Assembly (NCBI GenBank): GCA_030651475.1
Contig: JAUSEW010000021.1
Coordinates: 1,898 to 65,897, forward strand
DNA length: 64,000 nt
Origin: Candidatus Levyibacteriota bacterium
GTDB taxonomy: Bacteria; Patescibacteriota; Microgenomatia; Levybacterales; UBA12049
Reading direction: 5' to 3'
Shown here: positions 1-64,000 of the stretch, in pieces
How the letters are laid out: every line of letters begins with the position of its first letter
How positions within the stretch are numbered: the first letter of the stretch is position 1
The notes under the pieces: generated by a model
Told to the model about the DNA's origin: nothing
The model's input: only the letters and a program-made list of their open reading frames with translations
Databases searched by the model: none
Made by a program: the position numbers and the translations under genes

Positions 1-116
1 TTCATCTTCAGAAATTGTGGGAATAAGAAATTTGCCCAACTCTTCTTGACTAACTTCTATCCGGTATGAACTCTCTCTTTCTGGCAAAGTTTTTTTTTGA
101 ATGCTTTCAACCATAA
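1..116 (-). CDS. Partial CDS (N-terminal 38 codons of a gene running off the window start), hypothetical
   Basis: Manual translation of the minus strand from the ATG at 116-114 gives MVESIQKKTLPERESSYRIEVSQEELGKFLIPTISEDE... open to the window edge. It is absent from the ORF track only because fewer than 60 codons lie inside the window. Confidence 0.25.
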
Positions 117-186
117 TTAGGAGTCGATTATAACATATCTCAAATTCAACTTGACATAAAACGCAAAATAATCCAAACTAAATACA

Positions 187-1908
187 ATGAGAAAAACTGC
201 CCTCTTATTTTTTGCTTTCTTTTTATTTCTCACTTTTCATTTCTCATCTCTCATTTCTCCAACATTTGCTCAAACCAAAGCTTCTCCTAGCGCAAATGTT
301 GAAGAAAATGTTCCCAATAATCTTCACAATTGGACGCAAACTGTGATGATTGAGGTAATGAGCGCACTAACCTGCCAGCTTGCGGGTGTTGACCCAATAA
401 ATTCCAAACAATCCTGTCTTGGAATTGATCAAGCAAGCGGAAAAATTGGATTTTTACCATCTCCTCAAACGGGAGGAGCAATTGGCTTTATGGGCAATAT
501 GATCGCAACACTTTATACACCTCCTCTTCATACCGGTGACTATTTCCGAGATCTTGCTTCAAACTTTGGCATAAACAAAAAGGCATACGCGGAAAGCGCG
601 GGAACGGGATTTCAGGGACTTACTCCTCTTATTGGTATTTGGTCTGCTTTTAGAAATATTGTCTATCTTTTCTTAGTAATAGTTTTTGTGGTTATCGGAC
701 TTGCTATCATGCTTAGAGTCAAAATTGATCCGCGGACTGTAATGACGATCCAAAACCAAATTCCCAAAATTATAATAGGAATACTTGTCGTTACTTTCTC
801 CTTCGCCATCGCAGGATTTTTAATTGATTTGATGTGGGTATCTATTTATTTGATATTCGGAATCTTCAGCGGAATTCCAGGTGTAGATGTTGGCAATCTT
901 AATCCTGCTGCTATTCAAGGACAAAACGCCTTACAAGCTGTAGGATTTGATGTTTTTAAAATAACCAGCGATGCATCTGGAGGAATAAAAGACATGATTG
1001 GATCTTTTCTTGGAATTCAAGCTGGTCCAGGATTTATCTTCAATCCCCTTGCCATTATTTGGGACATTGGAGACCCAAAACGCACTGGTAATATCATTAA
1101 CTGGCTTATTGACGGCATCAGTTCTAGCGCTGGTATTGCAGCATTCCTTAATGTAGCTAAGATCCCAATCGTTAACTCTGCAATTCCCGGAATACAAGAA
1201 ATTTTTGGAATTGGTCAAACTGCAGCAAAAACAGCTGTTGGATCCGCATTCTCTCTAAGCGTATTCTCAGGCACAGAGTTTTTGCTTAGAACTGGACTAC
1301 CATGGATTCTTGCATTCTTAATAATTTTTATCGCACTTCTGACTGCTTTATTCAGACTTTGGCTTGCACTAATTATGGCTTATGTTCATATTTTGATTGA
1401 TGTTGTTCTGGCGCCTTTTTGGATTATCGGCGGCATCGTCCCGGGAAGTCCGATTAGTCTTAGCGGATGGATACGGGATCTCGTTGCAAATTTAGCTGCA
1501 TTTCCTGCAGTAATCGGAATGTTTATGCTGGGAAAAGTGTTTATGGAAGCTTTTGGAAAATGTCCGGCAACAAACCCAAATTGTACAGCAGACAATTTTG
1601 TCCCTCCTCTTATAGGAAATCCCGGAGATCCAAGCCTAATTGGATCCCTAATTGGTCTTGGTATTATTCTAATGACTCCAAATGTCGTAAATATGCTGAA
1701 AGCCGCTCTCAAAGCACCAAAGATTGACACTGGCGGAATCGGCAAGGCATTTATGCCAGGCTTGGCTGTACCTGGACGGACAGTTGGCGGAATAGCAGGA
1801 CTCGCATTAGGTACAGCATACGAAAAAGGAGCTCTTGAGAAAGGGTTACCAGCAGGAGAAAGAGCACCTCTTGGAAAATTCCTTAGATCATTTGGATTTA
1901 TGAGATAA
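187..1908 (+). CDS. Polytopic membrane protein, TrbL/VirB6-like (T4SS inner-membrane component) candidate
   Basis: N-terminal signal peptide (MRKTALLFFAFFLFLTFHFSSLISPTFAQ). A ~130-aa soluble segment is followed by at least six hydrophobic helices and a Gly-rich C-terminus. It sits in the T4SS-like cluster with VirB4 and pilins. The family assignment is inference from topology and context. Confidence 0.5.
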   Translation: MRKTALLFFAFFLFLTFHFSSLISPTFAQTKASPSANVEENVPNNLHNWTQTVMIEVMSALTCQLAGVDPINSKQSCLGIDQASGKIGFLPSPQTGGAIGFMGNMIATLYTPPLHTGDYFRDLASNFGINKKAYAESAGTGFQGLTPLIGIWSAFRNIVYLFLVIVFVVIGLAIMLRVKIDPRTVMTIQNQIPKIIIGILVVTFSFAIAGFLIDLMWVSIYLIFGIFSGIPGVDVGNLNPAAIQGQNALQAVGFDVFKITSDASGGIKDMIGSFLGIQAGPGFIFNPLAIIWDIGDPKRTGNIINWLIDGISSSAGIAAFLNVAKIPIVNSAIPGIQEIFGIGQTAAKTAVGSAFSLSVFSGTEFLLRTGLPWILAFLIIFIALLTALFRLWLALIMAYVHILIDVVLAPFWIIGGIVPGSPISLSGWIRDLVANLAAFPAVIGMFMLGKVFMEAFGKCPATNPNCTADNFVPPLIGNPGDPSLIGSLIGLGIILMTPNVVNMLKAALKAPKIDTGGIGKAFMPGLAVPGRTVGGIAGLALGTAYEKGALEKGLPAGERAPLGKFLRSFGFMR

Positions 1909-1914
1909 AATAAT

Positions 1915-4900
1915 CTACTTACTGTCTTTAAAGCTGGATTTTCCTATCATGTAAGTCTCTCCAATAGCTGATAACAATAAATAAAGAAGCAATCTAAATC
2001 CAAATCTTTTCGCAGTATCCCCGGCATTAACCTCTAAGAGATCTTCTAGATCATTGTAGAATTTATGCGATTTCTTTTCGTCTTTTTCAAGTTCTTCTCC
2101 CCACTCTTTAATTTTGTATTTTTTAAAGTCGTCCTCGGATGAATACTTTTTGGCTTCTTCCATATACTCTTCCGACAAGTCACTTTCTAAAAATGCTTTC
2201 GTTTTTTCTCGCATGTCTTCCCTTACTTTACTGATACTAGAAGACAGATATCCACGCAGATGATCAAGGTGCCCCCTTAATTCATCCCTGCTCATTGCCT
2301 TAGCTTGAGGTCCAAAGATTCTTTGAACATCAGATATCGAAACTCTACCCAAAGAAGTAGTTCCAATTATGTCCCACACCATATCCACTTTTGAAAGATT
2401 TAGAAATGTTCCTATTGTATACCTCAAACATTCAGCTTGACCTCTTGCACCAAGCCCATTATAAGATCCCGCAGAAGTAGCAAATTTTATAGCTGCGCCT
2501 GTTTTCTTTTCTATATCTTCATCTCTAATAAACTCAAGTAAAGAGTTCCCAGCCGTAGCTGCATTGCCAGTGTCATTCCATGACCTTGCCAAAGTGTCGC
2601 CGCCGGCGCCGGCTTCTCCAATCATCTTAGAAAGAGGAACATATCCAAGCTTGGATACTCCAAGCTCATCAACGCTGTCAAATTTTTCATCCTCCAATTT
2701 ATCCAGCAAAATATCGTCGATTATAATTGACCTTGTATATATATCTGCAAACTCATTATCTACTAACAAATCGTCTACGAGTTTCTTGTTGAAAATATAT
2801 TCCTGCATTTTTTTAGACAATTTTGCCAACATCTCCCCGCTCCCATTCCCTTTTATGCTATCTACCATTTTTTTCTGCTCAGTAGTCAAATCAGACAAAT
2901 TAATCTGTGTTGGTGTCTGATTGCCTTTTCCATCTTTAAGATCGAACCCTTCTTGTCTTAACAATCCAATTATTGACCCGTATTTTATTTTGAACTTATC
3001 GTAAACCGTAAGATCCCTTCCTCGCCCTCCATCTTCGCTTTCAGGTCTGTTAGCTTCCTTTTCTGTGACTGTGAGATTTAATTCGGGATCTATCCCAACC
3101 ATTTCATCGTATAGCGCCTTGACCCTGTCTCCTTTCCTTTCCCTAAATAACCTAATTATTTCTTCAGGTCTATAATTCTTAATCTTTCCCCATATTCCTT
3201 CTCGGGTTTTCCTTGTTTTATCATTCCCCTTCTCATCTTTTAAGGAAAGTTGATCTTGTCCGGAAAGCCTTAGCCTCATAAATAGAGCGAAATCTTCAGC
3301 TCTTTTTTTTGCCAAAAATATTTTCCTTCCCTGATCGGATTTTAATTGCTGATATTCCTTGAGCTCCTCCTTATTTAACAGCTCTTTATAAGGTTTTCCC
3401 TGAAAGGTCGAAGCTTCAAATCTTTGCTCCAATGCCTGAATTACTCCCTCTATGCGCCACCCAGAAGAGAAAAAGTCAGGAACAGCAAAGAGGTCTCTAA
3501 AAAGTCTTTTTCCCAAATCTATCTTTTGCTGTCTGGTAAGTTCTTTCCCGCTCTCTCCTTGAATCTTCTTTTGCTCTTTTAGATAGGTCTCCGCAATATC
3601 CAACTTTATTCTGTCAACAAATTCTTCCTGCTCAGGACTGTACATATCAAATTTCCCAAACAGCAACTCCTCCATATTGTAGACATTCAGCGGCCCTATT
3701 GGATCTGAGCGATAGCGACCGCCGTCTTTAAGTAAATATTTTCCCCTTGAAACTATAACGCCCATTCTTTGAGAAGAAACAAAAACATCATAAGCTGTTC
3801 TTACTATTCTAGTAATATCTCCATTTACTTTTTTTATCCTTTTTATCCTACCCAATCTTTCTAATTTCTTATTCGCCTCTGCCCTCTCGACATCTGTTAG
3901 TTTCCCAGCCAACGCCTCCCCTATTGTCTTTTCATCCCTCTTGATCTTTAAATCCGTCATCTCCTCATCTCGGGTTGCTGATATGAAATCAGCTTGATAC
4001 TCGGGCTTTTTCGCTATATTGCTTAGGTCATCAAAGCCTCCTTTTCCATTTTTTGCCAACTCCAACTGCTCCTCAATCAATGCTTTTTGTACTTTTAATG
4101 CGTCTTCAAGCATGACATGGTGCCTTTTGTTACTCCAAAGCCTAGTTCCTTCCAATAAATCTTGAAATCTGTTAAACATTGCCCCTACTTTACCTTGCTC
4201 CAATGCCATTCCCAATAATAGACCGTGTGCTCTAAGTTGCCCTGCCGCTCCCTTAACTTGCTCTAGGTCTTTGTACCCAATCGCCGTTCTCATTTGTAAA
4301 AGATGTAGGCGAACAGTCGACTCAGCGATAAAGGACTTTAAGTGCTCCGGATTAGAAGCATTAATAAGATCAATTGCATAAGATATTTTGTTTTGCGTAT
4401 TTTGAATCAGCGGTGAGCTTAGTTCCTGCCCCTCTTCGGCCAGCGCGTATACATGATCAAACTGCCCATTCAGCCATTCCATTGGCGTTGTCATAAGCGC
4501 ATCCATCTCCTCTTTCATAAGAGATAAGCCAAATCTGTAGGTTATATCCTGCTTTCCCTGAAATTTCGCCTGCGCCCTTTCCCCAATCTCTTTTTCCTCA
4601 ATTAGTCTTTTCTTAATTCTAGCTATGGCAATCTGCTTTTCGGCAGGATTAACACCTACGAGCTTACTGATGCTATTCAAAGCATCCAGGAACACATTCA
4701 AAGAAGGCTGTACTCCCACGTCAAGCGCATTATTCATTGCTTCCATTTCTGCAACAATTGCAGGATCACTAATTACTGCTTTATCAGCGGCATCTTCTGC
4801 TCCGGCAGGTGACACAGGAGGGGCTGGAGATTCTTCTGCACCAGGAGCATCTGCTCCCCCCATAATTGGACCAAGTCCTCTTTTGATCATTTCCCTTTTA

Positions 4901-5172
4901 ACATACTCCTCCTCAAAAGTAGGAGTTTTCCCTTTATTTGCTTCTTCCCAAGCTTTTCTAGCCACAGTTTGTCTTTCCGCAGAAACAGGTTTTTTCATGC
5001 CTGATCTTGAAGCTTGAGGGGCTTCGAAATTTGTTGGTTGTGAATTAGGAGGCGTATCGGATTTTCCTTCCATAAAAATCTTTCCATCCTTAGAATACCC
5101 TTCTCGTGCTTGTGTTGTCAACTCACGAGTTGATGCTGAGTTTTGTCGAAGCATCAAATCAAATTCTTTCAT
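1915..5172 (-). CDS. Large (1085 aa) charged/coiled-coil-rich hypothetical protein with a C-terminal hydrophobic tail anchor
   Basis: Long uninterrupted ORF, rich in K/E/D/R, with no N-terminal signal peptide. The last ~25 residues form a hydrophobic segment (FRLLLYLLLSAIGETYMI). It lies in an apparent operon with the AAA ATPase upstream. I recognise no motif. Confidence 0.55.
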   Translation of the reverse strand: MKEFDLMLRQNSASTRELTTQAREGYSKDGKIFMEGKSDTPPNSQPTNFEAPQASRSGMKKPVSAERQTVARKAWEEANKGKTPTFEEEYVKREMIKRGLGPIMGGADAPGAEESPAPPVSPAGAEDAADKAVISDPAIVAEMEAMNNALDVGVQPSLNVFLDALNSISKLVGVNPAEKQIAIARIKKRLIEEKEIGERAQAKFQGKQDITYRFGLSLMKEEMDALMTTPMEWLNGQFDHVYALAEEGQELSSPLIQNTQNKISYAIDLINASNPEHLKSFIAESTVRLHLLQMRTAIGYKDLEQVKGAAGQLRAHGLLLGMALEQGKVGAMFNRFQDLLEGTRLWSNKRHHVMLEDALKVQKALIEEQLELAKNGKGGFDDLSNIAKKPEYQADFISATRDEEMTDLKIKRDEKTIGEALAGKLTDVERAEANKKLERLGRIKRIKKVNGDITRIVRTAYDVFVSSQRMGVIVSRGKYLLKDGGRYRSDPIGPLNVYNMEELLFGKFDMYSPEQEEFVDRIKLDIAETYLKEQKKIQGESGKELTRQQKIDLGKRLFRDLFAVPDFFSSGWRIEGVIQALEQRFEASTFQGKPYKELLNKEELKEYQQLKSDQGRKIFLAKKRAEDFALFMRLRLSGQDQLSLKDEKGNDKTRKTREGIWGKIKNYRPEEIIRLFRERKGDRVKALYDEMVGIDPELNLTVTEKEANRPESEDGGRGRDLTVYDKFKIKYGSIIGLLRQEGFDLKDGKGNQTPTQINLSDLTTEQKKMVDSIKGNGSGEMLAKLSKKMQEYIFNKKLVDDLLVDNEFADIYTRSIIIDDILLDKLEDEKFDSVDELGVSKLGYVPLSKMIGEAGAGGDTLARSWNDTGNAATAGNSLLEFIRDEDIEKKTGAAIKFATSAGSYNGLGARGQAECLRYTIGTFLNLSKVDMVWDIIGTTSLGRVSISDVQRIFGPQAKAMSRDELRGHLDHLRGYLSSSISKVREDMREKTKAFLESDLSEEYMEEAKKYSSEDDFKKYKIKEWGEELEKDEKKSHKFYNDLEDLLEVNAGDTAKRFGFRLLLYLLLSAIGETYMIGKSSFKDSK

Positions 5173-5266
5173 ACGCCCGCAGTTTACCCCTTAAACATCA
5201 ATAAATCTTGACATTTCAACCTGACATTTACTAGACAGCAGAAATTAAGCAATAGGAGACTGAATT

Positions 5267-6427
5267 CTAGATGAAGTCAAAGAAATTTTCCGTAGTAATG
5301 AGTTTTACCTTTGTGCTATATTGTTTCGTAAAAGAGACCGCTCCCCGGCTGATGCGGCCGTCTGAATATTTAAACTCGTACGCGGCAAGTTTTTGACTTG
5401 GAAGGGCTTCTATGTAATCTACCTCTGCCCCGCCGTAACTTCTCCAGAAATATAAAGAAACAGGTTTTGCCTGATTTGCAAACTTTTTCATGCGTTCTAT
5501 GAAAAGGAAGTTTTCCCATAAAAAACCGACATCTCTGCGAATTGCGACAGGATTAAAATCTCCGATAAGAGCATTTCGTATACCAAGATCGGAAAAATAT
5601 ATTTTATAGTTTCTTCCTATTTCACGTCTTGGATTTTTAGAAAATGGATGCACGCGAACTATAACGAACGCTTTTTCAAGAATATCTAAATACGATACGA
5701 CTGTTTTTCTGTCAATTTTAAGCCGTGTTGCCAGCTCGTTTTCATTTACTTCCGATCCTACTTGGTAGGCAAGAGCTTTTGCGAGATCCTTTACCGCTTG
5801 TGAGTTTCTAATTCTTTGAAACGATAGAATATCTGCAAACAGGTAGCTTTCTACAATTTTCCTAAGCATAAGCTCTTTGTTCTCGGGATGATTCTCTAAA
5901 TAAATCTCGGGATAAAATCCATACAAAAGGGTTTGCGGCAAGAGAGACTGAGCATATTCTTTCTGTAAAATTTTATTTTGGGAATTCGCTGAATAAGACA
6001 AGACTTCACTAAAAGAAAGAGGAAAAAGAGTAAAGTCAATATATCTTCCCGTTAGGGCATCACTCATTTTATTTTTTAACTCAAAACTCGATGAGCCCGT
6101 AACGATAATCGTATTGTTTGGAAAATTGTCGTAGAGTATCTTGAGGGTTAGACCCGGATTCTCAAGTCTTTGCGCTTCGTCAATTAGAAGAGCTTGAGTG
6201 TTTTTCAAAAGTTTTTCAAGTAAAACTTTGGATGTGGTATTCACAGCGTTTCTCTCCTCATCACTGTCGCAATTAAGATAAAGAGTTTTCTTGCCCGATT
6301 CGGCTAATTTCTGCTGTATCTTTTTTATAATGGTTGTTTTGCCTACTTGCCGCGCACCAAGTATAAGAATAATTTTCTTAAGTTCCAGGCTCTTTAAAAT
6401 AGCTTCTTCCATTAATCTTGGGATCAT
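5267..6427 (-). CDS. AAA+ ATPase (COG1373 / DUF4143-type)
   Basis: Walker A ILGARQVGKTTI near the N-terminus, Walker B-like LLIDEAQRL and a ~390-aa length typical of this archaeal-type ATPase family. Confidence 0.75.
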   Translation of the reverse strand: MIPRLMEEAILKSLELKKIILILGARQVGKTTIIKKIQQKLAESGKKTLYLNCDSDEERNAVNTTSKVLLEKLLKNTQALLIDEAQRLENPGLTLKILYDNFPNNTIIVTGSSSFELKNKMSDALTGRYIDFTLFPLSFSEVLSYSANSQNKILQKEYAQSLLPQTLLYGFYPEIYLENHPENKELMLRKIVESYLFADILSFQRIRNSQAVKDLAKALAYQVGSEVNENELATRLKIDRKTVVSYLDILEKAFVIVRVHPFSKNPRREIGRNYKIYFSDLGIRNALIGDFNPVAIRRDVGFLWENFLFIERMKKFANQAKPVSLYFWRSYGGAEVDYIEALPSQKLAAYEFKYSDGRISRGAVSFTKQYSTKVKLITTENFFDFI

Positions 6428-6523
6428 GTTCCTATTATTAGCACTAATTTAGGAATTTGTCAAGTGCTAGTAAACAAATACCGTATACTTGCAAAAATTC
6501 CCAAAACTGTCTACGATTGAAGA

Positions 6524-7768
6524 GTGAGAAAGGTAATATTTTTATTTTCAAGCCTACTTATTTCCTTCTTATTCTTCGTATCGTGGAATAATAAAGCTTA
6601 TGCGGAGAATTGCCCTCTAAGTATTGATCGAACAACGCCATTCCCTCTTGATTTTAATGAGGACATAGTAATTAAAGGTAATTGTTTCACTAGCGGAAAA
6701 ACATACACTATCTTAGGATATCCTTCAAAGATAGACCCTTCTCCTGGAGAGTATTTTAAGTACTCCATAGATACAAGACAATATTCAGATCCAAATAGTA
6801 TTACCGCACGACTCAATCTGACAAAACCTACCTTTTACCCAATAGGTAGCCTTAATCCTGGACCGTGGATTATAAAAGTCTGCACTCAAGATGTTCTTCC
6901 CCAATGTGGAGAAACAGGTAGAATCGTAGGGACTATTAATATTAACGTTTCTGCAGTTTCTGCAGTTTCTGCACCTACTCCAACACCAATTCCATCGAAT
7001 TTACCAAAAGTTGCTATGTTTCCTTCACGATGTAAGTATCAATCTGATGAATCTTTAGAATTGACGCTCTCTGATCTTTTACCTAAAACTACATATCGTT
7101 GGTGGTGGTGGCAACCAGGAATCTTTCAAGGAGGAGATATAGCCGCAAGAGCATTTACTACATATCAACAGAACGGAACAGTGGCAAAAGCAACGATAGA
7201 AGGGAAAGAAACGCAACCAACTGGTAGCCGCACGCTTTGTGTTGATGTTGAAGGATTTGGCGTTGCTCGTTGTATTCCTGGTTCACAAAATTCAGCAACG
7301 CTACAATTTACGTTTGGTCCGCCGCCAGTTGATGGTTCTGCTTGTGTCACAACAGCAGCAGGAGGACAAGTTCCGCAGAATATACCTACTCCAACGCCCA
7401 TCATCCCAACACCTATATGCGCGAAGGGTGCCATAACTCCCATAAAAGAATCTGTAAATTCAACAAATGTTATTGGCTATACTTGTTCTGCCGTAGATAC
7501 TGGACTTGGCATTGATATCAAAACTAATCCCGAAGATTTGGTGAAGAGTGTTTTTGGAATAATTTTAAGCCTTTCCGGCGGAATTGCTTTAATTCTAATT
7601 ATTATTTCCGGCTATCAACTTATCTTTTCCCAGGGAAATCCCGAACAGGTTAAAGCAGCCCAAGAACAGCTGACTTCCGCAGTTGTCGGGCTTTTGTTTA
7701 TAATATTCTCATTGGTAATTCTACAAATAATCGGAGCAGACATTTTGAAAATCCCAGGCTTTAAGTGA
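6524..7768 (+). CDS. Secreted protein with C-terminal VirB2/TrbC-like pilin domain (pilin-ectodomain fusion)
   Basis: GTG start and a signal peptide. A ~330-aa Cys-containing N-terminal domain carries PTPTPIP linkers and a W-rich patch. The C-terminal ~70 aa (GIILSLSGGIALILIIISGYQLIFSQGNPEQVKAAQEQLTSAVVGLLFIIFSLVILQII) aligns with the four downstream pilin paralogs. Confidence 0.6.
   Translation: MRKVIFLFSSLLISFLFFVSWNNKAYAENCPLSIDRTTPFPLDFNEDIVIKGNCFTSGKTYTILGYPSKIDPSPGEYFKYSIDTRQYSDPNSITARLNLTKPTFYPIGSLNPGPWIIKVCTQDVLPQCGETGRIVGTININVSAVSAVSAPTPTPIPSNLPKVAMFPSRCKYQSDESLELTLSDLLPKTTYRWWWWQPGIFQGGDIAARAFTTYQQNGTVAKATIEGKETQPTGSRTLCVDVEGFGVARCIPGSQNSATLQFTFGPPPVDGSACVTTAAGGQVPQNIPTPTPIIPTPICAKGAITPIKESVNSTNVIGYTCSAVDTGLGIDIKTNPEDLVKSVFGIILSLSGGIALILIIISGYQLIFSQGNPEQVKAAQEQLTSAVVGLLFIIFSLVILQIIGADILKIPGFK
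6947..6973 (+). repeat. In-frame tandem repeat (GTTTCTGCA)x3 encoding VSAVSAVSA inside ORF 6524-7768
   Basis: Three exact 9-bp units seen directly. Confidence 0.9.
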
Positions 7769-7775
7769 CAACTAT

Positions 7776-7799
7776 AGCGTTTAGTTAGGGAGCGTTTAG
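7776..7799. repeat. Two direct copies of AGCGTTTAG (left arm of the inverted repeat flanking the four-helix-bundle gene)
   Basis: AGCGTTTAG lies at 7776-7784 and 7791-7799. Its reverse complement CTAAACGCT occurs twice on the other side of the gene (8189-8197 and 8212-8220). Confidence 0.7.
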
Positions 7800-7830
7800 C
7801 GGATAGTTGGGGAGCTCTTAATGTCTAGTT

Positions 7831-8199
7831 ATGGCGTATATAGCAACTTACAAAGAATTAATTGTATGGAAAAAGGCAATTGAATTAGTAAAAGAAATTT
7901 ATCTTTTGACAGAAAAATTTCCCAGATCGGAGATTTACGGAATAATTTCCCAAATGCGGCGAGCGGCTGTATCTATCCCTTCAAATATTGCCGAAGGTTA
8001 CGGGAGAAAATCCCCCAAAGAATATGCGCAATTTTATTCCATAGCCTACGGTTCTGGTCTTGAGCTTGAAACACAACTTATTATTAGCAAAGACCTTAAG
8101 TTCGTTAAATTACAAGATTTTACAAAAAGCGATAATCTATTAACAGAGGTCTTAAAAATGTTACGCTCAATGTTGTATACTATGAGAACTAAACGCTAG
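7831..8199 (+). CDS. Four-helix-bundle protein (23S rRNA intervening-sequence protein family, PF05635-like)
   Basis: 122 aa. The sequence ...ELIVWKKAIELVKEIYLLTEKFPRSEIYGIISQMRRAAVSIPSNIAEGYGRKSPKEYAQFYSIAYGSGLELETQL... matches the characteristic family motif. Confidence 0.85.
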   Translation: MAYIATYKELIVWKKAIELVKEIYLLTEKFPRSEIYGIISQMRRAAVSIPSNIAEGYGRKSPKEYAQFYSIAYGSGLELETQLIISKDLKFVKLQDFTKSDNLLTEVLKMLRSMLYTMRTKR

Positions 8200-8220
8200 A
8201 CGCTTAGAAAACTAAACGCT
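8189..8220. repeat. Two copies of CTAAACGCT (right arm, reverse complement of the left arm)
   Basis: Seen directly at 8189-8197 (overlapping the stop codon) and 8212-8220. Together with 7776-7799 they bracket a 445-bp cassette. Confidence 0.7.
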
Positions 8221-8224
8221 AATT

Positions 8225-8569
8225 ATGAAGCTTGCACAATTTTCCTTACCAGGTTACCCAGATATAAAAGTTCCGAGCGATATACAAAATTTATCAGGAG
8301 GAGCTTATGGCGGCAGTTTAATTACAACAGCCCTGGCTATCCTTTTTGTTTTTGGAATTGTTTTGACAATTATTCTTCTAATCTATTCCGGCATCCAATG
8401 GGTCACATCCGAAGGAGACAAACAGAAGATACAGGCCGCACGATCAAGGCTTATTTATACGATAGTTGGATTTTTGATAATTGCCGGTTCACTTGTTATT
8501 GTAAGTGTAATCGTAAGATTACTTGGCGGAGATCCTAAATTTTTCTTAAATACCTCAAATACCCCTTGA
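8225..8569 (+). CDS. VirB2/TrbC-like T4SS pilin paralog
   Basis: Small protein with a TM helix followed by IYSGIQWVTSEGDKQKIQAARSRLIYTIVGFLIIAGSLVIV. The motif is shared with ORFs 8602, 9068, 9578 and the C-terminus of 6524. Confidence 0.6.
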   Translation: MKLAQFSLPGYPDIKVPSDIQNLSGGAYGGSLITTALAILFVFGIVLTIILLIYSGIQWVTSEGDKQKIQAARSRLIYTIVGFLIIAGSLVIVSVIVRLLGGDPKFFLNTSNTP

Positions 8570-8601
8570 CAAATAAATAGAATCTGCTTATTATAAGGTC
8601 A

Positions 8602-9012
8602 ATGAGGAAATCTTTAGGCTTTATTAGCGCTTTATCATTATATGCTAGCTCTGCCTTTTTAGCTATAGCACAAGGAGCAGCACCTAAGGGAGATGTTTCA
8701 ATACCGATAGTAGTTCCAACTGGCGCCCTTCCCTTAGACCTAGATATCGGTAAATTACCTCAATTTATCATAACCCTTCTTTTTATAGTTGGTGTTATTA
8801 TTGCTATCGCATTTTTAATTTACGGAGGTATTAAATGGGTTATGTCAGGCGGAGACAAAGCAGGAGTTGAGGCAGCCAGAAATCATATTGTTGCAGCCAT
8901 TATCGGGTTGGTAATAATTGCAGCAGCCTTCTTTATTATTCAGGTTGTTTTTAGACTTCTTGGAACATCTCTCGACATAAGCACGCTAACCATTCCCACC
9001 CTTAAACAATAA
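8602..9012 (+). CDS. VirB2/TrbC-like T4SS pilin paralog
   Basis: Signal peptide, then LIYGGIKWVMSGGDKAGVEAARNHIVAAIIGLVIIAAAFFII. It is near-identical at nucleotide level to the next paralog over ~110 bp. Confidence 0.6.
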   Translation: MRKSLGFISALSLYASSAFLAIAQGAAPKGDVSIPIVVPTGALPLDLDIGKLPQFIITLLFIVGVIIAIAFLIYGGIKWVMSGGDKAGVEAARNHIVAAIIGLVIIAAAFFIIQVVFRLLGTSLDISTLTIPTLKQ

Positions 9013-9067
9013 GAGCGCATCTTGATTTTAATTGATTTTCGTTTCTTGATTTGCTAAAGTAGTATTT

Positions 9068-9568
9068 GTGATACCGCTACCTATTATTCCTCCTCCTGGA
9101 AGCATTATTAATGCATCTTTGGAGAATATTCCCCAATTTATTATCCAGCTTATTTTTGTAATCGGAATTATTATTGCTATAGTTTTCTTAATTTATGGCG
9201 GTATTAAATGGGTACTATCGGGTGGAGATAAAACTGCTGTTGAAGCAGCAAGAAATCATATTGTTGCAGCAATTGTCGGGTTGGTAATAATTTTAGGATC
9301 CTTCCTTATCTTCTCTTTGGTTTTCCAGCTTCTCGGAGCGCAAAACCCGATTCTTGGTCGATCTTTGTGCATCCCTACCCTTAAAGATCCATTCTGTTTC
9401 CCTGCAGTTGCACCAACCCCTTCGGCAGGCTCAGGGCAAGCCGGAACTTCCTCTGTTAACCCATCTTTAAGCCCTACGCCTGCGAAGTTTCCGACAGTTT
9501 CCGGAGGATCGAATAATTCCTCTTCTTCAAAACAAAATCAAACTGACAAAACCAAAGGAGGATTATAA
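9068..9568 (+). CDS. VirB2/TrbC-like T4SS pilin paralog with a Pro/Ser-rich C-terminal tail
   Basis: GTG start. LIYGGIKWVLSGGDKTAVEAARNHIVAAIVGLVIILGSFLIF is followed by a low-complexity PTPSAGSGQAGTSS... tail. Confidence 0.55.
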   Translation: MIPLPIIPPPGSIINASLENIPQFIIQLIFVIGIIIAIVFLIYGGIKWVLSGGDKTAVEAARNHIVAAIVGLVIILGSFLIFSLVFQLLGAQNPILGRSLCIPTLKDPFCFPAVAPTPSAGSGQAGTSSVNPSLSPTPAKFPTVSGGSNNSSSSKQNQTDKTKGGL

Positions 9569-9577
9569 TACTTAAGT

Positions 9578-9889
9578 ATGACTCTTAAGGAATGCTTTAC
9601 TGGCGTTGATAAGGTAGGAACCCTTAACTGCATCCCTTATCTTTTCGAAAATGTTGTTACCGCAGCATTTCTTTTCGCCGGCATAATTGCGCTCATTTTT
9701 ATCATTCTTTCCGGGATTAAATTTTTAATGTCAGGCGGAGATCCAAAACAGCTCGAAGGAGCCAAAAATACCTTGACTTATGCTATCTTGGGATTTATTT
9801 TAATTCTTCTTTCTTTCGCAATCCTAAATTTTATCTCCGGAATTACCGGTGTCCCCTGCATTAAAGAATTCGGTTTTGGCAATTGCTAA
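9578..9889 (+). CDS. VirB2/TrbC-like T4SS pilin paralog
   Basis: ILSGIKFLMSGGDPKQLEGAKNTLTYAILGFILILLSFAIL. The C-terminus carries two Cys residues. Confidence 0.55.
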   Translation: MTLKECFTGVDKVGTLNCIPYLFENVVTAAFLFAGIIALIFIILSGIKFLMSGGDPKQLEGAKNTLTYAILGFILILLSFAILNFISGITGVPCIKEFGFGNC

Positions 9890-9952
9890 TACTACTTTGA
9901 CCTATTTTGATAATCTTGCAATGATATTTTTCACGTTATATGCTAGTCCTAT

Positions 9953-11173
9953 ATGGAGAATCATCCTATTCCCCAGGACGTAACTGGATTTCAGTTCAAG
10001 CTGATTGGGGATATGACCATCAAACAATTCGCCTATCTTATAACCGGCGTAATTATGGCGTGGATATTTTTCAGTCTGTCGATAACGTACTTTATTAAAA
10101 TTCCCTTTGCTTTTTTCTTTGGGCTATTTGGAGTTAGTCTGGCGTTTCTACCAATTGAAGGAAGACCAATGGATGTAATGATTGGAAATTTCCTCAAAGC
10201 TCTTTCTTCCCCAACCCAATACGTTTATAAAAAAACAGGCGTTCCTGTCTGGTCTCAAATACCTATTTATAGAAAAACTTTGCAGGGTCCAAGTTTGCAA
10301 ACCGTGAAACCGCAGGCAAGAGTTTTCCTGCAAACATCAATGAACATTCCCAAAAATGATTTAGACAAAAAAGAATTGAGTTTTTTCCAGTCTCTTTTTG
10401 GTCAGCAAAACGGTTCTTTCCCGCAAGCTCCTCAAAACACTCAAGCCGGATCTCCGGTTATAATAACTATGCACGATGATTCCAAGAAAGAAGAGCCGAA
10501 AAAAGAACCCGTAGTTGCTAATACGCAAACGGAGCCTATCGCAGAAAATGTTCTTCAGGAAAAAGCAGCTCTTTTGGAACGAGAGCTTCAAGCCGCCAAA
10601 GAGCAAGAAGCAAATTTACAAAAACAAGCTGTCCCAACCCAAGCTATTCACGAAAAAACCTTGGAATTGGAGAAGCAGCTTGCAGAGGTTCTTACGCAGA
10701 AAGAGCAGCTTACCGGCCAATTGATAAACTTACAGCAAAAACTGGATCAGCAAAAAAAGCAATTTTTTACTCCGGGAGTTGTAACTTCTCCAAAGATAGA
10801 AACCAAAAATGTAAAAAGTATCCCTGGACCCATGGGCAAAAGCGTTGGTCTTCCCATAACACCAGATGTTCCAAACCTTATAACCGGAATTCTCAAAAAT
10901 CCGAGAAATATGCCATTGCCTAATATTCTGGTTGAGGTAAAAGACAGCGAGGGAAATCCTGTCCGGGCATTTAAAACCAATTCCTTAGGACAATTTGCAT
11001 CAGCTACTCCTCTTCTGAACGGCACCTATACAATGGAATTTGAAGATCCCAAAGGAGAAAATAAATTTGACTTTATAGAAATAAAAGCCAATGGTGAAAT
11101 AATCTTACCAATAGAAGTTATCTCTATTGACACACGGGAAGAATTAAGGAAATCTCTTTTCGGAGAAGTATAG
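9953..11173 (+). CDS. PrgI/VirB3-like membrane protein with long coiled-coil and C-terminal beta-rich extension
   Basis: The N-terminus FQFKLIGDMTIKQFAYLITGVIMAWIFF... plus two TM helices resembles PrgI-family (VirB3-like) proteins. It is followed by a Q/E/K/L-rich coiled coil (LQAAKEQEANLQKQ...LINLQQKLDQQKKQ). It lies immediately upstream of VirB4. Confidence 0.45.
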   Translation: MENHPIPQDVTGFQFKLIGDMTIKQFAYLITGVIMAWIFFSLSITYFIKIPFAFFFGLFGVSLAFLPIEGRPMDVMIGNFLKALSSPTQYVYKKTGVPVWSQIPIYRKTLQGPSLQTVKPQARVFLQTSMNIPKNDLDKKELSFFQSLFGQQNGSFPQAPQNTQAGSPVIITMHDDSKKEEPKKEPVVANTQTEPIAENVLQEKAALLERELQAAKEQEANLQKQAVPTQAIHEKTLELEKQLAEVLTQKEQLTGQLINLQQKLDQQKKQFFTPGVVTSPKIETKNVKSIPGPMGKSVGLPITPDVPNLITGILKNPRNMPLPNILVEVKDSEGNPVRAFKTNSLGQFASATPLLNGTYTMEFEDPKGENKFDFIEIKANGEIILPIEVISIDTREELRKSLFGEV

Positions 11174-11176
11174 TTT

Positions 11177-11812
11177 ATGAAAAAATCTGCCCAAAAGACA
11201 CAGGCAACAACGCAAAAATTCATAGAGATACAGGATATTTCGGACAATATCGCCATACTTCCTTACGGCAATGCCTGTCTTATCATTGAAGTTATTGCTA
11301 CCAATTTCTCTCTTTTTTCCAAAGAAGAGCAGAATGCTAAAATTTTTGCCTATTCAACTTTACTCAATTCACTTTCGTTTCCTATCCAAATATTTATTTT
11401 AAGTAAAAGAGTTGACATATCGTCATATATTAAACTGTTGGACTGGGAAGAGAAGAAAACACAAAATGAGAAATTAGCCCATCAAATAGGCCTTTATAAA
11501 GAATTTGTCCGGGAGCTGGTTAAGGTAAACACTGTTTTGGATAAAAAGTTTTACATAGTTATTCCCTACTCATATCTTGAAAAAGGCCCAATTCAGCAAG
11601 GATCTTTTGCCGCTCAAGCCAAAACAGCTCTTCTAAGCAAAGCCCAAGTATTGCATTCCCAGCTCGCAACACTTAATCTTCGCGCCAGAACTCTTGCCAA
11701 AGAAGAATTAATAAATCTTTATTACGAAATTTATAATGCGGACTTGGGCACATCTTCAAATCCGCAAGAAAATGTAAGTACCGTATTTGTTAAAGGAGCA
11801 AAAACAATATGA
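11177..11812 (+). CDS. Probable N-terminal (membrane-proximal) domain of VirB4/TrbE encoded as a separate ORF
   Basis: 211-aa soluble protein whose stop overlaps the VirB4 ATPase start (ATGA at 11809-11812). The combined length (211+604 aa) matches full-length VirB4 (~800 aa). Inference from size and context, not from a recognised motif. Confidence 0.4.
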   Translation: MKKSAQKTQATTQKFIEIQDISDNIAILPYGNACLIIEVIATNFSLFSKEEQNAKIFAYSTLLNSLSFPIQIFILSKRVDISSYIKLLDWEEKKTQNEKLAHQIGLYKEFVRELVKVNTVLDKKFYIVIPYSYLEKGPIQQGSFAAQAKTALLSKAQVLHSQLATLNLRARTLAKEELINLYYEIYNADLGTSSNPQENVSTVFVKGAKTI

Positions 11813-13623
11813 CACCTGTGAATAACCTTAACCCAAGAAATCTTTCTTTGGAATCTTTGGAAAAAGGGATAAATTCTTTGGCTGATATTATCGCTCCTTC
11901 TTCCGTTGAAATAGATTTTAATTTCATCAGAGTGGGAGAAAGGTTTTATAAAACCTTTTTTGTTGTCGGGTATCCCCGATTTGTTTCTTCAAACTGGCTT
12001 TCTCCGGTTATCGATTTTGATCATTCTTTAAATATTTCGATGTTCATTTATCCGACATCTTCTTCTGATGTTTTAAACGATCTTCGGCGGAAAATCGCAG
12101 AAATGGAAGCATCTATTTCTTCCGAGGTTGAGTCGGGACGATCTCCTGATCCCAAAATAGAAGCAGCCTTAGAAGATGCACTTGGACTTCAACAGGAACT
12201 TGCAAGAGGAGTTGAAAGGTTTTTTCAATTTAGTTTATACATTACTATTTCTGCCGATAGCTTAAAAGATTTGGACGAAGCAGGGAAAAAACTTAGCTCA
12301 ACACTTTCTTCTCTTCTTATAGTTCCAAAAATCGCAACTCTTCAAATGGAAGACGGGTTCAAATCTTCTGTCCCGCTTGGCATAGATAAGCTTTATATAA
12401 CCAGAAATATGGACACAACCTCTTTGGCCTCAACTTTTCCCTTTACTTCTGCCATGCTAACTCAAGACAAAGGAGTTTTGTATGGCATAAATCAGCAAAA
12501 TGGATCTTTGATTATTTTTGACAGATTCTCTTTGGAAAATGCCAATGAGGTTGTGCTGGGAAAATCCGGATCGGGAAAATCTTTCTTGATAAAACTGGAG
12601 GCAATGCGGCAATTTATGTTTGGGACAGAAATAATAATAATCGATCCCGAAGGAGAATACGAAAGCCTGACAAAAACTCTTGGCGGAGAATATGTCGCCT
12701 TTACAACATCTTCTCCCATTAAGATAAACCCGTTTGATCTTTCCGGATTATATGAAGAGGGAGAAAATGAACTCGGACTTAAAATACTATCGCTTCGCGG
12801 GCTTTTGAAAATTGCCCTTGGGGAAATGAATGCCGCGCAAGATGCGATACTGGACAGAGCTCTGGTTGAAACATACAAAAATAAAGGCATAACTACAGAT
12901 CCTGCAACGCAAAAAAAAGAGCCTCCCCTTATGGAAGATCTCTACAAAACGCTTTCCCAAATAAAAGATGACAGCTCCCATGACTTAACACTCCGTTTGG
13001 AAAAATTTATTAAGGGAAGCTTAAGCGGAATATTTAATCAGCAATCCAACTTTAATATCCAAAATCCTCTGACAATTTTCTCTCTTAAAGGGCTTGAAGG
13101 AGAACTAATGCCTATTGCCATGCACATAGTTTTGGATTTTGTCTGGACAAGGGTCAGAAAAGATCTCAAAAAAAGACTGCTTATTTTGGATGAGGCTTGG
13201 TACATAATGAAATATCAAGATTCCGCGTCTTTTGTGTACGGGGTTGCAAAAAGGGCCAGAAAATATTATCTTGCTCTTACCACAATAACGCAGGATGTTC
13301 AGGATTTCCTTACAACCGATTACGGAAAGGCAATTTTGTCTAACTCGTCTATTCAAATTCTTCTTAAACAAAGTCCTACCGAAATCGATTCTATCGCAAA
13401 AGTTTTCTATTTTTCCTTAAGAGAAAAGGAATATTTACTTGCGTCAGGCGTTGGGGAAGGATTGTTTTTCGCAGGTCTTGCCCATGTTGGGCTAAAAGTT
13501 GTTGCGGCACCATTTGAAAAAGAAATAGTCACGTCAAATCCCGAAGATCTCAAGAAAATGCAGGAAGAAATATCGCAAAAAACAACCGAGCCACCAATTG
13601 TTAATCAAACAAAGAGCGTCTAA
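11809..13623 (+). CDS. virB4: VirB4/TrbE-family conjugative/T4SS ATPase
   Basis: Walker A VLGKSGSGKSF, Walker B LLILDEAWYIM and an overall VirB4 C-terminal ATPase architecture. Confidence 0.8.
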   Translation: MTPVNNLNPRNLSLESLEKGINSLADIIAPSSVEIDFNFIRVGERFYKTFFVVGYPRFVSSNWLSPVIDFDHSLNISMFIYPTSSSDVLNDLRRKIAEMEASISSEVESGRSPDPKIEAALEDALGLQQELARGVERFFQFSLYITISADSLKDLDEAGKKLSSTLSSLLIVPKIATLQMEDGFKSSVPLGIDKLYITRNMDTTSLASTFPFTSAMLTQDKGVLYGINQQNGSLIIFDRFSLENANEVVLGKSGSGKSFLIKLEAMRQFMFGTEIIIIDPEGEYESLTKTLGGEYVAFTTSSPIKINPFDLSGLYEEGENELGLKILSLRGLLKIALGEMNAAQDAILDRALVETYKNKGITTDPATQKKEPPLMEDLYKTLSQIKDDSSHDLTLRLEKFIKGSLSGIFNQQSNFNIQNPLTIFSLKGLEGELMPIAMHIVLDFVWTRVRKDLKKRLLILDEAWYIMKYQDSASFVYGVAKRARKYYLALTTITQDVQDFLTTDYGKAILSNSSIQILLKQSPTEIDSIAKVFYFSLREKEYLLASGVGEGLFFAGLAHVGLKVVAAPFEKEIVTSNPEDLKKMQEEISQKTTEPPIVNQTKSV

Positions 13624-13640
13624 TTTATTTAATAAAAGAT

Positions 13641-13898
13641 ATGCCCGAACAAGAAGAAAAAAAACGAGGACATACTGGATTTATCAACGGAATCTTTAAT
13701 ACCCCAGGTACAGTAAAAACTGTATCGAGGTTAGGAAAAGTTATATTTAGTGCAGGTCCCGAAGTATGGATTGTTGTTGGGACTATTGTCGGAGTAGCCT
13801 TGCTCACGCTTCTAGTTTTATTTACTGTTACAGCATCCGTACCCATTCCCCAAACCCCTCCTACCCCCACAATCACTCTTCCCACACCAACCCCCTAA
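13641..13898 (+). CDS. Small membrane protein (one TM helix, Pro/Thr-rich tail), hypothetical
   Basis: 85 aa with TM segment WIVVGTIVGVALLTLLVLFTV, co-directional with and 17 bp downstream of virB4. An alternative antisense ORF 13625-13885 was rejected. Confidence 0.3.
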   Translation: MPEQEEKKRGHTGFINGIFNTPGTVKTVSRLGKVIFSAGPEVWIVVGTIVGVALLTLLVLFTVTASVPIPQTPPTPTITLPTPTP

Positions 13899-15025
13899 GC
13901 TTGAACCCTGATTGGCATTATTAGGTGAAGGAATGAATTGTCATTTTCAATTTTAAAAACCCCGGGATTAAGAGGGCCTGTCATTTCAAAAGCAATTCCT
14001 TCTTCTTCTACGTTAGACAAAATATCCAAAAGATAACGGGCGTTAAAGGCAATTTCATTTTCCTCCCCTTGCGTTTTTGCTTCTACCTCAATTGTGTTTT
14101 CCCCAACGGATGGTGTATTTGCGGAAACCACAACTTTATTCTTCAAAACGGAAATCTTAACTATACCCGCTGTTTCCTTGGAAAAAACATAACATGCTCT
14201 AACCGCCCGCAACATTTCCTCGCGGTTAAAAGAGGCCTTGGTTGAAAAATCTTGAGGAATTATCTTTTTATAATCAGGAAATTCCGCCTCGATAAGTCTT
14301 CCCACTAGCGTTATTTCCTCTTGGCAGAACATAATTTGGTTTTTCTCTTTTGAAACATAAACTTCCACATCTTCTCCATCTTTGCTAATCGAAATAATCT
14401 CCCTCACTACTCTTGCAGGAACAAGCATCGATACGCCTTCCTTAATCTTTTTAGTTTTTTCTTCTTTGGCGATATTCTTTTTTAGAGAAAGTCTATATCC
14501 ATCTGTTGCAACGAATAAAAATCCCAAACCGTCTTCTCCTACAGCGCTCTCCACCAGAACCCCTGATAGGGCTGTTCTTGATTGATCTTGACCCGCCGCA
14601 AAAACCACTTTCCCAAAATCATTAACTATATCCTCTTTTTTTATCATCATTACCTTTTCCCCTTTTTCTTCATATATTTTCGGGAACTCTTCCGAGGGAA
14701 TAGTTTGAAAAAGTGTTTTTATTTTTTCTCCCTTTAGTTCCAATCCTTCTTTTGTTGTGTTTAATGAAATTTTTCCTGAAGGTATGTTGTTCAAAAGCTC
14801 CAGGAAGGTTTTTGCGGGAACGGTTATCGATCCCTCCTCTTCTATTTTCGCCTGGATTTGTACTTCTATTCCTATTTCAAGGTCAGTAGCGCTAATATAT
14901 AGTTTCCCCTCCTTAGCTTTTATTAAAAAATTGGAAAGTATCGGTAACTGCGATCTTGTTGACGTAGCATGGCTTACCAGTCCTAATTTATTTTGCAAGT
15001 TTTCAGAAAGCAGTTGAACGATCAT
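13895..15025 (-). CDS. dnaN: DNA polymerase III beta subunit (sliding clamp)
   Basis: 376 aa. The N-terminus MIVQLLSENLQNKLGLVSHATSTRSQLPILSNFLI... is typical of DnaN. It sits immediately downstream of dnaA. Confidence 0.9.
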   Translation of the reverse strand: MIVQLLSENLQNKLGLVSHATSTRSQLPILSNFLIKAKEGKLYISATDLEIGIEVQIQAKIEEEGSITVPAKTFLELLNNIPSGKISLNTTKEGLELKGEKIKTLFQTIPSEEFPKIYEEKGEKVMMIKKEDIVNDFGKVVFAAGQDQSRTALSGVLVESAVGEDGLGFLFVATDGYRLSLKKNIAKEEKTKKIKEGVSMLVPARVVREIISISKDGEDVEVYVSKEKNQIMFCQEEITLVGRLIEAEFPDYKKIIPQDFSTKASFNREEMLRAVRACYVFSKETAGIVKISVLKNKVVVSANTPSVGENTIEVEAKTQGEENEIAFNARYLLDILSNVEEEGIAFEMTGPLNPGVFKIENDNSFLHLIMPIRVQA

Positions 15026-15108
15026 ATTGAATTAAGATTTATTTATTTGTAGTTGTAGTAGTCTATATGGAAAAGTGGAAAAAAGCAAGAGGGGGAAGCT
15101 AAATAACA

Positions 15109-15117
15109 TGTGGATAA
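15109..15117. promoter_or_regulatory. Perfect DnaA box (TGTGGATAA = reverse complement of TTATCCACA) in the dnaA-dnaN intergenic region
   Basis: Exact 9-mer seen at 15109-15117. The surrounding region is AT-rich. Confidence 0.7.
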
Positions 15118-15159
15118 CCTGTTGAAAAGAATGGGGGTAAAAGATTAAAAAAATAAAAC

Positions 15160-16527
15160 TCAAGACCGGTGTTGATAATAATCTTTTAGAGATGATGTTA
15201 TCCCCATCATTTCCTCCGAGAATTTCTTATCCTCAAGAAGTTTTTCTATTTTTCCTACACCGTGCATAATTGTAGTGTGGTCTCTCCCTCCCAGAAAGTT
15301 TCCTATCTCTACGAGACTTAAGGAAAGCTCCTTTTTTAAGAGATACATGGCAATATGGCGGGCTTTTACAAGCCTGGCGTCACGTTTTTGTCCTTTTATT
15401 TGGGTGGACTTGATGTCATAAAAGTCACAGATGTTTTCTATGATGTCGTCGGGATGAGGCTGGGATTTGTCTTTTTCTCCGTTTTTTCCCAAAACTTCCA
15501 AAATAAGGGATGGTGTGATTTCTAGCCCTCTTACTTGTGCTTCGGTAACAATTCTCAAAAGGCTTCCTTCCAATCCTCTTGCGTCCTGTTCCTTTTCCGC
15601 AATTTTCTTAGCAACATCCATTGAAAGATCCAACCCATACTTTTTTGCCTTAATAAGTACAATGGCTGTTCTTAATTCAAAATCTTGCGGTTCAATATCA
15701 ACGATAAGCCCTCCGGAGAAACGCGAGGAAAGTCTTTTCTCAATTTTTTTTATTTCAAACGGCGGTCTGTCTGAAGAAAGAACTACTTGGGCTCCTGCAT
15801 CAACAAGAATATTAAAAGTGTGGAAAAGTTCCTCCTGTACTTTTTCTTTTCCTGCGAAAAACTGAACGTCGTCAATGATAAGAAGGTCAATATTTCTGAA
15901 TTTTCTCTTCATTCTCGCCGTATCATTTGTTCTAATTGCTTCAACTATCTCATTAGTAAACTCTTCGCTGGTGATATAGATAATTTTTTTATTTGGATCT
16001 CTTTGGTAAAGATCATTGGCAATTGCTTGCATCAGATGAGTCTTTCCTACTCCAACAGGTCCGTAGATAAAAAGAGGATTGTAGGATCCCCCCATTTTTT
16101 TAGCTACAGTAGTTGCGCTAACGAAAGCTAATTGATTACTAGGAGATACTGCCATGGTTTGGAATGTATATTCAGGTCGAACTCTTGGTAAATGTCCAAC
16201 TGTAATTTCTTTTTTTGCCACATTTCCGATATTTTCAAAAAGAGGAGCATCATACTTGCGGTTTACGTTTTGATCAATGATCTTTGGGACGAAAACAATT
16301 TTCGTGTTCGCGCTCGTATGCTTATCAACGGTTTTCTTTAAAATAGCGTAAAAACGTTTTTGTATAAGGTCAATTATCATCGTTGAAGATGCGGCTATGG
16401 TCGCTACTCCGTTTTCAAATGATAAGAGTCCTGTGGTTTTAAAAAGAGTTAGGAAATTTGCTCTTGATACTTCTGTCTCTATGTCCCCTAAAACTTTTTT
16501 CCACAATTTATTGTTTTCTTCGTTCAT
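15160..16527 (-). CDS. dnaA: Chromosomal replication initiator DnaA
   Basis: AAA+ Walker A GPVGVGKTHLMQAIAN, Walker B LLIIDDVQF and a C-terminal DNA-binding domain (...KARHIAMYLLKKELSLSLVEIGNFLGGRDHTTIMHGV). Confidence 0.95.
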   Translation of the reverse strand: MNEENNKLWKKVLGDIETEVSRANFLTLFKTTGLLSFENGVATIAASSTMIIDLIQKRFYAILKKTVDKHTSANTKIVFVPKIIDQNVNRKYDAPLFENIGNVAKKEITVGHLPRVRPEYTFQTMAVSPSNQLAFVSATTVAKKMGGSYNPLFIYGPVGVGKTHLMQAIANDLYQRDPNKKIIYITSEEFTNEIVEAIRTNDTARMKRKFRNIDLLIIDDVQFFAGKEKVQEELFHTFNILVDAGAQVVLSSDRPPFEIKKIEKRLSSRFSGGLIVDIEPQDFELRTAIVLIKAKKYGLDLSMDVAKKIAEKEQDARGLEGSLLRIVTEAQVRGLEITPSLILEVLGKNGEKDKSQPHPDDIIENICDFYDIKSTQIKGQKRDARLVKARHIAMYLLKKELSLSLVEIGNFLGGRDHTTIMHGVGKIEKLLEDKKFSEEMMGITSSLKDYYQHRS

Positions 16528-16562
16528 AAAGTATTAATAAAAGGTAACAAGGAGTGTAGCTA

Positions 16563-16571
16563 TGTGGATAA
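16563..16571. promoter_or_regulatory. Perfect DnaA box (TGTGGATAA) upstream of dnaA, in the candidate oriC region
   Basis: Exact 9-mer at 16563-16571, between the dnaA start (16527) and rpmH (16660). An AT-rich tract at 16600-16659 could be a DNA-unwinding element. Confidence 0.7.
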
Positions 16572-16659
16572 CTTTTTGTCAAGAGGAGGAACTGGATACA
16601 ACCATATCTTTTTTGCCTCTTTAAACGAAATTAGAATTCTGTTATACTTTTATTCCATT

Positions 16660-16794
16660 ATGGAAAAGTTTATCAAGCTTAAAAAAGTAAAAAGGAAAAG
16701 AAAGCATGGATTTTTAAGCAGGATGCAGGAACACGGCGGAAGAAAAGTTCTCTCAAGAAGAAGGCAAAAAGGGCGAACGCGGCTAGCTGTTTAA
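16660..16794 (+). CDS. rpmH: 50S ribosomal protein L34
   Basis: MEKFIKLKKVKRKRKHGFLSRMQEHGGRKVLSRRRQKGRTRLAV matches the L34 consensus. The track ORF 16564-16794 is an upstream extension and the internal ATG at 16660 is the likely start. Confidence 0.85.
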   Translation: MEKFIKLKKVKRKRKHGFLSRMQEHGGRKVLSRRRQKGRTRLAV

Positions 16795-17124
16795 ATGCTT
16801 AAGAAAAAATATAGACTTCCCGGAACTGTAAATTTAAGAAACGCTAATTTACTCCGTTTGCCGTTTTTTTTGATAAAAATCAACAAAAACAAGCTTTTAA
16901 ATAACAGGATGGGAATTGTTGCGTCATTAAAGGTTTCGAAAAGAGCAGTTGACAGAAATAGGGCTAAACGGCTGATAAGATCTATTATGGAAGAGTTCTG
17001 GAACAAAATGATTCCCGGATATGATATACTCTTCATACTAAAAAAAGAAGCCGTAGGCAAAAAGAGAATAGATTTTTATTCGTCCATAAAAAATATATTG
17101 GCAAAAGAAGGATTAATTAGATGA
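16795..17124 (+). CDS. rnpA: RNase P protein component
   Basis: 109 aa basic protein with an RNR..KR..R motif ([14 protein letters not shown]). Conserved position after rpmH. Confidence 0.8.
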
Positions 17125-17315
17125 AGCATTTTTTACTTTTATTAATTTTAATTTATCAGAAAATATTTTCCACAGTTTTAAAAAACATTCTTGGAATTAA
17201 TAAGTTTTGCAGATTTTCCCCTACTTGCTCTCAATATGCGAAAGAATCTATTCTAAAATACGGAGCGCTAAGAGGAGGATATCTTTCTGTAACTAGGATT
17301 ATTAACTGCCGTTAA
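17121..17315 (+). CDS. yidD: Membrane protein insertion efficiency factor YidD
   Basis: 64 aa with [35 protein letters not shown], the conserved YidD core. Start overlaps the rnpA stop. Confidence 0.8.
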
Positions 17316-17320
17316 ATATT

Positions 17321-18154
17321 ATGACAGATCCATCATTTTTTAATGTTATTTTGGTTTGGCCGATATTAAATATCTTGGTTGGGGTCTATAAGATCCTTTT
17401 GCTTATTCATATTCCATACGCCCTTGGGTTTTCTATAATTGTCTTAACCGTAATAATCCGGTTTATACTTTACCCCTTAATATCGTCACAGCTTAGGGCA
17501 TCTAGGAAGATGCAGGAAGCCGCTCCCCATATATCTAAACTTAAGGAAATTCATAAAGGCGATGCGAAAAGACTTCAAGCGGAAACAATGAAGCTTTATA
17601 AAGAAAGAGGAATAAATCCTCTTGCAGGATGCTTGCCTGTAATTGTTCAGCTGCCTATCATATGGGCTTTGTATTATGTGCTTCAGCAGATAGTAGATTT
17701 AAAGCAGGATATGGTTGTTTCTCAAATTAACAAAATCGTTTACTTTAGCTGGCTAAAGCTAACTGACGGATGGAGCACTTCTTTTTTCGGTCTTCCTCTA
17801 GGCGCATCACCATCAAACCTTTTTACTACAATAGGACCGTTAGTAATAATAGTCCCGGTTCTAACCGGATTTCTTCAATTTCTGCTATCAAAAATGCTTG
17901 TAAATCCGCAGCCTCAAGAAAAAAATAAAGAAAAAGATAAGGAGAAAAAAGATGATTTCGGAAGCGCTTTTCAGGCGCAATCGATGTACATATTTCCAAT
18001 AATGATTGGGTTTTTCTCGTATACTTTCTCAATAGGATTATCTTTATACTGGAATACTTTTACGATTTTTGGTATTATCCAGCAGTATAAAATTCTAGGT
18101 CTTGGCGGTTTGGCGCCTTGGAAAAACAAAATATTTGGTCAAAATAAGATATAA
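17321..18154 (+). CDS. yidC: Membrane protein insertase YidC (short form)
   Basis: 277 aa polytopic protein with LYPL..SQ, KLYKE.G.NPLAGCLP..VQ.PI..ALY motifs of the YidC/Oxa1 family. Confidence 0.8.
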   Translation: MTDPSFFNVILVWPILNILVGVYKILLLIHIPYALGFSIIVLTVIIRFILYPLISSQLRASRKMQEAAPHISKLKEIHKGDAKRLQAETMKLYKERGINPLAGCLPVIVQLPIIWALYYVLQQIVDLKQDMVVSQINKIVYFSWLKLTDGWSTSFFGLPLGASPSNLFTTIGPLVIIVPVLTGFLQFLLSKMLVNPQPQEKNKEKDKEKKDDFGSAFQAQSMYIFPIMIGFFSYTFSIGLSLYWNTFTIFGIIQQYKILGLGGLAPWKNKIFGQNKI

Positions 18155-18157
18155 AAA

Positions 18158-18613
18158 ATGACAGCAAAAGAGAAAAAAATCATACAATCTACGTTAAAAG
18201 AGATTCTTGAACTCCTAGAAGTTAAAAGTGAATTTGAGATAGAAGAGAAAGACGATTTAATAGACATAAAATTAACTACGGAAGAAAGCGGTATTATCAT
18301 TGGATATCATGGTGACACTTTAGACGCATTGCAGTTAATATTATCTTTGGCAGTTGCTAAAAAACTGGATAAGTTTCTGCGTATATCAATAGATGTTGGA
18401 GATTACAAGAAAAATAGAGAGGATTGGCTGAAGAATCTAGCATTGGAGACTAAGGATCGTGTACTCGTTGAAGGCAAAGAGATAGTCTTGCCGCAGCTTA
18501 AATCTTGGGAGCGCCGGATTATTCATCTATTACTTCAGAATGATGACAAAGTCATCTCGCAGTCTCAAGGAGAAGGCAGGGACAGGGTTCTGGTGGTCAG
18601 CCCAAAACCTTGA
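18158..18613 (+). CDS. jag: Jag/KhpB-like RNA-binding protein (KH + R3H domains)
   Basis: 151 aa. Conserved position after yidC. The C-terminal segment ...KSWERRIIHLLLQNDDKVISQSQGEGRDRVLVV is an R3H-like motif. Confidence 0.7.
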   Translation: MTAKEKKIIQSTLKEILELLEVKSEFEIEEKDDLIDIKLTTEESGIIIGYHGDTLDALQLILSLAVAKKLDKFLRISIDVGDYKKNREDWLKNLALETKDRVLVEGKEIVLPQLKSWERRIIHLLLQNDDKVISQSQGEGRDRVLVVSPKP

Positions 18614-19883
18614 GAGATTAATTTTTTATCTTTTAATCCTGTTTTTACCCACGCAGTTAGGTAAACATTTTTGGTCTGATTTTTCTATAGTTTCCGGAAT
18701 ACGAGTAGATTATCTCTCCCCCACAATCTACGTAACTGACATATTTATTTTGTTGTTGTTTGTTTTTTCTGTTTCCTCAATAAGAATATCAAAAATAAAA
18801 TATCAAATCTCAAAAATGGTATTTGCTTATTGGAGATTGATAGTATTGGTAATATTTCTAGCAATTGGAATTTGGTTTTCCAAAAATACAATTGCGGGAG
18901 GGTATGGTCTATTAAAGTTTTTGGAATTTTTATTCCTCGGATTTTACGTTGCAACTAATTTCAAAAAATTCGGATTGAGAAATATTGTGTTGCTATTTTC
19001 AGTAGGCATTATCTTGGAATCTTTATTGGCAATCGCTCAATATTTTCAGCAGGCATCATTAGGAAGCATATTTTATTTTTTCGGAGAAAGAACATTTAGC
19101 TTAACAACTCCAGGAATCGCAAACGCATCCCTAAATGGCTTTTTAATTCTGCGTCCATACGGGACATTTTCCCACCCCAATGTTCTTGCTGGCTATTTAG
19201 TTATCGCTATGACATTAATAATTTTCAATTTCAAAAAACCTATTTTCATGGCGGCTTTAATTATTGGAACGCTTGCGCTTTTTTTAACCCTAAGCCGCGT
19301 TGCAATCCTTTTGTGGCTAATAGTTTTTGGTTCATGGTTAATAGCCCGCGGTATTAAAAAAATAAAACTCCAAGCTTCTACCTTCTACGTTCTATTTTCT
19401 ATCTTCTCGTTACTGTTAGTAGGTTTTATATTTGCAAACTCTGCTTTTCGTTACAGGTTTACCAATATTAACTTGTCCGATGAAGCAATAGTTCAGCGAG
19501 AAAGCCTTATTAACAGTTCAATATCAATGACTAAAGAGCATCCGATTTTTGGAGCTGGCCTTAATAATTTCTTAGTCAATCTCCCTTCGTATCAAACATC
19601 GCGCACTCCCCTTTTCTATCTTCAGCCGGTTCATAATATTTTTATTTTGGTCGCAGCAGAAACAGGAATAATTGGATTGGCGTTTTTCCTTTGGTTTATT
19701 ATTGTTACATATAAAAGAGTACTAAACAAAAATCAATTCTTAATTCATAATTCATTATTCATTGTTCTTTCTTCGATTTTAATTTTAGGAATGTTTGATC
19801 ATTACTTTCTTACTCTTCAGCAGGGGCAAATTCTTCTAGCGTTGGTATTTGGATTATGTTGGTCAAAGGAATATGAAGTTTGA
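18540..19883 (+). CDS. O-antigen ligase/polymerase-like (Wzy_C family) polytopic membrane protein
   Basis: About 10 TM helices. The N-terminus ...LIFYLLILFLPTQLGKHFW plus a central periplasmic loop is typical of the O-antigen ligase family. It overlaps the jag 3' end by 74 bp in another frame, so the true start may be slightly downstream. Confidence 0.6.
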   Translation: MMTKSSRSLKEKAGTGFWWSAQNLERLIFYLLILFLPTQLGKHFWSDFSIVSGIRVDYLSPTIYVTDIFILLLFVFSVSSIRISKIKYQISKMVFAYWRLIVLVIFLAIGIWFSKNTIAGGYGLLKFLEFLFLGFYVATNFKKFGLRNIVLLFSVGIILESLLAIAQYFQQASLGSIFYFFGERTFSLTTPGIANASLNGFLILRPYGTFSHPNVLAGYLVIAMTLIIFNFKKPIFMAALIIGTLALFLTLSRVAILLWLIVFGSWLIARGIKKIKLQASTFYVLFSIFSLLLVGFIFANSAFRYRFTNINLSDEAIVQRESLINSSISMTKEHPIFGAGLNNFLVNLPSYQTSRTPLFYLQPVHNIFILVAAETGIIGLAFFLWFIIVTYKRVLNKNQFLIHNSLFIVLSSILILGMFDHYFLTLQQGQILLALVFGLCWSKEYEV

Positions 19884-20027
19884 TTTTATTATTACTCTGC
19901 CCCTATTTTCATATGATCTATCCTATAAGTTTGAGCTGAAATATAAGAAAAATTTCCGAAAGAGCTAGTTTTTTTTGGCAAATAAGATTTTTTCTGTTAG
20001 AATTTTATTAGAGGAGGAAATTGAAAT

Positions 20028-20450
20028 ATGGAAGAGATTAATATTTTTACCGACGGCGGATCAAGAGGTAATCCCGGGCCCGCGGGAATTGGCGTTTATA
20101 TAACTGACAAAAATAGCAAAAAAATTGCTTCAGTCGGAAAGAGAATTGGCAATGCGACCAATAATGTTGCAGAATATAAGGCAGTTTTGGAAGCGTTATC
20201 ATGGATTTTAGCAAATAAAGAAACTTTAGACAGTAATCCAAAAATTAATTTTTTCCTTGACTCCAAGCTTGTTTATTCTCAAATCGCAGGTTTATTTAAA
20301 ATAAAAAATCCATTTCTAAGAACACTTCTGTATGAAGTAAGAGAAAAAGAAATTCAAGTCAAATCACAAATTTTTTATAATCATATCCCAAGAGAAAAAA
20401 ATACTAAGGCAGACGAAATGGTGAATAAAGCGCTAGACAACCTAATCTAA
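20028..20450 (+). CDS. rnhA: Ribonuclease HI-like
   Basis: MEEINIFTDGGSRGNPGPAGIGVYI...AEYKAVLEAL...YNHIPREKNTKADEM carries the RNase H D-E-D-D catalytic pattern. Confidence 0.85.
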   Translation: MEEINIFTDGGSRGNPGPAGIGVYITDKNSKKIASVGKRIGNATNNVAEYKAVLEALSWILANKETLDSNPKINFFLDSKLVYSQIAGLFKIKNPFLRTLLYEVREKEIQVKSQIFYNHIPREKNTKADEMVNKALDNLI

Positions 20451-20514
20451 TTCTCCTAAACTAGATTTAATGATCCTTCGATGCACTCAGGATCATATTG
20501 AGTGAAATCGAAAT

Positions 20515-23220
20515 ATGAAGAAATCTGCCTTAACCATTGAAGAACAAAAACAAAGTCTCCCAATCCTTATTCTGGATAGAATAGGAATAATAGGCGAGTT
20601 ATTGTGTGAAGAAATTGCTAAATACTCTCAAGTTGTTTTTGTAAGTTTAAAAGAACCGCAAATTTTAACCGAAAGCAGAGCCAGCGTAATTCATATCCCC
20701 TACTCTAAAAAATTTCCAATAATTCCGGATGAAAAATATTCGCATTTAATAGTTGTTGATGATAAGAGCGATACGACAAAAGAGCTGCTTCCTAAATTTT
20801 TAGAAAAGTCGGATAAAGATAATGCGGAATTTATTTTTTTGGCTAAAAAAAGCGAAGGGAAAAGCAACAATTTCTTAAAAATTTTGGATTCCTACAAAAT
20901 TGGAAAGATTATAATATATGGTGATCTTTTCGGACAAAAGGTATCTTTCTCTAGCCATCTTACATCTTTCATAAATGATTTTTTTTATCAGGTAAAGACA
21001 ACAGGCAAAATAAAAATTCCTGGAGATGGCTTGCTAAAGACTTACCCTGTTTTTATAAATGATTTCATAGCAAAAACTATAGAAATTATTTTTGGCAAAC
21101 CAACTTCTAATATTTTTTATCTTTTTCCCAAATCACCCATAACCCTTATTTCTCTTGTACATATAATACAAAAAGCAGATCCGGAAATCTCCATAGATTT
21201 TGGTGAGCACAAAAATAATATAGAAACAGAAAGCTTTGAAAGTTTACAAGGAAAATTTTTGTTAGAAGACTATTCTTTAGACGAAAGAGTCAAAAGCTTT
21301 TTCAAAGAGTATATGGCTATGCCTTTCCCCAAAGGAGAAGAAATAACAAAAGATTATGAAAAGAAAGATAAAAAATATTTCCCATTCCTAGTTTCCTTAT
21401 TCTACATTCTTGTTGTCTTGGTTATTCCTTTTTTTACAACTCTATTCTTTTCGTTGTTGGGATTTTCCGCTCTTAGTTTCTCTAAAAATGCAATTGACAG
21501 AGGCAGTCTTGGGGTTGCTCAAAGTGCTGCCAGTTTATCTAAATCATTTTTTACCGTTGCCAAACAAACATCAATTCCCCTAGCTTTGGAGGGTAAGATT
21601 TTGGGAGTTGGAAATAATTTTGCTTTTTCTAATTACATTAACTTCGGGCAGAATATTTCTTCGGCAACGCTGTATACGCTAGAAGCTTCGAATAAAATGC
21701 TTAATGTTTTCGGAAACAAAAGCACAAATCCCAAGGATGATTTCCTAAAAGGAACTAATCTTTTCAAAAACGCAGTAGTTTTACTTGAAGAGACAAAATC
21801 CATGGAAGGACTGCCAAAAGACGCATATAAAGAAATCGATAAAGTTTCTGGTATATCAAAATTGGTTTCAGGAACTATAGATGTTTTGCCAACCATCTTC
21901 GGGCTAGAGGGACAGAAAAATTATTTAGTTCTTTTCCAAAATAATATGGAGCTAAGGCCTGGAGGCGGATTTATTGGTTCCTATGGACTTTTAACATTGG
22001 ATAAGGGGAGAATTGCCGATTTCTCAATTAATGATGTTTACGATGCAGACGGTCAGTTGAAAGGACACGTAGAGCCGCCTTTTCCAATTAGGCGTTATCT
22101 TCCTTCGGTACATTGGTACTTAAGAGACAGTAATTTTGATGTTGATTTCGTAAGGGGAGCGTCTGTATCAGCATTTTTACTAAACGCAGAAACAGGGAAA
22201 ATAGTAGATGGCGTAATTGGGATAGATTTAACTTTCGTAAAGAACATTTTAAGCGTCATAGGGCCTGTATATGTTTCTGATTATAAAGAAACTGTTGGCG
22301 AGAATAATCTATTTCAGCTTGCAGAGTCACACGCAGAAAAGAATTTCTTTCCGGGATCAACGCAAAAAAAAGATTTCTTAAGAGCTTTATTTTTGGCAAT
22401 ACAACTGGAGTTTAGTTCAAGAAAAACTTTTTCCTATTTAAACCTATCGGAAGTTCTTGCAGATTCTATCTTGGAAAAACATGCAGTATTTGCTTTTAAT
22501 GATCCAAATCTCCAAAATATATTTTCCATAAACAACCTATCATCAGCCTTAGCAGATGCAAGAAAACCCGAAGAAAACTCTATAAATGATTTTTTGGGAA
22601 TTAACGAGGCAAATTTGGGAGTCAATAAGGTAAATTATTTTATTCAAAGGCTGGTTTCTTACGAAATAATTATAGACGAAAATGGCCAAATATCAGAACA
22701 GCTTAATATTAAATATGCAAATATAAATAAAAATGGGGTTTGGCCGGGGGGAGATTATAAAAATTATTTAAGATTAATCCTGCCGGCAGATGCAAAATTA
22801 TCTTCAATATCAATTGATGGGAAAGAACAAAAAATACTTACTGCCATAACAAACCCTGCTATATATGAAGCGAAAAATTTTACTAAACAAGAAGGACTAG
22901 AAGTTGATAAAGAAGAAAAGCAGGAGAAAACAATATATGGATTTCTTATAACAGTTCCTACGGATACAATTAAAACAATAACTGTAAAATACACTCTCTC
23001 TCAAAAGATATCTTTGAATAGTCCTCTTTTTTCTTATAATCTTAGAATTTTTAAACAACCAGGTATTGATAGTTACCCTTTTAATTTTAAACTTTCGTAT
23101 CCGTCTTTGTTTAGAGTGGTTAATAAGCCTGGAAATATTAAAGACGAGAATAATGTTTTAAGTTTTAAAGATTCTATTTTGACGGACAAAGACATAAGTA
23201 TAAATTTTGGAAAAAAATAA
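20515..23220 (+). CDS. Large membrane-anchored protein, DUF4012-like
   Basis: 901 aa with TM helices around residue 290-320. Segment NYLVLFQNNMELRPGGGFIGSYGLLTLDKGRI recalls the DUF4012 family found in polysaccharide loci. I recognise no catalytic motif. Confidence 0.5.
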   Translation: MKKSALTIEEQKQSLPILILDRIGIIGELLCEEIAKYSQVVFVSLKEPQILTESRASVIHIPYSKKFPIIPDEKYSHLIVVDDKSDTTKELLPKFLEKSDKDNAEFIFLAKKSEGKSNNFLKILDSYKIGKIIIYGDLFGQKVSFSSHLTSFINDFFYQVKTTGKIKIPGDGLLKTYPVFINDFIAKTIEIIFGKPTSNIFYLFPKSPITLISLVHIIQKADPEISIDFGEHKNNIETESFESLQGKFLLEDYSLDERVKSFFKEYMAMPFPKGEEITKDYEKKDKKYFPFLVSLFYILVVLVIPFFTTLFFSLLGFSALSFSKNAIDRGSLGVAQSAASLSKSFFTVAKQTSIPLALEGKILGVGNNFAFSNYINFGQNISSATLYTLEASNKMLNVFGNKSTNPKDDFLKGTNLFKNAVVLLEETKSMEGLPKDAYKEIDKVSGISKLVSGTIDVLPTIFGLEGQKNYLVLFQNNMELRPGGGFIGSYGLLTLDKGRIADFSINDVYDADGQLKGHVEPPFPIRRYLPSVHWYLRDSNFDVDFVRGASVSAFLLNAETGKIVDGVIGIDLTFVKNILSVIGPVYVSDYKETVGENNLFQLAESHAEKNFFPGSTQKKDFLRALFLAIQLEFSSRKTFSYLNLSEVLADSILEKHAVFAFNDPNLQNIFSINNLSSALADARKPEENSINDFLGINEANLGVNKVNYFIQRLVSYEIIIDENGQISEQLNIKYANINKNGVWPGGDYKNYLRLILPADAKLSSISIDGKEQKILTAITNPAIYEAKNFTKQEGLEVDKEEKQEKTIYGFLITVPTDTIKTITVKYTLSQKISLNSPLFSYNLRIFKQPGIDSYPFNFKLSYPSLFRVVNKPGNIKDENNVLSFKDSILTDKDISINFGKK

Positions 23221-23266
23221 AAACAGTTGTTGCTAATAGGCTACGTAATCAATTAAAATAACCTGT

Positions 23267-24565
23267 ATGGAAAATGGAATTATAGAGGCAGCTTACCCGA
23301 TAGATTTTAGAAAAAAAGATGCTGTAATTTTGGGACAGCTCTTGAAAGATCGTAACTCCGTTGTCTTAATAGGAATGAAAAGGGTAGGGATAAGCAATTT
23401 TCTTCGTTTTTTTCTCTATCACAAAGATGTCGTAAAAAATTACATAACGGATGGAAATTTACATTTATTTATTAAAGTTGATTTAAATGATTTGGTGGAA
23501 AGAGAAGTTTTTCCTTTTTGGATATTAACCCTAAAAAGAATTTCCGATGCGGTAGGAAAATCATCGTTAAATAAACCCATTAAAAAATATATAGAAACTT
23601 TGTTTTTGGATTGTATTCAGTCAAAAGATACTTTTTTAACAATAGAGAGCATCAGAAAAAGCCTTAGTAAAATTGTGGAGCAGAATGTTATGCCCACCAT
23701 ATTTTTTATTCGTTTTGATAGGCTTAAGGATATTGTAACTACGGATTTATTCGGAAATCTTCAAGGATTAAAAGACGCGACGAATAATAAGCTAGCTTAT
23801 GTATTTACGAGTTTCCGCGGGCTTTCATATCTTGCGCCTAGTGTTTTTAAAAAACCTTCCCTTTCTCTTTTTACGAAAGATTTATATATCAAACCGGCTG
23901 AAAAAACAGATGCAAATATTATCTTCAAAACATATACCGATCACTATAAACTTTCTATTTCCTCATCATTGGAGGGATGGCTTTTTGCAATAGTTGATGG
24001 ATACGTGCAATATCTGCAGCTGGCTTTGATTTTTCTGCACGAAACCAAAAAGGTTATTCAATCAAAGGATGAAATTTTCAATCTGCTTTCTTGCGATGAA
24101 AGAATTGGCTTGCAATCCGAAGAGCTTTGGGAAAGTTTGGGAGATTTTGAAAAAGCAACCCTTCTCAAAATAATAAGAAAAGAACCGATAGGAGAAAAAG
24201 AAAAGATGAAAGCGAAATATCTTTGGGATACGGGTTTAATAAATCAAGAAGGCAAAAGCTTTAAGCTTTTCAGTCCACTTTTGGACTATTTTGTTAGACA
24301 AAAAGATATAAGCTCCCAACTTTCAGTTGCAGATTTTACGAAAAAGGAGAACCTGCTTTTTAATTTCTTAAAAGAAAATCTAGGACAGATTTGTGAGAGA
24401 GAAAAAATAATCGAAGCGGTTTGGCCGGAAGTAGAGGAGCTGGGAGTTTCCGATTGGGCGATAGATAGGTTAGTTGCAAGAGTTAGGAGTAAATTGCTTT
24501 TGCAAAAAGCAGGTTTTGAAATTCAGACAATTAAAACAAGAGGGTATAAGCTAATTACCGTCTAG
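23267..24565 (+). CDS. Transcriptional regulator: N-terminal P-loop NTPase-like domain + C-terminal OmpR/PhoB-type winged helix
   Basis: N-terminal VVLIGMKRVGISNFLRF (P-loop-like). The C-terminus ...REKIIEAVWPEVEELGVSDWAIDRLVARVRSKLLLQKAGFEIQTIKTRGYKLI is a typical trans_reg_C wHTH. Confidence 0.55.
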   Translation: MENGIIEAAYPIDFRKKDAVILGQLLKDRNSVVLIGMKRVGISNFLRFFLYHKDVVKNYITDGNLHLFIKVDLNDLVEREVFPFWILTLKRISDAVGKSSLNKPIKKYIETLFLDCIQSKDTFLTIESIRKSLSKIVEQNVMPTIFFIRFDRLKDIVTTDLFGNLQGLKDATNNKLAYVFTSFRGLSYLAPSVFKKPSLSLFTKDLYIKPAEKTDANIIFKTYTDHYKLSISSSLEGWLFAIVDGYVQYLQLALIFLHETKKVIQSKDEIFNLLSCDERIGLQSEELWESLGDFEKATLLKIIRKEPIGEKEKMKAKYLWDTGLINQEGKSFKLFSPLLDYFVRQKDISSQLSVADFTKKENLLFNFLKENLGQICEREKIIEAVWPEVEELGVSDWAIDRLVARVRSKLLLQKAGFEIQTIKTRGYKLITV

Positions 24566-24664
24566 CCTCAATTTTAGTCAATTGTCGGGAATACATCGTT
24601 AATTCTTCGGGAATTAATTTTGCTTATGTTTATTGAAGGAATATTTAGCCCGTGCTAGAATACA

Positions 24665-26767
24665 TTGATGGATAAGGTTTATAATCACAAAGAAGTTGAG
24701 GGAGATATTTATCAAAAATGGGAAGAGCAAGGGTATTTTAAACCGGAAATTAATCCCAAAGGCAAACCTTATACGATAATTTTGCCTCCTCCAAATGCGA
24801 ACGCGCCGCTTCATTTTGGCCATGCAATGTACGTAATTGAAGATATCTTAATCCGCTATCACCGGATGAAGGGGGAAGCAGCTCTTTGGCTTCCGGGAGC
24901 AGATCATGCAGGATTTGAAACGCAATTTGTGTTTGAGAAAAAATTGCAAAAAGAAGGAAAGTCGCGTTTTGATTTTGACCGCGATGAACTTTACAAAATG
25001 ATTTGGGATTATGTGCAGAAAAATAGAGAGGGGACAGAGAACCAATTAAGAAAACTCGGATTTTCGCTAGATTGGACAAGAAAAAAATTCACCCTAGATT
25101 CTGACATTATAAAAATTGTTTATAAAACCTTTAAAAAATTATTTGACGATGGGTTACTTTATAGGGGAGATAGGCTGGTTAATTATTGCACGAAATGCGG
25201 AACAAGCTTTTCAGACTTGGAAGTAAATCACAAAGAACAAAAAGATTCCTTATATTACCTAAAATACGGGCCGTTTATTTTGGCAACAGTTCGGCCGGAA
25301 ACTGTATTTGGTGATACTGCGGTTGCTGTTAACACAAAAGACGAAAAACACAAGAATTGGGTTGGTAAAGAAATTGAGGTGCAGGGCGTGCTCGGGAAAT
25401 TTAAAGTAAAAGTTATTGCAGATGATGTAATTGATCCAAATTTTGGCACAGGTGTTGCGAAAGTAACCCCTGCTCACGACATGAAGGATTTTGAAATGGG
25501 GAAAAGACATAATCTTAATGTAGTTAGAATTATAGACTTTGATGGGAAATTAAATGAAAAGGCAGGGAAGTATAAAGGATTGTATGTGAAACAAGCAAGG
25601 AAAATTGTGGCAGAAGATATGCAAAAAATGGGACTTATAGAAAAAATAGATGAAAATTACACGCACACAATTGAAGTTTGTTATAAATGCGGGACAACTA
25701 TCGAGCCAATGCTTTTGCCGCAATGGTTTATAAGAATGGAAAGCTTAGCGAAACCCGCAATTGACGCAGTTAAGAAAGGCGAAATTAAGATTTATCCTCA
25801 AAGATTTGAGAAAACTTATCTAGACTTTTTGGAAAATATCAGAGATTGGAATATTTCCAGACAAATTGTTTGGGGAATTAGAATTCCCGCATGGCAATGC
25901 CAGGATTGTAGCAAATGGGTGGTTACAGCAGGAGAAGCTCCAAACAATTGTAGTAAATGTAAGTCTAAAAATTTAGAACAAGATGGGGACACTTTTGATA
26001 CTTGGTTTTCTTCTGCTCAATGGCCGTTTGCAACTTTGCAGGCAACAAAGTCTGAAAATTTTTACCCGACATCTGTTATGGAAACAGGATATGATATTTT
26101 ACGTTGGTGGGTGGCAAGAATGGTAATGGTTGGGATTTATGTAACAGGGAAAGTACCATTTAAAAATATTGTTCTCCACGGTTTGGTAAATGATCCGTTG
26201 GGAAAGAAAATGAGTAAATCCAAAGGAAATGTTATCGACCCATTAGAATTAGTTGAGCAATATGGCGCTGACGCAGTACGTTTCGCTCTGGTGTATGGTA
26301 CGGCTTTTGGTAATGATCAATCCCTTTCTTACCCCAAACTGGAAGCGGCGAGAAAATTTACCAATAAACTTTGGAATATGGCGCGGTTCATAGAAATGAA
26401 GAAAATAAGGATTAATGATGAAGGATTAATGATGAAGGATTTGGAAAATATGGCGAAAAACGAGAATGATAAGGAGATGGTTAAGAAAACCAAACAATTA
26501 AGCAAGGAACTAACTAACAACATAGATTCCTACCAGTTCAATTACGCTGCGGAAGCTTTGTATGAATTTGTGTGGCACGAATTTGCAGACAAATACATAG
26601 AAGACGTAAAAAACAGAATCAATCAAAATTCATCTTTAATTCTTAATTCATTATTCATAATTCTTCTCAAGCTTTTGCATCCGTTTATGCCATTTATTAC
26701 GGAAGAAATTTACAAAAGATTAACCAACAGCAACAGATCGATTATGATTGAATCCTGGCCGCAATAA
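24665..26767 (+). CDS. valS: Valyl-tRNA synthetase (compact form lacking the C-terminal coiled coil)
   Basis: Class I aaRS HIGH (PPPNANAPLHFGHAM) and KMSKS (KMSKSKGN) motifs. DTWFSS and ...LLHPFMPFITEEIY are characteristic of ValRS. Confidence 0.75.
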   Translation: MMDKVYNHKEVEGDIYQKWEEQGYFKPEINPKGKPYTIILPPPNANAPLHFGHAMYVIEDILIRYHRMKGEAALWLPGADHAGFETQFVFEKKLQKEGKSRFDFDRDELYKMIWDYVQKNREGTENQLRKLGFSLDWTRKKFTLDSDIIKIVYKTFKKLFDDGLLYRGDRLVNYCTKCGTSFSDLEVNHKEQKDSLYYLKYGPFILATVRPETVFGDTAVAVNTKDEKHKNWVGKEIEVQGVLGKFKVKVIADDVIDPNFGTGVAKVTPAHDMKDFEMGKRHNLNVVRIIDFDGKLNEKAGKYKGLYVKQARKIVAEDMQKMGLIEKIDENYTHTIEVCYKCGTTIEPMLLPQWFIRMESLAKPAIDAVKKGEIKIYPQRFEKTYLDFLENIRDWNISRQIVWGIRIPAWQCQDCSKWVVTAGEAPNNCSKCKSKNLEQDGDTFDTWFSSAQWPFATLQATKSENFYPTSVMETGYDILRWWVARMVMVGIYVTGKVPFKNIVLHGLVNDPLGKKMSKSKGNVIDPLELVEQYGADAVRFALVYGTAFGNDQSLSYPKLEAARKFTNKLWNMARFIEMKKIRINDEGLMMKDLENMAKNENDKEMVKKTKQLSKELTNNIDSYQFNYAAEALYEFVWHEFADKYIEDVKNRINQNSSLILNSLFIILLKLLHPFMPFITEEIYKRLTNSNRSIMIESWPQ

Positions 26768-26770
26768 GAT

Positions 26771-27130
26771 ATGTTTAAATTCCCGAAGATTTACCTAAGA
26801 ATCCCCGATAAAATAAAATACATTTTCGCAGGAGGACTGTGTTTGGTATTGTTTTTAACAGCTATTACAGCAGGATTAAGCCTTTTTAGTCATTTGCAGC
26901 AAAAGGAAGATTTGAACAATAAAAAGTCCACGATATTATCCCAAATACAAGTTTGGCAGGAAATTGTTGGGAAATACAAAGATTACAGGGATGGATACTT
27001 GACTCTTTCCATATTGGAATACAGGCTAGGGGATAATGACAAAGCAAGATTTTATTTACAAAAGACTTTATCTATTGATCCGAATTTTGAAAAGGCAAGA
27101 GATTTAGAAAAAATTCTTCGTTTCTATTAA
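26771..27130 (+). CDS. Small membrane-anchored protein with TPR-like helical repeat, hypothetical
   Basis: 119 aa with an N-terminal TM helix and a C-terminal ...ARFYLQKTLSIDPNFEKARDLEKIL TPR-like helical pair. Confidence 0.35.
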   Translation: MFKFPKIYLRIPDKIKYIFAGGLCLVLFLTAITAGLSLFSHLQQKEDLNNKKSTILSQIQVWQEIVGKYKDYRDGYLTLSILEYRLGDNDKARFYLQKTLSIDPNFEKARDLEKILRFY

Positions 27131-27867
27131 GCTGCTTTTGGAGCTTCTTTAGCTTTCTCTTGAGGCTTTGGTTCTGTTTTACCTGTTTCTGCTGTTGCAG
27201 GAGTTTCAGTTGTTGGCGCGCCTTCTTCTGCTGTTCCTGTTTCCGCTGTCGTGGCTGCTTTCGCTGCTTCCGATGCTGCTTGTTCGGCTGCTGCTTGGGC
27301 TTGAGCTTCTTTACTAACCAGCTCTCCAATTTTTACTACCACTTGAGATGGATCAGTAACCATGGTAACGCCTTTTGGAGCTTTTATTTCGCCAATTGTT
27401 ATTTGCTGTCCTACTTCTGCCAAAGCTTCGACATTAACTTCAATTTTTTCCGGTAAGTCTTCAGGCAATGCTTCTACTTCAATTTGAGATAATGGCTGGA
27501 GCAAAAGTCCCAATTTATCTACAACCGCTTTTGCTTGCCCAACGATAAACAAAGGTACCATGGTTTTTACTTTTTGGGTAAGGTCTACTTTATAGAAGTC
27601 AGCGTGAATATAAAATTTCTGAACAGGATCTTTTTGGACATTGTGGATAAGAACAGGAATTATCTTACCTTTCAAATCGATATCAACAAGACCTGTTTCT
27701 CCTGCCTCGTTATAGGCTTTTTCGAAATCTTTATCTTTGACCTGAACAGAAATGGATTTTATATTTTTGCCATAGACATTTGCCGGCAAAATACCCTCTC
27801 TTCTTAATTTTTTAACTTTTTTTCCGGTAATTTTTCTCTCTTCAACAGCTAGCTTAACTCTTTTCAT
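27127..27867 (-). CDS. rplY: 50S ribosomal protein L25 / general stress protein Ctc
   Basis: MKRVKLAVEERKITGKKVKKLRREGILPANVYGK... followed by a long acidic/Ala-rich tail typical of Ctc-form L25. The likely start is the internal ATG at 27867. The track ORF extends to 27885. Confidence 0.85.
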   Translation of the reverse strand: MKRVKLAVEERKITGKKVKKLRREGILPANVYGKNIKSISVQVKDKDFEKAYNEAGETGLVDIDLKGKIIPVLIHNVQKDPVQKFYIHADFYKVDLTQKVKTMVPLFIVGQAKAVVDKLGLLLQPLSQIEVEALPEDLPEKIEVNVEALAEVGQQITIGEIKAPKGVTMVTDPSQVVVKIGELVSKEAQAQAAAEQAASEAAKAATTAETGTAEEGAPTTETPATAETGKTEPKPQEKAKEAPKAA

Positions 27868-27917
27868 TATTTGGATATTGTACATTAAATAGTTAAATAT
27901 TACAATACGATTGATTT

Positions 27918-28415
27918 ATGAGAATACTTGGGATTGATCCGGGAATTGCAAGGTGCGGGTGGTCAATAGTTCAAAGTGAAAAGTTCAAAGTGAAAAGCTT
28001 AAACTACGGGTGCGTGGAGACGAAGAATGGTTTGCCGATTGAATTAAGATTAAAAACAGTTTACGAGCAAATTACAGAAATTATTGAAAAAGAAAAACCC
28101 GACGTTTTGGCAATAGAGGAGTTGTTTTTTAATACCAATGCGAAAACAGCTTTTATGGTAGGACAGGCAAGGGGAGTGGTTCTTTTAACAGCTGCTCAAA
28201 ATAAAATTCCCGTTGCAATTTATACTCCTTTGCAAGTTAAAGTAGCGGTAACAGGATATGGAAAAGCGGAAAAAATTCAGGTTGGGAAGATGGTAAAAGC
28301 TTTATTAAAGCTTAAGGAAATTCCCAAGCCCGATGACGTGACAGATGCATTGGCAATCGCCCTCACCCACGCCTTCTCAAGTAAATTCAATTCTATAAAA
28401 CAACCTTCTTTTTGA
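27918..28415 (+). CDS. ruvC: Holliday junction resolvase RuvC
   Basis: MRILGIDPGIARCGWSIV...EELFFNTNAKTA...VTGYGKAEKIQV...DALAIAL carries the RuvC catalytic pattern. Confidence 0.85.
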   Translation: MRILGIDPGIARCGWSIVQSEKFKVKSLNYGCVETKNGLPIELRLKTVYEQITEIIEKEKPDVLAIEELFFNTNAKTAFMVGQARGVVLLTAAQNKIPVAIYTPLQVKVAVTGYGKAEKIQVGKMVKALLKLKEIPKPDDVTDALAIALTHAFSSKFNSIKQPSF

Positions 28416-28427
28416 TATAATGACGTC

Positions 28428-29759
28428 GTGAAAGAGAGAGGCAATACAATTCTAATCGTGGATGGAGGAGGAAGGGGAACTGCGCTTGTTGATAAATATT
28501 CTCAAAGTCCGCATGTAGATAAAATACTAGCAGTTCCGGGAAATGACTGGATGTCAAGGGTATCAAGAAAGCCTGTTCAAATTTTTCCAGAAATAAAAAC
28601 TTCGGATGTTGTAAGAATAGCAGCGCTCGCTAATAAATTTGGAGTTAATTTGGTGGACATAGCACAAGAAGATGCAGTTAAAGAGGGCCTTGTTGATATG
28701 CTAAGACGTTTTAAAGTACCTGCAGTAGGACCAACACAATCTGCAGGCAGGCTTGAGTGGGATAAAAATTATGCTAGGTCTTTTGGGCAATTTTGGAAAT
28801 TACCTCAGCCCAGATATGATGCGCTTAATAGGGAAGACCAAGTAGGAAAATTTCTTGACTCTCAAGAAAATACCAGATGGTTTGTGAAAGCTTCAGGACT
28901 AGCAGAAGGAAAAGGGGCAATTCCCGCAACATCAAAACAGGAAGTTTTAGATGCAATAAAATGGCTTAAAAAAGAATATCCGGAAGCAACAAAAGTATTT
29001 TTAATTGAGCAATGGCTTGAAGGAGAAGAATTTTCTGCCTTCGCAATTTCTGATAGCAGAAACTTTAGAATTTTGGGATATGCTCAAGATCATAAAAGAG
29101 AATACGATGGGGATAAAGGTGACAACACAGGAGGGATGGGAGCGGTAAGTCATCCTCTGCTTACGAATGATTTAGAGCTTCAAAGAGAAGTTGAAAACAT
29201 CTTCACGAAAACTATTAAGGCAAAGCCTGGCGGAGGATATAGGGGAATATTATACTTAGGAGGAATGGCAGTTAAAGCAAATGGCAAGCTTGATCCCTAC
29301 GTTATAGAATTTAACGCTAGATGGGGAGATCCGGAAGCTCAAGCTATAGTTCCAGGACTCAAAGTTGATTTATTTGAAATGGGAATGGAAGCAGCAAAAG
29401 GCACATTGAGAAGGATAAAGGTTTCAGATGATGGAAAGGTAAGAGTTGCTGTTGCCGGAGTTGCGAAAGGATATCCTCGATCGTCGGAATATTCACAAGC
29501 AAAAGGAAAACAGATATTTGGATTAGACGATGCTGAAAAATTAGATAACGTGATAGTTTATGGAGCAGGAGTCGCGGTGCAAGATGGAAAACACTATGTA
29601 AACGGAGGTAGACTTTTCTATATTGTTGGGACAGGAAAAGATGTTCTTCAAGCCAGAGATAAGGCTTATGAGGCAATGGAAAAAGTGAGAATCGAGGGGA
29701 ATAATTTACATTTTCGAACAGATATTGGGCTGAGAGATGCTGCCAGATTAAGAAAATAG
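28428..29759 (+). CDS. purD: Phosphoribosylamine--glycine ligase (PurD)-like ATP-grasp enzyme
   Basis: N-domain ILIVDGGGRGTALVDKYSQSPHVDKILAVPGN. The ATP-grasp core FVKASGLAEGKGA...FLIEQWLEGEEFSAFAI...QDHKREYDGDKGDNTGGMGA aligns closely with PurD. Confidence 0.6.
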   Translation: MKERGNTILIVDGGGRGTALVDKYSQSPHVDKILAVPGNDWMSRVSRKPVQIFPEIKTSDVVRIAALANKFGVNLVDIAQEDAVKEGLVDMLRRFKVPAVGPTQSAGRLEWDKNYARSFGQFWKLPQPRYDALNREDQVGKFLDSQENTRWFVKASGLAEGKGAIPATSKQEVLDAIKWLKKEYPEATKVFLIEQWLEGEEFSAFAISDSRNFRILGYAQDHKREYDGDKGDNTGGMGAVSHPLLTNDLELQREVENIFTKTIKAKPGGGYRGILYLGGMAVKANGKLDPYVIEFNARWGDPEAQAIVPGLKVDLFEMGMEAAKGTLRRIKVSDDGKVRVAVAGVAKGYPRSSEYSQAKGKQIFGLDDAEKLDNVIVYGAGVAVQDGKHYVNGGRLFYIVGTGKDVLQARDKAYEAMEKVRIEGNNLHFRTDIGLRDAARLRK

Positions 29760-29762
29760 ATT

Positions 29763-30800
29763 TTAGGAGGCGAGGATTTTTTTAAGGTTTTCTACCATAT
29801 CAACCGGCGTTGGGTCTTGTCCATATTCAAGTGCCAGATAATATGAAGTCCAGTCTGCAAGATTAATACTGGAAAACATTTTATAAAAAACATCCGTTCC
29901 TTCCAGATCTAAAATTTCAGTTTCTATTCCTTTTTCTCTTAACAAACGTGCCGTAGGTTCATATCTGCGTTTGTTTCTCTCATGATCTTCCGGGTTTTTG
30001 AGCATGATGATAAAAAACTTGGCCTGCGGATTTGTAAACCCGACCATTTCGTTGTGATTTGCTTCCGATAAGAAATTCCAAAACGCCGGAGTTTTGGCAT
30101 TTTCATTTATTTTAATTTTCCAAACCATTGCAACCGCTTTGTATTTGGAAGAAGCATATATCACAGGAGTTTTTCCTTTTAATTTTCGAGCCAATTCCAT
30201 GCCTTTTCTTTCAGAGTTTACCATTTGGCTATTTAATTTTTTGGCAAGGGAAAGGATTTCACTTGTAGTATCAGGTACAAGATTTTGATTAACAAGCAAT
30301 TGAAACATTGCCCCAAAGAAATATCCCGTACCCATTCTTGGCTGAAAATTAGGATAGGGAACAGGAAGTTTGATATGCGGAACTTTATATTTTTTACATA
30401 ATTCTTCCACTTTCCCACCACTTGATAAGCCTAAAAAAGGAAGATTAGCATGATATGCTTCTTCAAGCGAACTGATGGTTTCTTCGGTAGTTCCCGAATA
30501 TGAAGAGATAATGTTTAGAGAATTTGCACTATAACTTTGCCGGGGCAGAGAATAAGATCTGTTAATGTAAATCTCAAATGGTTTATATTTGGGATAACTT
30601 TTCAATAGGCTGTCGCAGTAGATCTTTAAAAGATTTGTTGGCAAAGCTGATCCGCCCATTCCGGAAACAATAATATTTTGAAAATCCCCTTTAATTTTTA
30701 TTTTCTTGGCCAAAGACATTCCTACTTCAAACTGCGATGGAGAATCTGCGATAAATTGCCTGAAGTTAGATTTATCCAATTTTTTCAGTTCTAAATTCAT
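29763..30800 (-). CDS. SIS-domain sugar-phosphate isomerase, bifunctional phosphoglucose/phosphomannose isomerase-like
   Basis: 345 aa. GDFQNIIVSGMGGSALP and a second SIS-like half. Its size and architecture resemble the archaeal-type PGI/PMI family (my inference). Confidence 0.55.
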   Translation of the reverse strand: MNLELKKLDKSNFRQFIADSPSQFEVGMSLAKKIKIKGDFQNIIVSGMGGSALPTNLLKIYCDSLLKSYPKYKPFEIYINRSYSLPRQSYSANSLNIISSYSGTTEETISSLEEAYHANLPFLGLSSGGKVEELCKKYKVPHIKLPVPYPNFQPRMGTGYFFGAMFQLLVNQNLVPDTTSEILSLAKKLNSQMVNSERKGMELARKLKGKTPVIYASSKYKAVAMVWKIKINENAKTPAFWNFLSEANHNEMVGFTNPQAKFFIIMLKNPEDHERNKRRYEPTARLLREKGIETEILDLEGTDVFYKMFSSINLADWTSYYLALEYGQDPTPVDMVENLKKILAS

Positions 30801-30865
30801 TACTCTATTGTAACCTAAGTTTCAAGGCTTGACAAACCATAGGGCGATACCCTACACTTCTAATT

Positions 30866-31888
30866 ATGGCAAACCATAAGGTATCAGGAGTGGATGATTT
30901 ATTAAAAAGATTGACAGAAAAGAAGAAGAAATTAGACGGTTTTAGACCGTTATCTTCAGCATTGGCTATTAACCTTGGAGAATGGTTTAAGGTAGAGCTG
31001 ACCTACACATCTAATGCAATAGAAGGTAACACTTTAACGAGAAAAGAGACGGCGCTTGTGGTTGAGGAAGGTATAACAGTAAGAGGTAAGACGCTTAAAG
31101 AACACTTGGAAGCGATAAATCACGCAGAAGCATTGGATTTTATAAAAGAGCTTGTTAGTAAAAAACGAAAAGATTTAACAAGACGAGAGGTTTTAGATAT
31201 TCACGCTCTAATACTTAAAAAAATTGACGATGATAATGCGGGACGATACAGAAGCATAGAAGTACGAATTAGCGGGTCAAATATTATATTGCCTGACCCT
31301 ATAAAAGTGCCAGAGCTTATGGAAGGTTTTTTTAAATGGCTTCATTCAAAAAACATAGACCATCCTGCAAAAATAGCGGCTGATGCGCATTTTAAGTTGG
31401 TTTCGGTACATCCTTTTTCTGACGGTAACGGTAGAACTGCACGGCTTCTTTTGAACTTACTTTTGATGCAAAAGGGCTATCCGCCAGCTCTTGTAAGAAA
31501 AGAGGACAGAGATTTATATATAAATAGCATTGAAAAAGCACAACTTAGTGGAGATTTTGACGATTATTACATAGTTATCTACAGAGCCATTGACCGCTCG
31601 TTTGATATTTATCTGGAGGCAGTAAAGAGAAAAACGCTTAAGACCTCTTCTGTCGTGCAAAAAAGATTGCTTAGGATAGGGGAACTGGCAAAAGAGACAG
31701 GAGCGACATTAAATGCGATACGGCATTGGACTGAAAAAGGGTTAATTGAAGTAGCGGAGCATACATCGGCGGGCTATCAGTTATTCGACCGTTCTATGGC
31801 TGAGAGAATAAAAGAGATAAGACGATTGCAAAAAGAAGAGCGGCTGACTATAGCTGAGATTAAAAGAAAATTGGACAGTGTGCTATAA
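30866..31888 (+). CDS. Fic/Doc-family protein fused to a C-terminal MerR-like HTH
   Basis: Canonical Fic motif HPFSDGNGRTARLL. The C-terminal RIGELAKETGATLNAIRHWTEKGLIEVAEHTSAGYQLFD resembles a MerR-type HTH. Confidence 0.75.
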   Translation: MANHKVSGVDDLLKRLTEKKKKLDGFRPLSSALAINLGEWFKVELTYTSNAIEGNTLTRKETALVVEEGITVRGKTLKEHLEAINHAEALDFIKELVSKKRKDLTRREVLDIHALILKKIDDDNAGRYRSIEVRISGSNIILPDPIKVPELMEGFFKWLHSKNIDHPAKIAADAHFKLVSVHPFSDGNGRTARLLLNLLLMQKGYPPALVRKEDRDLYINSIEKAQLSGDFDDYYIVIYRAIDRSFDIYLEAVKRKTLKTSSVVQKRLLRIGELAKETGATLNAIRHWTEKGLIEVAEHTSAGYQLFDRSMAERIKEIRRLQKEERLTIAEIKRKLDSVL

Positions 31889-32479
31889 TTGGCCTCGAAA
31901 AGTATGATTGGGTTTTTGAAAGGGGAAGTTTTTTTAAGAGAAGGTAATTCTATTATTCTTGATGTAAAAGGAGTTGGGTACAAAGTGCTGGCGGCAAGTG
32001 ATGTTTTGGCGAGAGCAAATAAAGGCGTTTCTTTAGAACTTTTTATTTACACTCATGTTAGGGAAGACAATATTTCCCTCTTCGGTTTTTTGGAATCCTT
32101 AGATCTAAAACTTTTTGAAAATCTAATTGGGATTTCCGGAATTGGACCTAAAACCGCAATGGCTATATTTTCTACAGGTACGAGAAATACGATTACTAAT
32201 GCGATTATAAAAGGAGATGTTGATTTTTTCACTTCTGTTCCCAGGCTTGGTCACAAAAATGCCCAAAAAATTATCATTGAACTGAAAAACAAGTTTGGCG
32301 GAGATGGAGAAATAGATTTATTGGGATACGACTCGAAAGACAATAAGGAAATAATTAGCGGCCTGGAGTCTTTCGGTTTTTCCAAAAAAGAAGCGATAAA
32401 TGCGATAAGAGAGATAGATAAGAAGGACGGCAGTGTTGAGGAAAAAATAAGATTAGCCCTAAAGTTTTTAGGACGGTAG
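31889..32479 (+). CDS. ruvA: Holliday junction branch-migration protein RuvA
   Basis: MIGFLKGEV...GVGYKV...ISGIGPKTA helix-hairpin-helix and the C-terminal domain. The probable true start is the ATG at 31904. Confidence 0.85.
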
Positions 32480-32492
32480 AGATTTTGAGGAT

Positions 32493-33536
32493 ATGACAGA
32501 TAAATTAGTAAAAACCAAAATTAAAAAAGAGAAAGAAGTTGAAAATCCCGAAGAGGAAATTCTTTTTACTTCTCTTCGTTCTAAGTCCTGGGTAGAGTTC
32601 TATGGGCAAAAGCAAATCAAAGAGTCTTTGCGAATTACCATAGAAGCTGCGAAAAAAAGAAAAGAGGCAATTGAGCATATACTTCTGTACGGGCCTCCGG
32701 GACTTGGCAAGACAACCCTTTCTTATTTAATTGCCAAAGGCATGGGAAGTAATATTAGGGTTACATCCGGTCCTGCGATTGAGAGGGCAGGGGATCTGGC
32801 GTCAATTCTTACCAATCTGGAAAAAGGAGATATACTTTTTATTGACGAAATTCATAGGCTTAACAAAGTCGTTGAGGAAACGCTTTATCCAGCGATGGAA
32901 GAATATGCCTTGGATATGATTTTGGGAAAAGGCCCATCTGCCAGAACGCTTCGGCTGGAACTGGCGCCTTTTACGATTATCGGTGCTACGACCAGAATAG
33001 GTCTTTTGTCAGCGCCATTGCGAGATAGATTTGGAGTAGTCCATAGATTAAGTTTTTATAATCCCAAAGATTTGGAGGGAATTGTTGCTTCCGCTGCCAA
33101 AAAACTCAACGTCCCAATTGACGAAGAAAGCATCAAAGAAATAGCCAAAAGAGCCAGAGGGACACCTAGAATTGCTTTAAAACTTCTGAAAAGAACCAGA
33201 GATTTTGCGCAAGTGGAAGGAAAAGGAAAAATCACCAAAGAAATAACCAAAGAAGCTTTGGATATGCTGGAAGTTGACATTCTGGGGCTTGATGGAGTAG
33301 ACAGGCGTTTTATAAAAGCAATTATTGAAAAGCATAGCGGAGGACCGGTTGGCATAGAAACAATTGCGGCAAGTATCTCGGAAGATATTGGAACAATAGA
33401 GGAAGTAATCGAACCGTTTCTGCTCCAAATTGGTTTTCTGAAAAGAACCAATCGGGGGAGAGTGGTTACCAAAATAGCCTACGATCACTTCGGAAAAAAG
33501 TTTAAGGAAGATAAAAAACAGCAAAAATTGTTATAA
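32493..33536 (+). CDS. ruvB: Holliday junction DNA helicase RuvB
   Basis: AAA+ Walker [15 protein letters not shown], Walker [11 protein letters not shown] and a RuvB C-terminal winged helix. Confidence 0.9.
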
Positions 33537-33766
33537 TAAGGCTCATGAACATTTTTCTTACATTGCTTGGTTTTTTTTAGTTTATTGTGGTGTTTGTGCA
33601 ATAAAGTTTCGCAGAATATACGGAATATTTCGATTTGAAAATGGAATGCTTTATAAGGGTAAATGGGCTATTTTTGAAGGAATATTTCTATTGATTTTTG
33701 GACTATTTATCTTGTGGCTCATTTATCTCAGGCAATAAAAAACGAGGAATCTTATTTGTGTTTAAA

Positions 33767-36127
33767 TTAAAAGCCGAGGTGGAAGATGGTTTGGAAGAAG
33801 GGGGTAAAGGTTATTACAGCCTGAATAACTAAAGTTATAGCAACTCCTATTATAAGAAATTTATTAACTTTAAACATTAATTTTCCCCGAATCAAGAAAG
33901 CAAGAATCATATGGGAAACAACAAGGAGATTGAATACAATTGTTCTGGCTAGGGTTTCAGAAAAAATTCCCAAAAACAATTTAAAAACAGCCAGTAAAAT
34001 AAAGGCTAAAGAAAGTCCTGTAATTAAAATAAAGGCAAGGCGGTGGTTGCTTAAGATTGGCGCATTTGGATTTCTGGGCTTAAGCCTTAATACTTCATGA
34101 TCTTTATTGTCGTTGGCAAGGGCCATGGCCGGTAAGCCATCCGTGACTAGGTTTATCCAAAGAATTTGCGTTGGGAGAAGCGGGTTTGGCATGCCAAAAA
34201 GCACAGCAAAAAATATGAGCGCAATCTCTGAAAGATTGCCTGTGATAAGATAGGTTGTAGCTTTGGCAATGTTATTGTAAATTGTTCTTCCTTCCTCAAT
34301 AGCTCCAACCAGTGTTGAGAAATTGTCATCGGTTAAAACAATATCGCTTGCTTCTTTGGCAACATCAGTGCCTTTTTCGCCCATTGCTATACCAACATCG
34401 GCTTTTTTAAGCGCTAATGCATCATTTACTCCGTCTCCCGTAACTCCCACCACATAGCCCAGTTTTTTTAGAACCGTTACTAAACGAAGCTTGTCTTCGG
34501 GTTTATTTCTGGCGAAAATACGGGTTTTTAAAATGATTTTTTCCAGTTCTTCGTCCGAAAGTTTTTCAACCTCATCTCCTGTTATAACATCTTCGTCTTT
34601 GTCAACCAAACCAACTTCTTTTGCCACCGCAAGAGCGGTTAATTCATTATCTCCGGTTATCATGATGGTTTTAATTCCCGCCAGTTTTGCTTTCTCAACT
34701 GCTATTTTTGCTTCCGGACGCGGCGGATCATACATACCGATAAAGCCCAGAAATTTAAGATTTTTTTCTAAGTGCTCTCTTTTTGGATTACTATGGCTTT
34801 CTGTTTTTGTGCCAAATCCGATAATGCGCAATCCCTGTTTCGCATAGTCTTCAAAAAGATTGGTGATGCGTTTTTTTTCATCTTCCGTAAGCTTGCTTTC
34901 CGCAAGGATAATTTCCGGAGCGCCCCTCACAAACACATATTTTTTGTAGTTTTGTTCAAAAACCGTAGTTACTGTTTTTCTGTCCGGATCAAAAGAGAAT
35001 TCATCAATTACTTTCCCTTCATTTTTTATTTTTTCAATATCTCCCAGCTTTTCTTTCGCAAAAAGAAGCAATGCTCCGTCTGTTTTTCCTCCCACTACGT
35101 CAAAGGAGTTTTTATCAGCCTTTTGGATTAAGGATGCAGTATTTCCCAAAATACACGTCTTAAGAAGAGAAGGCAATGATTCCTTATCTTTTAACCAGAT
35201 TTTTTTTACTCTTTGATTATTTTGCGTTAGAGTTCCTGTTTTATCAACTAGAAGTATCTGTATGGCTCCTAGTGTTTCAACAGAGGCCATTTTCCTAACA
35301 ATTGCGCGCTTTTTTGCCATTCTTACCATTCCAATAGCCAGAGCGATAATTACAACTATAGGAAGACTCGTCGGAACTGCAGCAATACCAATGCTGATTG
35401 CTAGAATTGTCATCGAGAATAATTCTTTTCTTTGCAAAAGACCGATTGTAATAATAGAAATGGAAATGGCAATTACTATAAAGGTTAGTGTTTTTCCTAA
35501 GCCATCAAGACGTTTTTGAAGAGGAGTTTTTTCTGATGTCAGAGTGGATAATGTTTGTGCAATTTTTCCAAAACGGGTCTGCATGCCTGTATTTTCAACA
35601 AGCATGCGCCCGCGGCCGCTTATAAGAAGAGTTCCTAAAAAAACCTCTTCATTTTTATTCTTAACAACAGGGATAGATTCTCCGGTTAAAACAGATTCGT
35701 CGATTTCAATCGAGCTGCCTAAAATAATCTTGCCATCGGCTGGAATACGGATACCTGGGGAAAGACGTACCACGTCTCCCGGAACTAAGTCTGTCGTTTG
35801 AACTTCGATATCCTTATCGTTTCTGATAACGCGAGCTAATGGTTTTATATAGTCTTTTAGCTTCTGTAATGATTTTTCCGCCTTATATTCCTGCACAAAG
35901 CTAACAACAGAGTTCATTATAATAACAGTCATTATGAATACGCTGTCAATGTAATTGCCTATGGCAAAAGAGAGAATAGAAGCCCCTGTGAGGATTGCGT
36001 TAAAAAGGGTTGGGAATTGGGAGAAAAAAAGAGAGATGGGCGCGAGCCTTTCCTCTTTTGAAATCTCATTCTTGCCAAAGGTATTGAGTCTTCTTTGTGC
36101 TTCTTGTGATGTTAAACCTTTTTCCAT
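33767..36127 (-). CDS. P-type cation-transporting ATPase (P2-type, Ca2+/Mg2+-like)
   Basis: DKTGTLT phosphorylation motif, TGDN, GDGVNDA hinge motif and 8-10 TM helices. The track ORF extends to 36178. The internal start MEKGLTSQEAQ (36127) avoids overlap with comM. Confidence 0.88.
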   Translation of the reverse strand: MEKGLTSQEAQRRLNTFGKNEISKEERLAPISLFFSQFPTLFNAILTGASILSFAIGNYIDSVFIMTVIIMNSVVSFVQEYKAEKSLQKLKDYIKPLARVIRNDKDIEVQTTDLVPGDVVRLSPGIRIPADGKIILGSSIEIDESVLTGESIPVVKNKNEEVFLGTLLISGRGRMLVENTGMQTRFGKIAQTLSTLTSEKTPLQKRLDGLGKTLTFIVIAISISIITIGLLQRKELFSMTILAISIGIAAVPTSLPIVVIIALAIGMVRMAKKRAIVRKMASVETLGAIQILLVDKTGTLTQNNQRVKKIWLKDKESLPSLLKTCILGNTASLIQKADKNSFDVVGGKTDGALLLFAKEKLGDIEKIKNEGKVIDEFSFDPDRKTVTTVFEQNYKKYVFVRGAPEIILAESKLTEDEKKRITNLFEDYAKQGLRIIGFGTKTESHSNPKREHLEKNLKFLGFIGMYDPPRPEAKIAVEKAKLAGIKTIMITGDNELTALAVAKEVGLVDKDEDVITGDEVEKLSDEELEKIILKTRIFARNKPEDKLRLVTVLKKLGYVVGVTGDGVNDALALKKADVGIAMGEKGTDVAKEASDIVLTDDNFSTLVGAIEEGRTIYNNIAKATTYLITGNLSEIALIFFAVLFGMPNPLLPTQILWINLVTDGLPAMALANDNKDHEVLRLKPRNPNAPILSNHRLAFILITGLSLAFILLAVFKLFLGIFSETLARTIVFNLLVVSHMILAFLIRGKLMFKVNKFLIIGVAITLVIQAVITFTPFFQTIFHLGF

Positions 36128-36131
36128 ATTT

Positions 36132-37664
36132 TTAAATATTATCAGCCCTTGGCCTGTATTGCAAAGCTTCGGCAACATGATTTGGCGCTATATTTTTACA
36201 CTCTTCCAAATCGGCAATAGTTCTGGCAAGTTTTACAGTTCTGTAATAAGATCTTGCCGATAAACTCATTCTGACAACCGCCAGACGCAGAAGTTCCCGG
36301 CATTCATTGGAAAGTTCCAAAAGTTCTTTCACGTCCTTACTGATCATTTCGGAATTTGAGGCTATTTTTCTTCCTTTGAAGCGTTTGGTTTGGATATCTC
36401 TGGCTTTCTGTACTCTTTTTCTAATCTGCAAAGAATTTTCCGCAAGTCTTCCCTTATCATCTTCGGTTAATTTATCAAGTTTTACCGCAGGAACATCCAA
36501 GTGAATATCAATTCTGTCAATCACAGGGCCGGAAACACGTTTTTGATAACGCAGTATTTGTCCGGGCATGCATTTACATTCGTGAGTCGGATCGCCGAAG
36601 TAGCCGCAGGGACAGGGATTTTGCGCAGCGACAAGCATAAATTTGGCAGGAAACATCACCCGTCCTTGGGCTCTGGAAATAGTGACAAATCCATCTTCCA
36701 TGGGCTGACGTAAAACTTCCAAAACGTGCCTTGGAAATTCTGCAAATTCATCCAAAAACAAAACTCCTCGATGCGCCAAAGATATTTCCCCTGGTTTTGG
36801 CACTGTTCCTCCGCCGATAATTCCGATATGGGAAGTTGTATGATGAGGAGCCCTAAATGGCCTTTGAGTGATGATAGATTCTCTGTCCAAAAGTCCGGAA
36901 ATGCTGTAAATTTTGGTTACTTCCAAGGCTTCGTCGAAAGTTAGTTTTGGCAAAATTGAAGGAAGAGTTCTGGCAAGCAAAGTTTTTCCTGCTCCCGGCG
37001 GGCCTTTGAGAAGTATATTGTGGTTTCCTGCTGCTGCAATTTCCATAGCTCTTTTGGCTTTTTCCTGACCTTTAATATCTTCCATATCGAAATCAAATTT
37101 TTCGGTTTTGGCGTATTCCGCAAGCGGAATATGCTTTTGAGGTTTTATTTCCTTAACTTTTGTTAAATGCTGAAAAAGTTCCAATAATGTTGAAGTAGGA
37201 TAGATTTTAATTCCTTGTAATACTGCCGCTTCTTTGGCATTAACCAAAGGCAGAAAAATTCTTTTTAATTTTTCTTCTTTTGCGAGAATTGCTTGCGGCA
37301 AAACGCCGTTGGTATAGCGCAGTCTTCCATCCAAAGACAGCTCTCCCATAAAAAGCGCATCATCAATGTCTTCTTTTAATTGTCCGGAGGCGATAAGAAT
37401 TCCCAGGGCAATCGGCAGATCATAGGAAGGTCCTTCTTTGGGCAAGTCCGCAGGAGCCAAATTTACCGTAATTCTTTTGGACGGAAAATCGCTTCCTGTA
37501 TTTTTAATAGCACTTCTGACTCTTTCTTTTGATTCTTCCACTGCCTTATCCGGAAGACCGACAATGGTAAAAGAGGGAAGGCCTTGAGAAGCAATATCAA
37601 TTTCCACTTCAACAGGAACCGCATTAAGACCAACAACAGCTGAAGAATTCACTTTCGCCAACAT
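36132..37664 (-). CDS. comM: Mg-chelatase-like AAA ATPase YifB/ComM
   Basis: N-terminal Lon-like domain, Walker A LLKGPPGAGKTLLA, Walker B VLFLDEFAEF and a C-terminal Mg-chelatase subunit ChlI-like region. Confidence 0.85.
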   Translation of the reverse strand: MLAKVNSSAVVGLNAVPVEVEIDIASQGLPSFTIVGLPDKAVEESKERVRSAIKNTGSDFPSKRITVNLAPADLPKEGPSYDLPIALGILIASGQLKEDIDDALFMGELSLDGRLRYTNGVLPQAILAKEEKLKRIFLPLVNAKEAAVLQGIKIYPTSTLLELFQHLTKVKEIKPQKHIPLAEYAKTEKFDFDMEDIKGQEKAKRAMEIAAAGNHNILLKGPPGAGKTLLARTLPSILPKLTFDEALEVTKIYSISGLLDRESIITQRPFRAPHHTTSHIGIIGGGTVPKPGEISLAHRGVLFLDEFAEFPRHVLEVLRQPMEDGFVTISRAQGRVMFPAKFMLVAAQNPCPCGYFGDPTHECKCMPGQILRYQKRVSGPVIDRIDIHLDVPAVKLDKLTEDDKGRLAENSLQIRKRVQKARDIQTKRFKGRKIASNSEMISKDVKELLELSNECRELLRLAVVRMSLSARSYYRTVKLARTIADLEECKNIAPNHVAEALQYRPRADNI

Positions 37665-37668
37665 TAAT
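37613..37668. repeat. Direct repeat copy 1 (~56 bp; covers comM start codon and first 17 codons)
   Basis: caggaaccGCATTAAGACCAACAACAGCTGAAGAATTCACTTTCGCCAACATTAAT. The 48-bp core (37621-37668) is identical to 38887-38934. Confidence 0.9.
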
Positions 37669-37800
37669 TAATAATAGCATTATTATAAAATTAAAACTGC
37701 GCAACAAAACCGGCACTTGACCCATTCGGCTTGGCTCAGGCCGTTCGAGGCTCTGAGGAGCCCTCAGGCTCTGAACGAGGTCTTGACAAATCGTCTCAAA

Positions 37801-38874
37801 ATGATACGATTAGTATATATGAATGATTCGATTCTAACCCCAAGACAAAAATATATTCTGAATTTAATTAGCCAATCAGAGGGGCTGTTGCGTGAGCAAA
37901 TCCAAAATGAAATTCAAGAAATCTACCCTTCTTCAAAACCAACCTTGGTGAGGGACCTAAACATTCTTTTAAAATACGGTTTTATTAAATTCGAAGGTAA
38001 GGCAAGAGCGACAAAATATTTGCCTAAAGTATTAAACCGACTTCTTCGTAAGTTTGACACTGAAAGATATTTTGCCGATGATCCGGATAAACGTATAGGA
38101 GCAAGAAAAACTTTCGACTTTAAAATACTTGAAGACTTGCATGATCTTTTTTTGCAAGACGAAATGGAAGTTCTCAAGAAAATATGTCGCAGTTTTAAAC
38201 AGCAAACATCTAAGTTAAATCCGGATCTTTTAAAACGGGAGCTTGAAAGATTTGCGATTGAATTGTCATGGAAATCTTCAAAAATTGAAGGTAATACATA
38301 CACTCTTTTAGAGACAGAATCTTTAATTAAAGAGCAAAAGGAGGCTGTTGGAAAAACCAAAGAAGAAGCAATAATGATATTAAATCATAAAATTGCTTTT
38401 GAAGAAATATTGAAAAATAAAGATGATTTTAGTGTTATTTCTATTACGCAAATTAACCAATTGCATAATATTTTAATTAAAGACTTAAATGTTACAAGCG
38501 GCATTAGGAAGCAGGCGGTTGGGATTACGGGCACAGCATATCAGCCGTTAGATAATGAACACCAAATAAGAGAAGTTTTTGAAAAAACAATAAGTATTAT
38601 AAATAGAACTAAAAACCCATTTGAAAAAGCGTTAATCGCTCAATTTATGATTGCGTACATTCAGCCATATTCTGATGGTAACAAGAGAACAGCAAGAATG
38701 TTTACAAATGCAATTTTATTAGCCCATGACCTATACCCTTTATCTTATCGGAGCGTAGATGAAGATAGTTTTAAAAAAGGTTTAATTCTATTCTACGAGC
38801 AAAGCAGCATCTGTGAAATAAAACAGTTATTTATTGAACAAGTCATATTTGCCAATGAAACATATTTTAGATAA
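37801..38874 (+). CDS. Fic-family protein (variant Fic motif), carried on an inserted segment
   Basis: Fic motif QPYSDGNKRTARMF (HxFx(D/E)GNGR variant with Q/Y). The track ORF starts at 37717, but the extension overlaps a GC-rich structured leader. The probable start is ATG 37801 or 37819. Confidence 0.7.
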   Translation: MIRLVYMNDSILTPRQKYILNLISQSEGLLREQIQNEIQEIYPSSKPTLVRDLNILLKYGFIKFEGKARATKYLPKVLNRLLRKFDTERYFADDPDKRIGARKTFDFKILEDLHDLFLQDEMEVLKKICRSFKQQTSKLNPDLLKRELERFAIELSWKSSKIEGNTYTLLETESLIKEQKEAVGKTKEEAIMILNHKIAFEEILKNKDDFSVISITQINQLHNILIKDLNVTSGIRKQAVGITGTAYQPLDNEHQIREVFEKTISIINRTKNPFEKALIAQFMIAYIQPYSDGNKRTARMFTNAILLAHDLYPLSYRSVDEDSFKKGLILFYEQSSICEIKQLFIEQVIFANETYFR

Positions 38875-38877
38875 CTG

Positions 38878-38934
38878 CAGGGAACTGCATTAAGACCAAC
38901 AACAGCTGAAGAATTCACTTTCGCCAACATTAAT
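38878..38934. repeat. Direct repeat copy 2 (~57 bp; duplicate of the comM 5' end, immediately after the Fic stop codon)
   Basis: cagggaactGCATTAAGACCAACAACAGCTGAAGAATTCACTTTCGCCAACATTAAT. One indel and one mismatch at the 5' edge, then 48/48 identical to copy 1. Confidence 0.9.
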
Positions 38935-39011
38935 CTATGATATCATTTTTTCTCTAATGAAAATATTTTGTAATTTGTAATTCCTGATTTTATTTCTTAT
39001 AATCCTTCTAT

Positions 39012-39479
39012 ATGCAACAAGCGCTACAGGTAAAAATTAGATTTTATAAAAACAGCGATTATGATAAGGTGAAAAAGCTGTATATAGAGGGCGGAATATA
39101 TTACGAAGGTACGGATTCCTACGGAAATATCAAAAGAAAAATTTCAAGAGATCCAAAATCCATTTTCGTGGCAATTGAAGGAAAGGAAATTGCCGGAACA
39201 GTTTCGATAACTGAAGATGGGAGAATGACGCTTATCTCAAGGCTTGCGGTTTCTTGGAAATTTAGAGATAGGGGAATTGGTAAAGCTTTGATGAAGAAAG
39301 CCGAAGAAGAATTGTCTGCCAGAGGATGTGATAAATTCAATATTTTAGTCAGAGAGGAAAATAAAAATTTGCAAAAATATTATGAGAAGCAAAGCTATGA
39401 AAAAGGCAATATCTATAGATGGATGGAAAAAAAAGAAAAAATAGCCTCTAGAATAGAAATTAATGAAGCTGTACGGTAA
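39012..39479 (+). CDS. GNAT-family N-acetyltransferase
   Basis: 155 aa with acetyl-CoA binding motif RDRGIGKALMKKAEEEL (R/Q-x-x-G-x-G/A). Confidence 0.7.
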   Translation: MQQALQVKIRFYKNSDYDKVKKLYIEGGIYYEGTDSYGNIKRKISRDPKSIFVAIEGKEIAGTVSITEDGRMTLISRLAVSWKFRDRGIGKALMKKAEEELSARGCDKFNILVREENKNLQKYYEKQSYEKGNIYRWMEKKEKIASRIEINEAVR

Positions 39480-39732
39480 GCTTATAACCCATTACAGAGG
39501 CTATTCTATCTAGAAACTCTAGCGTATGGTTTGTCATACCGCCTTCAAGCCTTGCGATGGCGGATTGTTTTGTGCCCACTTTTTGCGCAAGCTCTTTTTG
39601 CGTAATCCCTTTCTTGAGACGAGCGGCAATAAGTTGCGAAATTACTGCGTAACGAGGAGCGAGTTTTTCATACTCTCGTCTAGTTGCGCCATCTCTTAAT
39701 AAATCTTTTTTTACTTTTTCCCAATTTCTCAT
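39460..39732 (-). CDS. XRE-family HTH DNA-binding protein (HigA-like antitoxin-type)
   Basis: 90 aa with ...LKKGITQKELAQKVGTKQSAIARLEGG... XRE helix-turn-helix. It overlaps the GNAT 3' end convergently by 20 bp. Confidence 0.7.
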   Translation of the reverse strand: MRNWEKVKKDLLRDGATRREYEKLAPRYAVISQLIAARLKKGITQKELAQKVGTKQSAIARLEGGMTNHTLEFLDRIASVMGYKLTVQLH

Positions 39733-39843
39733 AGTATATTCCTAACATCTGATCAATTTTAATATAACTGCCCATTCCATAATAGTTATTATATCAAAAG
39801 GCAATTTCTAGCCTCAAATTTCGCTTTCTGATATAATTATCTC

Positions 39844-40308
39844 ATGACAACGGAAGAATTTAATAATATTATTTCCTACATAGTTGAAAATTGTGCAGAG
39901 TTGAAAAATAAGTATATTAATGAGAATTTAGAAATTGATTACATATGTATTTTTTCTCATACCCAACAAGAATATAATGAACTTCTTAAACAAGCTGGGA
40001 AAATAGGGAAAATAGCCGATGAAACACCGACAGGCCCTGTTTTTGAATTCAATTCTCCGCCAAAAACAATCATAGGGAACCCTAAGTTACTAAAAATTAG
40101 AAAGCCTGATGAAACTAGGCCTCAAAGAGGAAATGTAGACTTTAATTCGGATTATGAAAACTTCAAAAAGAAGCACCTTGATGGCAGGAGATTTACTTTA
40201 ATAAAAAGAGAGAACTTCGAGATGCTTGAATTGAGAGATGATGCATTTGATGTTCTTGTCTATTTCTCCAGCAGTCCTCTAAGCAAACAGTTGGGAGTAA
40301 CAGAATAA
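39844..40308 (+). CDS. Hypothetical protein (154 aa)
   Basis: ORF divergent from the XRE regulator with a 111-bp shared upstream region. I recognise no motif. Confidence 0.4.
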   Translation: MTTEEFNNIISYIVENCAELKNKYINENLEIDYICIFSHTQQEYNELLKQAGKIGKIADETPTGPVFEFNSPPKTIIGNPKLLKIRKPDETRPQRGNVDFNSDYENFKKKHLDGRRFTLIKRENFEMLELRDDAFDVLVYFSSSPLSKQLGVTE

Positions 40309-40377
40309 ATTCTTGCATTTTTATTTTGCGAATCATCTATTTTTAACCCATCTTTTTCTTTCTGATATACTAAAGAC

Positions 40378-41571
40378 ATGAGTAAATCCCTTATTGTTAA
40401 GAACTCAACGATTTTCAATGGCGTTAATTCCTCTTTATTAAAAAACACAGATATTCTTTTGGAAAAGAACAAAATACAGAAAATAGGAAAGAATATCGTA
40501 TCGGATGGAACAACAAAAGTTATCGATGGATCAAAATTTACAGTTATTCCCGGTCTCATTGATTGTCATACCCATTTTGGTTCTTGGATGCCTCCATTAT
40601 TTTTTCAATTTGGCGTAACAACTATTCGAGATGTTGGCAGCGATCCCGATTGGATTATTGCCTTGCGAGAAAAAGAAAAAAATGGAGACAATTCACTTCC
40701 TCGTATTGTTTGTTATGGTCCGCTTTTGGATGGCGTTCCGGCATTTTGGGGAACTTCCAAAGGTTCAATTGAGTTAGATTCTCTTGCAGCAACGCGAAAA
40801 GTTACAGCTTCTCTTATAAAAAAAGGGGTAGATGGTTTGAAAACATACATGGGTTTATCGAAAGAATTGATGGAAGAAGTTGTAAAAATTGCCCATAAAG
40901 CAAACATTCCTGTAGCATCAGATCTATGGAGTGTTTCAGCTTGGGATGCAGCAGAAATGGGAATTTCTTCTATCGAGCATGCCAACGGCATTCTTTTTCC
41001 CATACCACCCGAAAAATTATCATGGTGTATAAATCTATTGCTAAAGCACAATGTTTATATTGACCCAACTTTTATGGTTAATGAGATAGGCGCATATATT
41101 GAAACTGTTGGCAATGAAAAGTATCCTAATCTTAATTTAGTTCCCGAAAAAGATAAAAGATGGTGGTTAAACTGGAGAACAGAAACTTGGCATAAGGGTA
41201 TAAAGAAATCTCGTTACAAGAAAATGCAGAAAAATGAATTGGATAGAGCAAAATTTGTTGTTGCTTTTCATAAAGCAGGAGGAAAAATAGTTGCAGGATC
41301 TGACACGCCCAATCCATTTATTATTCCGGGTTTTAGTCTTCATCAGGAAATAAAAAAAATGGTAGAAATTGGATTAACACCGATAGAAGCCTTGAGAGCT
41401 GCCACAAGTACTGCGGCGCAACTATTAAGAAGAAAAGATATTGGAGTAATTAAGGAAGGAAACCTTGCCGATCTTGTTTTGATTGAAGGATATCCAACAG
41501 ATGATATCTCTCAATTAAGCAATATAAGCATTGTTATTAAAAATGGTTCGATAGTTTATAAAACCAATTAA
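40378..41571 (+). CDS. Amidohydrolase-family metal-dependent hydrolase
   Basis: VIPGLIDCHTHF (HxH metal-binding motif) and downstream conserved His/Asp positions (GSDTPN). Confidence 0.75.
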   Translation: MSKSLIVKNSTIFNGVNSSLLKNTDILLEKNKIQKIGKNIVSDGTTKVIDGSKFTVIPGLIDCHTHFGSWMPPLFFQFGVTTIRDVGSDPDWIIALREKEKNGDNSLPRIVCYGPLLDGVPAFWGTSKGSIELDSLAATRKVTASLIKKGVDGLKTYMGLSKELMEEVVKIAHKANIPVASDLWSVSAWDAAEMGISSIEHANGILFPIPPEKLSWCINLLLKHNVYIDPTFMVNEIGAYIETVGNEKYPNLNLVPEKDKRWWLNWRTETWHKGIKKSRYKKMQKNELDRAKFVVAFHKAGGKIVAGSDTPNPFIIPGFSLHQEIKKMVEIGLTPIEALRAATSTAAQLLRRKDIGVIKEGNLADLVLIEGYPTDDISQLSNISIVIKNGSIVYKTN

Positions 41572-41583
41572 TATAATCATTTT

Positions 41584-42141
41584 GTGAAAAGAAAAGTAGT
41601 TTGGGAAGGATTATCAAAAAAAGGCAATAAAATTGTTATTTGCTATCCAGCAAAAGATGATGCGCAGATATTTTGTGATTATATTAATGCGCTTTCAAAA
41701 GAAAAAACTTTTGTCCGTTTTCAGGGGGAAGAAGTAGGTCTTGAAAATGAAACAAAATACCTTAACAGCCAACTTGAAAGGGTAGCTAAAAAACAATCAG
41801 TTGAGCTTCTGGTTTTCTGCAATAACAAGCTTATTGGTATTTCCGGAATTGACATGAAGGATAAAACCGAAAGTCATGAAGGCGTATTTGGCATATCTAT
41901 TGCTAAAGAATATAGAGGAGAAGGAATAGGTAGAAAATTTATGCAAATGGTTTTAGAGGAAGCAGAGAAAAATATGCCGCAACTTCGTATCGTTACTCTC
42001 GGGATTTTTAGCAATAACACGCTGGCTAAAAGGATGTATGAAAGATTTGGATTTAGGGAATATGGAAGACTGCCTTTAGGCAGTCTTCATAACGGGAGAT
42101 ATGTAGACCATATTTATATGTATAAGAATGTTAGAGGATAA
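41584..42141 (+). CDS. GNAT-family N-acetyltransferase
   Basis: GTG start. IAKEYRGEGIGRKFMQMVLEEA is an acetyl-CoA binding motif. Confidence 0.7.
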   Translation: MKRKVVWEGLSKKGNKIVICYPAKDDAQIFCDYINALSKEKTFVRFQGEEVGLENETKYLNSQLERVAKKQSVELLVFCNNKLIGISGIDMKDKTESHEGVFGISIAKEYRGEGIGRKFMQMVLEEAEKNMPQLRIVTLGIFSNNTLAKRMYERFGFREYGRLPLGSLHNGRYVDHIYMYKNVRG

Positions 42142-42167
42142 TTTGTAGTTTTTTATCATAATTTGGA

Positions 42168-44156
42168 TTATGGGGTTGGGGAGGAGATTACGCTAGGAGG
42201 AACATAAATGCAGTTGACGGAATTTTCTGTGCCTTTAAGAAAATATTCAATTCTGCCAATGCAGGGTTTTGCGATAACATCATAAGGCATTGCAAATTTT
42301 TCATCTTTAGAATTTATTAAAAGACTTATCATAATTCTATTCCAAATCGGAGCAGCTCCTGTAATTCCGGAAGCTAAAGTTGGGCTCATCGGACTATTAT
42401 CATTATTCCCAACCCAAACCGCCACAACATAATTTGGCGTATAGCCAATAGTCCAGTTATCTCTTTTGTCATCAGAAGTTCCTGTTTTAACCGAAACCGT
42501 GTGATTGGGTATCAAAAGCGGAGAATTTATGCCAAATTCTTCTGACCTGGCAGTATTATCAGCCAAAATATCAGAAATAATAAAAGCAATTCCGGGATCT
42601 ACAACTTGCGTTTCCTTAAGTTTACTTTTTTCTTCAAGAATATTTCCCATAGGATCTGTAATCTTCAAAATAGGATTAATATCAACTCTTTTTCCTTCAT
42701 TTGCCAAAACTCCATAAACACTAACCATATCAATCATTTTTATATCTGCTCCGCCAAGAGTAATTGAAAGACCGTAATTACCTGGATCATTCCAGGTAGT
42801 AATACCCATTTTTTTACCAAGATCAATCATTGCTGGAATTCCTATTTTATTAAGAGTTTTTACAGCGGGAATATTAAAAGAATTTGCAAAAGCTTTTCTT
42901 AAAGATACGGAACCGTGAAATCTGCCGTCATAGTTAACAGGCGTATAACTTTCCGATCCTGGACTATTAAAAGTTATAGGTGAATCATTTAGGAAAGTTG
43001 CTGGAGTAAACCCATTAGCTAATGCCGCAGCATAAGTCACAACTTTTATAGACGATCCGGGCTGTCTTAAGGCTAAAGTTGTATTTACATTTCCCCCATT
43101 TTGATCTGCATAATCCCAGCCCCCAACCATTGCCAGAATATCTCCGTTTTTAGGATTAGTGATAAGAGCGGCTCCATTGGTAAGATTAAGATAACTGTTG
43201 TTTCGCACTTCTTCTTTAACTATATCTTGTGTTTGTTCCTGCAATTGCAGATCAAGACTTGTTTTTACATTTAATCCTCCTTTTTCAACCGCTGCCAAAC
43301 CATACCTTTTTACCAACAAATCCTTAATATACATCACGAAATGGGGCGCATAAAGCGGTATTTGCGGAGGGTTGAAATTCAGCTCTTCTTTTTCGGCATC
43401 CTCTTTGCCGGCTTTACTGATAAAACCCAAAGTTACCATTTGAGCTAAAACCTCTTTTTGTCTCTGCTTCCAAAGATTTGGAGTTTCTCCATAGGGAGAA
43501 TAGACTGACGGAGCTTGCGGTAAACCTGCCAAAAAAGCACTCTCTGCCAAATCCAAATCCGATGCCTTTTTGCCGAAATAAACTTGAGAGGCAGCCTCAA
43601 CTCCCCAAGAAGTTCCTCCGTATGGAACTTGATTAAGATACATCTCCAAAACCTCACCCTTTTTGTATATACTATTAGCCCAGACAGATAAGATAATCTC
43701 TTTAATTTTTCTCTGTACTGTCGGTTCTGGAGTTAAAAGGGTTGATTTTATAAGCTGTTGGGTAATTGTTGATCCTCCCTGAAAAGATTTACCTGATAAA
43801 TCTGCGACTGCCGCTCTTACAATTGCCACTAAATCAAATCCGGAGTTAGAATAGAAATTTTTGTCTTCTATAGCGATAGTTGCGTTTCTTAGGGATTGAG
43901 GGATGGATGAAAGAGGAATAGCAGTTCTATTTTCCGTTGCATATATTTGATAAAGAAGCTTGTTGTTCCGGTCGTATATTTTTGTTGCCTGCGGATATTG
44001 TCCGAAGCGAAGCAAATTTGGATTGGGAAGTTCCGAAAGGAAAATGACAAATAATAGCGGCAAGAAAACAAAAACCAAAGAAAAAACAACTCCTAGAGAA
44101 AAATATTTAAACTTTAAAGAAAAGGGAGGAGGAAAAATTTTTATAGCTTTTTTCAT
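42168..44156 (-). CDS. Class A penicillin-binding protein (PBP1A-type, transglycosylase + transpeptidase)
   Basis: N-terminal TM, glycosyltransferase motifs (EDKNFY, GGSTITQQL, RKIKE) and transpeptidase motifs (SSIK, SVKTG...KTGT-like). Confidence 0.85.
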   Translation of the reverse strand: MKKAIKIFPPPFSLKFKYFSLGVVFSLVFVFLPLLFVIFLSELPNPNLLRFGQYPQATKIYDRNNKLLYQIYATENRTAIPLSSIPQSLRNATIAIEDKNFYSNSGFDLVAIVRAAVADLSGKSFQGGSTITQQLIKSTLLTPEPTVQRKIKEIILSVWANSIYKKGEVLEMYLNQVPYGGTSWGVEAASQVYFGKKASDLDLAESAFLAGLPQAPSVYSPYGETPNLWKQRQKEVLAQMVTLGFISKAGKEDAEKEELNFNPPQIPLYAPHFVMYIKDLLVKRYGLAAVEKGGLNVKTSLDLQLQEQTQDIVKEEVRNNSYLNLTNGAALITNPKNGDILAMVGGWDYADQNGGNVNTTLALRQPGSSIKVVTYAAALANGFTPATFLNDSPITFNSPGSESYTPVNYDGRFHGSVSLRKAFANSFNIPAVKTLNKIGIPAMIDLGKKMGITTWNDPGNYGLSITLGGADIKMIDMVSVYGVLANEGKRVDINPILKITDPMGNILEEKSKLKETQVVDPGIAFIISDILADNTARSEEFGINSPLLIPNHTVSVKTGTSDDKRDNWTIGYTPNYVVAVWVGNNDNSPMSPTLASGITGAAPIWNRIMISLLINSKDEKFAMPYDVIAKPCIGRIEYFLKGTENSVNCIYVPPSVISSPTP

Positions 44157-44210
44157 AGTACTCTTTGTGGGGATTATACTCTGGGAGCCTTATTTTTGGA
44201 ATAGGGAACT

Positions 44211-46379
44211 TTAGGGAGCAGGCGTTTCTATGGGATGAGGACAGGTTAGGCAGTAACTGTCGCCCATTGGATCAGTAACGATTATTTCTCCTCTTTGCTC
44301 GACATTATCTGTTTGTCCTTTGGCTGCCAGATCATTTGTTGTTTTGTCGATTGAAACCAATTGTGTCCCGGGATCAATCCGATTTGGCTCGGTTCCTGTT
44401 ATGAAATATTCAAGTCTTGTTGGGCACCTGTTCGGAGTGCCTTGCGGGGGAGGAATAAGGCCTGAAGTTGAGCAAATTTGCTTTTGGATAATATTTGGAG
44501 GCCGTTGTAAAGAATGGGGGGGCTTATCATCGATAAGATGAGCCATAATGTTATGCCAAATTGGAGCAGCTCCTGTAATTCCGGAAACAAGACCGCTCAT
44601 TTGGGAATTATCATTATTTCCCACCCAAACTGCCACTACATAAGAAGGTGTATATCCGATAGTCCAATTGTCTCTGAAATCATTAGTTGTACCTGTTTTG
44701 ACAGCAACAGGAAAATCTTTTATTCGAAGCGGAGAATTTTCCCCAAACGCCATAATTCTTGCGCCATTATCGGATAATATATTGGTAATAATATATGCGA
44801 CTCCTTCTGGTAAAACTTTTTTTCCAAAAATAGGAGAGGGTAAAAGCTTAAAAGATTTTATTTCTTTTCCATTCTTATCTATGACTTTAAGGATTGGATT
44901 TAAATTAACTCTGTATCCGCCATTTGCAAAAACTCCATAAGCAGTTGCCATATCAAGCATGGTGACTTCTCCGGACCCAAGAGCCAAAGACAAACCATAG
45001 TCACTGGTATTATTAAAAGTTGTTATTCCCATAGCTTCGGCAGTTGTTATCATTGCTGAAACCCCGTTAACTTTTAGCATTTTAACAGCAGGTATATTGA
45101 CGGAGTTTGCCAGAGCAAAGCGCATTTGCACAATCCCATGCCATTTTTCGTCATAATTTATAGGGCAATATGGAGGTTTGCCTCCCGGATTCGGAAAACA
45201 GATTTTTTGATCTGCGAATGGTGTTGCCGCGGTATATCCATTCATCAGTCCCAAAGCATAATTAATAGGTTTTATTGAAGAACCTGGCTGTCTAAGAGCC
45301 AGAGTAACATTTACGTTTCCATCATTTTTTTCATCAAAATAATCCCAACTTCCGACCATTGCCAAAATTTCTCCGGTTCCCGGATTTGTGACAAGGGAAG
45401 CTCCATTGGAAACATTGTAGGATTTAAGTTTGGCCACTTCCGTAGCAACTGCATCTTGAGTAAATTGCTGAATCGAATAATCAAGACTTGTTATTACTTT
45501 TAATCCTCCCTGTTCTACTATTTCAGTTCCGTAGAGTTTGGATAAAAGGTCTTTTACGTAGAAGACAAAATGCGGAGCTTTTATTCCAGTTAATGCATTT
45601 TGGTATTTTAAAGGTTCGCTTAAGGCTTTATCGGCTTCATTTTTCTTGATGTAATTTTGGTCAAGCATTGCTTTTATGACAAAAGACTGCCGTTTTTTCG
45701 CAAGTTCCGGATGCGATCCAAACGGAGAAAGAGTGGTTGGCGATTCAGGCAAACCTGCAAGCAGTGCGCTTTCCGCCAAATCCAAATCCTTGGCGTGTTT
45801 GCCAAAATACGTTTGAGCAGCAGCTTCTATGCCATAAGCTGTTCCCCCATATGGGATTTGATTAAGATACATTTCCAAGATTCTACTTTTTGGATATAAA
45901 AGTTCTGTTGCGAAAGAAAGCATACCTTCCTTAACTTTTCTGGTAATAGTTCTTTCCGGAGTAAGCAGGCTGTTTTTAACTAATTGCTGCGTAATTGTTG
46001 ATCCGCCTTGCAGTTCGCGGTGAAAAATAATTGAAACAAGAGAACGCGCAATGCCTCTTAAATCTATTGGGCCATGGATGTAGAAATCTTTATCTTCAAT
46101 TGCAATCGTTGCCTCCTGAACAGTTTTGGGAATAGAAGACAAAGGGATAAATGTTTGATTTTTCTGCGTGTATATGGTGTAGAGAAGTACGCCGTTTCTA
46201 TCGAGTATTTGAGTTGATTGGGGAAGACTGCTGCTTGTTAATTTCGTAGGAGAAGGAAGATCCTTAAGTATATATAAAAAACCGGTCAAAAGAATTAAAA
46301 TTAAACCGATAATACTAAACAATTTCCAGCGTTTTATCTTTTTTATTCTCTTGCGGATAGTTTTTAGGAAATGATGCAC
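44211..46379 (-). CDS. Class A penicillin-binding protein (second PBP1A-type paralog)
   Basis: Same motif set (EDKDFY, GGSTITQQL, SSIKP, KTGTT). Tandem to the previous gene, sharing an identical EYF-x-xGTE stretch near the C-terminus. Confidence 0.85.
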   Translation of the reverse strand: MHHFLKTIRKRIKKIKRWKLFSIIGLILILLTGFLYILKDLPSPTKLTSSSLPQSTQILDRNGVLLYTIYTQKNQTFIPLSSIPKTVQEATIAIEDKDFYIHGPIDLRGIARSLVSIIFHRELQGGSTITQQLVKNSLLTPERTITRKVKEGMLSFATELLYPKSRILEMYLNQIPYGGTAYGIEAAAQTYFGKHAKDLDLAESALLAGLPESPTTLSPFGSHPELAKKRQSFVIKAMLDQNYIKKNEADKALSEPLKYQNALTGIKAPHFVFYVKDLLSKLYGTEIVEQGGLKVITSLDYSIQQFTQDAVATEVAKLKSYNVSNGASLVTNPGTGEILAMVGSWDYFDEKNDGNVNVTLALRQPGSSIKPINYALGLMNGYTAATPFADQKICFPNPGGKPPYCPINYDEKWHGIVQMRFALANSVNIPAVKMLKVNGVSAMITTAEAMGITTFNNTSDYGLSLALGSGEVTMLDMATAYGVFANGGYRVNLNPILKVIDKNGKEIKSFKLLPSPIFGKKVLPEGVAYIITNILSDNGARIMAFGENSPLRIKDFPVAVKTGTTNDFRDNWTIGYTPSYVVAVWVGNNDNSQMSGLVSGITGAAPIWHNIMAHLIDDKPPHSLQRPPNIIQKQICSTSGLIPPPQGTPNRCPTRLEYFITGTEPNRIDPGTQLVSIDKTTNDLAAKGQTDNVEQRGEIIVTDPMGDSYCLTCPHPIETPAP

Positions 46380-46409
46380 AGGCTTTATGATATCATTTAA
46401 ATATTACTT

Positions 46410-47408
46410 ATGGCAAACTTAAATTTTCTGACCGGATTTAATTGGGTAGACGGAATAATTCTTGTTGTAGTTCTAGTTTATATTATTCAAGGATTATCTT
46501 TGGGTTTTCTGCAATCAATAATAGATTTTTCTGGCTTTGTTTTTTCATTCATTGCCGGACTTAAGTTCTATGGATTAATTTCTGCTCTTTTAACCAAATT
46601 TATTGCCATGCCTTCGGGTTTTAGCAAGGCTTTAGGTTTTTTAATCGCAGCCATCATTAGTGAAATAATTATAAGTTTTATTTTAAAAACAATAATTAAT
46701 GTAGCGTTTAGTAATCCTTCCAAAGTGCCGGAATTTATAAAGAAAACAAACAGCGTTTTGGGAATAATTCCCTCAGTTGCATCGGTACTTGTGCTTTTGT
46801 CTTTTATTCTCTCCTTGATCATATCTTTTCCCTTCTCGCCATTTCTTAAAAATTCCGTTTCCTCTTCAAAAATAGGCAGTGTTCTTGTGCAAAAAACCCA
46901 AGGATTTGAAAGCGATATTCAAAAGGTTTTTGGCGGCGCATTGAACGAGACGCTGAATTTCTTAACTGTTGAACCGCAAGATAATTCAATTGTTAAGCTT
47001 CAATTCCAAACAAATAATTTGAAAACAGACGAAGTTTCGGAGCGCAAAATGATTGCAATGGTAAATCAAGAAAGAGTTTCAAGAGGGCTGCCTTCTTTGG
47101 ATTTGGATACAAATCTTAGAGATGCTGGACGAAATCATTGTACGGATATGTTCCAACGAGGATATTTTTCTCACTATACGCCTGAAGGATTATCTCCGTT
47201 TGACAGAATGGCGAAATTTGACATCTCTTTTACTTATGCAGGAGAAAATTTAGCTTTTTCCCCAAGCGTAGAGCTGGCAATGCAGGGACTGATGCAAAGC
47301 CCCGGACACAAAGCTAATATTCTTTCTCCGAATTTTGGTAAGATTGGAATTGGAGTAATCGACGGCGGAATTTACGGCGAAATGTTCTGTCAGGAGTTTA
47401 CGGATTAA
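46410..47408 (+). CDS. CvpA-like membrane domain fused to a CAP/SCP (YkwD-like) domain
   Basis: The N-terminal four TM helices begin MANLNFLTGFNWVDGIILVV (CvpA-like). The C-terminal ...HCTDMFQRGYFSHYTPEG...GENLAF...GHKANIL carries CAP-domain signatures. Confidence 0.6.
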   Translation: MANLNFLTGFNWVDGIILVVVLVYIIQGLSLGFLQSIIDFSGFVFSFIAGLKFYGLISALLTKFIAMPSGFSKALGFLIAAIISEIIISFILKTIINVAFSNPSKVPEFIKKTNSVLGIIPSVASVLVLLSFILSLIISFPFSPFLKNSVSSSKIGSVLVQKTQGFESDIQKVFGGALNETLNFLTVEPQDNSIVKLQFQTNNLKTDEVSERKMIAMVNQERVSRGLPSLDLDTNLRDAGRNHCTDMFQRGYFSHYTPEGLSPFDRMAKFDISFTYAGENLAFSPSVELAMQGLMQSPGHKANILSPNFGKIGIGVIDGGIYGEMFCQEFTD

Positions 47409-47989
47409 ATCTGCTTATAATCAATTTTCGTAATTAGGGAGTTTTGTTTTTGCAATTTTGAGTTTCTAATTTTTTCTCTATAATGTTTGCCCACAGTAAT
47501 TTTTTTGTAATCCGTGACTTTCTCCATAAATTCAATCCCCATTAGGTGATCATATTCATGCTGAATAACTCTGGCTAAAATTCCATCACATCTTAATTTG
47601 AATTTAATTCCGTTTTCATCAATTGCCTCTACTTCAATTTCTTTGGGCCTAGATACCGGGCCAAATAAATCTCCGTTAACAACACTTCCGCATCCTTCAT
47701 AAATTAGGTTTTTTTGCCGCGATTTATACGTTATTTTTGGATTGATATAAACTCTTAATTTATCTGTTTTGCCCAGTTTTCTTGCTTTTGTATTTCTTGG
47801 GTAAGTTACGAAAATCAGATAGTTTTCGGCTATTTGAGGCGCTGCTATGCCAATTAAACCTGTTTTGTGCATCGTGTCTATTAAGTCTTTACGCAATTTT
47901 TTAAATTTAGGAGAATTTACATTTTCAATTTCTTTATTTTGCTTTTTTAATTTAAGATGACCTGCTTGAATAACTATTTTTACTGCCAT
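47405..47989 (-). CDS. def: Peptide deformylase
   Basis: Motifs GIGIAAPQI, EGCGSV and HEYDHLMG. The track ORF extends to 48067. The internal start MAVKIV (47989) gives a typical ~195-aa PDF. Confidence 0.8.
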   Translation of the reverse strand: MAVKIVIQAGHLKLKKQNKEIENVNSPKFKKLRKDLIDTMHKTGLIGIAAPQIAENYLIFVTYPRNTKARKLGKTDKLRVYINPKITYKSRQKNLIYEGCGSVVNGDLFGPVSRPKEIEVEAIDENGIKFKLRCDGILARVIQHEYDHLMGIEFMEKVTDYKKITVGKHYREKIRNSKLQKQNSLITKIDYKQI

Positions 47990-48039
47990 AGCGAGGGGAA
48001 TTATATCATAAGGATACGCATTTTGTGTATAATAAAAAT

Positions 48040-49203
48040 ATGCAGCTGCCAAATTTAAAAGACGCAAAAATTGAAGGGAAGAGGGTTTTGTTGCGGTTGG
48101 ATTTGGATGTTCCTGTCCAAAATGGCGTGATTAAAGACGATTCAAGATTGAAAGCTGGATTGCCGACTTTGGAATTTCTTTTGAAAAGTGGGGCAAAGGT
48201 AATTATCGCCGGACATTTGGGAAGACCAACTCCGTTGAATAATGAATCAAGAATCAAGAATCCCTTCGACTTCGTTCAGGGCAGGCAAGAATTAAGTTTA
48301 AAACCGGTAGCGCTGTGGTTTGCAAAAAAAATTAGTAACGTCCATAATTCATCATTCATAATTCATAATTCTAACCTCGGCGGGTTTGATGGGCGGAAAT
48401 TAACGAAAAATCTTTTTCTTCTGGAAAATTTAAGATTTTATAAAGGCGAAGAGGAAAATCCTTCGACAAATTCAGGACAAGTTTTTGCAAAAAAGTTAGC
48501 GGCTCTTGCGGATATTTATGTTAATGACGCATTCGCAGTTTCCCATAGAAATAATGCGTCAATCGTTGGGGTGACCAAATTTTTGCCTCATTTTGCCGGC
48601 TTTCAATTGCAAAAAGAAGTAGAAGTTTTGTCAGGAATTTTAGAAAATCCGAAGCGTCCGCTGGTAGTTATTATTGGAGGTGCAAAATTGGAAACAAAAC
48701 TTCCTTTAGTTGAAAAAATGCACCATATCGCAGATTACGTTTTAGTTGGCGGAAAATTAGCCGGAGATGTAAAAACATTGCTTAAGGTTCAACATGAGAA
48801 AATTAAAGGCAGAAAATCAGTATTGCTGGTTGCGGATTTAAATGAAGAGGGTATAGATATTACGCCAAAAAGTGCAGAAAATTTTTTGCAAATCATAAGT
48901 CTGGCTAAAACAGCGGTATGGAACGGGCCAATGGGAAAAATTTCAGACAGCAAATCAGAAATAATCAAAAGCGAAGAGGGGAGCAAGAAGTTGGCAGAAG
49001 GATTAATAAAAAGCAGTGCTTATACAGTTGTTGGCGGAGGAGATACGGTAGGATTTTTGGATAAAATTTGCCTGTTGGATAATTTTGCCTGTATGCCCAA
49101 AAACAGATGTTTCCTTTCAACAGGCGGAGGAGCCATGCTGGCATTTTTATCCGGTGAAACCCTCCCCGGCATAGAGGCGTTATTAAAAGTTACAGTGCGC
49201 TGA
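48040..49203 (+). CDS. pgk: Phosphoglycerate kinase
   Basis: ...KRVLLRLDLDVPV...AKVIIAGHLGRP...LLENLRF. Probable start MQLPNL at 48040. Confidence 0.9.
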   Translation: MQLPNLKDAKIEGKRVLLRLDLDVPVQNGVIKDDSRLKAGLPTLEFLLKSGAKVIIAGHLGRPTPLNNESRIKNPFDFVQGRQELSLKPVALWFAKKISNVHNSSFIIHNSNLGGFDGRKLTKNLFLLENLRFYKGEEENPSTNSGQVFAKKLAALADIYVNDAFAVSHRNNASIVGVTKFLPHFAGFQLQKEVEVLSGILENPKRPLVVIIGGAKLETKLPLVEKMHHIADYVLVGGKLAGDVKTLLKVQHEKIKGRKSVLLVADLNEEGIDITPKSAENFLQIISLAKTAVWNGPMGKISDSKSEIIKSEEGSKKLAEGLIKSSAYTVVGGGDTVGFLDKICLLDNFACMPKNRCFLSTGGGAMLAFLSGETLPGIEALLKVTVR

Positions 49204-49812
49204 CATTTCTGCGTCTGAAGGACGAGAAGATGGCAGATGTTGAGCCATAGGATGTTGAAGGGCTTGTTGAAAAGCGATGGTCCACTTGTCTGCATTTTCT
49301 ATAGTTACAACATCTTTAAATGTTGTTTTTGCACCCTCTATCATAAGTACTTTTTCAGAAGAATAGGATACCATTACAGTTTTCAGTGGTATCATATACT
49401 CTTCCCTATATAATCCAAATGAAGTAGTATCATTGTTTATCCAAATCCTTAAAGTTGGGTCCAAAGATCCATCCTCTCTTTGTCTAGGGTTGAATATTCC
49501 TCCTTGCCATTTTTGGTTAAGCGTTCCAAACCACAGCCTATTTACCTTTTCCTGATCCATATATGTCGTAATTCCTGGTTTTGATTGTTTTGGTGTTTCT
49601 CTGCTTACTTGTGGTTTTTTAGGCATTTCAATGGGCAGAATTTTATCTGGTTCAATCATTTTATCAATCATATCGATTACTCCGATTGCCCTAAGATCTT
49701 CGAATAATCCTTGCTGTATCTTAAGCGCAGCGGGAAGTTCTTGTATATACAATTGTTCGCGAGCTAGTGTTGTTGGATCTTGTGGTGGTCGTTCTCCCTC
49801 AATTTTTTTCAT
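49183..49812 (-). CDS. Hypothetical protein (209 aa)
   Basis: ORF convergent with pgk and overlapping its last 21 bp. I recognise no motif. Confidence 0.4.
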   Translation of the reverse strand: MKKIEGERPPQDPTTLAREQLYIQELPAALKIQQGLFEDLRAIGVIDMIDKMIEPDKILPIEMPKKPQVSRETPKQSKPGITTYMDQEKVNRLWFGTLNQKWQGGIFNPRQREDGSLDPTLRIWINNDTTSFGLYREEYMIPLKTVMVSYSSEKVLMIEGAKTTFKDVVTIENADKWTIAFQQALQHPMAQHLPSSRPSDAEMSAHCNF

Positions 49813-49908
49813 ACGTCGATTATACAGCGCTGTTTCTTCTTGTCAAGCAACAAAATCAAATTAAAAATTTCCCCTTGATGAATTTTAGTTCAATGGTATA
49901 CTAATAGT

Positions 49909-50934
49909 ATGATAAGGGTTGCGATTAATGGCTACGGAAGAATAGGAAGAGTGGCCCATAGGGTTATTTTGGAAAAATATGCATCCGAAATTGAAGTAGT
50001 TGCGATAAACGCCGGTTCCTCAACAGATGCAAAAGGCTGGAGCTATCTTCTCAAATACGATACGGTGTACGGTCATTTGGATTCAAAATTCAAAGTTGCC
50101 AGTTCAGAGGCGGCAATCATCATCAACGGCAAACAGATTCCGCTTTTTTCCCAGAAAGATCCTACTCTTTTGCCATGGCGCGATTTAAATGTTGATGTTG
50201 TTATTGAATCAACAGGACATTTTACCACTGAAGAAAAATTAAAAGCCCATTTAACAGCCGGTGCCAAGAAGGTAGTTTTATCAGCGCCAATTAAGGAGGG
50301 AGATGTTGCAACCTACGTTTTATCAGTCAACGACAAGGACTATAAAGGCGAAAATCTTATCAACAATGCTTCCTGCACGACAAATTGTATAACTCCGGTT
50401 GCCAAAATTATGCTGGATAATTTTGGCATTGAAAAAGCAATGATGACAACAATTCACGGATATACTTCTGATCAAAGGCTTCAGGACGGAGGACATAAAG
50501 ATTACAGGCGCGCCAGAGCTGCGGGACAAAATATAGTTCCGACCTCAACCGGCGCAACTATTGCCGCCGGAAAAGCCTTGCCAAAACTTGAAGGAATATT
50601 CAGCGGTTTGGCAATTAGAGTTCCGGTTGCTATTGGATCTTTGTCGGACTTTACCTTCCTTCTTTCCAAAAACACCACGAAAGAAGAGATAAATGAAGTT
50701 TTCAAAAAAGAAGCGGAAAATCCAATATACAAAGGTATTGTTGAAATAACAGAAGATCCGATTGTGTCAAGCGATATTATTGGCAATTCCCATTCGGCAA
50801 TAGTTGATTTGTCTTTAACTCAAGTTGTCTCTGGAAATTTGGTAAAAGTAATTGCTTGGTATGACAATGAATATGGTTATGCCAATAGATTAGTTGAGGA
50901 AGTAATAATGGTTGGTTCTGCAAAGCAGAATTAA
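49909..50934 (+). CDS. gap: Glyceraldehyde-3-phosphate dehydrogenase
   Basis: MIRVAINGYGRIGR NAD-binding fold and ASCTTNC catalytic Cys motif. Confidence 0.9.
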   Translation: MIRVAINGYGRIGRVAHRVILEKYASEIEVVAINAGSSTDAKGWSYLLKYDTVYGHLDSKFKVASSEAAIIINGKQIPLFSQKDPTLLPWRDLNVDVVIESTGHFTTEEKLKAHLTAGAKKVVLSAPIKEGDVATYVLSVNDKDYKGENLINNASCTTNCITPVAKIMLDNFGIEKAMMTTIHGYTSDQRLQDGGHKDYRRARAAGQNIVPTSTGATIAAGKALPKLEGIFSGLAIRVPVAIGSLSDFTFLLSKNTTKEEINEVFKKEAENPIYKGIVEITEDPIVSSDIIGNSHSAIVDLSLTQVVSGNLVKVIAWYDNEYGYANRLVEEVIMVGSAKQN

Positions 50935-50947
50935 GTCATTTAAGATT

Positions 50948-51532
50948 ATGGAAAAACAGGCAGAGCTTACGAATATCAAAAATATTACTGTTTCAGGGAA
51001 AATTGGTGCGGGCGCAACATCTTTGGCCAAGGGTTTATCTAAAGTTTTGGGTTGGGATTTTTTGGAAGGCGGAGATTTATTTGAAAAGATTCATAAGGAA
51101 CTAAAACTTAGTCAGGCAATGGTTAATAGCAGGCCGGACCATTTCGATCTTGAATATGAAAAAAAAGTTAAAAGCATGCTTAAAAATGAGAACAAGCATA
51201 TTATCCAAAGCCATCTCGCAGGATTTGATGCCCAAGGTATAGATGGAGTATTTAAAATACTGGTTATATGTGAGGATAGCCACGGAAACGATAAAGAAGA
51301 TATTCGCATAGACCGCTTAATTAATAGGGATAAAATTTCGATTGAAGAGGCGAAAGAAGAGGTTTTGGAAAGAGAAAAGCAACATTTGGAAAAATTCAGA
51401 AGACTTTATGTAAACAATGATCAGAACTGGGTTTATTGGGATAAAAAATATTATGATTTAGTAGTCAATACTTACGATCATAATCAAGACGAAACCCTAA
51501 AACTCGCCCTGGAGACAATAGGATATAAGTAG
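50948..51532 (+). CDS. P-loop nucleoside-monophosphate kinase-like protein (archaeal-type cytidylate kinase-like)
   Basis: ITVSGKIGAGATSLAKGLSKVLGW resembles the N-terminus of COG1102-type (d)CMP kinases. Start chosen at ATG 50948 to avoid overlap with gap. Confidence 0.5.
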   Translation: MEKQAELTNIKNITVSGKIGAGATSLAKGLSKVLGWDFLEGGDLFEKIHKELKLSQAMVNSRPDHFDLEYEKKVKSMLKNENKHIIQSHLAGFDAQGIDGVFKILVICEDSHGNDKEDIRIDRLINRDKISIEEAKEEVLEREKQHLEKFRRLYVNNDQNWVYWDKKYYDLVVNTYDHNQDETLKLALETIGYK

Positions 51533-51537
51533 TTTTA

Positions 51538-52638
51538 CTAGGAGCTCTTTCCGGATTGTTCTAAAAGAGCCTGTACTTCTTCGGGGTGAAGATCTGCCAC
51601 TGCCAATTTTGCTTTCTTTATTTCATTCTCTCTTTTTCCCTCAATAAAATACTTAATTATCTCATCTCTTATTTCAGGAGTGGCTGACGCTATAAAAAAT
51701 TGTACGTCTTCCTTATTTTTGTTGCGGGTTGGATCAAAGTTATACTCCTCATATGCTCCGGTTTCGGGATCTACACTAACTATTGTACATCCTGCTGTTT
51801 TTGCGAGAGCAAGTCCTGGATCTATTTCCGTACGAGGTTCTTTAAGCATAATATAGGCATCTATTTTCCCTGCTGCAAGAAGAGCATAAATAAACGCTCC
51901 TCCTTCTGGGTAAATCATTGTTTTCCTTTGGAGAGATTCGATCAGTTTAGGGAAACTGCGGAAAAAAGGCAGATTATATTCGTTCTCTCCTAAGAAAGTT
52001 GCTAACGTTGCGTTTGGGTCACTTAAAGTTTTTCGTTGAGAGCGAGTGATTTCCTCTGTTTTTACAGTCTTTGCTATTAGTCTTTTTTCCTGAGTTTTTT
52101 CATCTGTTTCTTCAACGATTTCATAAGTAACGAGAGTATTTTTTCCTTCAAGGCTCATATATGCTTTTTTTGCTTTTATATCAATTACGACTCCTCCTAT
52201 CGGTTTCCCATCTTCGTGATAAGCACTGAGTACGCTAAAAACAGAAGTGGGTAAATCTCTCTTATGTTGAGAAGTGTTGTCAAAAGGATCATGTGCAAAT
52301 ATTACTTTGTTTTTATGACCATTTGCGACATGAGTCTCGTTATGTTCGCCTAAGATAATAGCGGGTAATTCATTTTCTCTTATGGTATTCGTAAGTCTTT
52401 CTTGGCCAACAGCATCGATAAGAAGTTGTTGTTCTCCAGGTCTACCTGGGACAGGACCCAATTCTTGCTTTCCTCCTCGATCCAGTACCATTTGATGAAG
52501 AATTGGAAGAACCTTTTCGACATATTGAGTCAAAACAAGAGTTGCTTTTTTTGCAAGCTCTAATTCGGATAACTCTTTTGGTATATTTATTCCTAATTCG
52601 CCTTGTGATGGGCGAGGGCCTTCATTAAGATTAGTCAT
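51538..52638 (-). CDS. FBPase/IMPase-superfamily sugar phosphatase candidate
   Basis: FAHDPFDNTSQH resembles the DP(I/L)DGT metal-binding motif of the inositol-monophosphatase/FBPase family. It lies in a glycolytic neighbourhood (pgk, gap). Assignment is tentative. Confidence 0.45.
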   Translation of the reverse strand: MTNLNEGPRPSQGELGINIPKELSELELAKKATLVLTQYVEKVLPILHQMVLDRGGKQELGPVPGRPGEQQLLIDAVGQERLTNTIRENELPAIILGEHNETHVANGHKNKVIFAHDPFDNTSQHKRDLPTSVFSVLSAYHEDGKPIGGVVIDIKAKKAYMSLEGKNTLVTYEIVEETDEKTQEKRLIAKTVKTEEITRSQRKTLSDPNATLATFLGENEYNLPFFRSFPKLIESLQRKTMIYPEGGAFIYALLAAGKIDAYIMLKEPRTEIDPGLALAKTAGCTIVSVDPETGAYEEYNFDPTRNKNKEDVQFFIASATPEIRDEIIKYFIEGKRENEIKKAKLAVADLHPEEVQALLEQSGKSS

Positions 52639-52751
52639 AATACTTTATCTTTCTATACTTATACTAATTATAGTATACGGGTATTTTGGCAAAATACTAT
52701 AACATATTGCTTGATATTTAGCAAGTTTGGTGGTAAAGTAAAGGCGATTAC

Positions 52752-53363
52752 ATGTCTTTAAAAAATACTTTAAATTATCTTCAATTCTTCAAGGAGGTTG
52801 GAAAGTCAAAAAGACTACCTCGTAGCGGATGGGTTAGGGAGAGAATCAAAGATCCGGAAAGTGTTGCGGAGCATTCATTTAGGATTGGAGCTTTGGTAAT
52901 GGTTTTATCCGATAAATTCGGATACAAACTTGACAAAGAAAAATTATTAAAAATGGCTCTTCTTGTTGCTTTAGGAGAACTTGCGACTGGAGACGTTGTT
53001 ACAGGGCGTGGAGAGTATATTGATATCAAAAAAAGAGATGAAATGGAACGGCAAGAAAGAGGAGGTATAAAGGAGATGTTCGATAAGATAGGAGATAGCG
53101 AAGAATATAGTGCTATTTATGATGAAATGATAGGTAGAGTTACACCAGAGGCAAAAGCATTTTGGCAATTAGATAGAATCGAAATGGCTTTACAAGCCCT
53201 TGAATATGAAGAAGAGCAGGGAAAAAAATTGGAAGAGTTTTTTATAAACACAAGTTTATACTTAAAAGAACCTTTATTGAAAGAAATCCTTGGAAAAATT
53301 ATGAGAAGCAGAAAAAAAGAATATCAAAAAAGTTTGCGAGAAAAGTTGGAGGGTAAAATATGA
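52752..53363 (+). CDS. HD-domain phosphohydrolase (YfbR-like 5'-deoxynucleotidase family)
   Basis: ESVAEHSFRIGALVMVL...LVALGELATGDV (H...HD...D pattern). Confidence 0.7.
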   Translation: MSLKNTLNYLQFFKEVGKSKRLPRSGWVRERIKDPESVAEHSFRIGALVMVLSDKFGYKLDKEKLLKMALLVALGELATGDVVTGRGEYIDIKKRDEMERQERGGIKEMFDKIGDSEEYSAIYDEMIGRVTPEAKAFWQLDRIEMALQALEYEEEQGKKLEEFFINTSLYLKEPLLKEILGKIMRSRKKEYQKSLREKLEGKI

Positions 53364-54622
53364 AAGTAGCTGATGTAATGGCGCGACACGTTGAATTTGT
53401 ATCTGTAGATACGAAAGTTAAAGATGTGGTAACGCTTATTTTTGGACGCGGTATCAACGGACTTCCTGTTTGCAAAGACAGAAAAGTTGTAGGTTTTATC
53501 ACAGAACGCGATATTCTTGCTCAATTTTATCCCTCAATGCAGGATTACGTAGAAGATCCATTTCGATCAGCTGATTTTGAAAATATGGAGAAAAAAGTTG
53601 ATGAGATCTTCGAGATGACTGCAGAAAAGATAATGAGTAAAAATGTTACGACTGTAACAGAAGATACGCCTCTTTTGAGAGCCCAGTCGTTGATGTTTAT
53701 AGAAAAAGTTGGAAGACTTCCTGTAGTAAATGACAAAGGCAAATTGATCGGTATTATTTCTAAAGGAGATATCTTTAAAGCAGTAGTTGGAGACAGGATA
53801 TTTTTTACAGAAGATAAAGATTATAACGATTGGCTTTCAAAAACCTATTATCGGGCAGTTGATACTAAAGATAGACTAGAGCACGAGATGCCGGATCTTT
53901 TGAAGATTTTTTCTCAAAACCACGTAGCAAAAATCCTGGATATTGGTTGTGGGACAGGAGATCATGCAATAGAACTTGCCAAGAAGGGATTTACGGTAAT
54001 AGGTACTGATAGGAGTTTGGAAATGGTAAAAGAAGCAAACAGAAGAAAGCAAGTTCTTTCGGAAGAAACAAGAGCAAGAGTCAAATTTTTTTATGGAGAA
54101 ACAGAAGCGATCCTGGAAAAATTAAACATCAATTTCGATGTAGTACTTTTTATGGGCAATACAATTTCTCATAATCCATACAACATTAAGGATTTAATAA
54201 AACACGTTTCAAGTTATCTTACGCAAAGAGGAATAATGATACTTCAGATTACAAATTTCGAAAAAGTAATCAAAGTTCATGAAAGACTTCTAAGCTTTAA
54301 ATTTGCGAAGTTAGAAGATGGCATAGAACACGAATACGCTTTCTTGGAATTCTATGATCCGCCAAATATGCAAGAAAAAACCATACTTAAAACATTTGGG
54401 ATATTAAGATCTGATGTTAAAAGGTGGAAATGGTTGGGAATTAGAAATAGCATTTTGGCTTATACGGATGAAGAAATTATGACAAATATTCTAAAGAAAA
54501 ACGATTTCAAAAAAATAAGTTTTTACGGAGGAGTTTTTGATGGAAGAAAATGGGATTATCTTTTCAGAAAGCCATTTAAGCCTTTGGAAAGCGATTGGCT
54601 AAATGTGGTAGCGGTAAAATAA
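53360..54622 (+). CDS. Tandem CBS domains fused to a class I SAM-dependent methyltransferase
   Basis: Two CBS repeats (VADVMARHVEFVS..., ...AEKIMSKNVTTVTEDTPL...) followed by ILDIGCGTGDHAIELAKKGFTVIGTD (SAM-binding GxGxG) and a downstream methyltransferase fold. Confidence 0.7.
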   Translation: MKVADVMARHVEFVSVDTKVKDVVTLIFGRGINGLPVCKDRKVVGFITERDILAQFYPSMQDYVEDPFRSADFENMEKKVDEIFEMTAEKIMSKNVTTVTEDTPLLRAQSLMFIEKVGRLPVVNDKGKLIGIISKGDIFKAVVGDRIFFTEDKDYNDWLSKTYYRAVDTKDRLEHEMPDLLKIFSQNHVAKILDIGCGTGDHAIELAKKGFTVIGTDRSLEMVKEANRRKQVLSEETRARVKFFYGETEAILEKLNINFDVVLFMGNTISHNPYNIKDLIKHVSSYLTQRGIMILQITNFEKVIKVHERLLSFKFAKLEDGIEHEYAFLEFYDPPNMQEKTILKTFGILRSDVKRWKWLGIRNSILAYTDEEIMTNILKKNDFKKISFYGGVFDGRKWDYLFRKPFKPLESDWLNVVAVK

Positions 54623-54632
54623 AATATACAAT

Positions 54633-55193
54633 ATGAAATTAAGAATCTTTATTGCTATAATCATAATTTTTATATTTTTTCCTCAAGTTGTTTTTGCGGA
54701 AACAATGTCTCTTAAGGAAATTCCATTATCTCCAAGTCCTAAGCAAGCTATCGGTTATGAGCTCGCATATCCTGGTCTTTTGCCGGACAGTCCTTTATAT
54801 TTCCTAAAAGTTGCTCGCGATAAGGCAATTAGTTTATTAACATCAGATCCTCTTAAAAAAGCGGAATTTGATTTATTAACTTCTGATAAGCGATTGAACT
54901 CCGCAGTCTATCTCTTCAAAAAAGGAGCAAATAAGTATGTTTTGGCAGAACAAACTATTTCAAAAGGGGAGAACTATTTTGAGGACGCAATAAAACAAGT
55001 AGAGCTTGCCAAAACACAAGGATTGTCGGTTTCGGATACCTTGTCAAATCTTTATTTAGCGTCGCAAAAACATGAGGAAGTAATAAAATCTTTGGTAAAC
55101 CAAACATCAGGGGGAATTAAAGACAATCTAATTATAGATGAAAAAAGAGTACAGGGTTTGCAGCAAAAGGTTAATGCGTTAATGTCTAAATAA
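54633..55193 (+). CDS. Secreted hypothetical protein with signal peptide
   Basis: MKLRIFIAIIIIFIFFPQVVFA signal peptide, then a helical 160-aa region. Confidence 0.45.
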   Translation: MKLRIFIAIIIIFIFFPQVVFAETMSLKEIPLSPSPKQAIGYELAYPGLLPDSPLYFLKVARDKAISLLTSDPLKKAEFDLLTSDKRLNSAVYLFKKGANKYVLAEQTISKGENYFEDAIKQVELAKTQGLSVSDTLSNLYLASQKHEEVIKSLVNQTSGGIKDNLIIDEKRVQGLQQKVNALMSK

Positions 55194-55352
55194 TAAGAGA
55201 AACTCCTTTGTTTGAGAATATTTTTTCTTCTTAAGTTTTAAGCAGACCCATTTCACAAAAACCATTTTAGGTATTATCTATTTTTGAGGTCGAAAGAATA
55301 ATGAAACGAGGCTAACGAAAAAGATGACTGTTTTTGATATAGAAATTGATAG

Positions 55353-55404
55353 TTGACACGATAGATTTAGCGTTCTAATATTGCTTTAGCACTATCAGTA
55401 GCGC
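55353..55404 (+). promoter_or_regulatory. Candidate nrdR promoter (TTGACA-17-TAATAT) with two NrdR-box-like palindromic 16-mers ~33 bp apart
   Basis: TTGACA at 55353-55358 and TAATAT at 55376-55381. Box-like sequences ACACGATAGATTTAGCGT (55356-55373) and GCACTATCAGTAGCGC (55389-55404) partially match the NrdR box consensus acaCwAtATaTwGtgt. Confidence 0.35.
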
Positions 55405-55427
55405 TGGGAACCTTTAAAACGAAGCTT

Positions 55428-55877
55428 ATGAAATGTCCTTATTGCGGGTCAAAAGACTCGGAAGTGGTTGAAACCAGAGACAGCGAAGACTTAGATACTA
55501 TAAGAAGAAGAAGGGAATGTCTGAAGTGCGAAAAACGATTTACCACATACGAAAGAGTAGAAAATGCCAATTTAATAGTAATAAAAAAAGACGGAAAACG
55601 AGAGCAATTTAATAGAGATAAATTAAAAAACGGAATAATCAGATCATGCGAAAAGACAACGGTTTCTTTAGAGACAATAGATAAACTGGTTACGGATATA
55701 GAAAGAGAATTGCGCGGTGAAGATTCAGTAGAAATCGAAAGTAAAAAAATCGGACAAATGGTAGCGGCAAGACTAAAAAAGCTTGACAAGGTTGCATATA
55801 TTAGATTTTCAAGTGTATTTAAAAGATTTGTTGACATAGAAGATTTTGAAGAAGAAGTTAAAAAATTACTAAAATAA
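55428..55877 (+). CDS. nrdR: Transcriptional repressor NrdR
   Basis: MKCPYCGSKDSEVVETRDSEDLDTIRRRRECLKCEKRFTTYERVE (zinc ribbon) plus a downstream ATP-cone. Confidence 0.9.
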   Translation: MKCPYCGSKDSEVVETRDSEDLDTIRRRRECLKCEKRFTTYERVENANLIVIKKDGKREQFNRDKLKNGIIRSCEKTTVSLETIDKLVTDIERELRGEDSVEIESKKIGQMVAARLKKLDKVAYIRFSSVFKRFVDIEDFEEEVKKLLK

Positions 55878-55880
55878 ATT

Positions 55881-58295
55881 ATGAAACTTGATGGAATAAG
55901 AGAAAAAGTTTTTTTAGATAGATATGCCCTAAAAGGCGTAAAGGGAGAGCTTTTGGAGCATACTCCGGAGGAAATGTGGAAAAGAGTTGCGTGGGGTATT
56001 GCCAAAAACGAAAAGCCAAGGAATAGAAAAATTTGGGAAAAAAGATTTTACGGCGCTATGGAAGACTTTAAGTTTGTTCCAGGCGGCCGCATACTTTCAG
56101 GTGCGGGTACAAATTATCAAGTAACCTACTTTAACTGTTTCGTTATTCCGTCCCCGAAAGATTCAAGGGAAGGAATTTTGGATTCTTTAAAGCAATTAGT
56201 TGAAATTCAGTCAAGATCCGGAGGAGTAGGGTTGAATCTTTCATCTCTAAGACCAAGAGGCGCCAGAGTTAAGAAAGTTAACGGCACATCATCAGGTCCA
56301 ATTACTTGGGCAGGACTTTTTTCTTACGCCACGCATGACGTGGTTCAGCAGGGAGGAACCAGACGCGGCGCAACAATGCTGATGCTTTGGGACTGGCATC
56401 CTGACATAGAGGAATTTATCACAGTTAAACAGGATCTTTCCAAAATTAACGGCGCTAATCTTTCGGTTTGTATCTCCGATGCTTTCATGGAAGCTGTTAA
56501 AAAAGATAAAGATTGGAATCTTATTTTCCCGGATTTGGATGATCCAAAATACGACACCAAATGGAACGGGGAAATAGATGATTGGAAGAAAATTGGCGGG
56601 AAAACAAAAGTTCACAAAACTATCAAAGCGCGGTATCTTTGGAATTTAATTTGTGAAGCCGCCTGGCGTTCTGCCGAACCGGGATTACACTTTTTGGACA
56701 GAAGCAATAAAAGAAGCAACACCTGGTATTTTGAAAAATTAATAGCGACAAATCCCTGCGGAGAACAGCCTCTTGGGGCCTGGGCAGTCTGTAATCTTGG
56801 GGCAATGAATTTGGCAGCTTATGTTAAAAATGGAAAATTTGACTACGAAAGTTTTGGAAAAGACGTCAGGGTAGCAATGAGATTTATGGATAATGTTATC
56901 GATCAAACCTATTATTTCTACAAAGAAAATGAAAAAGTTGCAAAAGATATACGCCGCACCGGTCTTGGCATTATGGGTTTGGGAGACGCTCTTATCAAAA
57001 TGAAAGTTCGTTACGGATCAAAAGAGGGAATGCCAATTGTTGATAAAATTTTCAAAACCTTAAGGGATAATGCGTATGAAGCATCAGCTGATATCGCGAA
57101 AGAGAAGGGTGCATTTCCTAAATTTAACAAAGCAAAATATTTGGAAGGGTATCATATTAAAAGACTGCCAAAAGATTTGCAGAAAAAAATTGCCAAACAA
57201 GGGATAAGGAATGCAGTCCTTCTTACAATCGCTCCTACAGGAACAACTTCATTGGTTGTAGGAGTTACTTCGGGCATAGAACCTGTTTATGAATTCACTT
57301 TTATAAGAAAAGATAGAACAGGTGAGCATATAATGTACCATCCTCTTTTTGAACAATGGAAAAAGGAGAATCCCAAGGCAGAAAAGCCGGAATATTATGT
57401 CAGCGCCAATGATCTAACTCCTCTCGAACATGCGAACGTCCAGGCAGTTGCCCAGGAATATATAGATGCCTCAATTTCAAAGACTGTTAATGCGCCAAAT
57501 TCCCACACAATTGAAGACGTAAAAACGCTTTATATGGCAGCATACGATTTGGGTCTTAAGGGAGTTACCTACATGAGGGAAGGTTCCAGGGAAGGAGTTT
57601 TATCCAGAATAGAAGAAAAGCCAAAAGAGGTAATAAAACCGAAAGAAGTGGTATTTAAAGAACCTGTAACACCTCGCCCAATGCAGCTTGAAGGAGTAAC
57701 TTATCAGGTTGAAAGCCCGGTTGGTAAGACTTATATTACAATTAACCGAAATCAAAACGGAGAACCATTTGAGGTGTTTTTGACTATTGGAAAAAGCGGT
57801 TCTGATGTTGCAGCTATGGCTGATGCTCTTGGCAGAATGATCTCTCTAAATCTTAGGCTTTCCGGCGGCTTATCCCCGAGAGAGAAGATGAAGCAGGTTG
57901 TTGCACAGCTTGTAGGGATTGGCGGAGCAAGAAGCATTGGTTTTGGCAAAGATAAAGTGCGTTCTCTTCCGGATGCGGTTGCGAAAGTTTTGGCAATGCA
58001 TTACGGATTTGCTGTAAATGGAAATGTGGTAGATAAAGTAGTTTTGAGCAATGGAAACGGACACACTTTGGGTAATGGTAATGGAACAAACGGCAGCGGT
58101 AGGAAAATAGAACAAACTGAAGAATATATAGATGTTGTAAAACTGCAGCAACTAGCGCTGGTCGGAGGAGCAACTGGCGTAATGAATGATCCTGTAACTG
58201 GGCTTTATGATATTTGTCCTGATTGCGGAAGCGGAAGTTTGGCATATGAAGAAGGCTGCAGGAAATGCTATAGCTGCGGCTACTCCGAATGCTAG
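55881..58295 (+). CDS. nrdJ: Class II (adenosylcobalamin-dependent) ribonucleotide reductase
   Basis: 804 aa. ...FVPGGRILSGAGT...NPCGEQPL...active-site Cys loops are typical of NrdJ. C-terminal zinc ribbon CPDCGSGSLAYEEGCRKCYSCGYSEC. Confidence 0.85.
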   Translation: MKLDGIREKVFLDRYALKGVKGELLEHTPEEMWKRVAWGIAKNEKPRNRKIWEKRFYGAMEDFKFVPGGRILSGAGTNYQVTYFNCFVIPSPKDSREGILDSLKQLVEIQSRSGGVGLNLSSLRPRGARVKKVNGTSSGPITWAGLFSYATHDVVQQGGTRRGATMLMLWDWHPDIEEFITVKQDLSKINGANLSVCISDAFMEAVKKDKDWNLIFPDLDDPKYDTKWNGEIDDWKKIGGKTKVHKTIKARYLWNLICEAAWRSAEPGLHFLDRSNKRSNTWYFEKLIATNPCGEQPLGAWAVCNLGAMNLAAYVKNGKFDYESFGKDVRVAMRFMDNVIDQTYYFYKENEKVAKDIRRTGLGIMGLGDALIKMKVRYGSKEGMPIVDKIFKTLRDNAYEASADIAKEKGAFPKFNKAKYLEGYHIKRLPKDLQKKIAKQGIRNAVLLTIAPTGTTSLVVGVTSGIEPVYEFTFIRKDRTGEHIMYHPLFEQWKKENPKAEKPEYYVSANDLTPLEHANVQAVAQEYIDASISKTVNAPNSHTIEDVKTLYMAAYDLGLKGVTYMREGSREGVLSRIEEKPKEVIKPKEVVFKEPVTPRPMQLEGVTYQVESPVGKTYITINRNQNGEPFEVFLTIGKSGSDVAAMADALGRMISLNLRLSGGLSPREKMKQVVAQLVGIGGARSIGFGKDKVRSLPDAVAKVLAMHYGFAVNGNVVDKVVLSNGNGHTLGNGNGTNGSGRKIEQTEEYIDVVKLQQLALVGGATGVMNDPVTGLYDICPDCGSGSLAYEEGCRKCYSCGYSEC

Positions 58296-58374
58296 TTCAA
58301 AGTTCAAAGTGCAAAGTTAAAAGTTAGTTAAAATTTTTCACTTTTCACTTTTAATTTTTAATTTATTGAGATCT

Positions 58375-58495
58375 GTATGTAGGTAAACATCGTGAAAGTC
58401 GATGGAAGAGCCGCTACTGTAATATCCAGAAAACTACATACACGAAGGTTTCCCGAGCTGGAGTTTTTTTGTTATCCTCTGGAGACCTTCAGTAT
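58375..58495 (+). ncRNA. Candidate cobalamin-riboswitch-like leader upstream of the adenosyltransferase gene
   Basis: 8-bp helix GTATGTAG (58375-58382) / CTACATAC (58434-58441) encloses a hairpin CATCG-TGAAAGT-CGATG (GGTGAAA.TCC-like P3 loop). GCCGCTACTGTAAT follows (compare riboswitch CCGCCACTGTAAT). Downstream CTCTGGAGACCTTCAG resembles the B12 box (AGGAGACCTGCC) just before the RBS of the PduO-type gene. Confidence 0.3.
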
Positions 58496-58509
58496 TTTTA
58501 TTTAATAAT

Positions 58510-59058
58510 ATGCCGATTTATACGCGGACAGGGGATAAAGGATATACCTCTTTTTTTAATGGCCAGAGGATTTCAAAATCAGATTCAAGAGTGGATGTTT
58601 ATGGGACGATTGATGAGCTTAATTCGGCAATTGGTATGGCGATTGCTGAATTAATAAGGATTAAGGATAAAGGATTAAGTATTAAAAGTGAATTGGAACG
58701 GATTCAGAATGATTTGCTGGATATTGGATCTGCGTTAGCAAATCCAGCCTCAAAACCTTTAAATTATTTGGAAAAGAGAGTGAAGGAATTCGAGGATTTT
58801 ATAGACCAAATGACCAAGCAAATGCCGATTTTGAAAAATTTCATCTTACCCGGCGGAGGGAAAACCGGCGCCTTACTTCATTTCGCCAGAACGGTTTGTA
58901 GGAGAGCGGAAAGAAATTTGGTCAAACTATCGGAAAACGGAAAAATAGATAACAATATAATCATTTATATAAATAGACTTTCGGACTTGCTTTTTACCAT
59001 GGCTCGCTTTGCAAATTTTAAAGAAAAGAAAAAAGAAATAATTTGGTTCAAAAAATAA
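58510..59058 (+). CDS. PduO-type ATP:cob(I)alamin adenosyltransferase
   Basis: MPIYTRTGDKGYTSFFNGQRISKSDSRVDVYGTIDELNSAIG is the hallmark N-terminus of the PduO/MMAB family. Confidence 0.85.
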   Translation: MPIYTRTGDKGYTSFFNGQRISKSDSRVDVYGTIDELNSAIGMAIAELIRIKDKGLSIKSELERIQNDLLDIGSALANPASKPLNYLEKRVKEFEDFIDQMTKQMPILKNFILPGGGKTGALLHFARTVCRRAERNLVKLSENGKIDNNIIIYINRLSDLLFTMARFANFKEKKKEIIWFKK

Positions 59059-59173
59059 TTGTTTGGGTGAATCTAGTGTAATTCTAGAACTGTGCCGCAA
59101 CTGTATTTCAGCTCAAAGCTGAAGAGTCAGAGCCCCCTTAAAAGCCTTCCGAGCTAGAAGCAATTTTTTTGTT

Positions 59174-59198
59174 TCTCCTCGGAATGAGGAGTTTTTTT
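59174..59198 (+). terminator. Rho-independent terminator-like hairpin
   Basis: TCTCCTC-ggaat-GAGGAG followed by TTTTTTT (59192-59198). Confidence 0.5.
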
Positions 59199-59241
59199 AT
59201 GCCCGTTCAGCAGGCTTAGGGCATACTAAAGAATTTAAAGT

Positions 59242-60300
59242 ATGGTTGAACGACAATCCTTGGCATTTAGACACGAATTTTACGAAGAGGCAAAAGAACA
59301 CCAAATAAGAGACGATCTTGTTTCTTATCTTGGAGAGTATAGGTTTGAGGTATCGGAATTCAATTATAGGCTAGGTATCTCTAACGGGATTTTGGTAGAT
59401 CCAAATACAGGTGAATCAATGAGTCTGAAAGCAAAAAGGGCAATAGAATTCAAAAGAAGACGCGGTTTAAATACCTCAAGAGAAGAAGCAGAATTTGAGG
59501 GATTTATTAATCTTGAGCAAGGCCTTTCTAAAAAACCTTTTGGTGTTGCTGTTTGGCTTAGTCCGCCTGGTCAAAAAGCAGAAGGTTGTGGTGATTATGG
59601 TTTCGCATTCGTTGGCAAAAGAAATGGTAACGAATTAGAGATGACGGCAATAAGGCTCGAAAATCCAACAATTAACGATTTTAATAAGGCTGCAAATGCT
59701 TTGTGGGGCGAAAAAGGGTACGAAAAAGTAGAGGATTTGTTAAGACAGCCAATGGTAATAGATATCTCTTTGGACAAAGTTAAAGAATTTATTCACGGAA
59801 ATTTTGAGATAAAAGATGAGCAAAGCAAAACAATTTTTGGAAAAGCCTTGGATAAATTGAGCGGAATAATCGATGAGGTAGCTCTAATTATTAAAACCGG
59901 AACTTCGGAACAAAAACAAAAAGCATTTCATACACTAGAAAATTTAGCGATTGAGCTTAAAGAAAGATTAGGGGCTCTTTTTAAAGAAAATGTTATTTTT
60001 ATGTCGGATTATAGAATATCCAAGCTTGCTACTTTTATGGGAATAGATAGATATACAAACAAGCCTAAGCTAGTTGCGGGAAGCTGCGGAAGCACATCAG
60101 ACAGAAACTCATTGAATAGTAGCAATGTCTTTTCTAAATATTCTTCTTTAAATGGTTTATTGTCATTATCAGAAGATAATGAATGGTTTACTTGTCCGAA
60201 GTGTAATTATAAAGCAACCGGTCCTGTTGGAGATGAATGCCCTAAGTGTCACATTACTAAAGAAGAATTTGCAGAATCAGGCGCAGAAGTTTGTGATTGA
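59242..60300 (+). CDS. Hypothetical protein with C-terminal zinc ribbon
   Basis: 352 aa. The C-terminal CPKCNYKATGPVGDECPKCH is a C4 zinc ribbon. The N-terminal 300 aa has no motif I recognise. Confidence 0.45.
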   Translation: MVERQSLAFRHEFYEEAKEHQIRDDLVSYLGEYRFEVSEFNYRLGISNGILVDPNTGESMSLKAKRAIEFKRRRGLNTSREEAEFEGFINLEQGLSKKPFGVAVWLSPPGQKAEGCGDYGFAFVGKRNGNELEMTAIRLENPTINDFNKAANALWGEKGYEKVEDLLRQPMVIDISLDKVKEFIHGNFEIKDEQSKTIFGKALDKLSGIIDEVALIIKTGTSEQKQKAFHTLENLAIELKERLGALFKENVIFMSDYRISKLATFMGIDRYTNKPKLVAGSCGSTSDRNSLNSSNVFSKYSSLNGLLSLSEDNEWFTCPKCNYKATGPVGDECPKCHITKEEFAESGAEVCD

Positions 60301-60734
60301 TACCTCTATTTTTAAATGTGCTATCATTATGTTGTATGGTAGACAATACAAATTCTGCGCAAAAAACAACTGTAAGTTCGGATCAGACAAATTATAGTCC
60401 TGCTTCAGGTTCAATGGTGAAAGAAGCGGAGCCTGCAATAATTTCGGCTCCGGAAGCTAAAGCACAGCCGGAAATTCCACCAAGTCTTGAAGCAGAACTT
60501 GAGAAAGCAAAAGAAAGTGTTTCCGCGCAACCACCAGCAAATCAGCAGGGAGTTATAAAAACATCTAGAGATGAAATTTTGCCTCAACAAGAATCTTCTG
60601 AAATTGAAGAATCAAGGAGAAGATTACAGCAAATTGAGAGTACTAAGAAAACAAGCAGTACCAGCGATTCAGTATATTGGCTGCACAAACTATTGAAAAA
60701 ATTTTTTGAACAGCTTGGTTTAAAAGACAAATAA
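60297..60734 (+). CDS. Hypothetical low-complexity (S/T/E/P/Q-rich) protein
   Basis: 145 aa. Start overlaps the upstream stop (ATGA). Probably disordered. Confidence 0.35.
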   Translation: MIPLFLNVLSLCCMVDNTNSAQKTTVSSDQTNYSPASGSMVKEAEPAIISAPEAKAQPEIPPSLEAELEKAKESVSAQPPANQQGVIKTSRDEILPQQESSEIEESRRRLQQIESTKKTSSTSDSVYWLHKLLKKFFEQLGLKDK

Positions 60735-60741
60735 TTAATAT

Positions 60742-63114
60742 ATGCAAACATCTTCTTTTGGTAATTTAGGCAGTCTTTTGACCTCTTTGGTGCTTGGAAT
60801 TATAGGTGCGGTAGTTCTTGTGATAGGTATTTATTGGGGATTTTATCTATTATTCCTTTGGATTAAGCACCGAAACCGCGAAAAAGAATCTCTGAATTCA
60901 GTTCTTTTGCAAGTTGCAGTGCCACGAGACAATGAGATTAAAATTGATGCGGCAGAGCAACTTTTCTCCGCTTTAGCATCAATAAGAAAAGGAGGAAGAT
61001 TTTCTTCTTTAAGTCCCCAACCTCAATTATCATTTGAAATAGTAGGTCTTCCGGGAAGTATCCGTTTTTTTGTCCATACGCCAAAAAATCTTCAGGATTT
61101 GATTGAAAAACAAATAAACGGCGTTTATCCGGATGCAGAAATAAAAATTATCGAGGATAAAGATTTTGGGCAAAAGCAATTTCTGGTAGGCAATGAATAT
61201 AATATTTTCTCCGAAAATGGAAGAGTTGCCTTCGCGTCTTTGAAACTAAAGTCCTTAGATTATCAGCCGATAAAAGTTTTCAAAGATTTGCCGGTTGATC
61301 CGCTTTCCTCAATTACTTCCATACTTGCCAAAATGATAGAAGGGGAAGGAGCGGCGATACAAATAATGGTGAGTCCTGCAGATGATCAGTGGAAAAAGGC
61401 AGGACGCGCGCATATTACTAAAGTCAAAAAAGCCGAAGCTAATCCGGAAACTGCCAAATATTCCGCTGACCCCAAAGAATTGGAGGCAATAGAGAATAAA
61501 ATTTCCAAGCCCGGTTTTAATGTTGTTGTCAGAATGGTTGTTTCCTCAAGTACGATTGAATCTGCGAAAGCCCACCTTAGCAATATCAAAAGCGCATTTA
61601 GCCAATTTAACGGCATAAATTCATTTACCAGCAATAAGCATATCTTTAAAGGCGCGTTCGCCAATGACTTTATCTATCGATATATGCCAATGCGGGGCCA
61701 AACTTCGATTTTGACAAGCGAAGAGCTAGCGACGATTTTCCATTTTCCCAACAAAGCGATTACAACTCCGCATATACTTTGGATTACTTCCAAAAGAGCG
61801 CCGGCTCCTATGCAGACTCCAACCAGCGGACTTTATTTGGGTAAAAGTACATATCGGGGACTGGCGAAGCCTGTGTATATGAGTTTGGATGATCGAAGAA
61901 GACATATGTATATCATTGGGAAAACAGGTACCGGGAAAAGCGAGTTTCTAAAAGCGATGATTATGCAGGATATTAAAAACGGAGAAGGGTTGGCTGTTAT
62001 CGACCCTCATGGAGATTTAATCGAAGATATGCTGCCGCTTATTCCTCCAAGCCGGGCAGAAGATGTCATACTTTTTGATCCATCGGACACCGCCAGACCA
62101 ATGGGTTTAAATATGCTTGAAGCCCAAACAGAAGAACAAAAGCACTATGTTGTTTCTTCGATTATAGGGCTTATGTACAAGCTTTTTGATCCGAATAAAA
62201 CAGGTATCATCGGTCCTCGTTTTGAGCATGCGATAAGAAATGCTATGTTAACGGTTATGTATGAAGAGGGAAGTACTTTCGTTGAGGTAGTAAGAATTTT
62301 AACGGATGCAAATTTCGTACAAGAACTTCTGCCAAAAGTTTTAGATCCGATTGTGAGACGTTACTGGACAGATCAAATTGCCCAAACATCTGATTTTCAT
62401 AAGTCCGAAGTCCTGGATTACATCGTTTCCAAGTTTGGCAGATTTGTTACGAATAAAATGATTAGGAATATCATTGGACAATCTTTAAGCTCTTTTAACT
62501 TCAGGAAAGTTATGGATGAAAAGAAAATATTGCTGATTAATTTATCGAAAGGAAAAATTGGAGAAGAGAACTCAAACTTCTTAGGACTTGTAATTGTTCC
62601 GAAGATTTTAGTTGCGGCAATGTCAAGGCAGGATATGCCAATGGCGAGCCGGCGTGATTTCTTTCTTTATGTTGATGAGTTCCAGAATTTCGCGACTCCT
62701 GATTTCGCCCAGATTCTTTCAGAAGCCCGTAAATACAGACTTAATTTAATTGTTGCGAATCAGTTTATAGGGCAAATGGAAGAGGAAGTAAAAAATGCCA
62801 TTTTTGGCAATATCGGAACTCTGGCTTCCTTTAGAGTCGGAGTAACGGATGCAAATTATCTACAGCATGAATTTCAGCCTGTATTTGCGGAAGCGGATTT
62901 AATAAATGTTGAAAGATACAATACATATGTAAAAACAATTGTTAACGGCGAGCCGGTTACGCCATTTTCTATGGATTTGACTCGGGATATGAGTAAGGAA
63001 AAGGCCCTAGCAAATCCTCGAGTTGCGGAATTAGTTCGGGAATTATCGCGCCTTAAATATGGAAAAGATGCAGCCGCAGTTGAAGCAGTAATCTCTCAAC
63101 GCGCGAGGCTCTAA
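60742..63114 (+). CDS. Membrane-anchored P-loop ATPase, VirD4/TraG-type coupling-protein-like (FtsK/HerA superfamily)
   Basis: N-terminal TM pair (LVLGIIGAVVLVIGIYWGFYLLFLWI), Walker A IIGKTGTGKSEF and Walker B LYVDEFQNFATP. Downstream ARKYRLNLIVANQFIGQM (R-finger/Q motif) is typical of T4 coupling proteins and DUF87/HerA-like ATPases. Confidence 0.55.
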   Translation: MQTSSFGNLGSLLTSLVLGIIGAVVLVIGIYWGFYLLFLWIKHRNREKESLNSVLLQVAVPRDNEIKIDAAEQLFSALASIRKGGRFSSLSPQPQLSFEIVGLPGSIRFFVHTPKNLQDLIEKQINGVYPDAEIKIIEDKDFGQKQFLVGNEYNIFSENGRVAFASLKLKSLDYQPIKVFKDLPVDPLSSITSILAKMIEGEGAAIQIMVSPADDQWKKAGRAHITKVKKAEANPETAKYSADPKELEAIENKISKPGFNVVVRMVVSSSTIESAKAHLSNIKSAFSQFNGINSFTSNKHIFKGAFANDFIYRYMPMRGQTSILTSEELATIFHFPNKAITTPHILWITSKRAPAPMQTPTSGLYLGKSTYRGLAKPVYMSLDDRRRHMYIIGKTGTGKSEFLKAMIMQDIKNGEGLAVIDPHGDLIEDMLPLIPPSRAEDVILFDPSDTARPMGLNMLEAQTEEQKHYVVSSIIGLMYKLFDPNKTGIIGPRFEHAIRNAMLTVMYEEGSTFVEVVRILTDANFVQELLPKVLDPIVRRYWTDQIAQTSDFHKSEVLDYIVSKFGRFVTNKMIRNIIGQSLSSFNFRKVMDEKKILLINLSKGKIGEENSNFLGLVIVPKILVAAMSRQDMPMASRRDFFLYVDEFQNFATPDFAQILSEARKYRLNLIVANQFIGQMEEEVKNAIFGNIGTLASFRVGVTDANYLQHEFQPVFAEADLINVERYNTYVKTIVNGEPVTPFSMDLTRDMSKEKALANPRVAELVRELSRLKYGKDAAAVEAVISQRARL

Positions 63115-63215
63115 AAAAAACGAAAAATCTTAATTATCAGTGGGGGAAAGTCTAAGAAATTAATTTAAAATAAAAGAGTTCTAGTTTGTTCTAACTTCTT
63201 AACTACCGATTTGCC

Positions 63216-63848
63216 TTAATACCATTCTATTTCCCCGCTGGTTGATCTAGCTGGAGTCTTAGCATATAACTCACCAAGAAACTTATCCATACGTCCTGGT
63301 ATCTTTAATTCTTGCGTTTTAAGTTTGGTTGCATGAGAAGGATAATCTTTAGGATAATCTTGGTAAGAAAACATACGGGTCGACATACCGCCTATTTCTT
63401 CAGGATTGGAACAACCCAGTATAATAACGTTACTTATGCCATGATAATCATATCTAGGTTTTTTAAAAGGCGTACCTTTAGTTCCCACAGTCCAAAAATT
63501 ATATCTAAATATTAAGAAAGCTGTAGGCAAAACCCTATTTCTGTCTTCTATATAAGAATTCTTTTCTATCTCTCCTATTGCAATTTCCTTAATGGGATTT
63601 TCCCGATCTGTTTTAACAAGCGTTTTAGCAGCTGCAACATTCGCAACAATCAAGGTTTTATCTAATCTAATTTTATTCTCTGACCCCTGTCGTAGAATAG
63701 GATTTGCTAAAATAGATTGTCTAAGCTGTTCAAACAATTGTACCGCTCCACTTGCAACCAGTGTCCCCATAAGTTCCTTGCCCTTCTCCCATTCTGTTGG
63801 ATCAGGACGCTCATTATTATTCTTTGATATAAATTCAGTCAATCCCAT
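63216..63848 (-). CDS. Hypothetical protein (210 aa)
   Basis: ORF with no motif I recognise. Confidence 0.4.
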   Translation of the reverse strand: MGLTEFISKNNNERPDPTEWEKGKELMGTLVASGAVQLFEQLRQSILANPILRQGSENKIRLDKTLIVANVAAAKTLVKTDRENPIKEIAIGEIEKNSYIEDRNRVLPTAFLIFRYNFWTVGTKGTPFKKPRYDYHGISNVIILGCSNPEEIGGMSTRMFSYQDYPKDYPSHATKLKTQELKIPGRMDKFLGELYAKTPARSTSGEIEWY

Positions 63849-64000
63849 ATGGTGGTATTATACATCTTATAGTCAATGAATTACAAGTTAATATATTTTA
63901 TTGGACCAGTTTTTAAATGACTTAATTTTTTGAGGTTTTAAGGATGAATCTTGATTCCAATTTCCTCCGCTTTTTCATGTTCTTTAACTGCTCCAGGGGC

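Follow-up and report, generated by a model that had tools for sequence, protein, structure and literature searches.

The window, the whole 64-kb stretch of DNA that was analysed, comes from a MAG of Candidatus Levybacteria (Microgenomatia, CPR, Patescibacteria). At the locus lie a gene for a polytopic membrane protein, an array of five pilin genes and genes for PrgI/VirB3-like, TrsD-like and VirB4 proteins, followed by the stump of a wall-hydrolase gene and by dnaN and dnaA (Table 1).

Table 1. Features of the locus, with window coordinates
Feature	Position	Strand	Evidence and remarks
573-aa polytopic membrane protein, candidate divergent VirB6 equivalent	187..1908	+	
1085-aa all-alpha protein, lineage-specific	1915..5172	-	First 126 aa disordered
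AAA_14 + DUF4143 ATPase	5267..6427	-	Pfam, 127 and 117 bits
Class-1 pilin (pilA)	6524..7768	+	PF18895, 34.9 bits, residues 337-403; signal peptide, ~300-aa ectodomain, C-terminal T4SS_pilin module
23S_rRNA_IVP / four-helix-bundle (Avd-like) gene within the array	7831..8199	+	PF05635, 134.6 bits; TIGR02436
Class-2 pilin, 114 aa	8225..8569	+	PF18895, 28.8 bits; two TM helices
Class-3 pilin copy 1 (pilC), 136 aa	8602..9012	+	PF18895, 30.6 bits; N-terminal signal-like segment
Class-3 pilin copy 2 (pilD), 166 aa	9068..9568	+	PF18895, 32.6 bits; Ser/Pro/Thr-rich C-terminal tail
Class-4 pilin, 103 aa	9578..9889	+	PF18895, 39.2 bits; always last in array
PrgI/VirB3-like protein	9953..11173	+	PF12666, 29.8 bits (cut-off 27)
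TrsD-like protein, split-off N-terminal domain of VirB4	11177..11812	+	NCBIfam VirB4_plasma and TrsD matches
VirB4 ATPase (MPF_FATA / CD1110 type), 604 aa	11809..13623	+	NF045971 (conju_CD1110), 388 bits (cut-off 325)
Stump of wall-hydrolase gene, 85 aa	13641..13898	+	Charged N-terminus, one TM helix, Pro/Thr tail
dnaN and dnaA with DnaA boxes	13895..16527	-	Pfam; context, not part of the machine
VirD4-like coupling-protein candidate	60742..63114	+	TrwB_AAD_bind, 34.5 bits; T4SS-DNA_transf, 25.8 bits; DUF87

In a Pfam search, all five pilin genes match T4SS_pilin (PF18895) above the cut-off of 26.6 bits, and alignment shows that their products have in common a module of two helices in which nine columns are invariant, as the first-pass annotation had proposed in describing five genes that share a pilin-like C-terminal module. 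An HMM derived from this module, run over all six reading frames of the 64-kb window, found exactly the five pilin ORFs (E values of 1e-23 to 1e-28) and nothing else up to an E value of 10. Its 189 matches in related loci, which span 1.28 Mb, are all located upstream of virB4 and share its strand. Since the matches are confined in this way, the module is not a generic membrane anchor, a possibility that had been named at the outset. No significant sequence similarity was found between the pilins and the A. tumefaciens proteins. The array also contains the 23S_rRNA_IVP gene, which occupies the same position in four relatives (L014, L027, L058 and L082) and is absent there in the closest relative, L001. 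A near-consensus promoter-like site is present at 8566-8594, ahead of the first class-3 pilin.

The PrgI/VirB3-like protein and VirB4 were both correctly named in the first-pass annotation, each matching its family above the cut-off, although that annotation had overlooked the 23S_rRNA_IVP gene and the TrsD-like gene. The PrgI/VirB3-like protein has TM segments at residues 26-44 and 50-68; beyond these come a long coiled coil and, at the C-terminus, a beta-sandwich-like domain. Residues 310-366 give a weak CarboxypepD_reg match. In nearly all loci, its gene is directly upstream of the TrsD gene. The TrsD-like protein aligns to positions 94-284 of VirB4_plasma (2.7e-9) and also matches TrsD (6.8e-5), neither match reaching its cut-off; its gene overlaps virB4 by 4 nt (ATGA), and TrsD and VirB4 form a single fused ORF in two relatives (L046 and L055). 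VirB4 also gives a P-loop_TraG match of 102 bits.

The genes upstream of the pilins are less readily assigned. The 573-aa protein begins with a signal/TM segment and also has an ectodomain containing Cys and five or more TM helices. It had been labelled VirB6/TrbL-like, and HMM searches do not support this label: neither the protein nor eight homologues match Pfam or NCBIfam, a profile search of PDB sequences found nothing, and similarity to the A. tumefaciens proteins is not significant. The top-ranked match of a fold search is TrwI/VirB6, likewise non-significant, and a role as VirB6 equivalent is plausible. VirB6 is scarce in Microgenomatia (Quinonero-Coronel et al. 2025, Microb Genom, PMC12102498). 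[quoted passage not shown] Its supposed tail anchor falls below the Kyte-Doolittle threshold of 1.6, and the AAA ATPase previously ascribed to it is encoded by the separate AAA_14 + DUF4143 gene. The latter probably represents an insertion with no relation to the T4SS; the copy at the equivalent place in L001 is 31% identical, and most relatives lack the gene.

We compared the locus with 80 Levybacteria/Microgenomates loci. The 80 loci share the gene order pilins-PrgI-TrsD-VirB4, which converges on dnaN-dnaA-rpmH-rnpA, and dnaN is convergent with virB4 in 66 of 66. Placement next to dnaN/dnaA is conserved across the lineage. In the window, 271 bp separate the stop codons of virB4 (13623) and dnaN (13895), with dnaA 1.5 kb off, in agreement with the closeness noted before. 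Perfect DnaA boxes are found at 15109-15117 and 16563-16571 and the cumulative GC skew has its minimum at 14-16 kb; this region is likely to be the neighbourhood of the replication origin. The spacing between virB4 and dnaN is unusually tight here because the hydrolase gene that normally follows virB4 is reduced to an 85-aa stump. A gene of this family is located after virB4 in 52 of 66 loci, and the stump has the architecture of the family's N-termini, the C-termini carrying M23, M74, S11/beta-lactamase or CHAP domains. Its counterpart in L001 measures 87 aa, and its dN/dS is 0.61.

VirB4 identity tracks that of DnaA (r 0.94) and DnaN (r 0.92) across loci and exceeds both in 59 of 59, which indicates vertical inheritance under strong constraint. 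This bears on the idea that the cluster is the mating-pair-formation module of an integrated conjugative element (ICE) that landed near the origin and still transfers DNA. VirB4, PrgI and TrsD do have homologues among the conjugation proteins of Firmicutes and Mycoplasma ICEs, and a VirD4-like ATPase gene, with NCBIfam TraD and CD1115 matches below cut-off, lies 47 kb from virB4. However, no relaxase was found among the ~45 window proteins scanned and no relaxase or integrase in or near the cluster, the position adjacent to dnaN/dnaA is the same in 66 of 66 loci, VirB4 diverges in step with DnaA and DnaN, and relaxases are reported in only 103 Patescibacteria genomes (PMC12102498). We regard such an element as extremely improbable and suggest, with a probability of roughly 80%, that the cluster is a chromosomal, vertically inherited T4SS, lineage-wide and derived from monoderm MPF_FATA-type conjugation machines.

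The array had been interpreted as a pilin-variation locus. On such a model, recent duplication or gene conversion would have produced interchangeable paralogues that serve antigenic or host-range variation. Variation-type models have been proposed for the VirB2 paralogues of Bartonella and Anaplasma and for Neisseria pilE/pilS. In the 25 loci whose arrays comprise exactly four pilins, modules that occupy the same place in the array are 42-60% identical between genomes, whereas paralogues within a genome are only 27-45% identical; the array therefore consists of old, distinct subunit classes orthologous by position and is not a variation cassette. The class-1 pilin is always first, and its module is 60% conserved between genomes; its ectodomain is replaced in relatives while the module remains 60-88% identical. 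Some observations do lean towards variation: classes 2 and 3 resemble each other slightly more when compared within one genome (44.7%) than across genomes (39.9%), and pilA and pilC evolve fastest, with dN/dS values against L001 of 0.37 and 0.21, respectively, versus 0.04-0.09 for the machinery. PilC is nearest to the position-3 pilins of relatives (50%). The two class-3 paralogues share 58% amino acid identity, slightly above the maximum of 54% reported within pilin arrays (PMC12102498). At the nucleotide level, however, they are 82.7% identical over the best 110 nt, instead of the ~90% stated earlier, and 88% over the best 60 nt, and no longer identical tracts exist between them. The module dS of 0.89, with 31 of 60 mismatches at third codon positions, points to an old duplication and not to recent conversion. 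L001 already has both copies, and each copy is closer to its own L001 orthologue (66% and 86%) than to its paralogue (58%). PilD is a lineage-specific duplicate of class 3 that predates the split from L001. Moreover, all five genes are full-length ORFs, with no silent or truncated copy. A variation locus is therefore improbable. Nor are the number and diversity of the pilins as notable as had been thought: four is the commonest count in relatives, five occur in 6 of 46 loci, and arrays of 2-11 genes are reported, especially in Microgenomatia (PMC12102498).

The cluster shows no fundamental difference from the Patescibacteria-clade T4SS described by the same survey (PMC12102498), which likewise has a VirB4 of an MPF_FATA-related clade, TrsD and PrgI adjoining virB4, abundant PF18895 arrays, no relaxase, and a location near dnaA, dnaN, rpmH and rnpA. 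The T4SS of Southlakia epibionticum ML1 (SEML1_0006-0019; Wang et al. 2023, Cell, PMC10633639) is also chromosomal, near the genome start, with the pilin array inside the cluster; it resembles Gram-positive conjugative T4SSs, and coupling/relaxase proteins are not recognisable. Southlakia differs in belonging to the class Saccharimonadia, in having six pilins and an HMM-detectable VirB6, and in carrying essential peptidase and lysozyme genes after virB4 (PMC12102498), where the Levybacteria locus has the stump. The Firmicutes MPF_FATA systems (CTn2 CD1110 VirB4, pGO1 TrsD, pCF10 PrgI) share CD1110-family VirB4, PrgI and TrsD homologues and a monoderm architecture without outer-membrane core proteins, but they have their own relaxase and coupling protein, lack VirB2-like pilins and reside on mobile elements not beside dnaA. 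In the Mycoplasma ICE (Mbov_0395, MMCAP2_0566 family, Mbov_0397 VirB4), small two-helix pilin-like proteins and a larger module-bearing protein adjoin VirB4, whose N-terminal region corresponds to TrsD; however, this is a mobile element of wall-less cells, and no match reaches its NCBIfam cut-off. The Agrobacterium VirB/D4 system and the Trw system of R388 follow the same core logic (VirB2-type two-helix pilin, VirB3, VirB4 and polytopic VirB6) but are diderm systems with VirB7/9/10, VirB5, VirB11 and VirD4.

Judging from homology, we propose that a split VirB4, made of the TrsD-like N-domain and the 604-aa ATPase and translationally coupled, would dock on the membrane via PrgI/VirB3 and probably also via the 573-aa protein as VirB6 equivalent. 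VirB4 would extract the two-helix pilins from the membrane, to be stacked into a short tube or pilus that crosses the wall and reaches the host cell. The four old pilin classes, with class 3 duplicated here, may be different subunits of one structure, and the fast-evolving, swappable ectodomain of class 1 may make the host contact. Since the window holds no relaxase and no coupling protein gene lies beside virB4, the cargo would most likely be proteins or host-derived macromolecules crossing the epibiont-host interface, and the function not conjugation. Several features fit this proposal poorly: a leader-like N-terminus is present in only two of the five pilins; the cluster has no recognisable counterpart of VirB8 or VirB1; with standard VirB3 topology the C-terminal extension of PrgI would be cytoplasmic, which is odd for a beta-sandwich-like domain; and with the hydrolase missing at its usual site, assembly across the wall lacks an explanation.

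It has also been suggested that such machines work inwards (PMC11665869), taking up host DNA, RNA or nucleotides that the cell cannot make, like archaeal Ced or H. pylori ComB. The weak similarity of VirB4 to CedB (3.8e-15, below cut-off) and the lack of a coupling protein or relaxase at the locus are compatible with import, and a cultivated relative with tube-like structures is reported to feed on host RNA (bioRxiv 10.64898/2026.06.21.733656). No CedA-like or ComEC-linked component was found in the cluster, however, and sequence does not reveal which way transport runs. We consider import somewhat unlikely, and it would be a variant of the proposed machine rather than an alternative structure. 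Alternatively, the two-helix "pilins" might never leave the membrane and form part of a translocon, resembling in this the pilin-like proteins of ICEs in wall-less Mycoplasma. All five match the NCBIfam Mbov_0395 family pilin-like conjugal transfer protein (E values of 4e-9 to 1e-4, below cut-off), and Gram-positive T4SSs are generally without pili (PMC12102498, PMC12857230). The ectodomain of class 1 and extracellular tails rich in Cys and Pro nevertheless suggest surface exposure, and tubular structures have been observed at the parasite-host interface of the cultivated relative (bioRxiv 10.64898/2026.06.21.733656), which makes a purely membrane-embedded channel unlikely.

A chromosomal T4SS with a VirB2-like pilin array beside dnaN/dnaA is already known for Patescibacteria; the clusters, the arrays of 2-11 genes and the proximity to dnaA have all been reported (PMC12102498), and the copy described here is typical. 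The core of the first-pass annotation, a T4SS-like cluster with VirB2-like pilin paralogues beside the replication genes in a CPR bacterium with a reduced genome, agrees with these studies (PMC12102498, PMC10633639). The present analysis makes small additions: a class-1 pilin whose ectodomain is swapped between relatives, a candidate divergent VirB6, and a wall-hydrolase gene lost here. The earlier survey (PMC12102498) gives no account of the four pilin classes defined by position, of the class with the ectodomain or of the swapped hydrolase module downstream of virB4. In Southlakia epibionticum, the T4SS is essential (PMC10633639, PMC12857230). The Levybacteria cluster, although it brings no novelty, is genuine and of biological weight.

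The first-pass annotation had described this region as a T4SS and pilus-like gene cluster beside the replication genes, with a pilin array that looked like a variation locus and suggested recent duplication or gene conversion. The cluster and its position proved to be real, conserved, and of importance to the organism's biology, but the reading as a site of recent conversion and variation was not supported. The map was built from the ORF listing and family scans. The window derives from a MAG of Candidatus Levybacteria (class Microgenomatia); the remainder of the window consists of ordinary chromosomal housekeeping genes, and Rfam and tRNA scans of the whole window gave no matches.

Features of the T4SS/pilin locus and of other genes mentioned in the text
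Feature	Position	Strand	Remark
573-aa polytopic membrane protein	187-1908	+	no family match
1085-aa protein	1915-5172	-	no family match
AAA_14+DUF4143 ATPase	5267-6427	-	separate gene
Pilin-to-virB4 operon	6524-13623	+	
414-aa protein (class-1 pilin)	6524-7768	+	T4SS_pilin module at C-terminus
23S_rRNA_IVP (Avd-like) protein	7831-8199	+	four-helix bundle
Small T4SS_pilin protein, class 2	8225-8569	+	
Sigma-70-like site	8566-8594		
Small T4SS_pilin protein, class 3 (pilC)	8602-9012	+	136 aa
Small T4SS_pilin protein, class 3 (pilD)	9068-9568	+	166 aa
Small T4SS_pilin protein, class 4	9578-9889	+	
PrgI/VirB3-like protein	9953-11173	+	long C-terminal extension
TrsD-like protein	11177-11812	+	
VirB4	11809-13623	+	above NCBIfam CD1110-family cut-off
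85-aa membrane ORF (anchor stump)	13641-13898	+	
dnaN	13895-15025	-	
Probable origin (DnaA boxes)	15109-16571		
dnaA	15160-16527	-	
rpmH, rnpA, yidC	starting 16564	+	
RNase H protein	20028-20450		
Fic-domain protein	30866-31888		fused to MerR-type HTH domain
Fic-domain protein	37717-38874		
ORF	59242-60300		no significant family match
ORF	60297-60734		no significant family match
VirD4/TraD-like coupling-protein candidate	60742-63114		790 aa

The assignment of VirB4 was confirmed by a score of 388 bits to NF045971 (cut-off 325) and of 102 bits to P-loop_TraG, and the protein is of the monoderm (CD1110/MPF_FATA) type. The PrgI/VirB3-like protein proposed earlier was also recovered, with two TM helices and 29.8 bits to PF12666 (cut-off 27), and the adjacency of its gene to the virB4 region is conserved in relatives. 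Its extension of ~300 aa contains coiled-coil and low-complexity sequence and weakly matches a CarboxypepD_reg-like beta-sandwich; if the usual VirB3 topology holds, it would lie in the cytoplasm, an odd location for such a domain. The TrsD-like protein has below-cut-off matches to VirB4_plasma positions 94-284 (2.7e-9) and to TrsD (6.8e-5). On the Mycoplasma-ICE VirB4 model, the 211-aa TrsD-like protein covers positions 94-284 and the 604-aa VirB4 covers positions 284-892. The two genes overlap by ATGA, and they form a single ORF in the related loci L046 (772 aa) and L055 (761 aa). Given this in-frame fusion, we accept the TrsD-like gene as encoding the N-terminal domain of VirB4.

Scanning one genome per species, we collected 80 related loci, nearly all from Levybacteria/Microgenomates, with VirB4 identities of 59-96%. 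Their genes follow one conserved order, with the class-1 pilin first, then the small pilins, PrgI, TrsD, and VirB4, followed on the opposite strand by dnaN and dnaA, and then by rpmH and rnpA. The identity of VirB4 tracks that of DnaA (r 0.94) and DnaN (r 0.92) and exceeds both in 59/59 loci (means of 70, 60, and 52% for VirB4, DnaA, and DnaN, respectively). These values indicate that the system is inherited vertically and constrained more strongly than the replication initiator.

Perfect DnaA boxes flank dnaA, and the cumulative GC skew has its turning point at 14-16 kb; the origin lies ~1.5-3 kb away from virB4. The operon from the pilins to virB4 is transcribed toward the probable origin and so meets the leftward replication fork head-on. 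The convergent orientation of virB4 and dnaN is conserved in all of the 66 loci that extend far enough. Promoter and terminator scans of the region gave totals not above chance. A near-consensus sigma-70-like site (TTGACA-17 nt-TATTAT, 11/12 positions) ends 7 nt upstream of the ATG of pilC. Elsewhere in the window, two Fic-domain genes lie <7 kb apart.

The proposed pilin family was verified: all five genes matched T4SS_pilin (PF18895) with 28.8-39.2 bits (cut-off 26.6). Their matches to TrbC and CagC were marginal (E of 0.05-0.09), and an hhalign comparison of the five modules with the VirB2 of A. tumefaciens gave the right register with a non-significant probability of 2.9%. The aligned C-terminal modules share nine invariant columns, TM pairs are present in 5/5, and the conserved loop motif has K/R residues, so that the five proteins have the expected pair of hydrophobic helices linked through a short loop of positive charge. 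An additional hydrophobic segment at the N-terminus, which may be the cleaved leader of a VirB2/TrbC-type pilin, is seen only in the 414-aa and 136-aa proteins. A module of this kind could also be a generic TM anchor shared by unrelated proteins. However, when all six frames of the 64-kb window were searched with an HMM of the module, exactly these five ORFs and no other were found at E<=10, and in 1.28 Mb of related loci 189/189 matches lay upstream of virB4 on the same strand. Because its matches are confined to ORFs upstream of virB4, the module is not a generic TM anchor. Tubular structures have been reported in a cultivated relative (bioRxiv 10.64898/2026.06.21.733656); polymerization of the present pilins into an extracellular filament is a prediction.

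Pilin numbers were counted in the 46 loci with >=7 kb upstream of virB4: 25 loci have four pilins, six have five, ten have none, and the other five have one to three. Among the 25 loci with four pilins, the identity of modules that share an array position across genomes is 60, 42, 51, and 49% for positions 1-4, versus only 27-45% between paralogues of one genome. In the window, both pilC and pilD belong to class 3. It had been suggested that these two genes are ~90% identical over ~110 nt and arose by recent duplication or gene conversion. The identity we found was 82.7% in the best 110-nt stretch and 88% in the best 60-nt stretch. For the module of the pair, dS is 0.89 and dN is 0.17, and the mismatches are concentrated at third codon positions. 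The duplicate is already present in the closest relative, L001, and the two copies are 66% and 86% identical to their L001 orthologues versus 58% to each other. The dS, the third-position mismatches, and the higher identity of orthologues than of paralogues reject a recent duplication or conversion. These findings, together with the positional orthology, also speak against a variation locus of the Neisseria pilE/pilS type, in which paralogues would share long, nearly identical tracts, resemble each other more within a genome than across genomes, and be accompanied by silent partial copies; no partial copies are present, and all five pilins are complete ORFs. The array is therefore made up of distinct subunit classes of old origin, one of them duplicated in this lineage, and is not a recombining variation cassette.

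A diversity-generating retroelement was considered as another source of variation, as suggested by the Avd-like 23S_rRNA_IVP gene in the array. The mismatches between the class-3 repeats are not biased toward adenines, and the window proteins scanned include an RNase H protein but no DGR-type reverse transcriptase; this candidate was rejected. The 23S_rRNA_IVP gene is also inside the array at the same place in L014, L027, L058, and L082, is elsewhere in the cluster in L005, L008, L040, and L060, and is missing at the corresponding place in L001. In L001, the class-2 pilin is broken into two ORFs of 97 and 65 aa (L001:6135-6604) by an insertion of ~100 nt, so that the gene is a pseudogene or has been misassembled.

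In comparison with L001, the class-1 pilin has a dN/dS of 0.37 and pilC one of 0.21; the remaining pilins have values of 0.10-0.15, and PrgI, TrsD, VirB4, and DnaN values of 0.04-0.09. The class-1 family, with 362 matches, retains a C-terminal module of 60-88% identity but exchanges its ectodomain, at times for fn3 or another beta-sandwich domain. Such a swapped ectodomain would be compatible with a role in host contact.

The 573-aa protein had been labeled VirB6/TrbL, a label that found no HMM support. Pfam and NCBIfam were silent for the protein and eight homologues, no VirB6, TrbL, or PrgH profile matched it, a PDB-sequence profile search was empty, and hhalign against the VirB6 of A. tumefaciens gave a probability of 0.3%. 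The family has >1000 members, all annotated as hypothetical or unnamed. The protein has six hydrophobic segments, which places it among polytopic proteins with at least five TM segments, and its AF2 model (pLDDT 70) gave only weak structural matches, with TrwI/VirB6 ranked best at a non-significant score. The family context was also read on the contig of a homologue. In Levybacteria the gene bounds the cluster on the left, in distant Microgenomates its homologue is placed immediately after the pilins and before PrgI, and it encodes the sole VirB6-type candidate in the cluster. Because a top fold match coinciding with the component expected from the context is unlikely to arise by chance, we consider that the 573-aa protein is probably the VirB6 equivalent, as predicted from its model and context. 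In a published survey, VirB6 was scarce in Microgenomatia and extreme divergence was suspected (PMC12102498).

In 52/66 relatives, virB4 is followed on the + strand by a gene encoding a charged N-terminus, one TM helix, a Pro/Thr linker, and differing peptidoglycan-hydrolase heads (Peptidase_M23, Peptidase_M74, beta-lactamase/S11, and CHAP), for example at L002:11915-13735, L012:11890-14967, L047:11885-15616, and L075:11810-14545. In function, this hydrolase corresponds to VirB1. The window and L001 retain only an anchor stump of 85-87 aa, which evolves almost neutrally (dN/dS of 0.61 between the two). No further homologue of the family occurs elsewhere in the 64 kb, and the stump is all that the cluster holds in place of a VirB1-like cell-wall hydrolase. 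The reduction of this gene is the reason that virB4 directly abuts dnaN: the spacer, correctly noted before as short, is 271 bp in the window versus a median of 2.35 kb in relatives.

As for the other genes, the AAA ATPase had been described as part of the 1085-aa protein; it is encoded by a separate gene, and its family is unrelated to T4SSs. Where the 1085-aa protein had been thought to end in a tail anchor, its C-terminus is only weakly hydrophobic. This protein has only 21 homologues, all in close relatives and often sharing a contig with a homologue of the 573-aa protein, and a second copy (56% identical) lies on another contig of the same MAG (P0130; Q7R31_01095). Its model is all-alpha, with the first 126 residues disordered, and no informative structural neighbor of it was found; the protein may be a scaffold, a substrate, or unrelated. 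No cluster protein matched the VirB8, PrgL, or TcpC families of Pfam and NCBIfam, and a VirB8-like subunit was rarely detected in the published survey too (PMC12102498). No relaxase was found among the ~45 window proteins scanned, which include only part of the ORFs below ~140 aa. The coupling-protein candidate, with TrwB_AAD_bind, T4SS-DNA_transf, and DUF87 domains, lies 47 kb from virB4; among the proteins scanned, the locus itself has no associated relaxase and coupling protein of the kind expected for a functional conjugation module. Two ORFs precede the coupling-protein candidate.

A monophyletic clade of Patescibacteria VirB4 related to MPF_FATA has been described, with TrsD, PrgI, and VirB6 near virB4 and VirB2-like pilins found with PF18895 (Quinonero-Coronel et al. 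2025, PMC12102498). The same survey counted 441 pilin arrays (2-11 genes each), particularly in Microgenomatia and Saccharimonadia, with a mean identity of 25% and a maximum of 54%, few relaxases, and Microgenomatia clusters near dnaA, dnaN, rpmH, and rnpA. The T4SS and pilin array of Southlakia epibionticum have been found to be essential (Wang et al. 2023, PMC10633639). Since these works match the locus, all of its headline points are already published, and it is a typical member of the described Patescibacteria T4SS kind. The five pilins and TrsD plus VirB4 also match the "pilin-like" and VirB4 models of the Mycoplasma ICE below threshold, which hints that the monoderm system may have brought the pilin-like proteins with it, rather than their having been acquired from diderm T4SSs. 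We regard this only as a lead.

What the locus adds incrementally is the division of the pilins into four classes by position, a class-1 ectodomain that can be swapped, a VirB6 candidate, and a modular hydrolase that has been lost here. Taken jointly, these points would go beyond the published surveys and mean that the Levybacteria filament is built of four ancient, positionally fixed pilin classes, one with an adhesin-like ectodomain that is exchanged among close relatives and sets host specificity; that the 573-aa family is the "missing" VirB6 of Microgenomatia; and that the gene after virB4 encodes a modular anchor with interchangeable hydrolase heads, dispensed with in some lineages including this one. 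We give this combined reading a chance of about one in three.

The T4SS is among the few systems known to be essential to the epibiotic life of Patescibacteria. The locus brings no new principle and is a clean, strongly conserved Levybacteria example, in which VirB4 is more conserved than DnaA. It offers experimental handles in the four distinct pilin classes and in natural variants lacking the wall-hydrolase gene, a VirB6 candidate for Microgenomatia, where no VirB6 had previously been recognized, and, in the swappable class-1 ectodomain, a candidate determinant of host specificity.

Follow-up and report, generated by a model that had tools for sequence, protein, structure and literature searches.

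A large part of bacterial diversity belongs to the Patescibacteria (CPR), whose members seem to live on other cells. To our knowledge, no adhesin has been found for their type IV secretion system (T4SS). T4SSs with arrays of VirB2-like pilin genes near oriC have been published for this group (PMC12102498), the arrays comprising 2–11 pilins near virB4 (Quinonero-Coronel et al. 2025). The pilins of the published arrays have been described as small paralogues of divergent sequence, possibly providing antigenic or host versatility. Pilin genes are essential in S. epibionticum (Ca. Southlakia epibionticum ML1) (PMC10633639); the T4SS together with its pilin array is essential in the one genetically tractable Patescibacterium, and it is essential for epibiotic growth in Saccharibacteria. 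A PrgB-like adhesin was not detected in Patescibacteria, and the supplementary table of the same study enters PF18895 matches as 'VirB2' without lengths (PMC12102498). Assembly of PF18895 proteins into filaments is treated in the literature as a possibility only (PMC12857230).

The locus described here lies in a stretch of 64,000 nucleotides from a Candidatus Levyibacteriota bacterium, hereafter called the window. It is a chromosomal Patescibacterial T4SS locus adjoining dnaN/dnaA, and its gene order, pilins-PrgI-TrsD-VirB4-dnaN-dnaA, agrees with the published one (PMC12102498). The Pfam family, the partners (PrgI, TrsD, VirB4) and the chromosomal site beside dnaN/dnaA are those of the published PF18895 arrays, as is the monoderm MPF-FATA-like machine without an adjacent relaxase or T4CP; indeed, neither of the latter was found beside the locus. 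The present array differs from the published ones in that its first gene encodes an Ig-like ectodomain of ~310 aa, N-terminal to the pilin module and swapped between lineages, and in that it forms an ordered set of four orthogroups with no recent paralogue expansion. We found no description of such a long form in the searchable literature. A first-pass annotation of the sequence had proposed that the gene encodes an unusual minor or tip pilin with a receptor-binding function.

Gene order and family membership of the pilin array

The gene of the long-form pilin (6524..7768, + strand) encodes 414 aa and starts with GTG, the earliest possible start downstream of an in-frame stop codon. Its product is 100% identical to the NCBI MAG protein Q7R31_01860 (Candidatus Levybacteria), and homologues open with the same MRK... 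N-terminus. The signal peptide noted in the first pass was recovered by hydropathy and motif analysis. It is of the Sec type (6524..6604, + strand; aa 1–27), consists of MRK, a hydrophobic core and the predicted cleavage site AYA↓E, and is kept in homologues, which leaves a predicted mature protein of 387 aa (aa 28–414). A conserved region upstream of the gene (6440..6523, + strand) probably represents promoter and leader.

The C-terminal module (7529..7765, + strand; aa 336–414) comprises two hydrophobic helices (336–368 and 373–403) with the polar loop SQGNPEQVKAAQEQ and ends in a conserved ...ILKIPGFK. It matches PF18895 (T4SS_pilin) with 34.9 bits at a cut-off of 26.6 (aa 337–403, profile positions 6–71 of 71), while the four short ORFs downstream reach 28.8–39.2 bits, all above the gathering score; each of the five array proteins covers ~60–66 of the 71 profile positions. 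Invariant positions in both helices and in the loop are shared by all five, the long-form module keeps every residue common to the short pilins, and an HMM built from long-form C-termini matched exactly these five ORFs in the window. AF2 predicts a helical hairpin (pLDDT about 75–87), and hydropathy agrees on the two-helix layout. The first-pass annotation had assigned this C-terminus and the four short paralogs to one module and had named a generic TM helix as the alternative; as judged from the sequences, the similarity is real homology that extends over both helices and the loop.

The earlier designation pilin needs to be made more precise: the protein is a T4SS VirB2-like pilin (PF18895) in a VirB4/PrgI locus and not a type IV pilus or sortase pilin. 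A type IV pilin was rejected, as the class III signal peptide (G↓F/M-T-L-x-E) is absent and the hydrophobic module is a C-terminal hairpin; a search of the N-terminus revealed neither a prepilin motif nor a lipobox, and a lipoprotein was rejected on the latter ground. A sortase-dependent pilin or adhesin was rejected as well, since there is no LPXTG-like motif and the protein ends with ...ILKIPGFK directly after helix 2. The precursor length of 414 aa lies outside the usual PF18895 range of roughly 100–170 aa. PF04956 (TrbC/VirB2) did not match the long form at E < 0.01 but was matched by 2 of 88 related long forms (E = 2e-4). An hhalign comparison with A. tumefaciens VirB2 was colinear with the mature pilin at E = 0.014 and a probability of 3%; comparison with F TraA returned nothing, and a PDB profile search found no pilin.

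The short pilins, all PF18895 members on the + strand, are A (8225..8569, 114 aa), B (8602..9012, 136 aa, with signal peptide), B' (9068..9568, 166 aa) and C (9578..9889, 103 aa). A, B and C belong to position-specific orthogroups, and B' is a tandem duplicate of B (76% nucleotide identity over 207 nt). On the same strand follow the PrgI (VirB3-like) membrane protein (9953..11173), which is conserved in synteny and carries a C-terminal CarboxypepD_reg-like beta-sandwich, a TrsD/TraC-like protein (11177..11812) equivalent to the N-terminal part of VirB4 (NCBIfam TrsD; VirB4_plasma positions 94–284; PF26593 matched in orthologues), and the VirB4-like T4SS ATPase (11809..13623; Pfam P-loop_TraG and CagE_TrbE_VirB; NCBIfam conju_CD1110, 388 bits). 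Upstream of the array, p573 (187..1908, + strand) is a polytopic membrane protein of 573 aa with a signal peptide, 6 TM-like segments and no match in Pfam. It is present upstream in 60 of 85 loci, is hypervariable and, by its incongruent identities, recombinant; we consider it a candidate for a divergent VirB6-like partner. A 1085-aa protein (1915..5172, - strand) has no known domain and is conserved in synteny, though likewise divergent.

Between the long pilin and the four short ones lies a gene for a four-helix bundle of family PF05635 (23S_rRNA_IVP, '23S rRNA IVS', bAvd-like; 7831..8199, + strand), which the first-pass annotation had left out. About 35 of 80 related loci have such a gene, though not at a fixed position, and it is probably not part of the T4SS machine. 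Its bAvd-like character prompted a reading of the locus as a DGR target, which was rejected because the window contains no template/variable repeat, no RT and no second ectodomain copy; repeats of at least 25 nt linking the long gene to its surroundings were not found either. The only RT-related match is an RNase H/RVT_3 gene at 20028–20450. Silent cassettes of the pilS type were excluded for the 64-kb window by tblastn and the family HMM; when tblastn and the ectodomain family HMM were used to search it for a second ectodomain-like copy, only the gene itself was returned.

Ectodomain architecture

Structure prediction, as suggested in the first pass, gave an AF2 model of the ectodomain with two beta-sandwiches of the IPT/TIG type of Ig-like folds. 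The first, D1 (6605..6946, + strand; aa 28–141), contains Cys30, 54, 120 and 128. It is followed by the in-frame tandem repeat (GTTTCTGCA)x3 at the boundary to the linker (6947..6973, + strand; aa 142–150, VSAVSAVSA) and by Pro/Thr linker 1 (PTPTPIPSNL; 6974..7003, + strand), in which P153 and P161 are nearly invariant and pLDDT is low. The second sandwich, D2 (7004..7333, + strand; aa 161–270), contains a conserved Y-x-WWW strand and Cys170, 239 and 250. A neck (7334..7528, + strand; aa 271–335) with Cys274, 299 and 321, linker 2 (PTPTPIIPTP) and low pLDDT leads to the pilin module; its pre-helix motif (T326, G329, T334) is conserved. The model thus depicts two putative disulfide-rich IPT/TIG-type Ig-like units on Pro/Thr linkers plus a Cys-containing neck. 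Descent of D1 and D2 from an internal duplication is unsupported (hhalign E = 0.23, no detectable sequence homology).

The sequence features listed in the first pass are all present where it had placed them, among them the PTPTPI motif, which occurs twice (aa 151 and 288), and the WWWW patch (aa 193–196), in which W194 is nearly invariant in the homologue alignment; Y191, just ahead of the patch, is invariant. The ectodomain is Cys-containing as stated, but 'more than ten' Cys residues was a slight overcount, the protein having exactly 10, at positions 30, 54, 120, 128, 170, 239, 250, 274, 299 and 321. Nine of them are conserved, each in 26–32 of 32 homologues; in place of Cys250, most homologues appear to use a Cys in a nearby column (consensus 'NC' beside N256).

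The in-frame (VSA)x3 repeat noted earlier is perfect, too: TRF reports 3.0 copies of the 9-nt unit (GTTTCTGCA) with 100% match and a score of 54. Because homologues have a single VSA copy at this site, the repeat is, on the alignment, a recent private expansion within a linker. A perfect repeat that is private to this genome might be taken for a contingency switch that controls the protein by phase or length variation. However, slippage by a unit of 9 nt, a multiple of three, cannot switch the reading frame, and there are three copies only, which sit in a flexible linker. The suggested check for variation in repeat number, made on JGI metagenomes with exact flanks and a variable gap, found no (VSA)n variants, and the long-form protein is alone in its 90% identity cluster. 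A switch function of the repeat is hardly credible.

Neither Pfam nor NCBIfam matched the long form outside the pilin module, and a PDB sequence search with the ectodomain yielded nothing significant (best E = 0.002, an uncharacterised 95-aa protein). Structural comparison ranked domains without catalytic function highest (Ig-like/IPT-TIG, MG or S-layer), with enzyme chains among the lower-ranked matches. Thus, the match to a common periplasmic enzyme family that the first pass had named as refuting did not emerge from Pfam, NCBIfam, PDB or the top structural matches; a lectin or other recognised binding site was not found in the ectodomain either. Ig-like/IPT domains often act as spacers. The homologue search with the ectodomain alone, likewise suggested in the first pass, covered 1.84 billion representatives and matched only 41 clusters, in each case within the N-terminal part of a protein whose size and layout are those of a pilin fusion.

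The neck bears on the possibility that the ectodomain is a pro-region or chaperone-like domain, which would be removed by cleavage in the neck to leave a short mature pilin. Classical TrbC/VirB2/TrhA pilins are proteolytically processed (PMC12037004), the neck is common to long forms with other ectodomains, whose matches span aa ~280–413, and a Peptidase_C39-like protein is encoded downstream of VirB4 in some related loci. However, no peptidase of this type adjoins the locus in the 64-kb window. Moreover, the ectodomain is predicted to be a well-folded tandem Ig-like unit with putative disulfides and conserved Cys and Trp residues, and other long forms have fn3 or other beta-sandwiches in its place, a kind of swap unexpected for a disposable pro-region. 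We regard removal of the ectodomain as very improbable.

Array organisation and probable ectodomain exchange in relatives

Relatives of the long form are encoded in at least 201 species-level genomes of Levy- and Daviesbacteria. The long form heads the array in every one of about 80 loci, which come from different species; there is usually one copy of it, with three or more short pilins behind it. PrgI and VirB4 accompany the array in these loci as they do here. In 141 homologues, the pilin module is located at or near the C-terminus without exception, with no more than 2 aa behind it in about 130 cases, while the ectodomain varies from 140 to 556 aa, with mostly even Cys counts; protein lengths reach 824 aa. 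Domains that could be recognised in other long forms were limited to fn3 and CarboxypepD_reg. The epithet 'unusual' given in the first pass is therefore apt in relation to classical VirB2/TraA pilins, whereas the fusion is the norm in this lineage.

The array positions (long form and three short pilins) behave as orthogroups, with best matches at the same position in 75–100% of comparisons. Such a fixed order of four orthogroups speaks for a heteromeric assembly in which the subunits differ in role rather than for simple antigenic variation. The long-form module is the most conserved array member (median identity 59% versus 41–49% for the short pilins), which would also suit a major pilin that runs along the whole filament, alone or alternating with short pilins, and covers it with a 'bottle-brush' coat of Ig-like domains. 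In a C5 pilus with a rise of 12 Å, the area per subunit amounts to 687 Å^2 at r = 45 Å and 915 Å^2 at r = 60 Å, which is similar to the end-on footprint of an Ig domain; the neck would provide 65 flexible residues. By this back-of-envelope geometry, an ectodomain on every subunit is possible if the domains are at least 60 Å from the axis; as a fully decorated filament is sterically possible, a tip location does not follow from sterics. However, three conserved position-specific short orthogroups in every locus speak for distinct roles, known VirB2/TraA pilins are small and tightly packed, and there is one long gene here, as is usual in relatives, against three or four short ones. A filament decorated throughout is improbable in our view.

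The earlier description of a pilin core fused to a large variable ectodomain was borne out by comparisons across the family. BLAST clustering separated the ectodomains into 29 clusters, all on an equally conserved module, as module identity is 67% between and 65% within clusters; family-wide, median identity is 68–70% for the module and 25–33% for the ectodomain. Comparison of the window with two relatives (L006 and L007) revealed an island of divergence: VirB4 is 96–98%, TrsD 93–94% and the module 92–95% identical, versus about 40–45% for the ectodomain (D1 and D2 37–50% at the amino acid level). In nucleotides, the mature ectodomain is 50–60% identical to close relatives, and the signal peptide plus 5' region about 80–90% identical to L006 and L007; the signal peptide has 70–78% amino acid identity to close relatives. 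The window is nearly identical to L007 from ~70 nt upstream through the signal-peptide codons, and immediately ahead of the GTG, ~25 nt are the same in all three loci. At fourfold sites, identity is 46–48% in the ectodomain versus about 70–80% in flanking genes (Fisher p = 0.004 and 0.0002). Loci with 87–89% identical VirB4 have no detectable ectodomain similarity. Because the ectodomain has diverged between more conserved flanks and can be unrelated at 87–89% VirB4 identity, this pattern points to replacement of the ectodomain as a cassette.

Such replacement bears on the rival view that the long form is neither pilus subunit nor adhesin but a membrane-anchored component of the envelope. Its hairpin would stay in the membrane or at the base of a T4SS stalk, and its Ig-like domains on Pro/Thr linkers would form a sheath or scaffold around the channel that spans the cell wall or S-layer. 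PrgI, encoded in the same operon, also has a beta-sandwich (CarboxypepD_reg) ectodomain, and no pilus attributable to a T4SS has been seen in a Patescibacterium so far (PMC12857230). A purely structural scaffold, however, ought to change slowly and in step with the machine, whereas the ectodomain is replaced between genomes in which VirB4, TrsD and PrgI are 85–98% identical; in addition, the module retains all residues common to the short pilins. We consider a role in the envelope rather unlikely. p573 and the 1085-aa protein have diverged as much as the ectodomain, and the mosaic could also stem from a regional recombination hot spot, or from avoidance of phages or predators, rather than from host recognition.

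Proposed role and comparison with known systems

Our preferred interpretation, to which we give an even chance, is that the protein is the leading, long-form member of the VirB2-like array, a modular T4SS pilin whose displayed contact or adhesin domain can be exchanged. Once exported, the hairpin would span the membrane in the manner of VirB2-type pilins, its two ends outside and its loop in the cytoplasm, until the VirB4/TrsD-PrgI machine extracts it and it co-assembles with short pilins A, B and C to form a T4SS pilus or stalk. In the F-pilus, the pilin termini lie on the outer surface. In conjugative pili, the loop of the helix-loop-helix faces the lumen (PMC12037004). Being attached at the N-terminus of the hairpin, the ectodomain would project from the filament surface and, if the long form is loaded first, it would be placed at the distal end as an exchangeable contact (adhesin) module directed towards the host cell, filling the role of VirB5 or PrgB-type adhesins in other T4SSs. 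Recombination would let lineages swap this module and retain both the pilin module and the machine. The location at the tip, or as a minor pilin, and the receptor binding proposed in the first pass are inferred from topology, gene order and evolutionary pattern.

More tentatively, long-form PF18895 proteins may constitute undescribed 'modular T4SS pilins' that act as host-recognition determinants, their conserved VirB2-like hairpin docking to the machine or pilus and the ectodomain forming a recombining specificity cassette with a co-varying p573 and the ~1000-aa protein. If true, this cassette would determine the host cells to which a Levybacterium or Daviesbacterium can attach and which it can exploit. 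For the contact element, a pilin-family protein with a folded, predicted disulfide-rich ectodomain is a concrete candidate, and the exchanged ectodomain marks where host specificity might be encoded.

Classical conjugative pilins, i.e. VirB2 (T-pilus), TraA (F), TrbC (RP4) and TrhA (H-pilus), likewise have a signal peptide, two hydrophobic helices and a polar loop, and they share with the long form the predicted N-out/C-out topology and genes beside VirB3 and VirB4. However, their mature forms measure about 65–75 aa and lack a globular domain, whereas ~308 aa are fused N-terminally in the long form; a sequence relationship is at best remote, and the bacterium that encodes the long form has a monoderm envelope. 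We know of no earlier VirB2-family pilin with a grafted globular module, so that the long form would be the first.

The likeness to VirB5/TraC/TrwJ lies in the proposed role: distal, surface-exposed, target-recognising and loaded ahead of the major pilin. VirB5 makes up the tip of the pilus and precedes VirB2 in loading, and VirB2 itself is recruited by VirB3 and VirB6 (PMC12624023). Identity with a VirB5-type tip adhesin was rejected, as VirB5 families had no match (Pfam, NCBIfam) and the ectodomain is all-beta. VirB5, a soluble and all-helical protein of the periplasm, assembles as a pentamer on VirB6 and resembles the long form in neither sequence nor fold; the contact module of the long form, by contrast, would be covalently joined to a pilin hairpin.

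The five array modules also match the Mycoplasma ICE pilin-like families NF045849 (Mbov_0395) and NF045848 (MMCAP2_0566) consistently, with E values of 1e-4 to 4e-9 over the full 80-residue model, though with scores below the curated cut-offs. Both these proteins and the long form belong to monoderm MPF-FATA-type systems, but the former reside in mobile ICEs with conjugation functions, and none is known to us to carry an N-terminal Ig-like ectodomain.

In design, a parallel is offered by modular type IV pilins. PilB of the monoderm Streptococcus sanguinis carries a globular, adhesive vWA module grafted on a pilin (PMC8179133), and PilC is a further example (PMC9934059). These pilins belong to a different filament superfamily and have an N-terminal class III signal peptide, a single alpha1 helix and a C-terminal module, whereas the long form has its hairpin at the C-terminus and its module at the N-terminus, with a T4SS as assembly machine. 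Thus, the long form would extend the idea of the modular pilin from type IV pili to type IV secretion.

A conserved pilin module and its ectodomain

The window derives from the chromosome of a Patescibacterial (CPR) bacterium. Its long-form gene (6524-7768, + strand) has a 414-aa product; the same sequence is on record as a hypothetical protein (P0001) from a Candidatus Levybacteria MAG. All features listed in the first-pass annotation were recovered, namely a signal peptide of the Sec type (residues 1-27, with AYA|E at its end), Pro/Thr linkers (PTPTPI at aa 151 and aa 288), a WWWW patch (aa 193-196) and a perfect (GTTTCTGCA)x3 tandem repeat (nt 6947-6973) encoding (VSA)x3; the reported 'more than ten' cysteines number exactly ten. 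The triple repeat is private to this genome, with a single copy in homologues, and a switch based on repeat number is the least credible of the explanations considered here. Motif inspection of the protein revealed no lipobox, type IV prepilin motif or LPXTG.

The C-terminus has two hydrophobic segments and, as proposed, is a pilin-like module common to four short downstream ORFs. The module matches PF18895 (T4SS_pilin) at residues 337-403 with 34.9 bits (Pfam gathering score 26.6 bits), and short pilins A (8225-8569), B (8602-9012), B' (9068-9568) and C (9578-9889), all on the + strand, match the same family at 28.8-39.2 bits. Residues in helix 1, the loop and helix 2 are invariant among all five modules, an HMM built from long-form C-termini retrieves exactly the five pilin ORFs in the window, and the AF2 model folds the module into a helical hairpin (helices 336-368 and 373-403). 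The homology thus spans the whole pilin unit, ruling out similarity limited to a generic TM helix. NCBIfam gave consistent sub-threshold matches to the Mycoplasma-ICE 'pilin-like conjugal transfer protein' family, and PF04956 (TrbC/VirB2) was touched by 2 of 88 related long forms. Direct comparisons with classical VirB2 gave no statistically firm link. The C-terminal module is classed with VirB2-like T4SS pilins on the strength of its Pfam assignment and of the published structure-based pilin annotations for Patescibacterial T4SSs (PMC10633639, PMC12857230). An identity as type IV pilus pilin was rejected, since the module belongs to PF18895 and the prepilin motif is absent.

The full-length AF2 model (pLDDT 77.6) and an ectodomain-only model (pLDDT 81.7) coincide in their layout, with a Pro/Thr linker between two beta-sandwiches, D1 (about aa 30-142) and D2 (about aa 162-265), and a Cys-containing neck of low AF2 confidence (aa 266-335) after D2. 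Outside the pilin module the long form has no Pfam or NCBIfam match, a PDB sequence search with the ectodomain gave no meaningful match, and D1 and D2 have no detectable homology to each other. In an alignment of 32 homologues, nine of the ten cysteines as well as Y191 and W194 are (near-)invariant; this would fit five extracellular disulfides. We are highly confident that the long form belongs to the VirB2-like T4SS pilin family and carries a tandem Ig-like ectodomain. That this ectodomain is cleaved off a pro-pilin appears very improbable.

Array order and locus context

In the loci retrieved, the pilin array opens with the long form, usually in single copy; at least three short pilins come next, and then PrgI, TrsD and VirB4 wherever the contig reaches. 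When 50 canonical 1+3 arrays among the related loci (L001-L085) were compared, the best match in another genome stood at the same array position in 100% of comparisons for the long form, 75% for A, 94% for B and 92% for C. As best matches keep their position, the array is an old, ordered set of four orthogroups rather than of recent paralogues, which suggests distinct structural roles of the pilins and argues for heteromeric assembly over the antigenic-variation reading in the literature. Median lengths along the array are 399, 111, 140 and 106 aa; of the four modules, that of the long form shows the highest conservation (median identity 59%, against 41-49% for short pilins). A fully decorated major pilin, in which the long form would run along the whole filament, is given a low probability.

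Within the window, B and B' stem from a recent duplication in tandem (207 nt at 76% nucleotide identity), and B' has gained a Ser/Pro/Gly-rich C-terminal tail of ~70 aa. The array also contains a gene for a PF05635 ('23S rRNA intervening sequence'/bAvd-like) four-helix bundle (7831-8199, +). About 35 of 80 related loci (e.g. L001, L002, L006, L009, L017, L031) carry one or two genes of this kind, whose place varies: they precede or follow the long pilin, lie on either strand, or stand ahead of PrgI. The gene comes without RT or DGR repeat and looks like a recurrently inserting small gene.

Downstream of the pilins, PrgI (VirB3-like; 9953-11173, +) continues through a long coiled-coil-like, Gln/Lys/Glu-rich linker into a C-terminal CarboxypepD_reg-like beta-sandwich and is hence a second membrane component of the operon with an extracytoplasmic Ig-like-type domain. 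VirB4 is split here and in all related loci examined: a TrsD/VirB4-N-terminal-like ORF (11177-11812, +), corresponding to positions 94-284 of the Mycoplasma VirB4 model, overlaps the ATPase ORF (11809-13623, +) by 4 nt. VirB4 is directly followed by dnaN and dnaA (13895-16527, -), and the minimum of cumulative GC skew lies at about 14-16 kb of the window; the T4SS locus therefore abuts the probable replication origin, as has been reported in many Patescibacteria. This arrangement matches that described for Patescibacterial T4SSs, which are MPF-FATA-like, often adjoin dnaA/dnaN and carry arrays of 2-11 VirB2-like pilin genes, especially abundant in Microgenomatia (PMC12102498). A VirD4/T4CP-like ATPase of 790 aa (60742-63114, +; TrwB_AAD_bind, T4SS-DNA_transf, TraG-D_C) is encoded outside the cluster, about 47 kb from VirB4, and no relaxase was found among the window ORFs scanned.

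Upstream, a polytopic 573-aa membrane protein (p573; 187-1908, +) with a signal peptide, about 6 TM-like segments and no Pfam match is conserved ahead of the pilins in 60 of 85 loci and could represent the 'missing' divergent VirB6 of Microgenomatia. Its relationships are incongruent with those of VirB4: it is 62-65% identical to its counterparts in L008 and L018, whose VirB4 is 75-77% identical, and only 45% identical in L007, whose VirB4 is 96% identical. Between p573 and the array lies a gene for a 1085-aa protein (1915-5172, -) without Pfam or NCBIfam match or TM segment; counterparts of 900-1240 aa occupy the same place on the opposite strand in many related loci and are dissimilar among close relatives (identity to L006 is about 55%). 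In 49 of 85 related loci, a gene for a Trans_reg_C (OmpR-type winged-helix) protein of ~445 aa is near the array; in the loci inspected it immediately precedes the long pilin. Its window homologue (23267-24565, +) is about 15 kb away, and the upstream site (5267-6427, -) holds an AAA_14/DUF4143 ATPase gene with homologues in only 3 of 85 loci, pointing to local rearrangement or insertion.

Divergence and exchange of the ectodomain

In comparison with its two closest relatives (L006 and L007), the window locus is conserved at the amino acid level in VirB4 (96-98%), TrsD (93-94%), PrgI (85-91%), the long-pilin module (92-95%) and most short pilins (84-90%; B, 62-65%; A, 45-90% against L007 from a partial alignment only). 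The signal peptide and ~70-nt 5' region retain about 80-90% nucleotide identity, whereas D1 and D2 drop to 37-50% amino acid and 50-60% nucleotide identity. At fourfold-degenerate sites compared within identical codons, identity is 46-48% in the ectodomain, about 63-80% in VirB4, TrsD and PrgI (VirB4 70-72%) and 59-71% in the module (Fisher, ectodomain versus VirB4 in L007, p = 0.004; versus PrgI+TrsD+VirB4 in L006, p = 0.0002). The ectodomain alleles are therefore older than their flanks, which indicates replacement by recombination and not only fast evolution in place. On its 3' side, the island ends at the junction of D2 and neck in L006 but at that of neck and module in L007. Neither a silent ectodomain copy nor a DGR-type repeat was found in the window.

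Among 29 loci with both genes, some pairs have VirB4 proteins 87-89% identical yet ectodomains without detectable similarity, and where VirB4 identity is 70-80%, ectodomains are similar by BLAST in only 5% of pairs, with modules 64% identical. A whole-protein search of 5.8 billion proteins returned 362 matches, with PF18895 in 120 of 120 among the matches listed; many cover only the last 22-30% of the long form at ~65% identity and have unrelated N-termini. The ectodomain alone matched 41 clusters among 1.84 billion representatives, every time N-terminally, in proteins of 258-519 aa. In 141 collected homologues the module sits at or near the C-terminus (tail <=2 aa in about 130), behind ectodomains of 140-556 aa that mostly have an even Cys number and form 29 BLAST clusters; median module identity is 67% between and 65% within clusters. 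The only recognisable domains in other long forms were fn3 and CarboxypepD_reg.

Relatives of the long form are encoded on 201 contigs of GTDB representative genomes, the informatively titled ones being Levybacteria, Daviesbacteria or 'Microgenomates'. Many GTDB or NCBI records with a clearly Levybacteria-type locus (L007, L011, L013, L015, L016 and others) are titled 'uncultured Gammaproteobacteria bacterium'; these are binchicken and SRP co-assemblies with evidently placeholder or wrong taxonomy.

A candidate contact element of the T4SS

Family membership, domain architecture, operon context, conserved array position, modular exchange and mosaic divergence are observed properties of the long form, from which a course of assembly may be sketched. 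Following Sec export and signal-peptide cleavage, the hairpin would adopt an N-out/C-out topology as in VirB2-type pilins. The VirB4/TrsD-PrgI machine would then recruit it, the known VirB2 recruiters being VirB3 and VirB6 (PMC12624023). Subsequently, the long form would co-assemble with pilins A, B and C. In the F-pilus structure, pilin termini are on the outside. As the loop faces the lumen in solved conjugative pili (PMC12037004), the N-terminal ectodomain would project from the filament. Gene order and the analogy with VirB5 loading suggest that the long form sits at the tip, although sterics give no proof of it.

A hypervariable ectodomain carried by a conserved machine is what one would expect of a specificity determinant. 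Patescibacterial T4SSs are without VirB5, no PrgB-like adhesin was detected in them (PMC12102498), and for the contact element the long form is the obvious candidate. Ca. Southlakia epibionticum cannot grow epibiotically without its T4SS and pilins (PMC10633639). Overall, we give about even weight to the reading that the long form is a modular T4SS pilin which co-assembles with the short pilins and displays an exchangeable contact domain. An envelope-spanning scaffold, in which the ectodomain would not project from a filament, is the strongest competitor, though a rather unlikely one.

Patescibacterial T4SSs with VirB2-like pilin arrays are already known; PMC12102498 treats the pilins as small, its supplement gives 'VirB2' only, without lengths, and the other papers searched are silent on pilin size. 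Neither the long form itself, its fixed first position, the four-orthogroup array structure nor cassette-like ectodomain replacement was described in the open-access papers and bioRxiv searched. In function, the long form comes closest to VirB5 tip proteins and to the modular type IV pilins known from S. sanguinis (PMC8179133), both of which belong to different families.

Follow-up and report, generated by a model that had tools for sequence, protein, structure and literature searches.

Organization of the pilin1-pilin2 locus

The window, by which we mean the whole 64-kb stretch of DNA analysed here, belongs to a Candidatus Levybacteria (CPR) genome and carries a type IV secretion system (T4SS)-like operon that includes PrgI-like and VirB4-like genes. 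The presence of dnaN, dnaA, rnpA and yidC 6-10 kb away indicates that this operon is chromosomal. Two of its genes, pilin1 and pilin2, are normally translationally coupled, and here they enclose a gene for a 23S rRNA intervening sequence (IVS) protein, or IVP. The upstream host gene pilin1 (6524..7768, + strand; from the ORF list) encodes 414 aa with a C-terminal T4SS_pilin domain (PF18895, E=1.7e-8), its C-terminal 80 aa are conserved among relatives, and its TGA stop codon occupies 7766-7768, 6 nt 5' of the cassette. The downstream host gene pilin2 (8225..8569, + strand) encodes 114 aa and is likewise assigned to T4SS_pilin; where relatives have no cassette, its ATG directly follows or overlaps the stop codon of pilin1. 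An earlier note on this DNA, made from the letters alone, had placed the IVP gene between pilin paralogs; the neighbours are indeed pilin genes, although of the type IV secretion kind (PF18895) and not those of type IV pili.

The cassette between them spans 447 bp (7775..8221, + strand) and comprises a 5' arm, a spacer, the IVP ORF and a 3' arm. The 5' arm (7775..7808, + strand) is a run of the degenerate tandem heptamers TAGCGTT, TAGTTAG, GGAGCGT, TTAGCGG and ATAGTTG. The spacer from this arm to the ATG (7809..7830, + strand) has a GGGGAG sequence and ends 3' in CTAGTT, which abuts the IVP ATG in the window as in orthologous cassettes; the spacer is missing from the orthologs L081 and L083. 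The IVP gene (7831..8199, + strand; PF05635/TIGR02436/NF008911) encodes 122 aa, and its last five codons and stop are covered by the 3' arm (8184..8221, + strand), in which two copies of the reverse-complement repeat AACTAAACGCTA flank a degenerate copy and whose 3' end lies 3 nt before the pilin2 ATG. TAG occurs in all three frames of the 5' arm on the + strand and of the 3' arm on the minus strand. No promoter-like or terminator-like site of note was seen in or beside the cassette, and no T-run terminator. A comparison of Shine-Dalgarno sequences found most genes of the T4SS-like operon to be without one.

The core of the repeats is AGCGTTTAG, which lies on the + strand at 7776-7784 and 7791-7799 and recurs as its reverse complement at 8189-8197 and 8212-8220. 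All four copies stand exactly where the earlier note had put them; its description of both 3' copies as downstream of the gene applies to the outer one only, since the inner copy lies across the final codons and TAG stop of the ORF (7831-8199). In all, AGCGTTTAG has 5 matches in 64 kb against 0.31 expected, a 16-fold excess over chance that was reached in 0 of 100 shuffles, and the fifth match (46703) lies within an unrelated CDS. The arms extend the repeat to 12 nt, as TAGCGTTTAGTT at 7775-7786 and as AACTAAACGCTA at 8187-8198 and 8210-8221, and a search of the 64-kb window for this 12-mer with up to 2 mismatches found no further enrichment. A genome-wide abundance of the motif would have spoken against a special link with the IVP gene; within the 64-kb window, neither exact nor 12-mer copies are enriched elsewhere. 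The exact arm pair found no match among 185,579 genomes, indicating that the arms are private to this lineage. The window also holds further period-7 arrays and one ORF-less heptamer hairpin, 3' of the RNR gene. A 14-nt perfect repeat in ruvC (27968-27997) looked like a solo-hairpin unit and was rejected as ordinary coding sequence.

The IVP protein

The assignment of the 122-aa ORF to the four-helix-bundle "23S rRNA IVS protein" family, which the earlier note had made from the translation, is borne out by profile matches above their cut-offs and by an AlphaFold model. PF05635 (23S_rRNA_IVP) matches with E=1.9e-39 and 134.6 bits (cut-off 33.8), TIGR02436 with a score of 124 (cut-off 24) and NF008911 with 145.6 (cut-off 137). 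The model of the monomer has a pLDDT of 91.7 and consists of the helices 7-27, 36-57, 62-89 and 94-121. Foldseek returned Xcc0516 (2GSC) as the nearest solved structure, with 44% identity, a TM score of about 0.85 (range 0.80-0.87) and an rmsd of 1.5 Å, and BT_0352 (2RLD) is also among the nearest. Four residues of the family motif GxxRxxxSxxxNxxE (Lin 2006; Zhang & Ye 2013) are present as R44, S48, N52 and E55, and the first G is replaced by Q41, which is invariant within this IVP subfamily. The protein is basic (pI 9.6), and its closest database relative comes from a Candidatus Levybacteria MAG. No second IVP gene was found in the 64-kb window and no IVP homolog in the phage collection.

A predicted stem around the ORF

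Folding of the transcript from 7765 to 8230, a check that the earlier note had called for, places the whole IVP ORF inside a stem closed by the arms (z=-4.5). The predicted arm duplex has 12 bp, an internal loop, 12 bp, a second internal loop and 5 bp (-42 kcal/mol), with the 5' strand contributed by 7775-7786, 7790-7801 and 7804-7808. The result is an interrupted helix of ~29 bp that encloses the ORF and is of a length consistent with an RNase III substrate. Folded singly, the arms take on hardly any structure (z=-0.5 for the 5' arm and z=-1.1 for the 3' arm).

Insertion, loss and exchange at the pilin1-pilin2 junction

The junction was compared with those of related Microgenomates by querying metagenomes with the pilin1 C-terminus, which yielded 69 informative pilin1 junctions. 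At least 10 of these 69 carry an IVP gene; the number is a lower bound, since the other 59, scored as having no IVP within 350 nt by an A1-based HMM, include one (L126) with a divergent IVP that the HMM missed. At the empty junctions the next ORF follows after a median of 4 nt, often with an ATGA overlap, and neither a hairpin nor a cassette remnant was found there. A relative with pilin1 and pilin2 only 2 nt apart (L008) has cassettes at other junctions of the same operon, and IVP orthologs of 77-81% identity occupy the same pilin1-pilin2 slot in four related assemblies. The tightness of the empty junctions and their lack of a hairpin argue that the arms belong to the cassette and that the inserted unit is 7775-8221. 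This sequence comparison thus indicates that the 447 bp entered a normally tight pilin1-pilin2 junction as one piece. A hairpin present in the host beforehand, into whose loop the ORF was inserted, is rejected, for the empty junctions are hairpin-free and the arms co-vary with the protein.

The closest relative of the locus, L094, whose pilin1 C-terminus is 92% identical, has in the same slot a different IVP of another clade (50% identity over 94 residues). The nearest relative of that protein is found at another locus (L120, 84%), and its arms are of the ATGAATC heptamer type. At the nucleotide level the cassettes of the window and L094 are 52% identical, against 84% for the flanking sequence on the left and 86% for that on the right. 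The earlier suggestion that the cassette is mobile thereby gains comparative support, both from the filled and empty junctions and from the cassette swapped in L094; in the pilin locus of cassette-lacking relatives, which it had been proposed to compare, the junctions are tight and free of remnants. The phylogeny of the IVPs is partly decoupled from the slot, in that the proteins of L028b, L094 and L161 differ from that of the window. The cassettes between sdhA and sdhB, on the other hand, form a coherent IVP group (14 of 14 nearest neighbours), a sign of long vertical retention.

Occurrence of the cassette in other bacteria

Flanking repeats were then scored in a sample of 80 genomic loci encoding IVP relatives, from Patescibacteria, Bacteroidota, Acidobacteriota, Omnitrophota, Planctomycetota, Verrucomicrobiota, Atribacterota and other phyla. 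Of 83 IVP genes, 66 score 10 or more for inverted repeats in their flanks, versus 14 of 307 control ORFs (p=7e-33). In MFE folds, at least 20 closing bp are found for 73 of 87 cassettes (84%, median 30 bp) versus 17 of 174 length-matched controls (10%), and all three frames are stopped within the 42 nt upstream in 54 of 88 IVP genes versus 45 of 312 controls. The best repeat period of the arms is 7 in 49 of 88 and 8 in 17 of 88 (66 of 88 together); strong period-7 arrays also precede 17 control ORFs, and about 15-20% of IVP genes have no clear arms. The same stem-bracketed architecture is present on finished Nostoc and Picosynechococcus plasmids, which shows that it is not a MAG artefact.

The arm units vary by locus, including TAGCGnn, TAGGGnn, TAGCCAA, GTTGACAA, AAGGCACA, CAAGGnTT and others, and despite these differences the two arms of each cassette remain complementary to one another. 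Arm similarity tracks protein identity but decays much faster; among proteins 60-70% identical only 17% of pairs have arm words in common. A few unit classes (TAGCGnn and TAGGGnn) recur across phyla, and arms differ even among the cassettes of one genome (L018, L028 and L041). Mismatches within the arms comprise 52 G-T and 61 A-C; given that there is no G-U excess, nothing singles out the sense RNA as the level at which the constraint acts, as opposed to DNA or both strands. In the orthologous cassettes L081 and L083 the variable position of the unit is often mismatched and not compensated.

The host genes, assigned by Pfam, are diverse: sdhA and sdhB in 14 Bacteroidota loci, the N- and C-terminal transketolase genes as well as rpiB and rpe in CPR, T4SS pilin operons in Microgenomates, and cmr2 and cmr3 in a cyanobacterium. 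Some cyanobacterial IVP copies adjoin IS transposases. The IVP gene runs in the same direction as both of its neighbours in 65 of 80 cases, as compared with 92 of 167 for other genes of the same loci (p=6.5e-5), and some IVP genes are antisense to their neighbours (L086). The position of the arms relative to the coding sequences was measured from exact complementary blocks (n=51); the outermost pairs of MFE folds spill into the coding flanks. The median distance is 1 nt from the host upstream stop to the 5' arm, with the stop overlapped in 21 of 51, 6 nt from the end of the 5' arm to the IVP ATG, about 1 nt from the IVP stop to the start of the 3' arm, and 9 nt from the end of the 3' arm to the host downstream start (n=51 throughout); in the window the four values are 6 nt, 22 nt, an overlap and 3 nt. 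The host stop and start codons thus delimit the helix from without, and the start and stop codons of the IVP gene from within. Comparative evidence from these sequences suggests that the stem-bracketed operon-junction cassette is the general lifestyle of the PF05635 family.

Proposed role of the stem

A counterpart of this architecture is known from rRNA. The IVS in Coxiella 23S rRNA is 428 nt long and has a 28-bp stem of terminal inverted repeats with the S23p ORF in its loop, and this stem is cleaved by RNase III in vitro (PMC4990558). The likeness to rRNA IVSs that the earlier note had recognised between the pilin genes thus extends to a detailed match with the Coxiella element. From the shared anatomy and the RNase III cut we propose that 7775-8221 is an IVS-type cassette residing in the mRNA of the T4SS-like operon and that its helix is most likely an RNase III substrate, a reading that we regard as probable.

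The lack of a recognisable promoter or terminator, together with the direction of the operon, suggests that the cassette is probably transcribed within the operon mRNA. Once transcribed as part of that mRNA, the direct-repeat arms would avoid folding on themselves, would tolerate shifts of register, and would zip into the interrupted ~29-bp helix, looping out the ORF and bringing the host stop and start codons together at its base. By analogy with rRNA IVSs of identical anatomy, RNase III would then cut the helix. Whatever function the IVP may itself have, the insertion would be removed from the host transcript or insulated from it, which could preserve the coupling of pilin1 and pilin2, and the all-frame stops in the arms would keep host and antisense translation out of the cassette. 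In favour of the model also speak the predicted fold, the breadth of the architecture across IVP genes, the kept complementarity of diverging arms, the fixed geometry, the co-orientation with host genes, and the insertion and swap at the pilin junction. Insertion itself requires a step at the DNA level that lies outside this IVS-cassette model, and this counts against the model. So do the missing G-U excess, the uncompensated mismatches in L081 and L083, the IVP genes that have no clear arms or are antisense to their neighbours, and the view of the Coxiella authors that S23p goes untranslated there.

In the foremost alternative the arms would act at the DNA level only, as terminal inverted repeats or as a single-stranded hairpin or cruciform served by a recombinase or transposase in trans, so that the cassette would be a non-autonomous mobile element and the RNA stem a by-product. 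Gain, loss and swapping of the unit do indeed respect boundaries that fall exactly at the arm ends, the arm mismatches have no bias of G-U over A-C, the IVP phylogeny is decoupled from the slot at L028b, L094 and L161, and some cyanobacterial copies sit beside IS transposases. We nevertheless consider this explanation unlikely. Neither a transposase nor an integrase is found within or close to the cassettes, and target-site duplications are not seen; the arms differ between cassettes of one genome, have no extra copies in the 64 kb and recur as an exact pair in none of the genomes searched. Nor does it predict the strong sense co-orientation or the way in which the helix fits exactly between the stop and start codons of the host, and rRNA IVSs of the same anatomy are processed as RNA.

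Alternatively, the tandem units could be iteron-like binding sites, in DNA or RNA, for an IVP pentamer engaged in autoregulation or ribonucleoprotein assembly, with the complementarity of the arms being secondary. Tandem short repeats are typical of protein-binding arrays, the IVP is basic and shares its fold with Avd, which binds RNA and a reverse transcriptase (RT) as a pentamer, arm sequence correlates with protein similarity, and TAGCGnn and TAGGGnn recur across phyla. Set against this, arms are fully diverged among proteins 60-70% identical while the conserved motif residues stay invariant, and the inverse orientation, equal register and 20-40-bp helices fit pairing better, which leaves the binding-site explanation very doubtful. 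A last view takes the repeats to be unrelated to the gene, either a product of chance or low complexity in AT-rich intergenic DNA or common hairpins of the terminator or REP-like type; it might be argued from the other period-7 arrays and the ORF-less hairpin after the RNR gene in the window and from the 17 control ORFs with strong upstream arrays, but is contradicted by the 16-fold excess of AGCGTTTAG, the far weaker same-locus controls, the hairpin-free empty junctions and the missing T-run terminator, and is dismissed as highly improbable.

Implications

To our knowledge, rRNA IVSs and their conserved ORF have gone unexplained from the early 1990s to the present, with the protein still carrying the label uncharacterised. 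The present analysis describes a unit with the ORF inside a heptamer stem at the junctions of protein-coding operons in many phyla, in succinate dehydrogenase, transketolase, type III CRISPR and T4SS-like operons, that fits exactly between host stop and start and is present, absent or swapped between close relatives. What had seemed an oddity of rRNA may thus be reframed as a general insertion cassette that would make itself tolerable inside transcripts. The finding matters because it makes the old IVS question experimentally approachable, with Nostoc, Picosynechococcus and Bacteroides as tractable test beds, and it offers a candidate origin for heptamer-repeat hairpins. Cultured carriers in these genera are Nostoc punctiforme PCC 73102 (pNPUN02, NPUN_RS35280), Picosynechococcus PCC 7003 (cmr2-IVP-cmr3) and Bacteroides caecigallinarum (sdhA-IVP-sdhB). 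It also calls for caution in reading IVP genes in cas or metabolic operons as functional partners. A survey of 2013 reported IVP genes inside cas operons, including between cmr2 and cmr3, interpreted them as functionally associated and was silent on flanking repeats (PMC3936711). Our literature search found no description of the stem-bracketed architecture outside rRNA; the TIGR02436 curators may have noted the repeats.

A bolder extension, quite unlikely in our estimate, is that PF05635 cassettes are widespread, undescribed, self-contained mobile elements of operon junctions and that rRNA IVSs are the subset that landed in rRNA operons. An Avd-like pentamer together with the released stem-closed RNA would then mediate the spread, through an RT in trans or by targeting of stop/start junctions, and decayed ORF-less copies would survive as the STRR-type and the Xanthomonas GGGAATC hairpins.

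Comparison with known systems

IVSs bearing S23p/IVP genes occur in the 23S rRNA of Coxiella burnetii (helix 45) and of Leptospira, Brucella and Xanthomonas. The window cassette shares with them the protein family, the sense orientation in the host transcript, the size of ~430-450 nt, and the terminal inverted repeats that make a stem round the ORF. As in the Coxiella IVS, where tandem GACAGAT heptamers of variable copy number lie at the ORF start and the S23p is thought by the authors to be untranslated (PMC4990558), tandem heptamers adjoin the ORF start (7775-7808). IVP ORFs have also been described in 16S and 23S insertions of CPR, with the domain called functionally uncharacterised (PMC11270868). 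Unlike in rRNA, the host is the junction of a protein-coding operon and not 23S (helix 25 or 45) or 16S, and the 64-kb window has no rRNA, no tRNA and no Rfam family at gathering score. The helix in the mRNA abuts the host stop and start codons, whereas the IVS helix continues an rRNA helix, and RNase III excision, established for rRNA IVSs, is proposed for the mRNA cassette by analogy.

Among proteins of solved structure, Xcc0516 (2GSC) and BT_0352 (2RLD), structural-genomics members of the "S23 ribosomal protein" family, have the motif RxxxSxxxNxxE in common with the window IVP; 2GSC is a homopentamer and 2RLD was solved with five chains A-E. The same four-helix-bundle fold is found in Avd (bAvd; 4DWL, 8UB7) of diversity-generating retroelements (DGRs) with TM scores of 0.75-0.84, and sequence identity to the window IVP is just 10-14%. 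Avd is a basic pentamer that holds the RT and a structured RNA, and Avd-like genes in DGRs are more often marked by PF05635 than by any other Pfam family (PMC10053308). The Avd models score far below their cut-offs on the window IVP (NF033474, 20.4 versus 80; PF22296, 22.8 versus 40). No RT, TR/VR or other DGR part lies within about 6 kb; a scan of the called ORFs between 187 and 23217 found no RT domain, the sole related match being an RNase H, and the only repeats round the IVP gene are the arms.

Several mobile elements resemble the cassette in part. REP/RAYT (REPIN) and MITE-like elements also have a single small gene between short inverted repeats capable of forming hairpins. The RAYT proteins are transposases of the HUH class, with REPs scattered in hundreds of copies; the IVP, by contrast, has no nuclease fold, and each cassette has arms of its own that are not dispersed. 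Marks of a DNA transposon or MITE were also sought, and there is no transposase nearby, no target-site duplication at the boundaries and no further copy of the arms in the 64-kb window. Integron cassettes, with their attC hairpins, are alike in consisting of one promoterless gene set in the direction in which the host is transcribed, in the imperfect inverted repeats at their bounds and in their exchange at a fixed slot. They differ in having one attC at the 3' end and not arms on both sides of the gene, and the cassette is set apart by its tandem-heptamer arms and by a cargo that is always of the same protein family. An unsystematic look at the flanks revealed neither an integrase nor attI.

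Intergenic tandem heptamers are known from Xanthomonas (GGGAATC) and Nostoc (GGGGA(C/T)T), where they often form convergent pairs able to fold into stem-loops, are mostly transcribed and are conserved in position (Rehm et al. 2015; PMC4692102). That study leaves IVP genes unmentioned (PMC4692102). Both genera are rich in PF05635 genes, and Nostoc IVP genes are flanked by such heptamers; with these intergenic heptamers we group, as a likeness, the cyanobacterial STRR repeats. Overall, the unit between pilin1 and pilin2 is best classed as an rRNA-type intervening-sequence cassette at an mRNA operon junction.

Cassettes within enzyme operons and on plasmids

Junctions between the genes for the flavoprotein and iron-sulfur subunits of succinate dehydrogenase/fumarate reductase carry a PF05635 (23S_rRNA_IVP, here IVP) cassette in 14 Bacteroidota genomes, including Bacteroides, Prevotella, Paludibacter, Parabacteroides, Flavobacteriaceae and Polaribacter (loci L013, L029, L033, L034, L042, L044, L045, L048, L053, L054, L056, L063, L064 and L076, with the IVP gene at about position 3001 or at another position of the locus). 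The IVP proteins of these loci form a single group; the units of their arms, the tandem repeats on either side of the ORF, vary with the lineage, for example GTTGACAA, TAGGCAA and AGTTTTTA.

On a Nostoc edaphicum plasmid (L086, 1495-1863), the cassette departs from the usual sense orientation: it separates the genes for the two subunits of ribonucleotide reductase yet is encoded on the other strand. Its arms comprise about nine copies of AGTAGGG upstream and four of TCCCTAC downstream. Plasmids gamma (L087, 1504-1854) and alpha (L088, 1498-1848) of Nostoc PCC 7120 encode an identical IVP protein (WP_010994075.1), in both cases next to IS transposases. The 3' heptamer arm (CTTCTGC/CCTCTGC) alone is intact at these two loci, the 5' side having been replaced. 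At L087, as in Stanieria (L090), the sequence ahead of the ATG includes an 11-nt repeat, ACTTCAAACTT, which is lacking at that position in L088.

Cassettes within pilin operons

Three PF05635 genes occupy different junctions of one T4SS-like operon at locus L008, one before pilin1 (81-437), one between the last pilin gene and PrgI (3001-3387) and one after PrgI (4686-5057), and the pilin1/pilin2 junction of this operon is empty. The MAG bearing this locus is labelled 'Gammaproteobacteria', whereas the operon is of Microgenomates type, and the label is therefore probably wrong. In the window, pilin1 (6524-7768) has an N-terminal extension of about 330 aa ahead of the conserved T4SS_pilin domain, which includes a linker rich in Pro and Thr as well as four consecutive tryptophans (WWWW); among its relatives this extension is highly variable and the C-terminal 80 aa are conserved. 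Two independent assemblies (L081 and L082) have contigs ending about 150 nt downstream of the cassette, which may reflect an effect of the repeats on assembly or strain heterogeneity at the cassette junction.

Heptamer arrays and hairpins lacking an ORF

A hairpin built of heptamers and enclosing no ORF is found at 58296-58362 of the window, its first base at the TAG stop codon of a ribonucleotide reductase gene. Its units (AGTTCAA AGTTCAA AGTGCAA AGTTAAA ... TTTTCAC TTTTCAC TTTTAAT) form 28 bp with every seventh position mismatched (z=-2.2), and T-rich sequence follows on the 3' side. It may be a terminator, or a relative of the cassette arms without the ORF. Extra hairpins are seen upstream of some IVP genes: at L003 (2900-3000) and L004 (2895-3000), an additional arm and its complement, of the same unit type as the cassette, form an ORF-less hairpin immediately 5' of it. 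In the 42 nt preceding the ORF, strong arrays of period 7 also occur for 17 of the 312 control ORFs, the other ORFs of loci L001-L085; such arrays may represent arms without an ORF, or may flank divergent PF05635 genes that escaped masking.

The cobalamin adenosyltransferase gene of the window (58510-59058) is preceded by a leader of about 145 nt (58365-58509), for which Rfam gave no match at gathering score and which could be a divergent cobalamin-related leader.

A cassette in a CRISPR operon

At the cyanobacterial locus L091 (1489-1845), a cassette with AGGAGATA arms and 43 base pairs closing off the IVP ORF separates cas10/cmr2 from cmr3 in a type III-B CRISPR operon. A Pleurocapsa case is likewise described, and genes of this sort have been taken as cas-associated (PMC3936711); they may be no more than junction cassettes.
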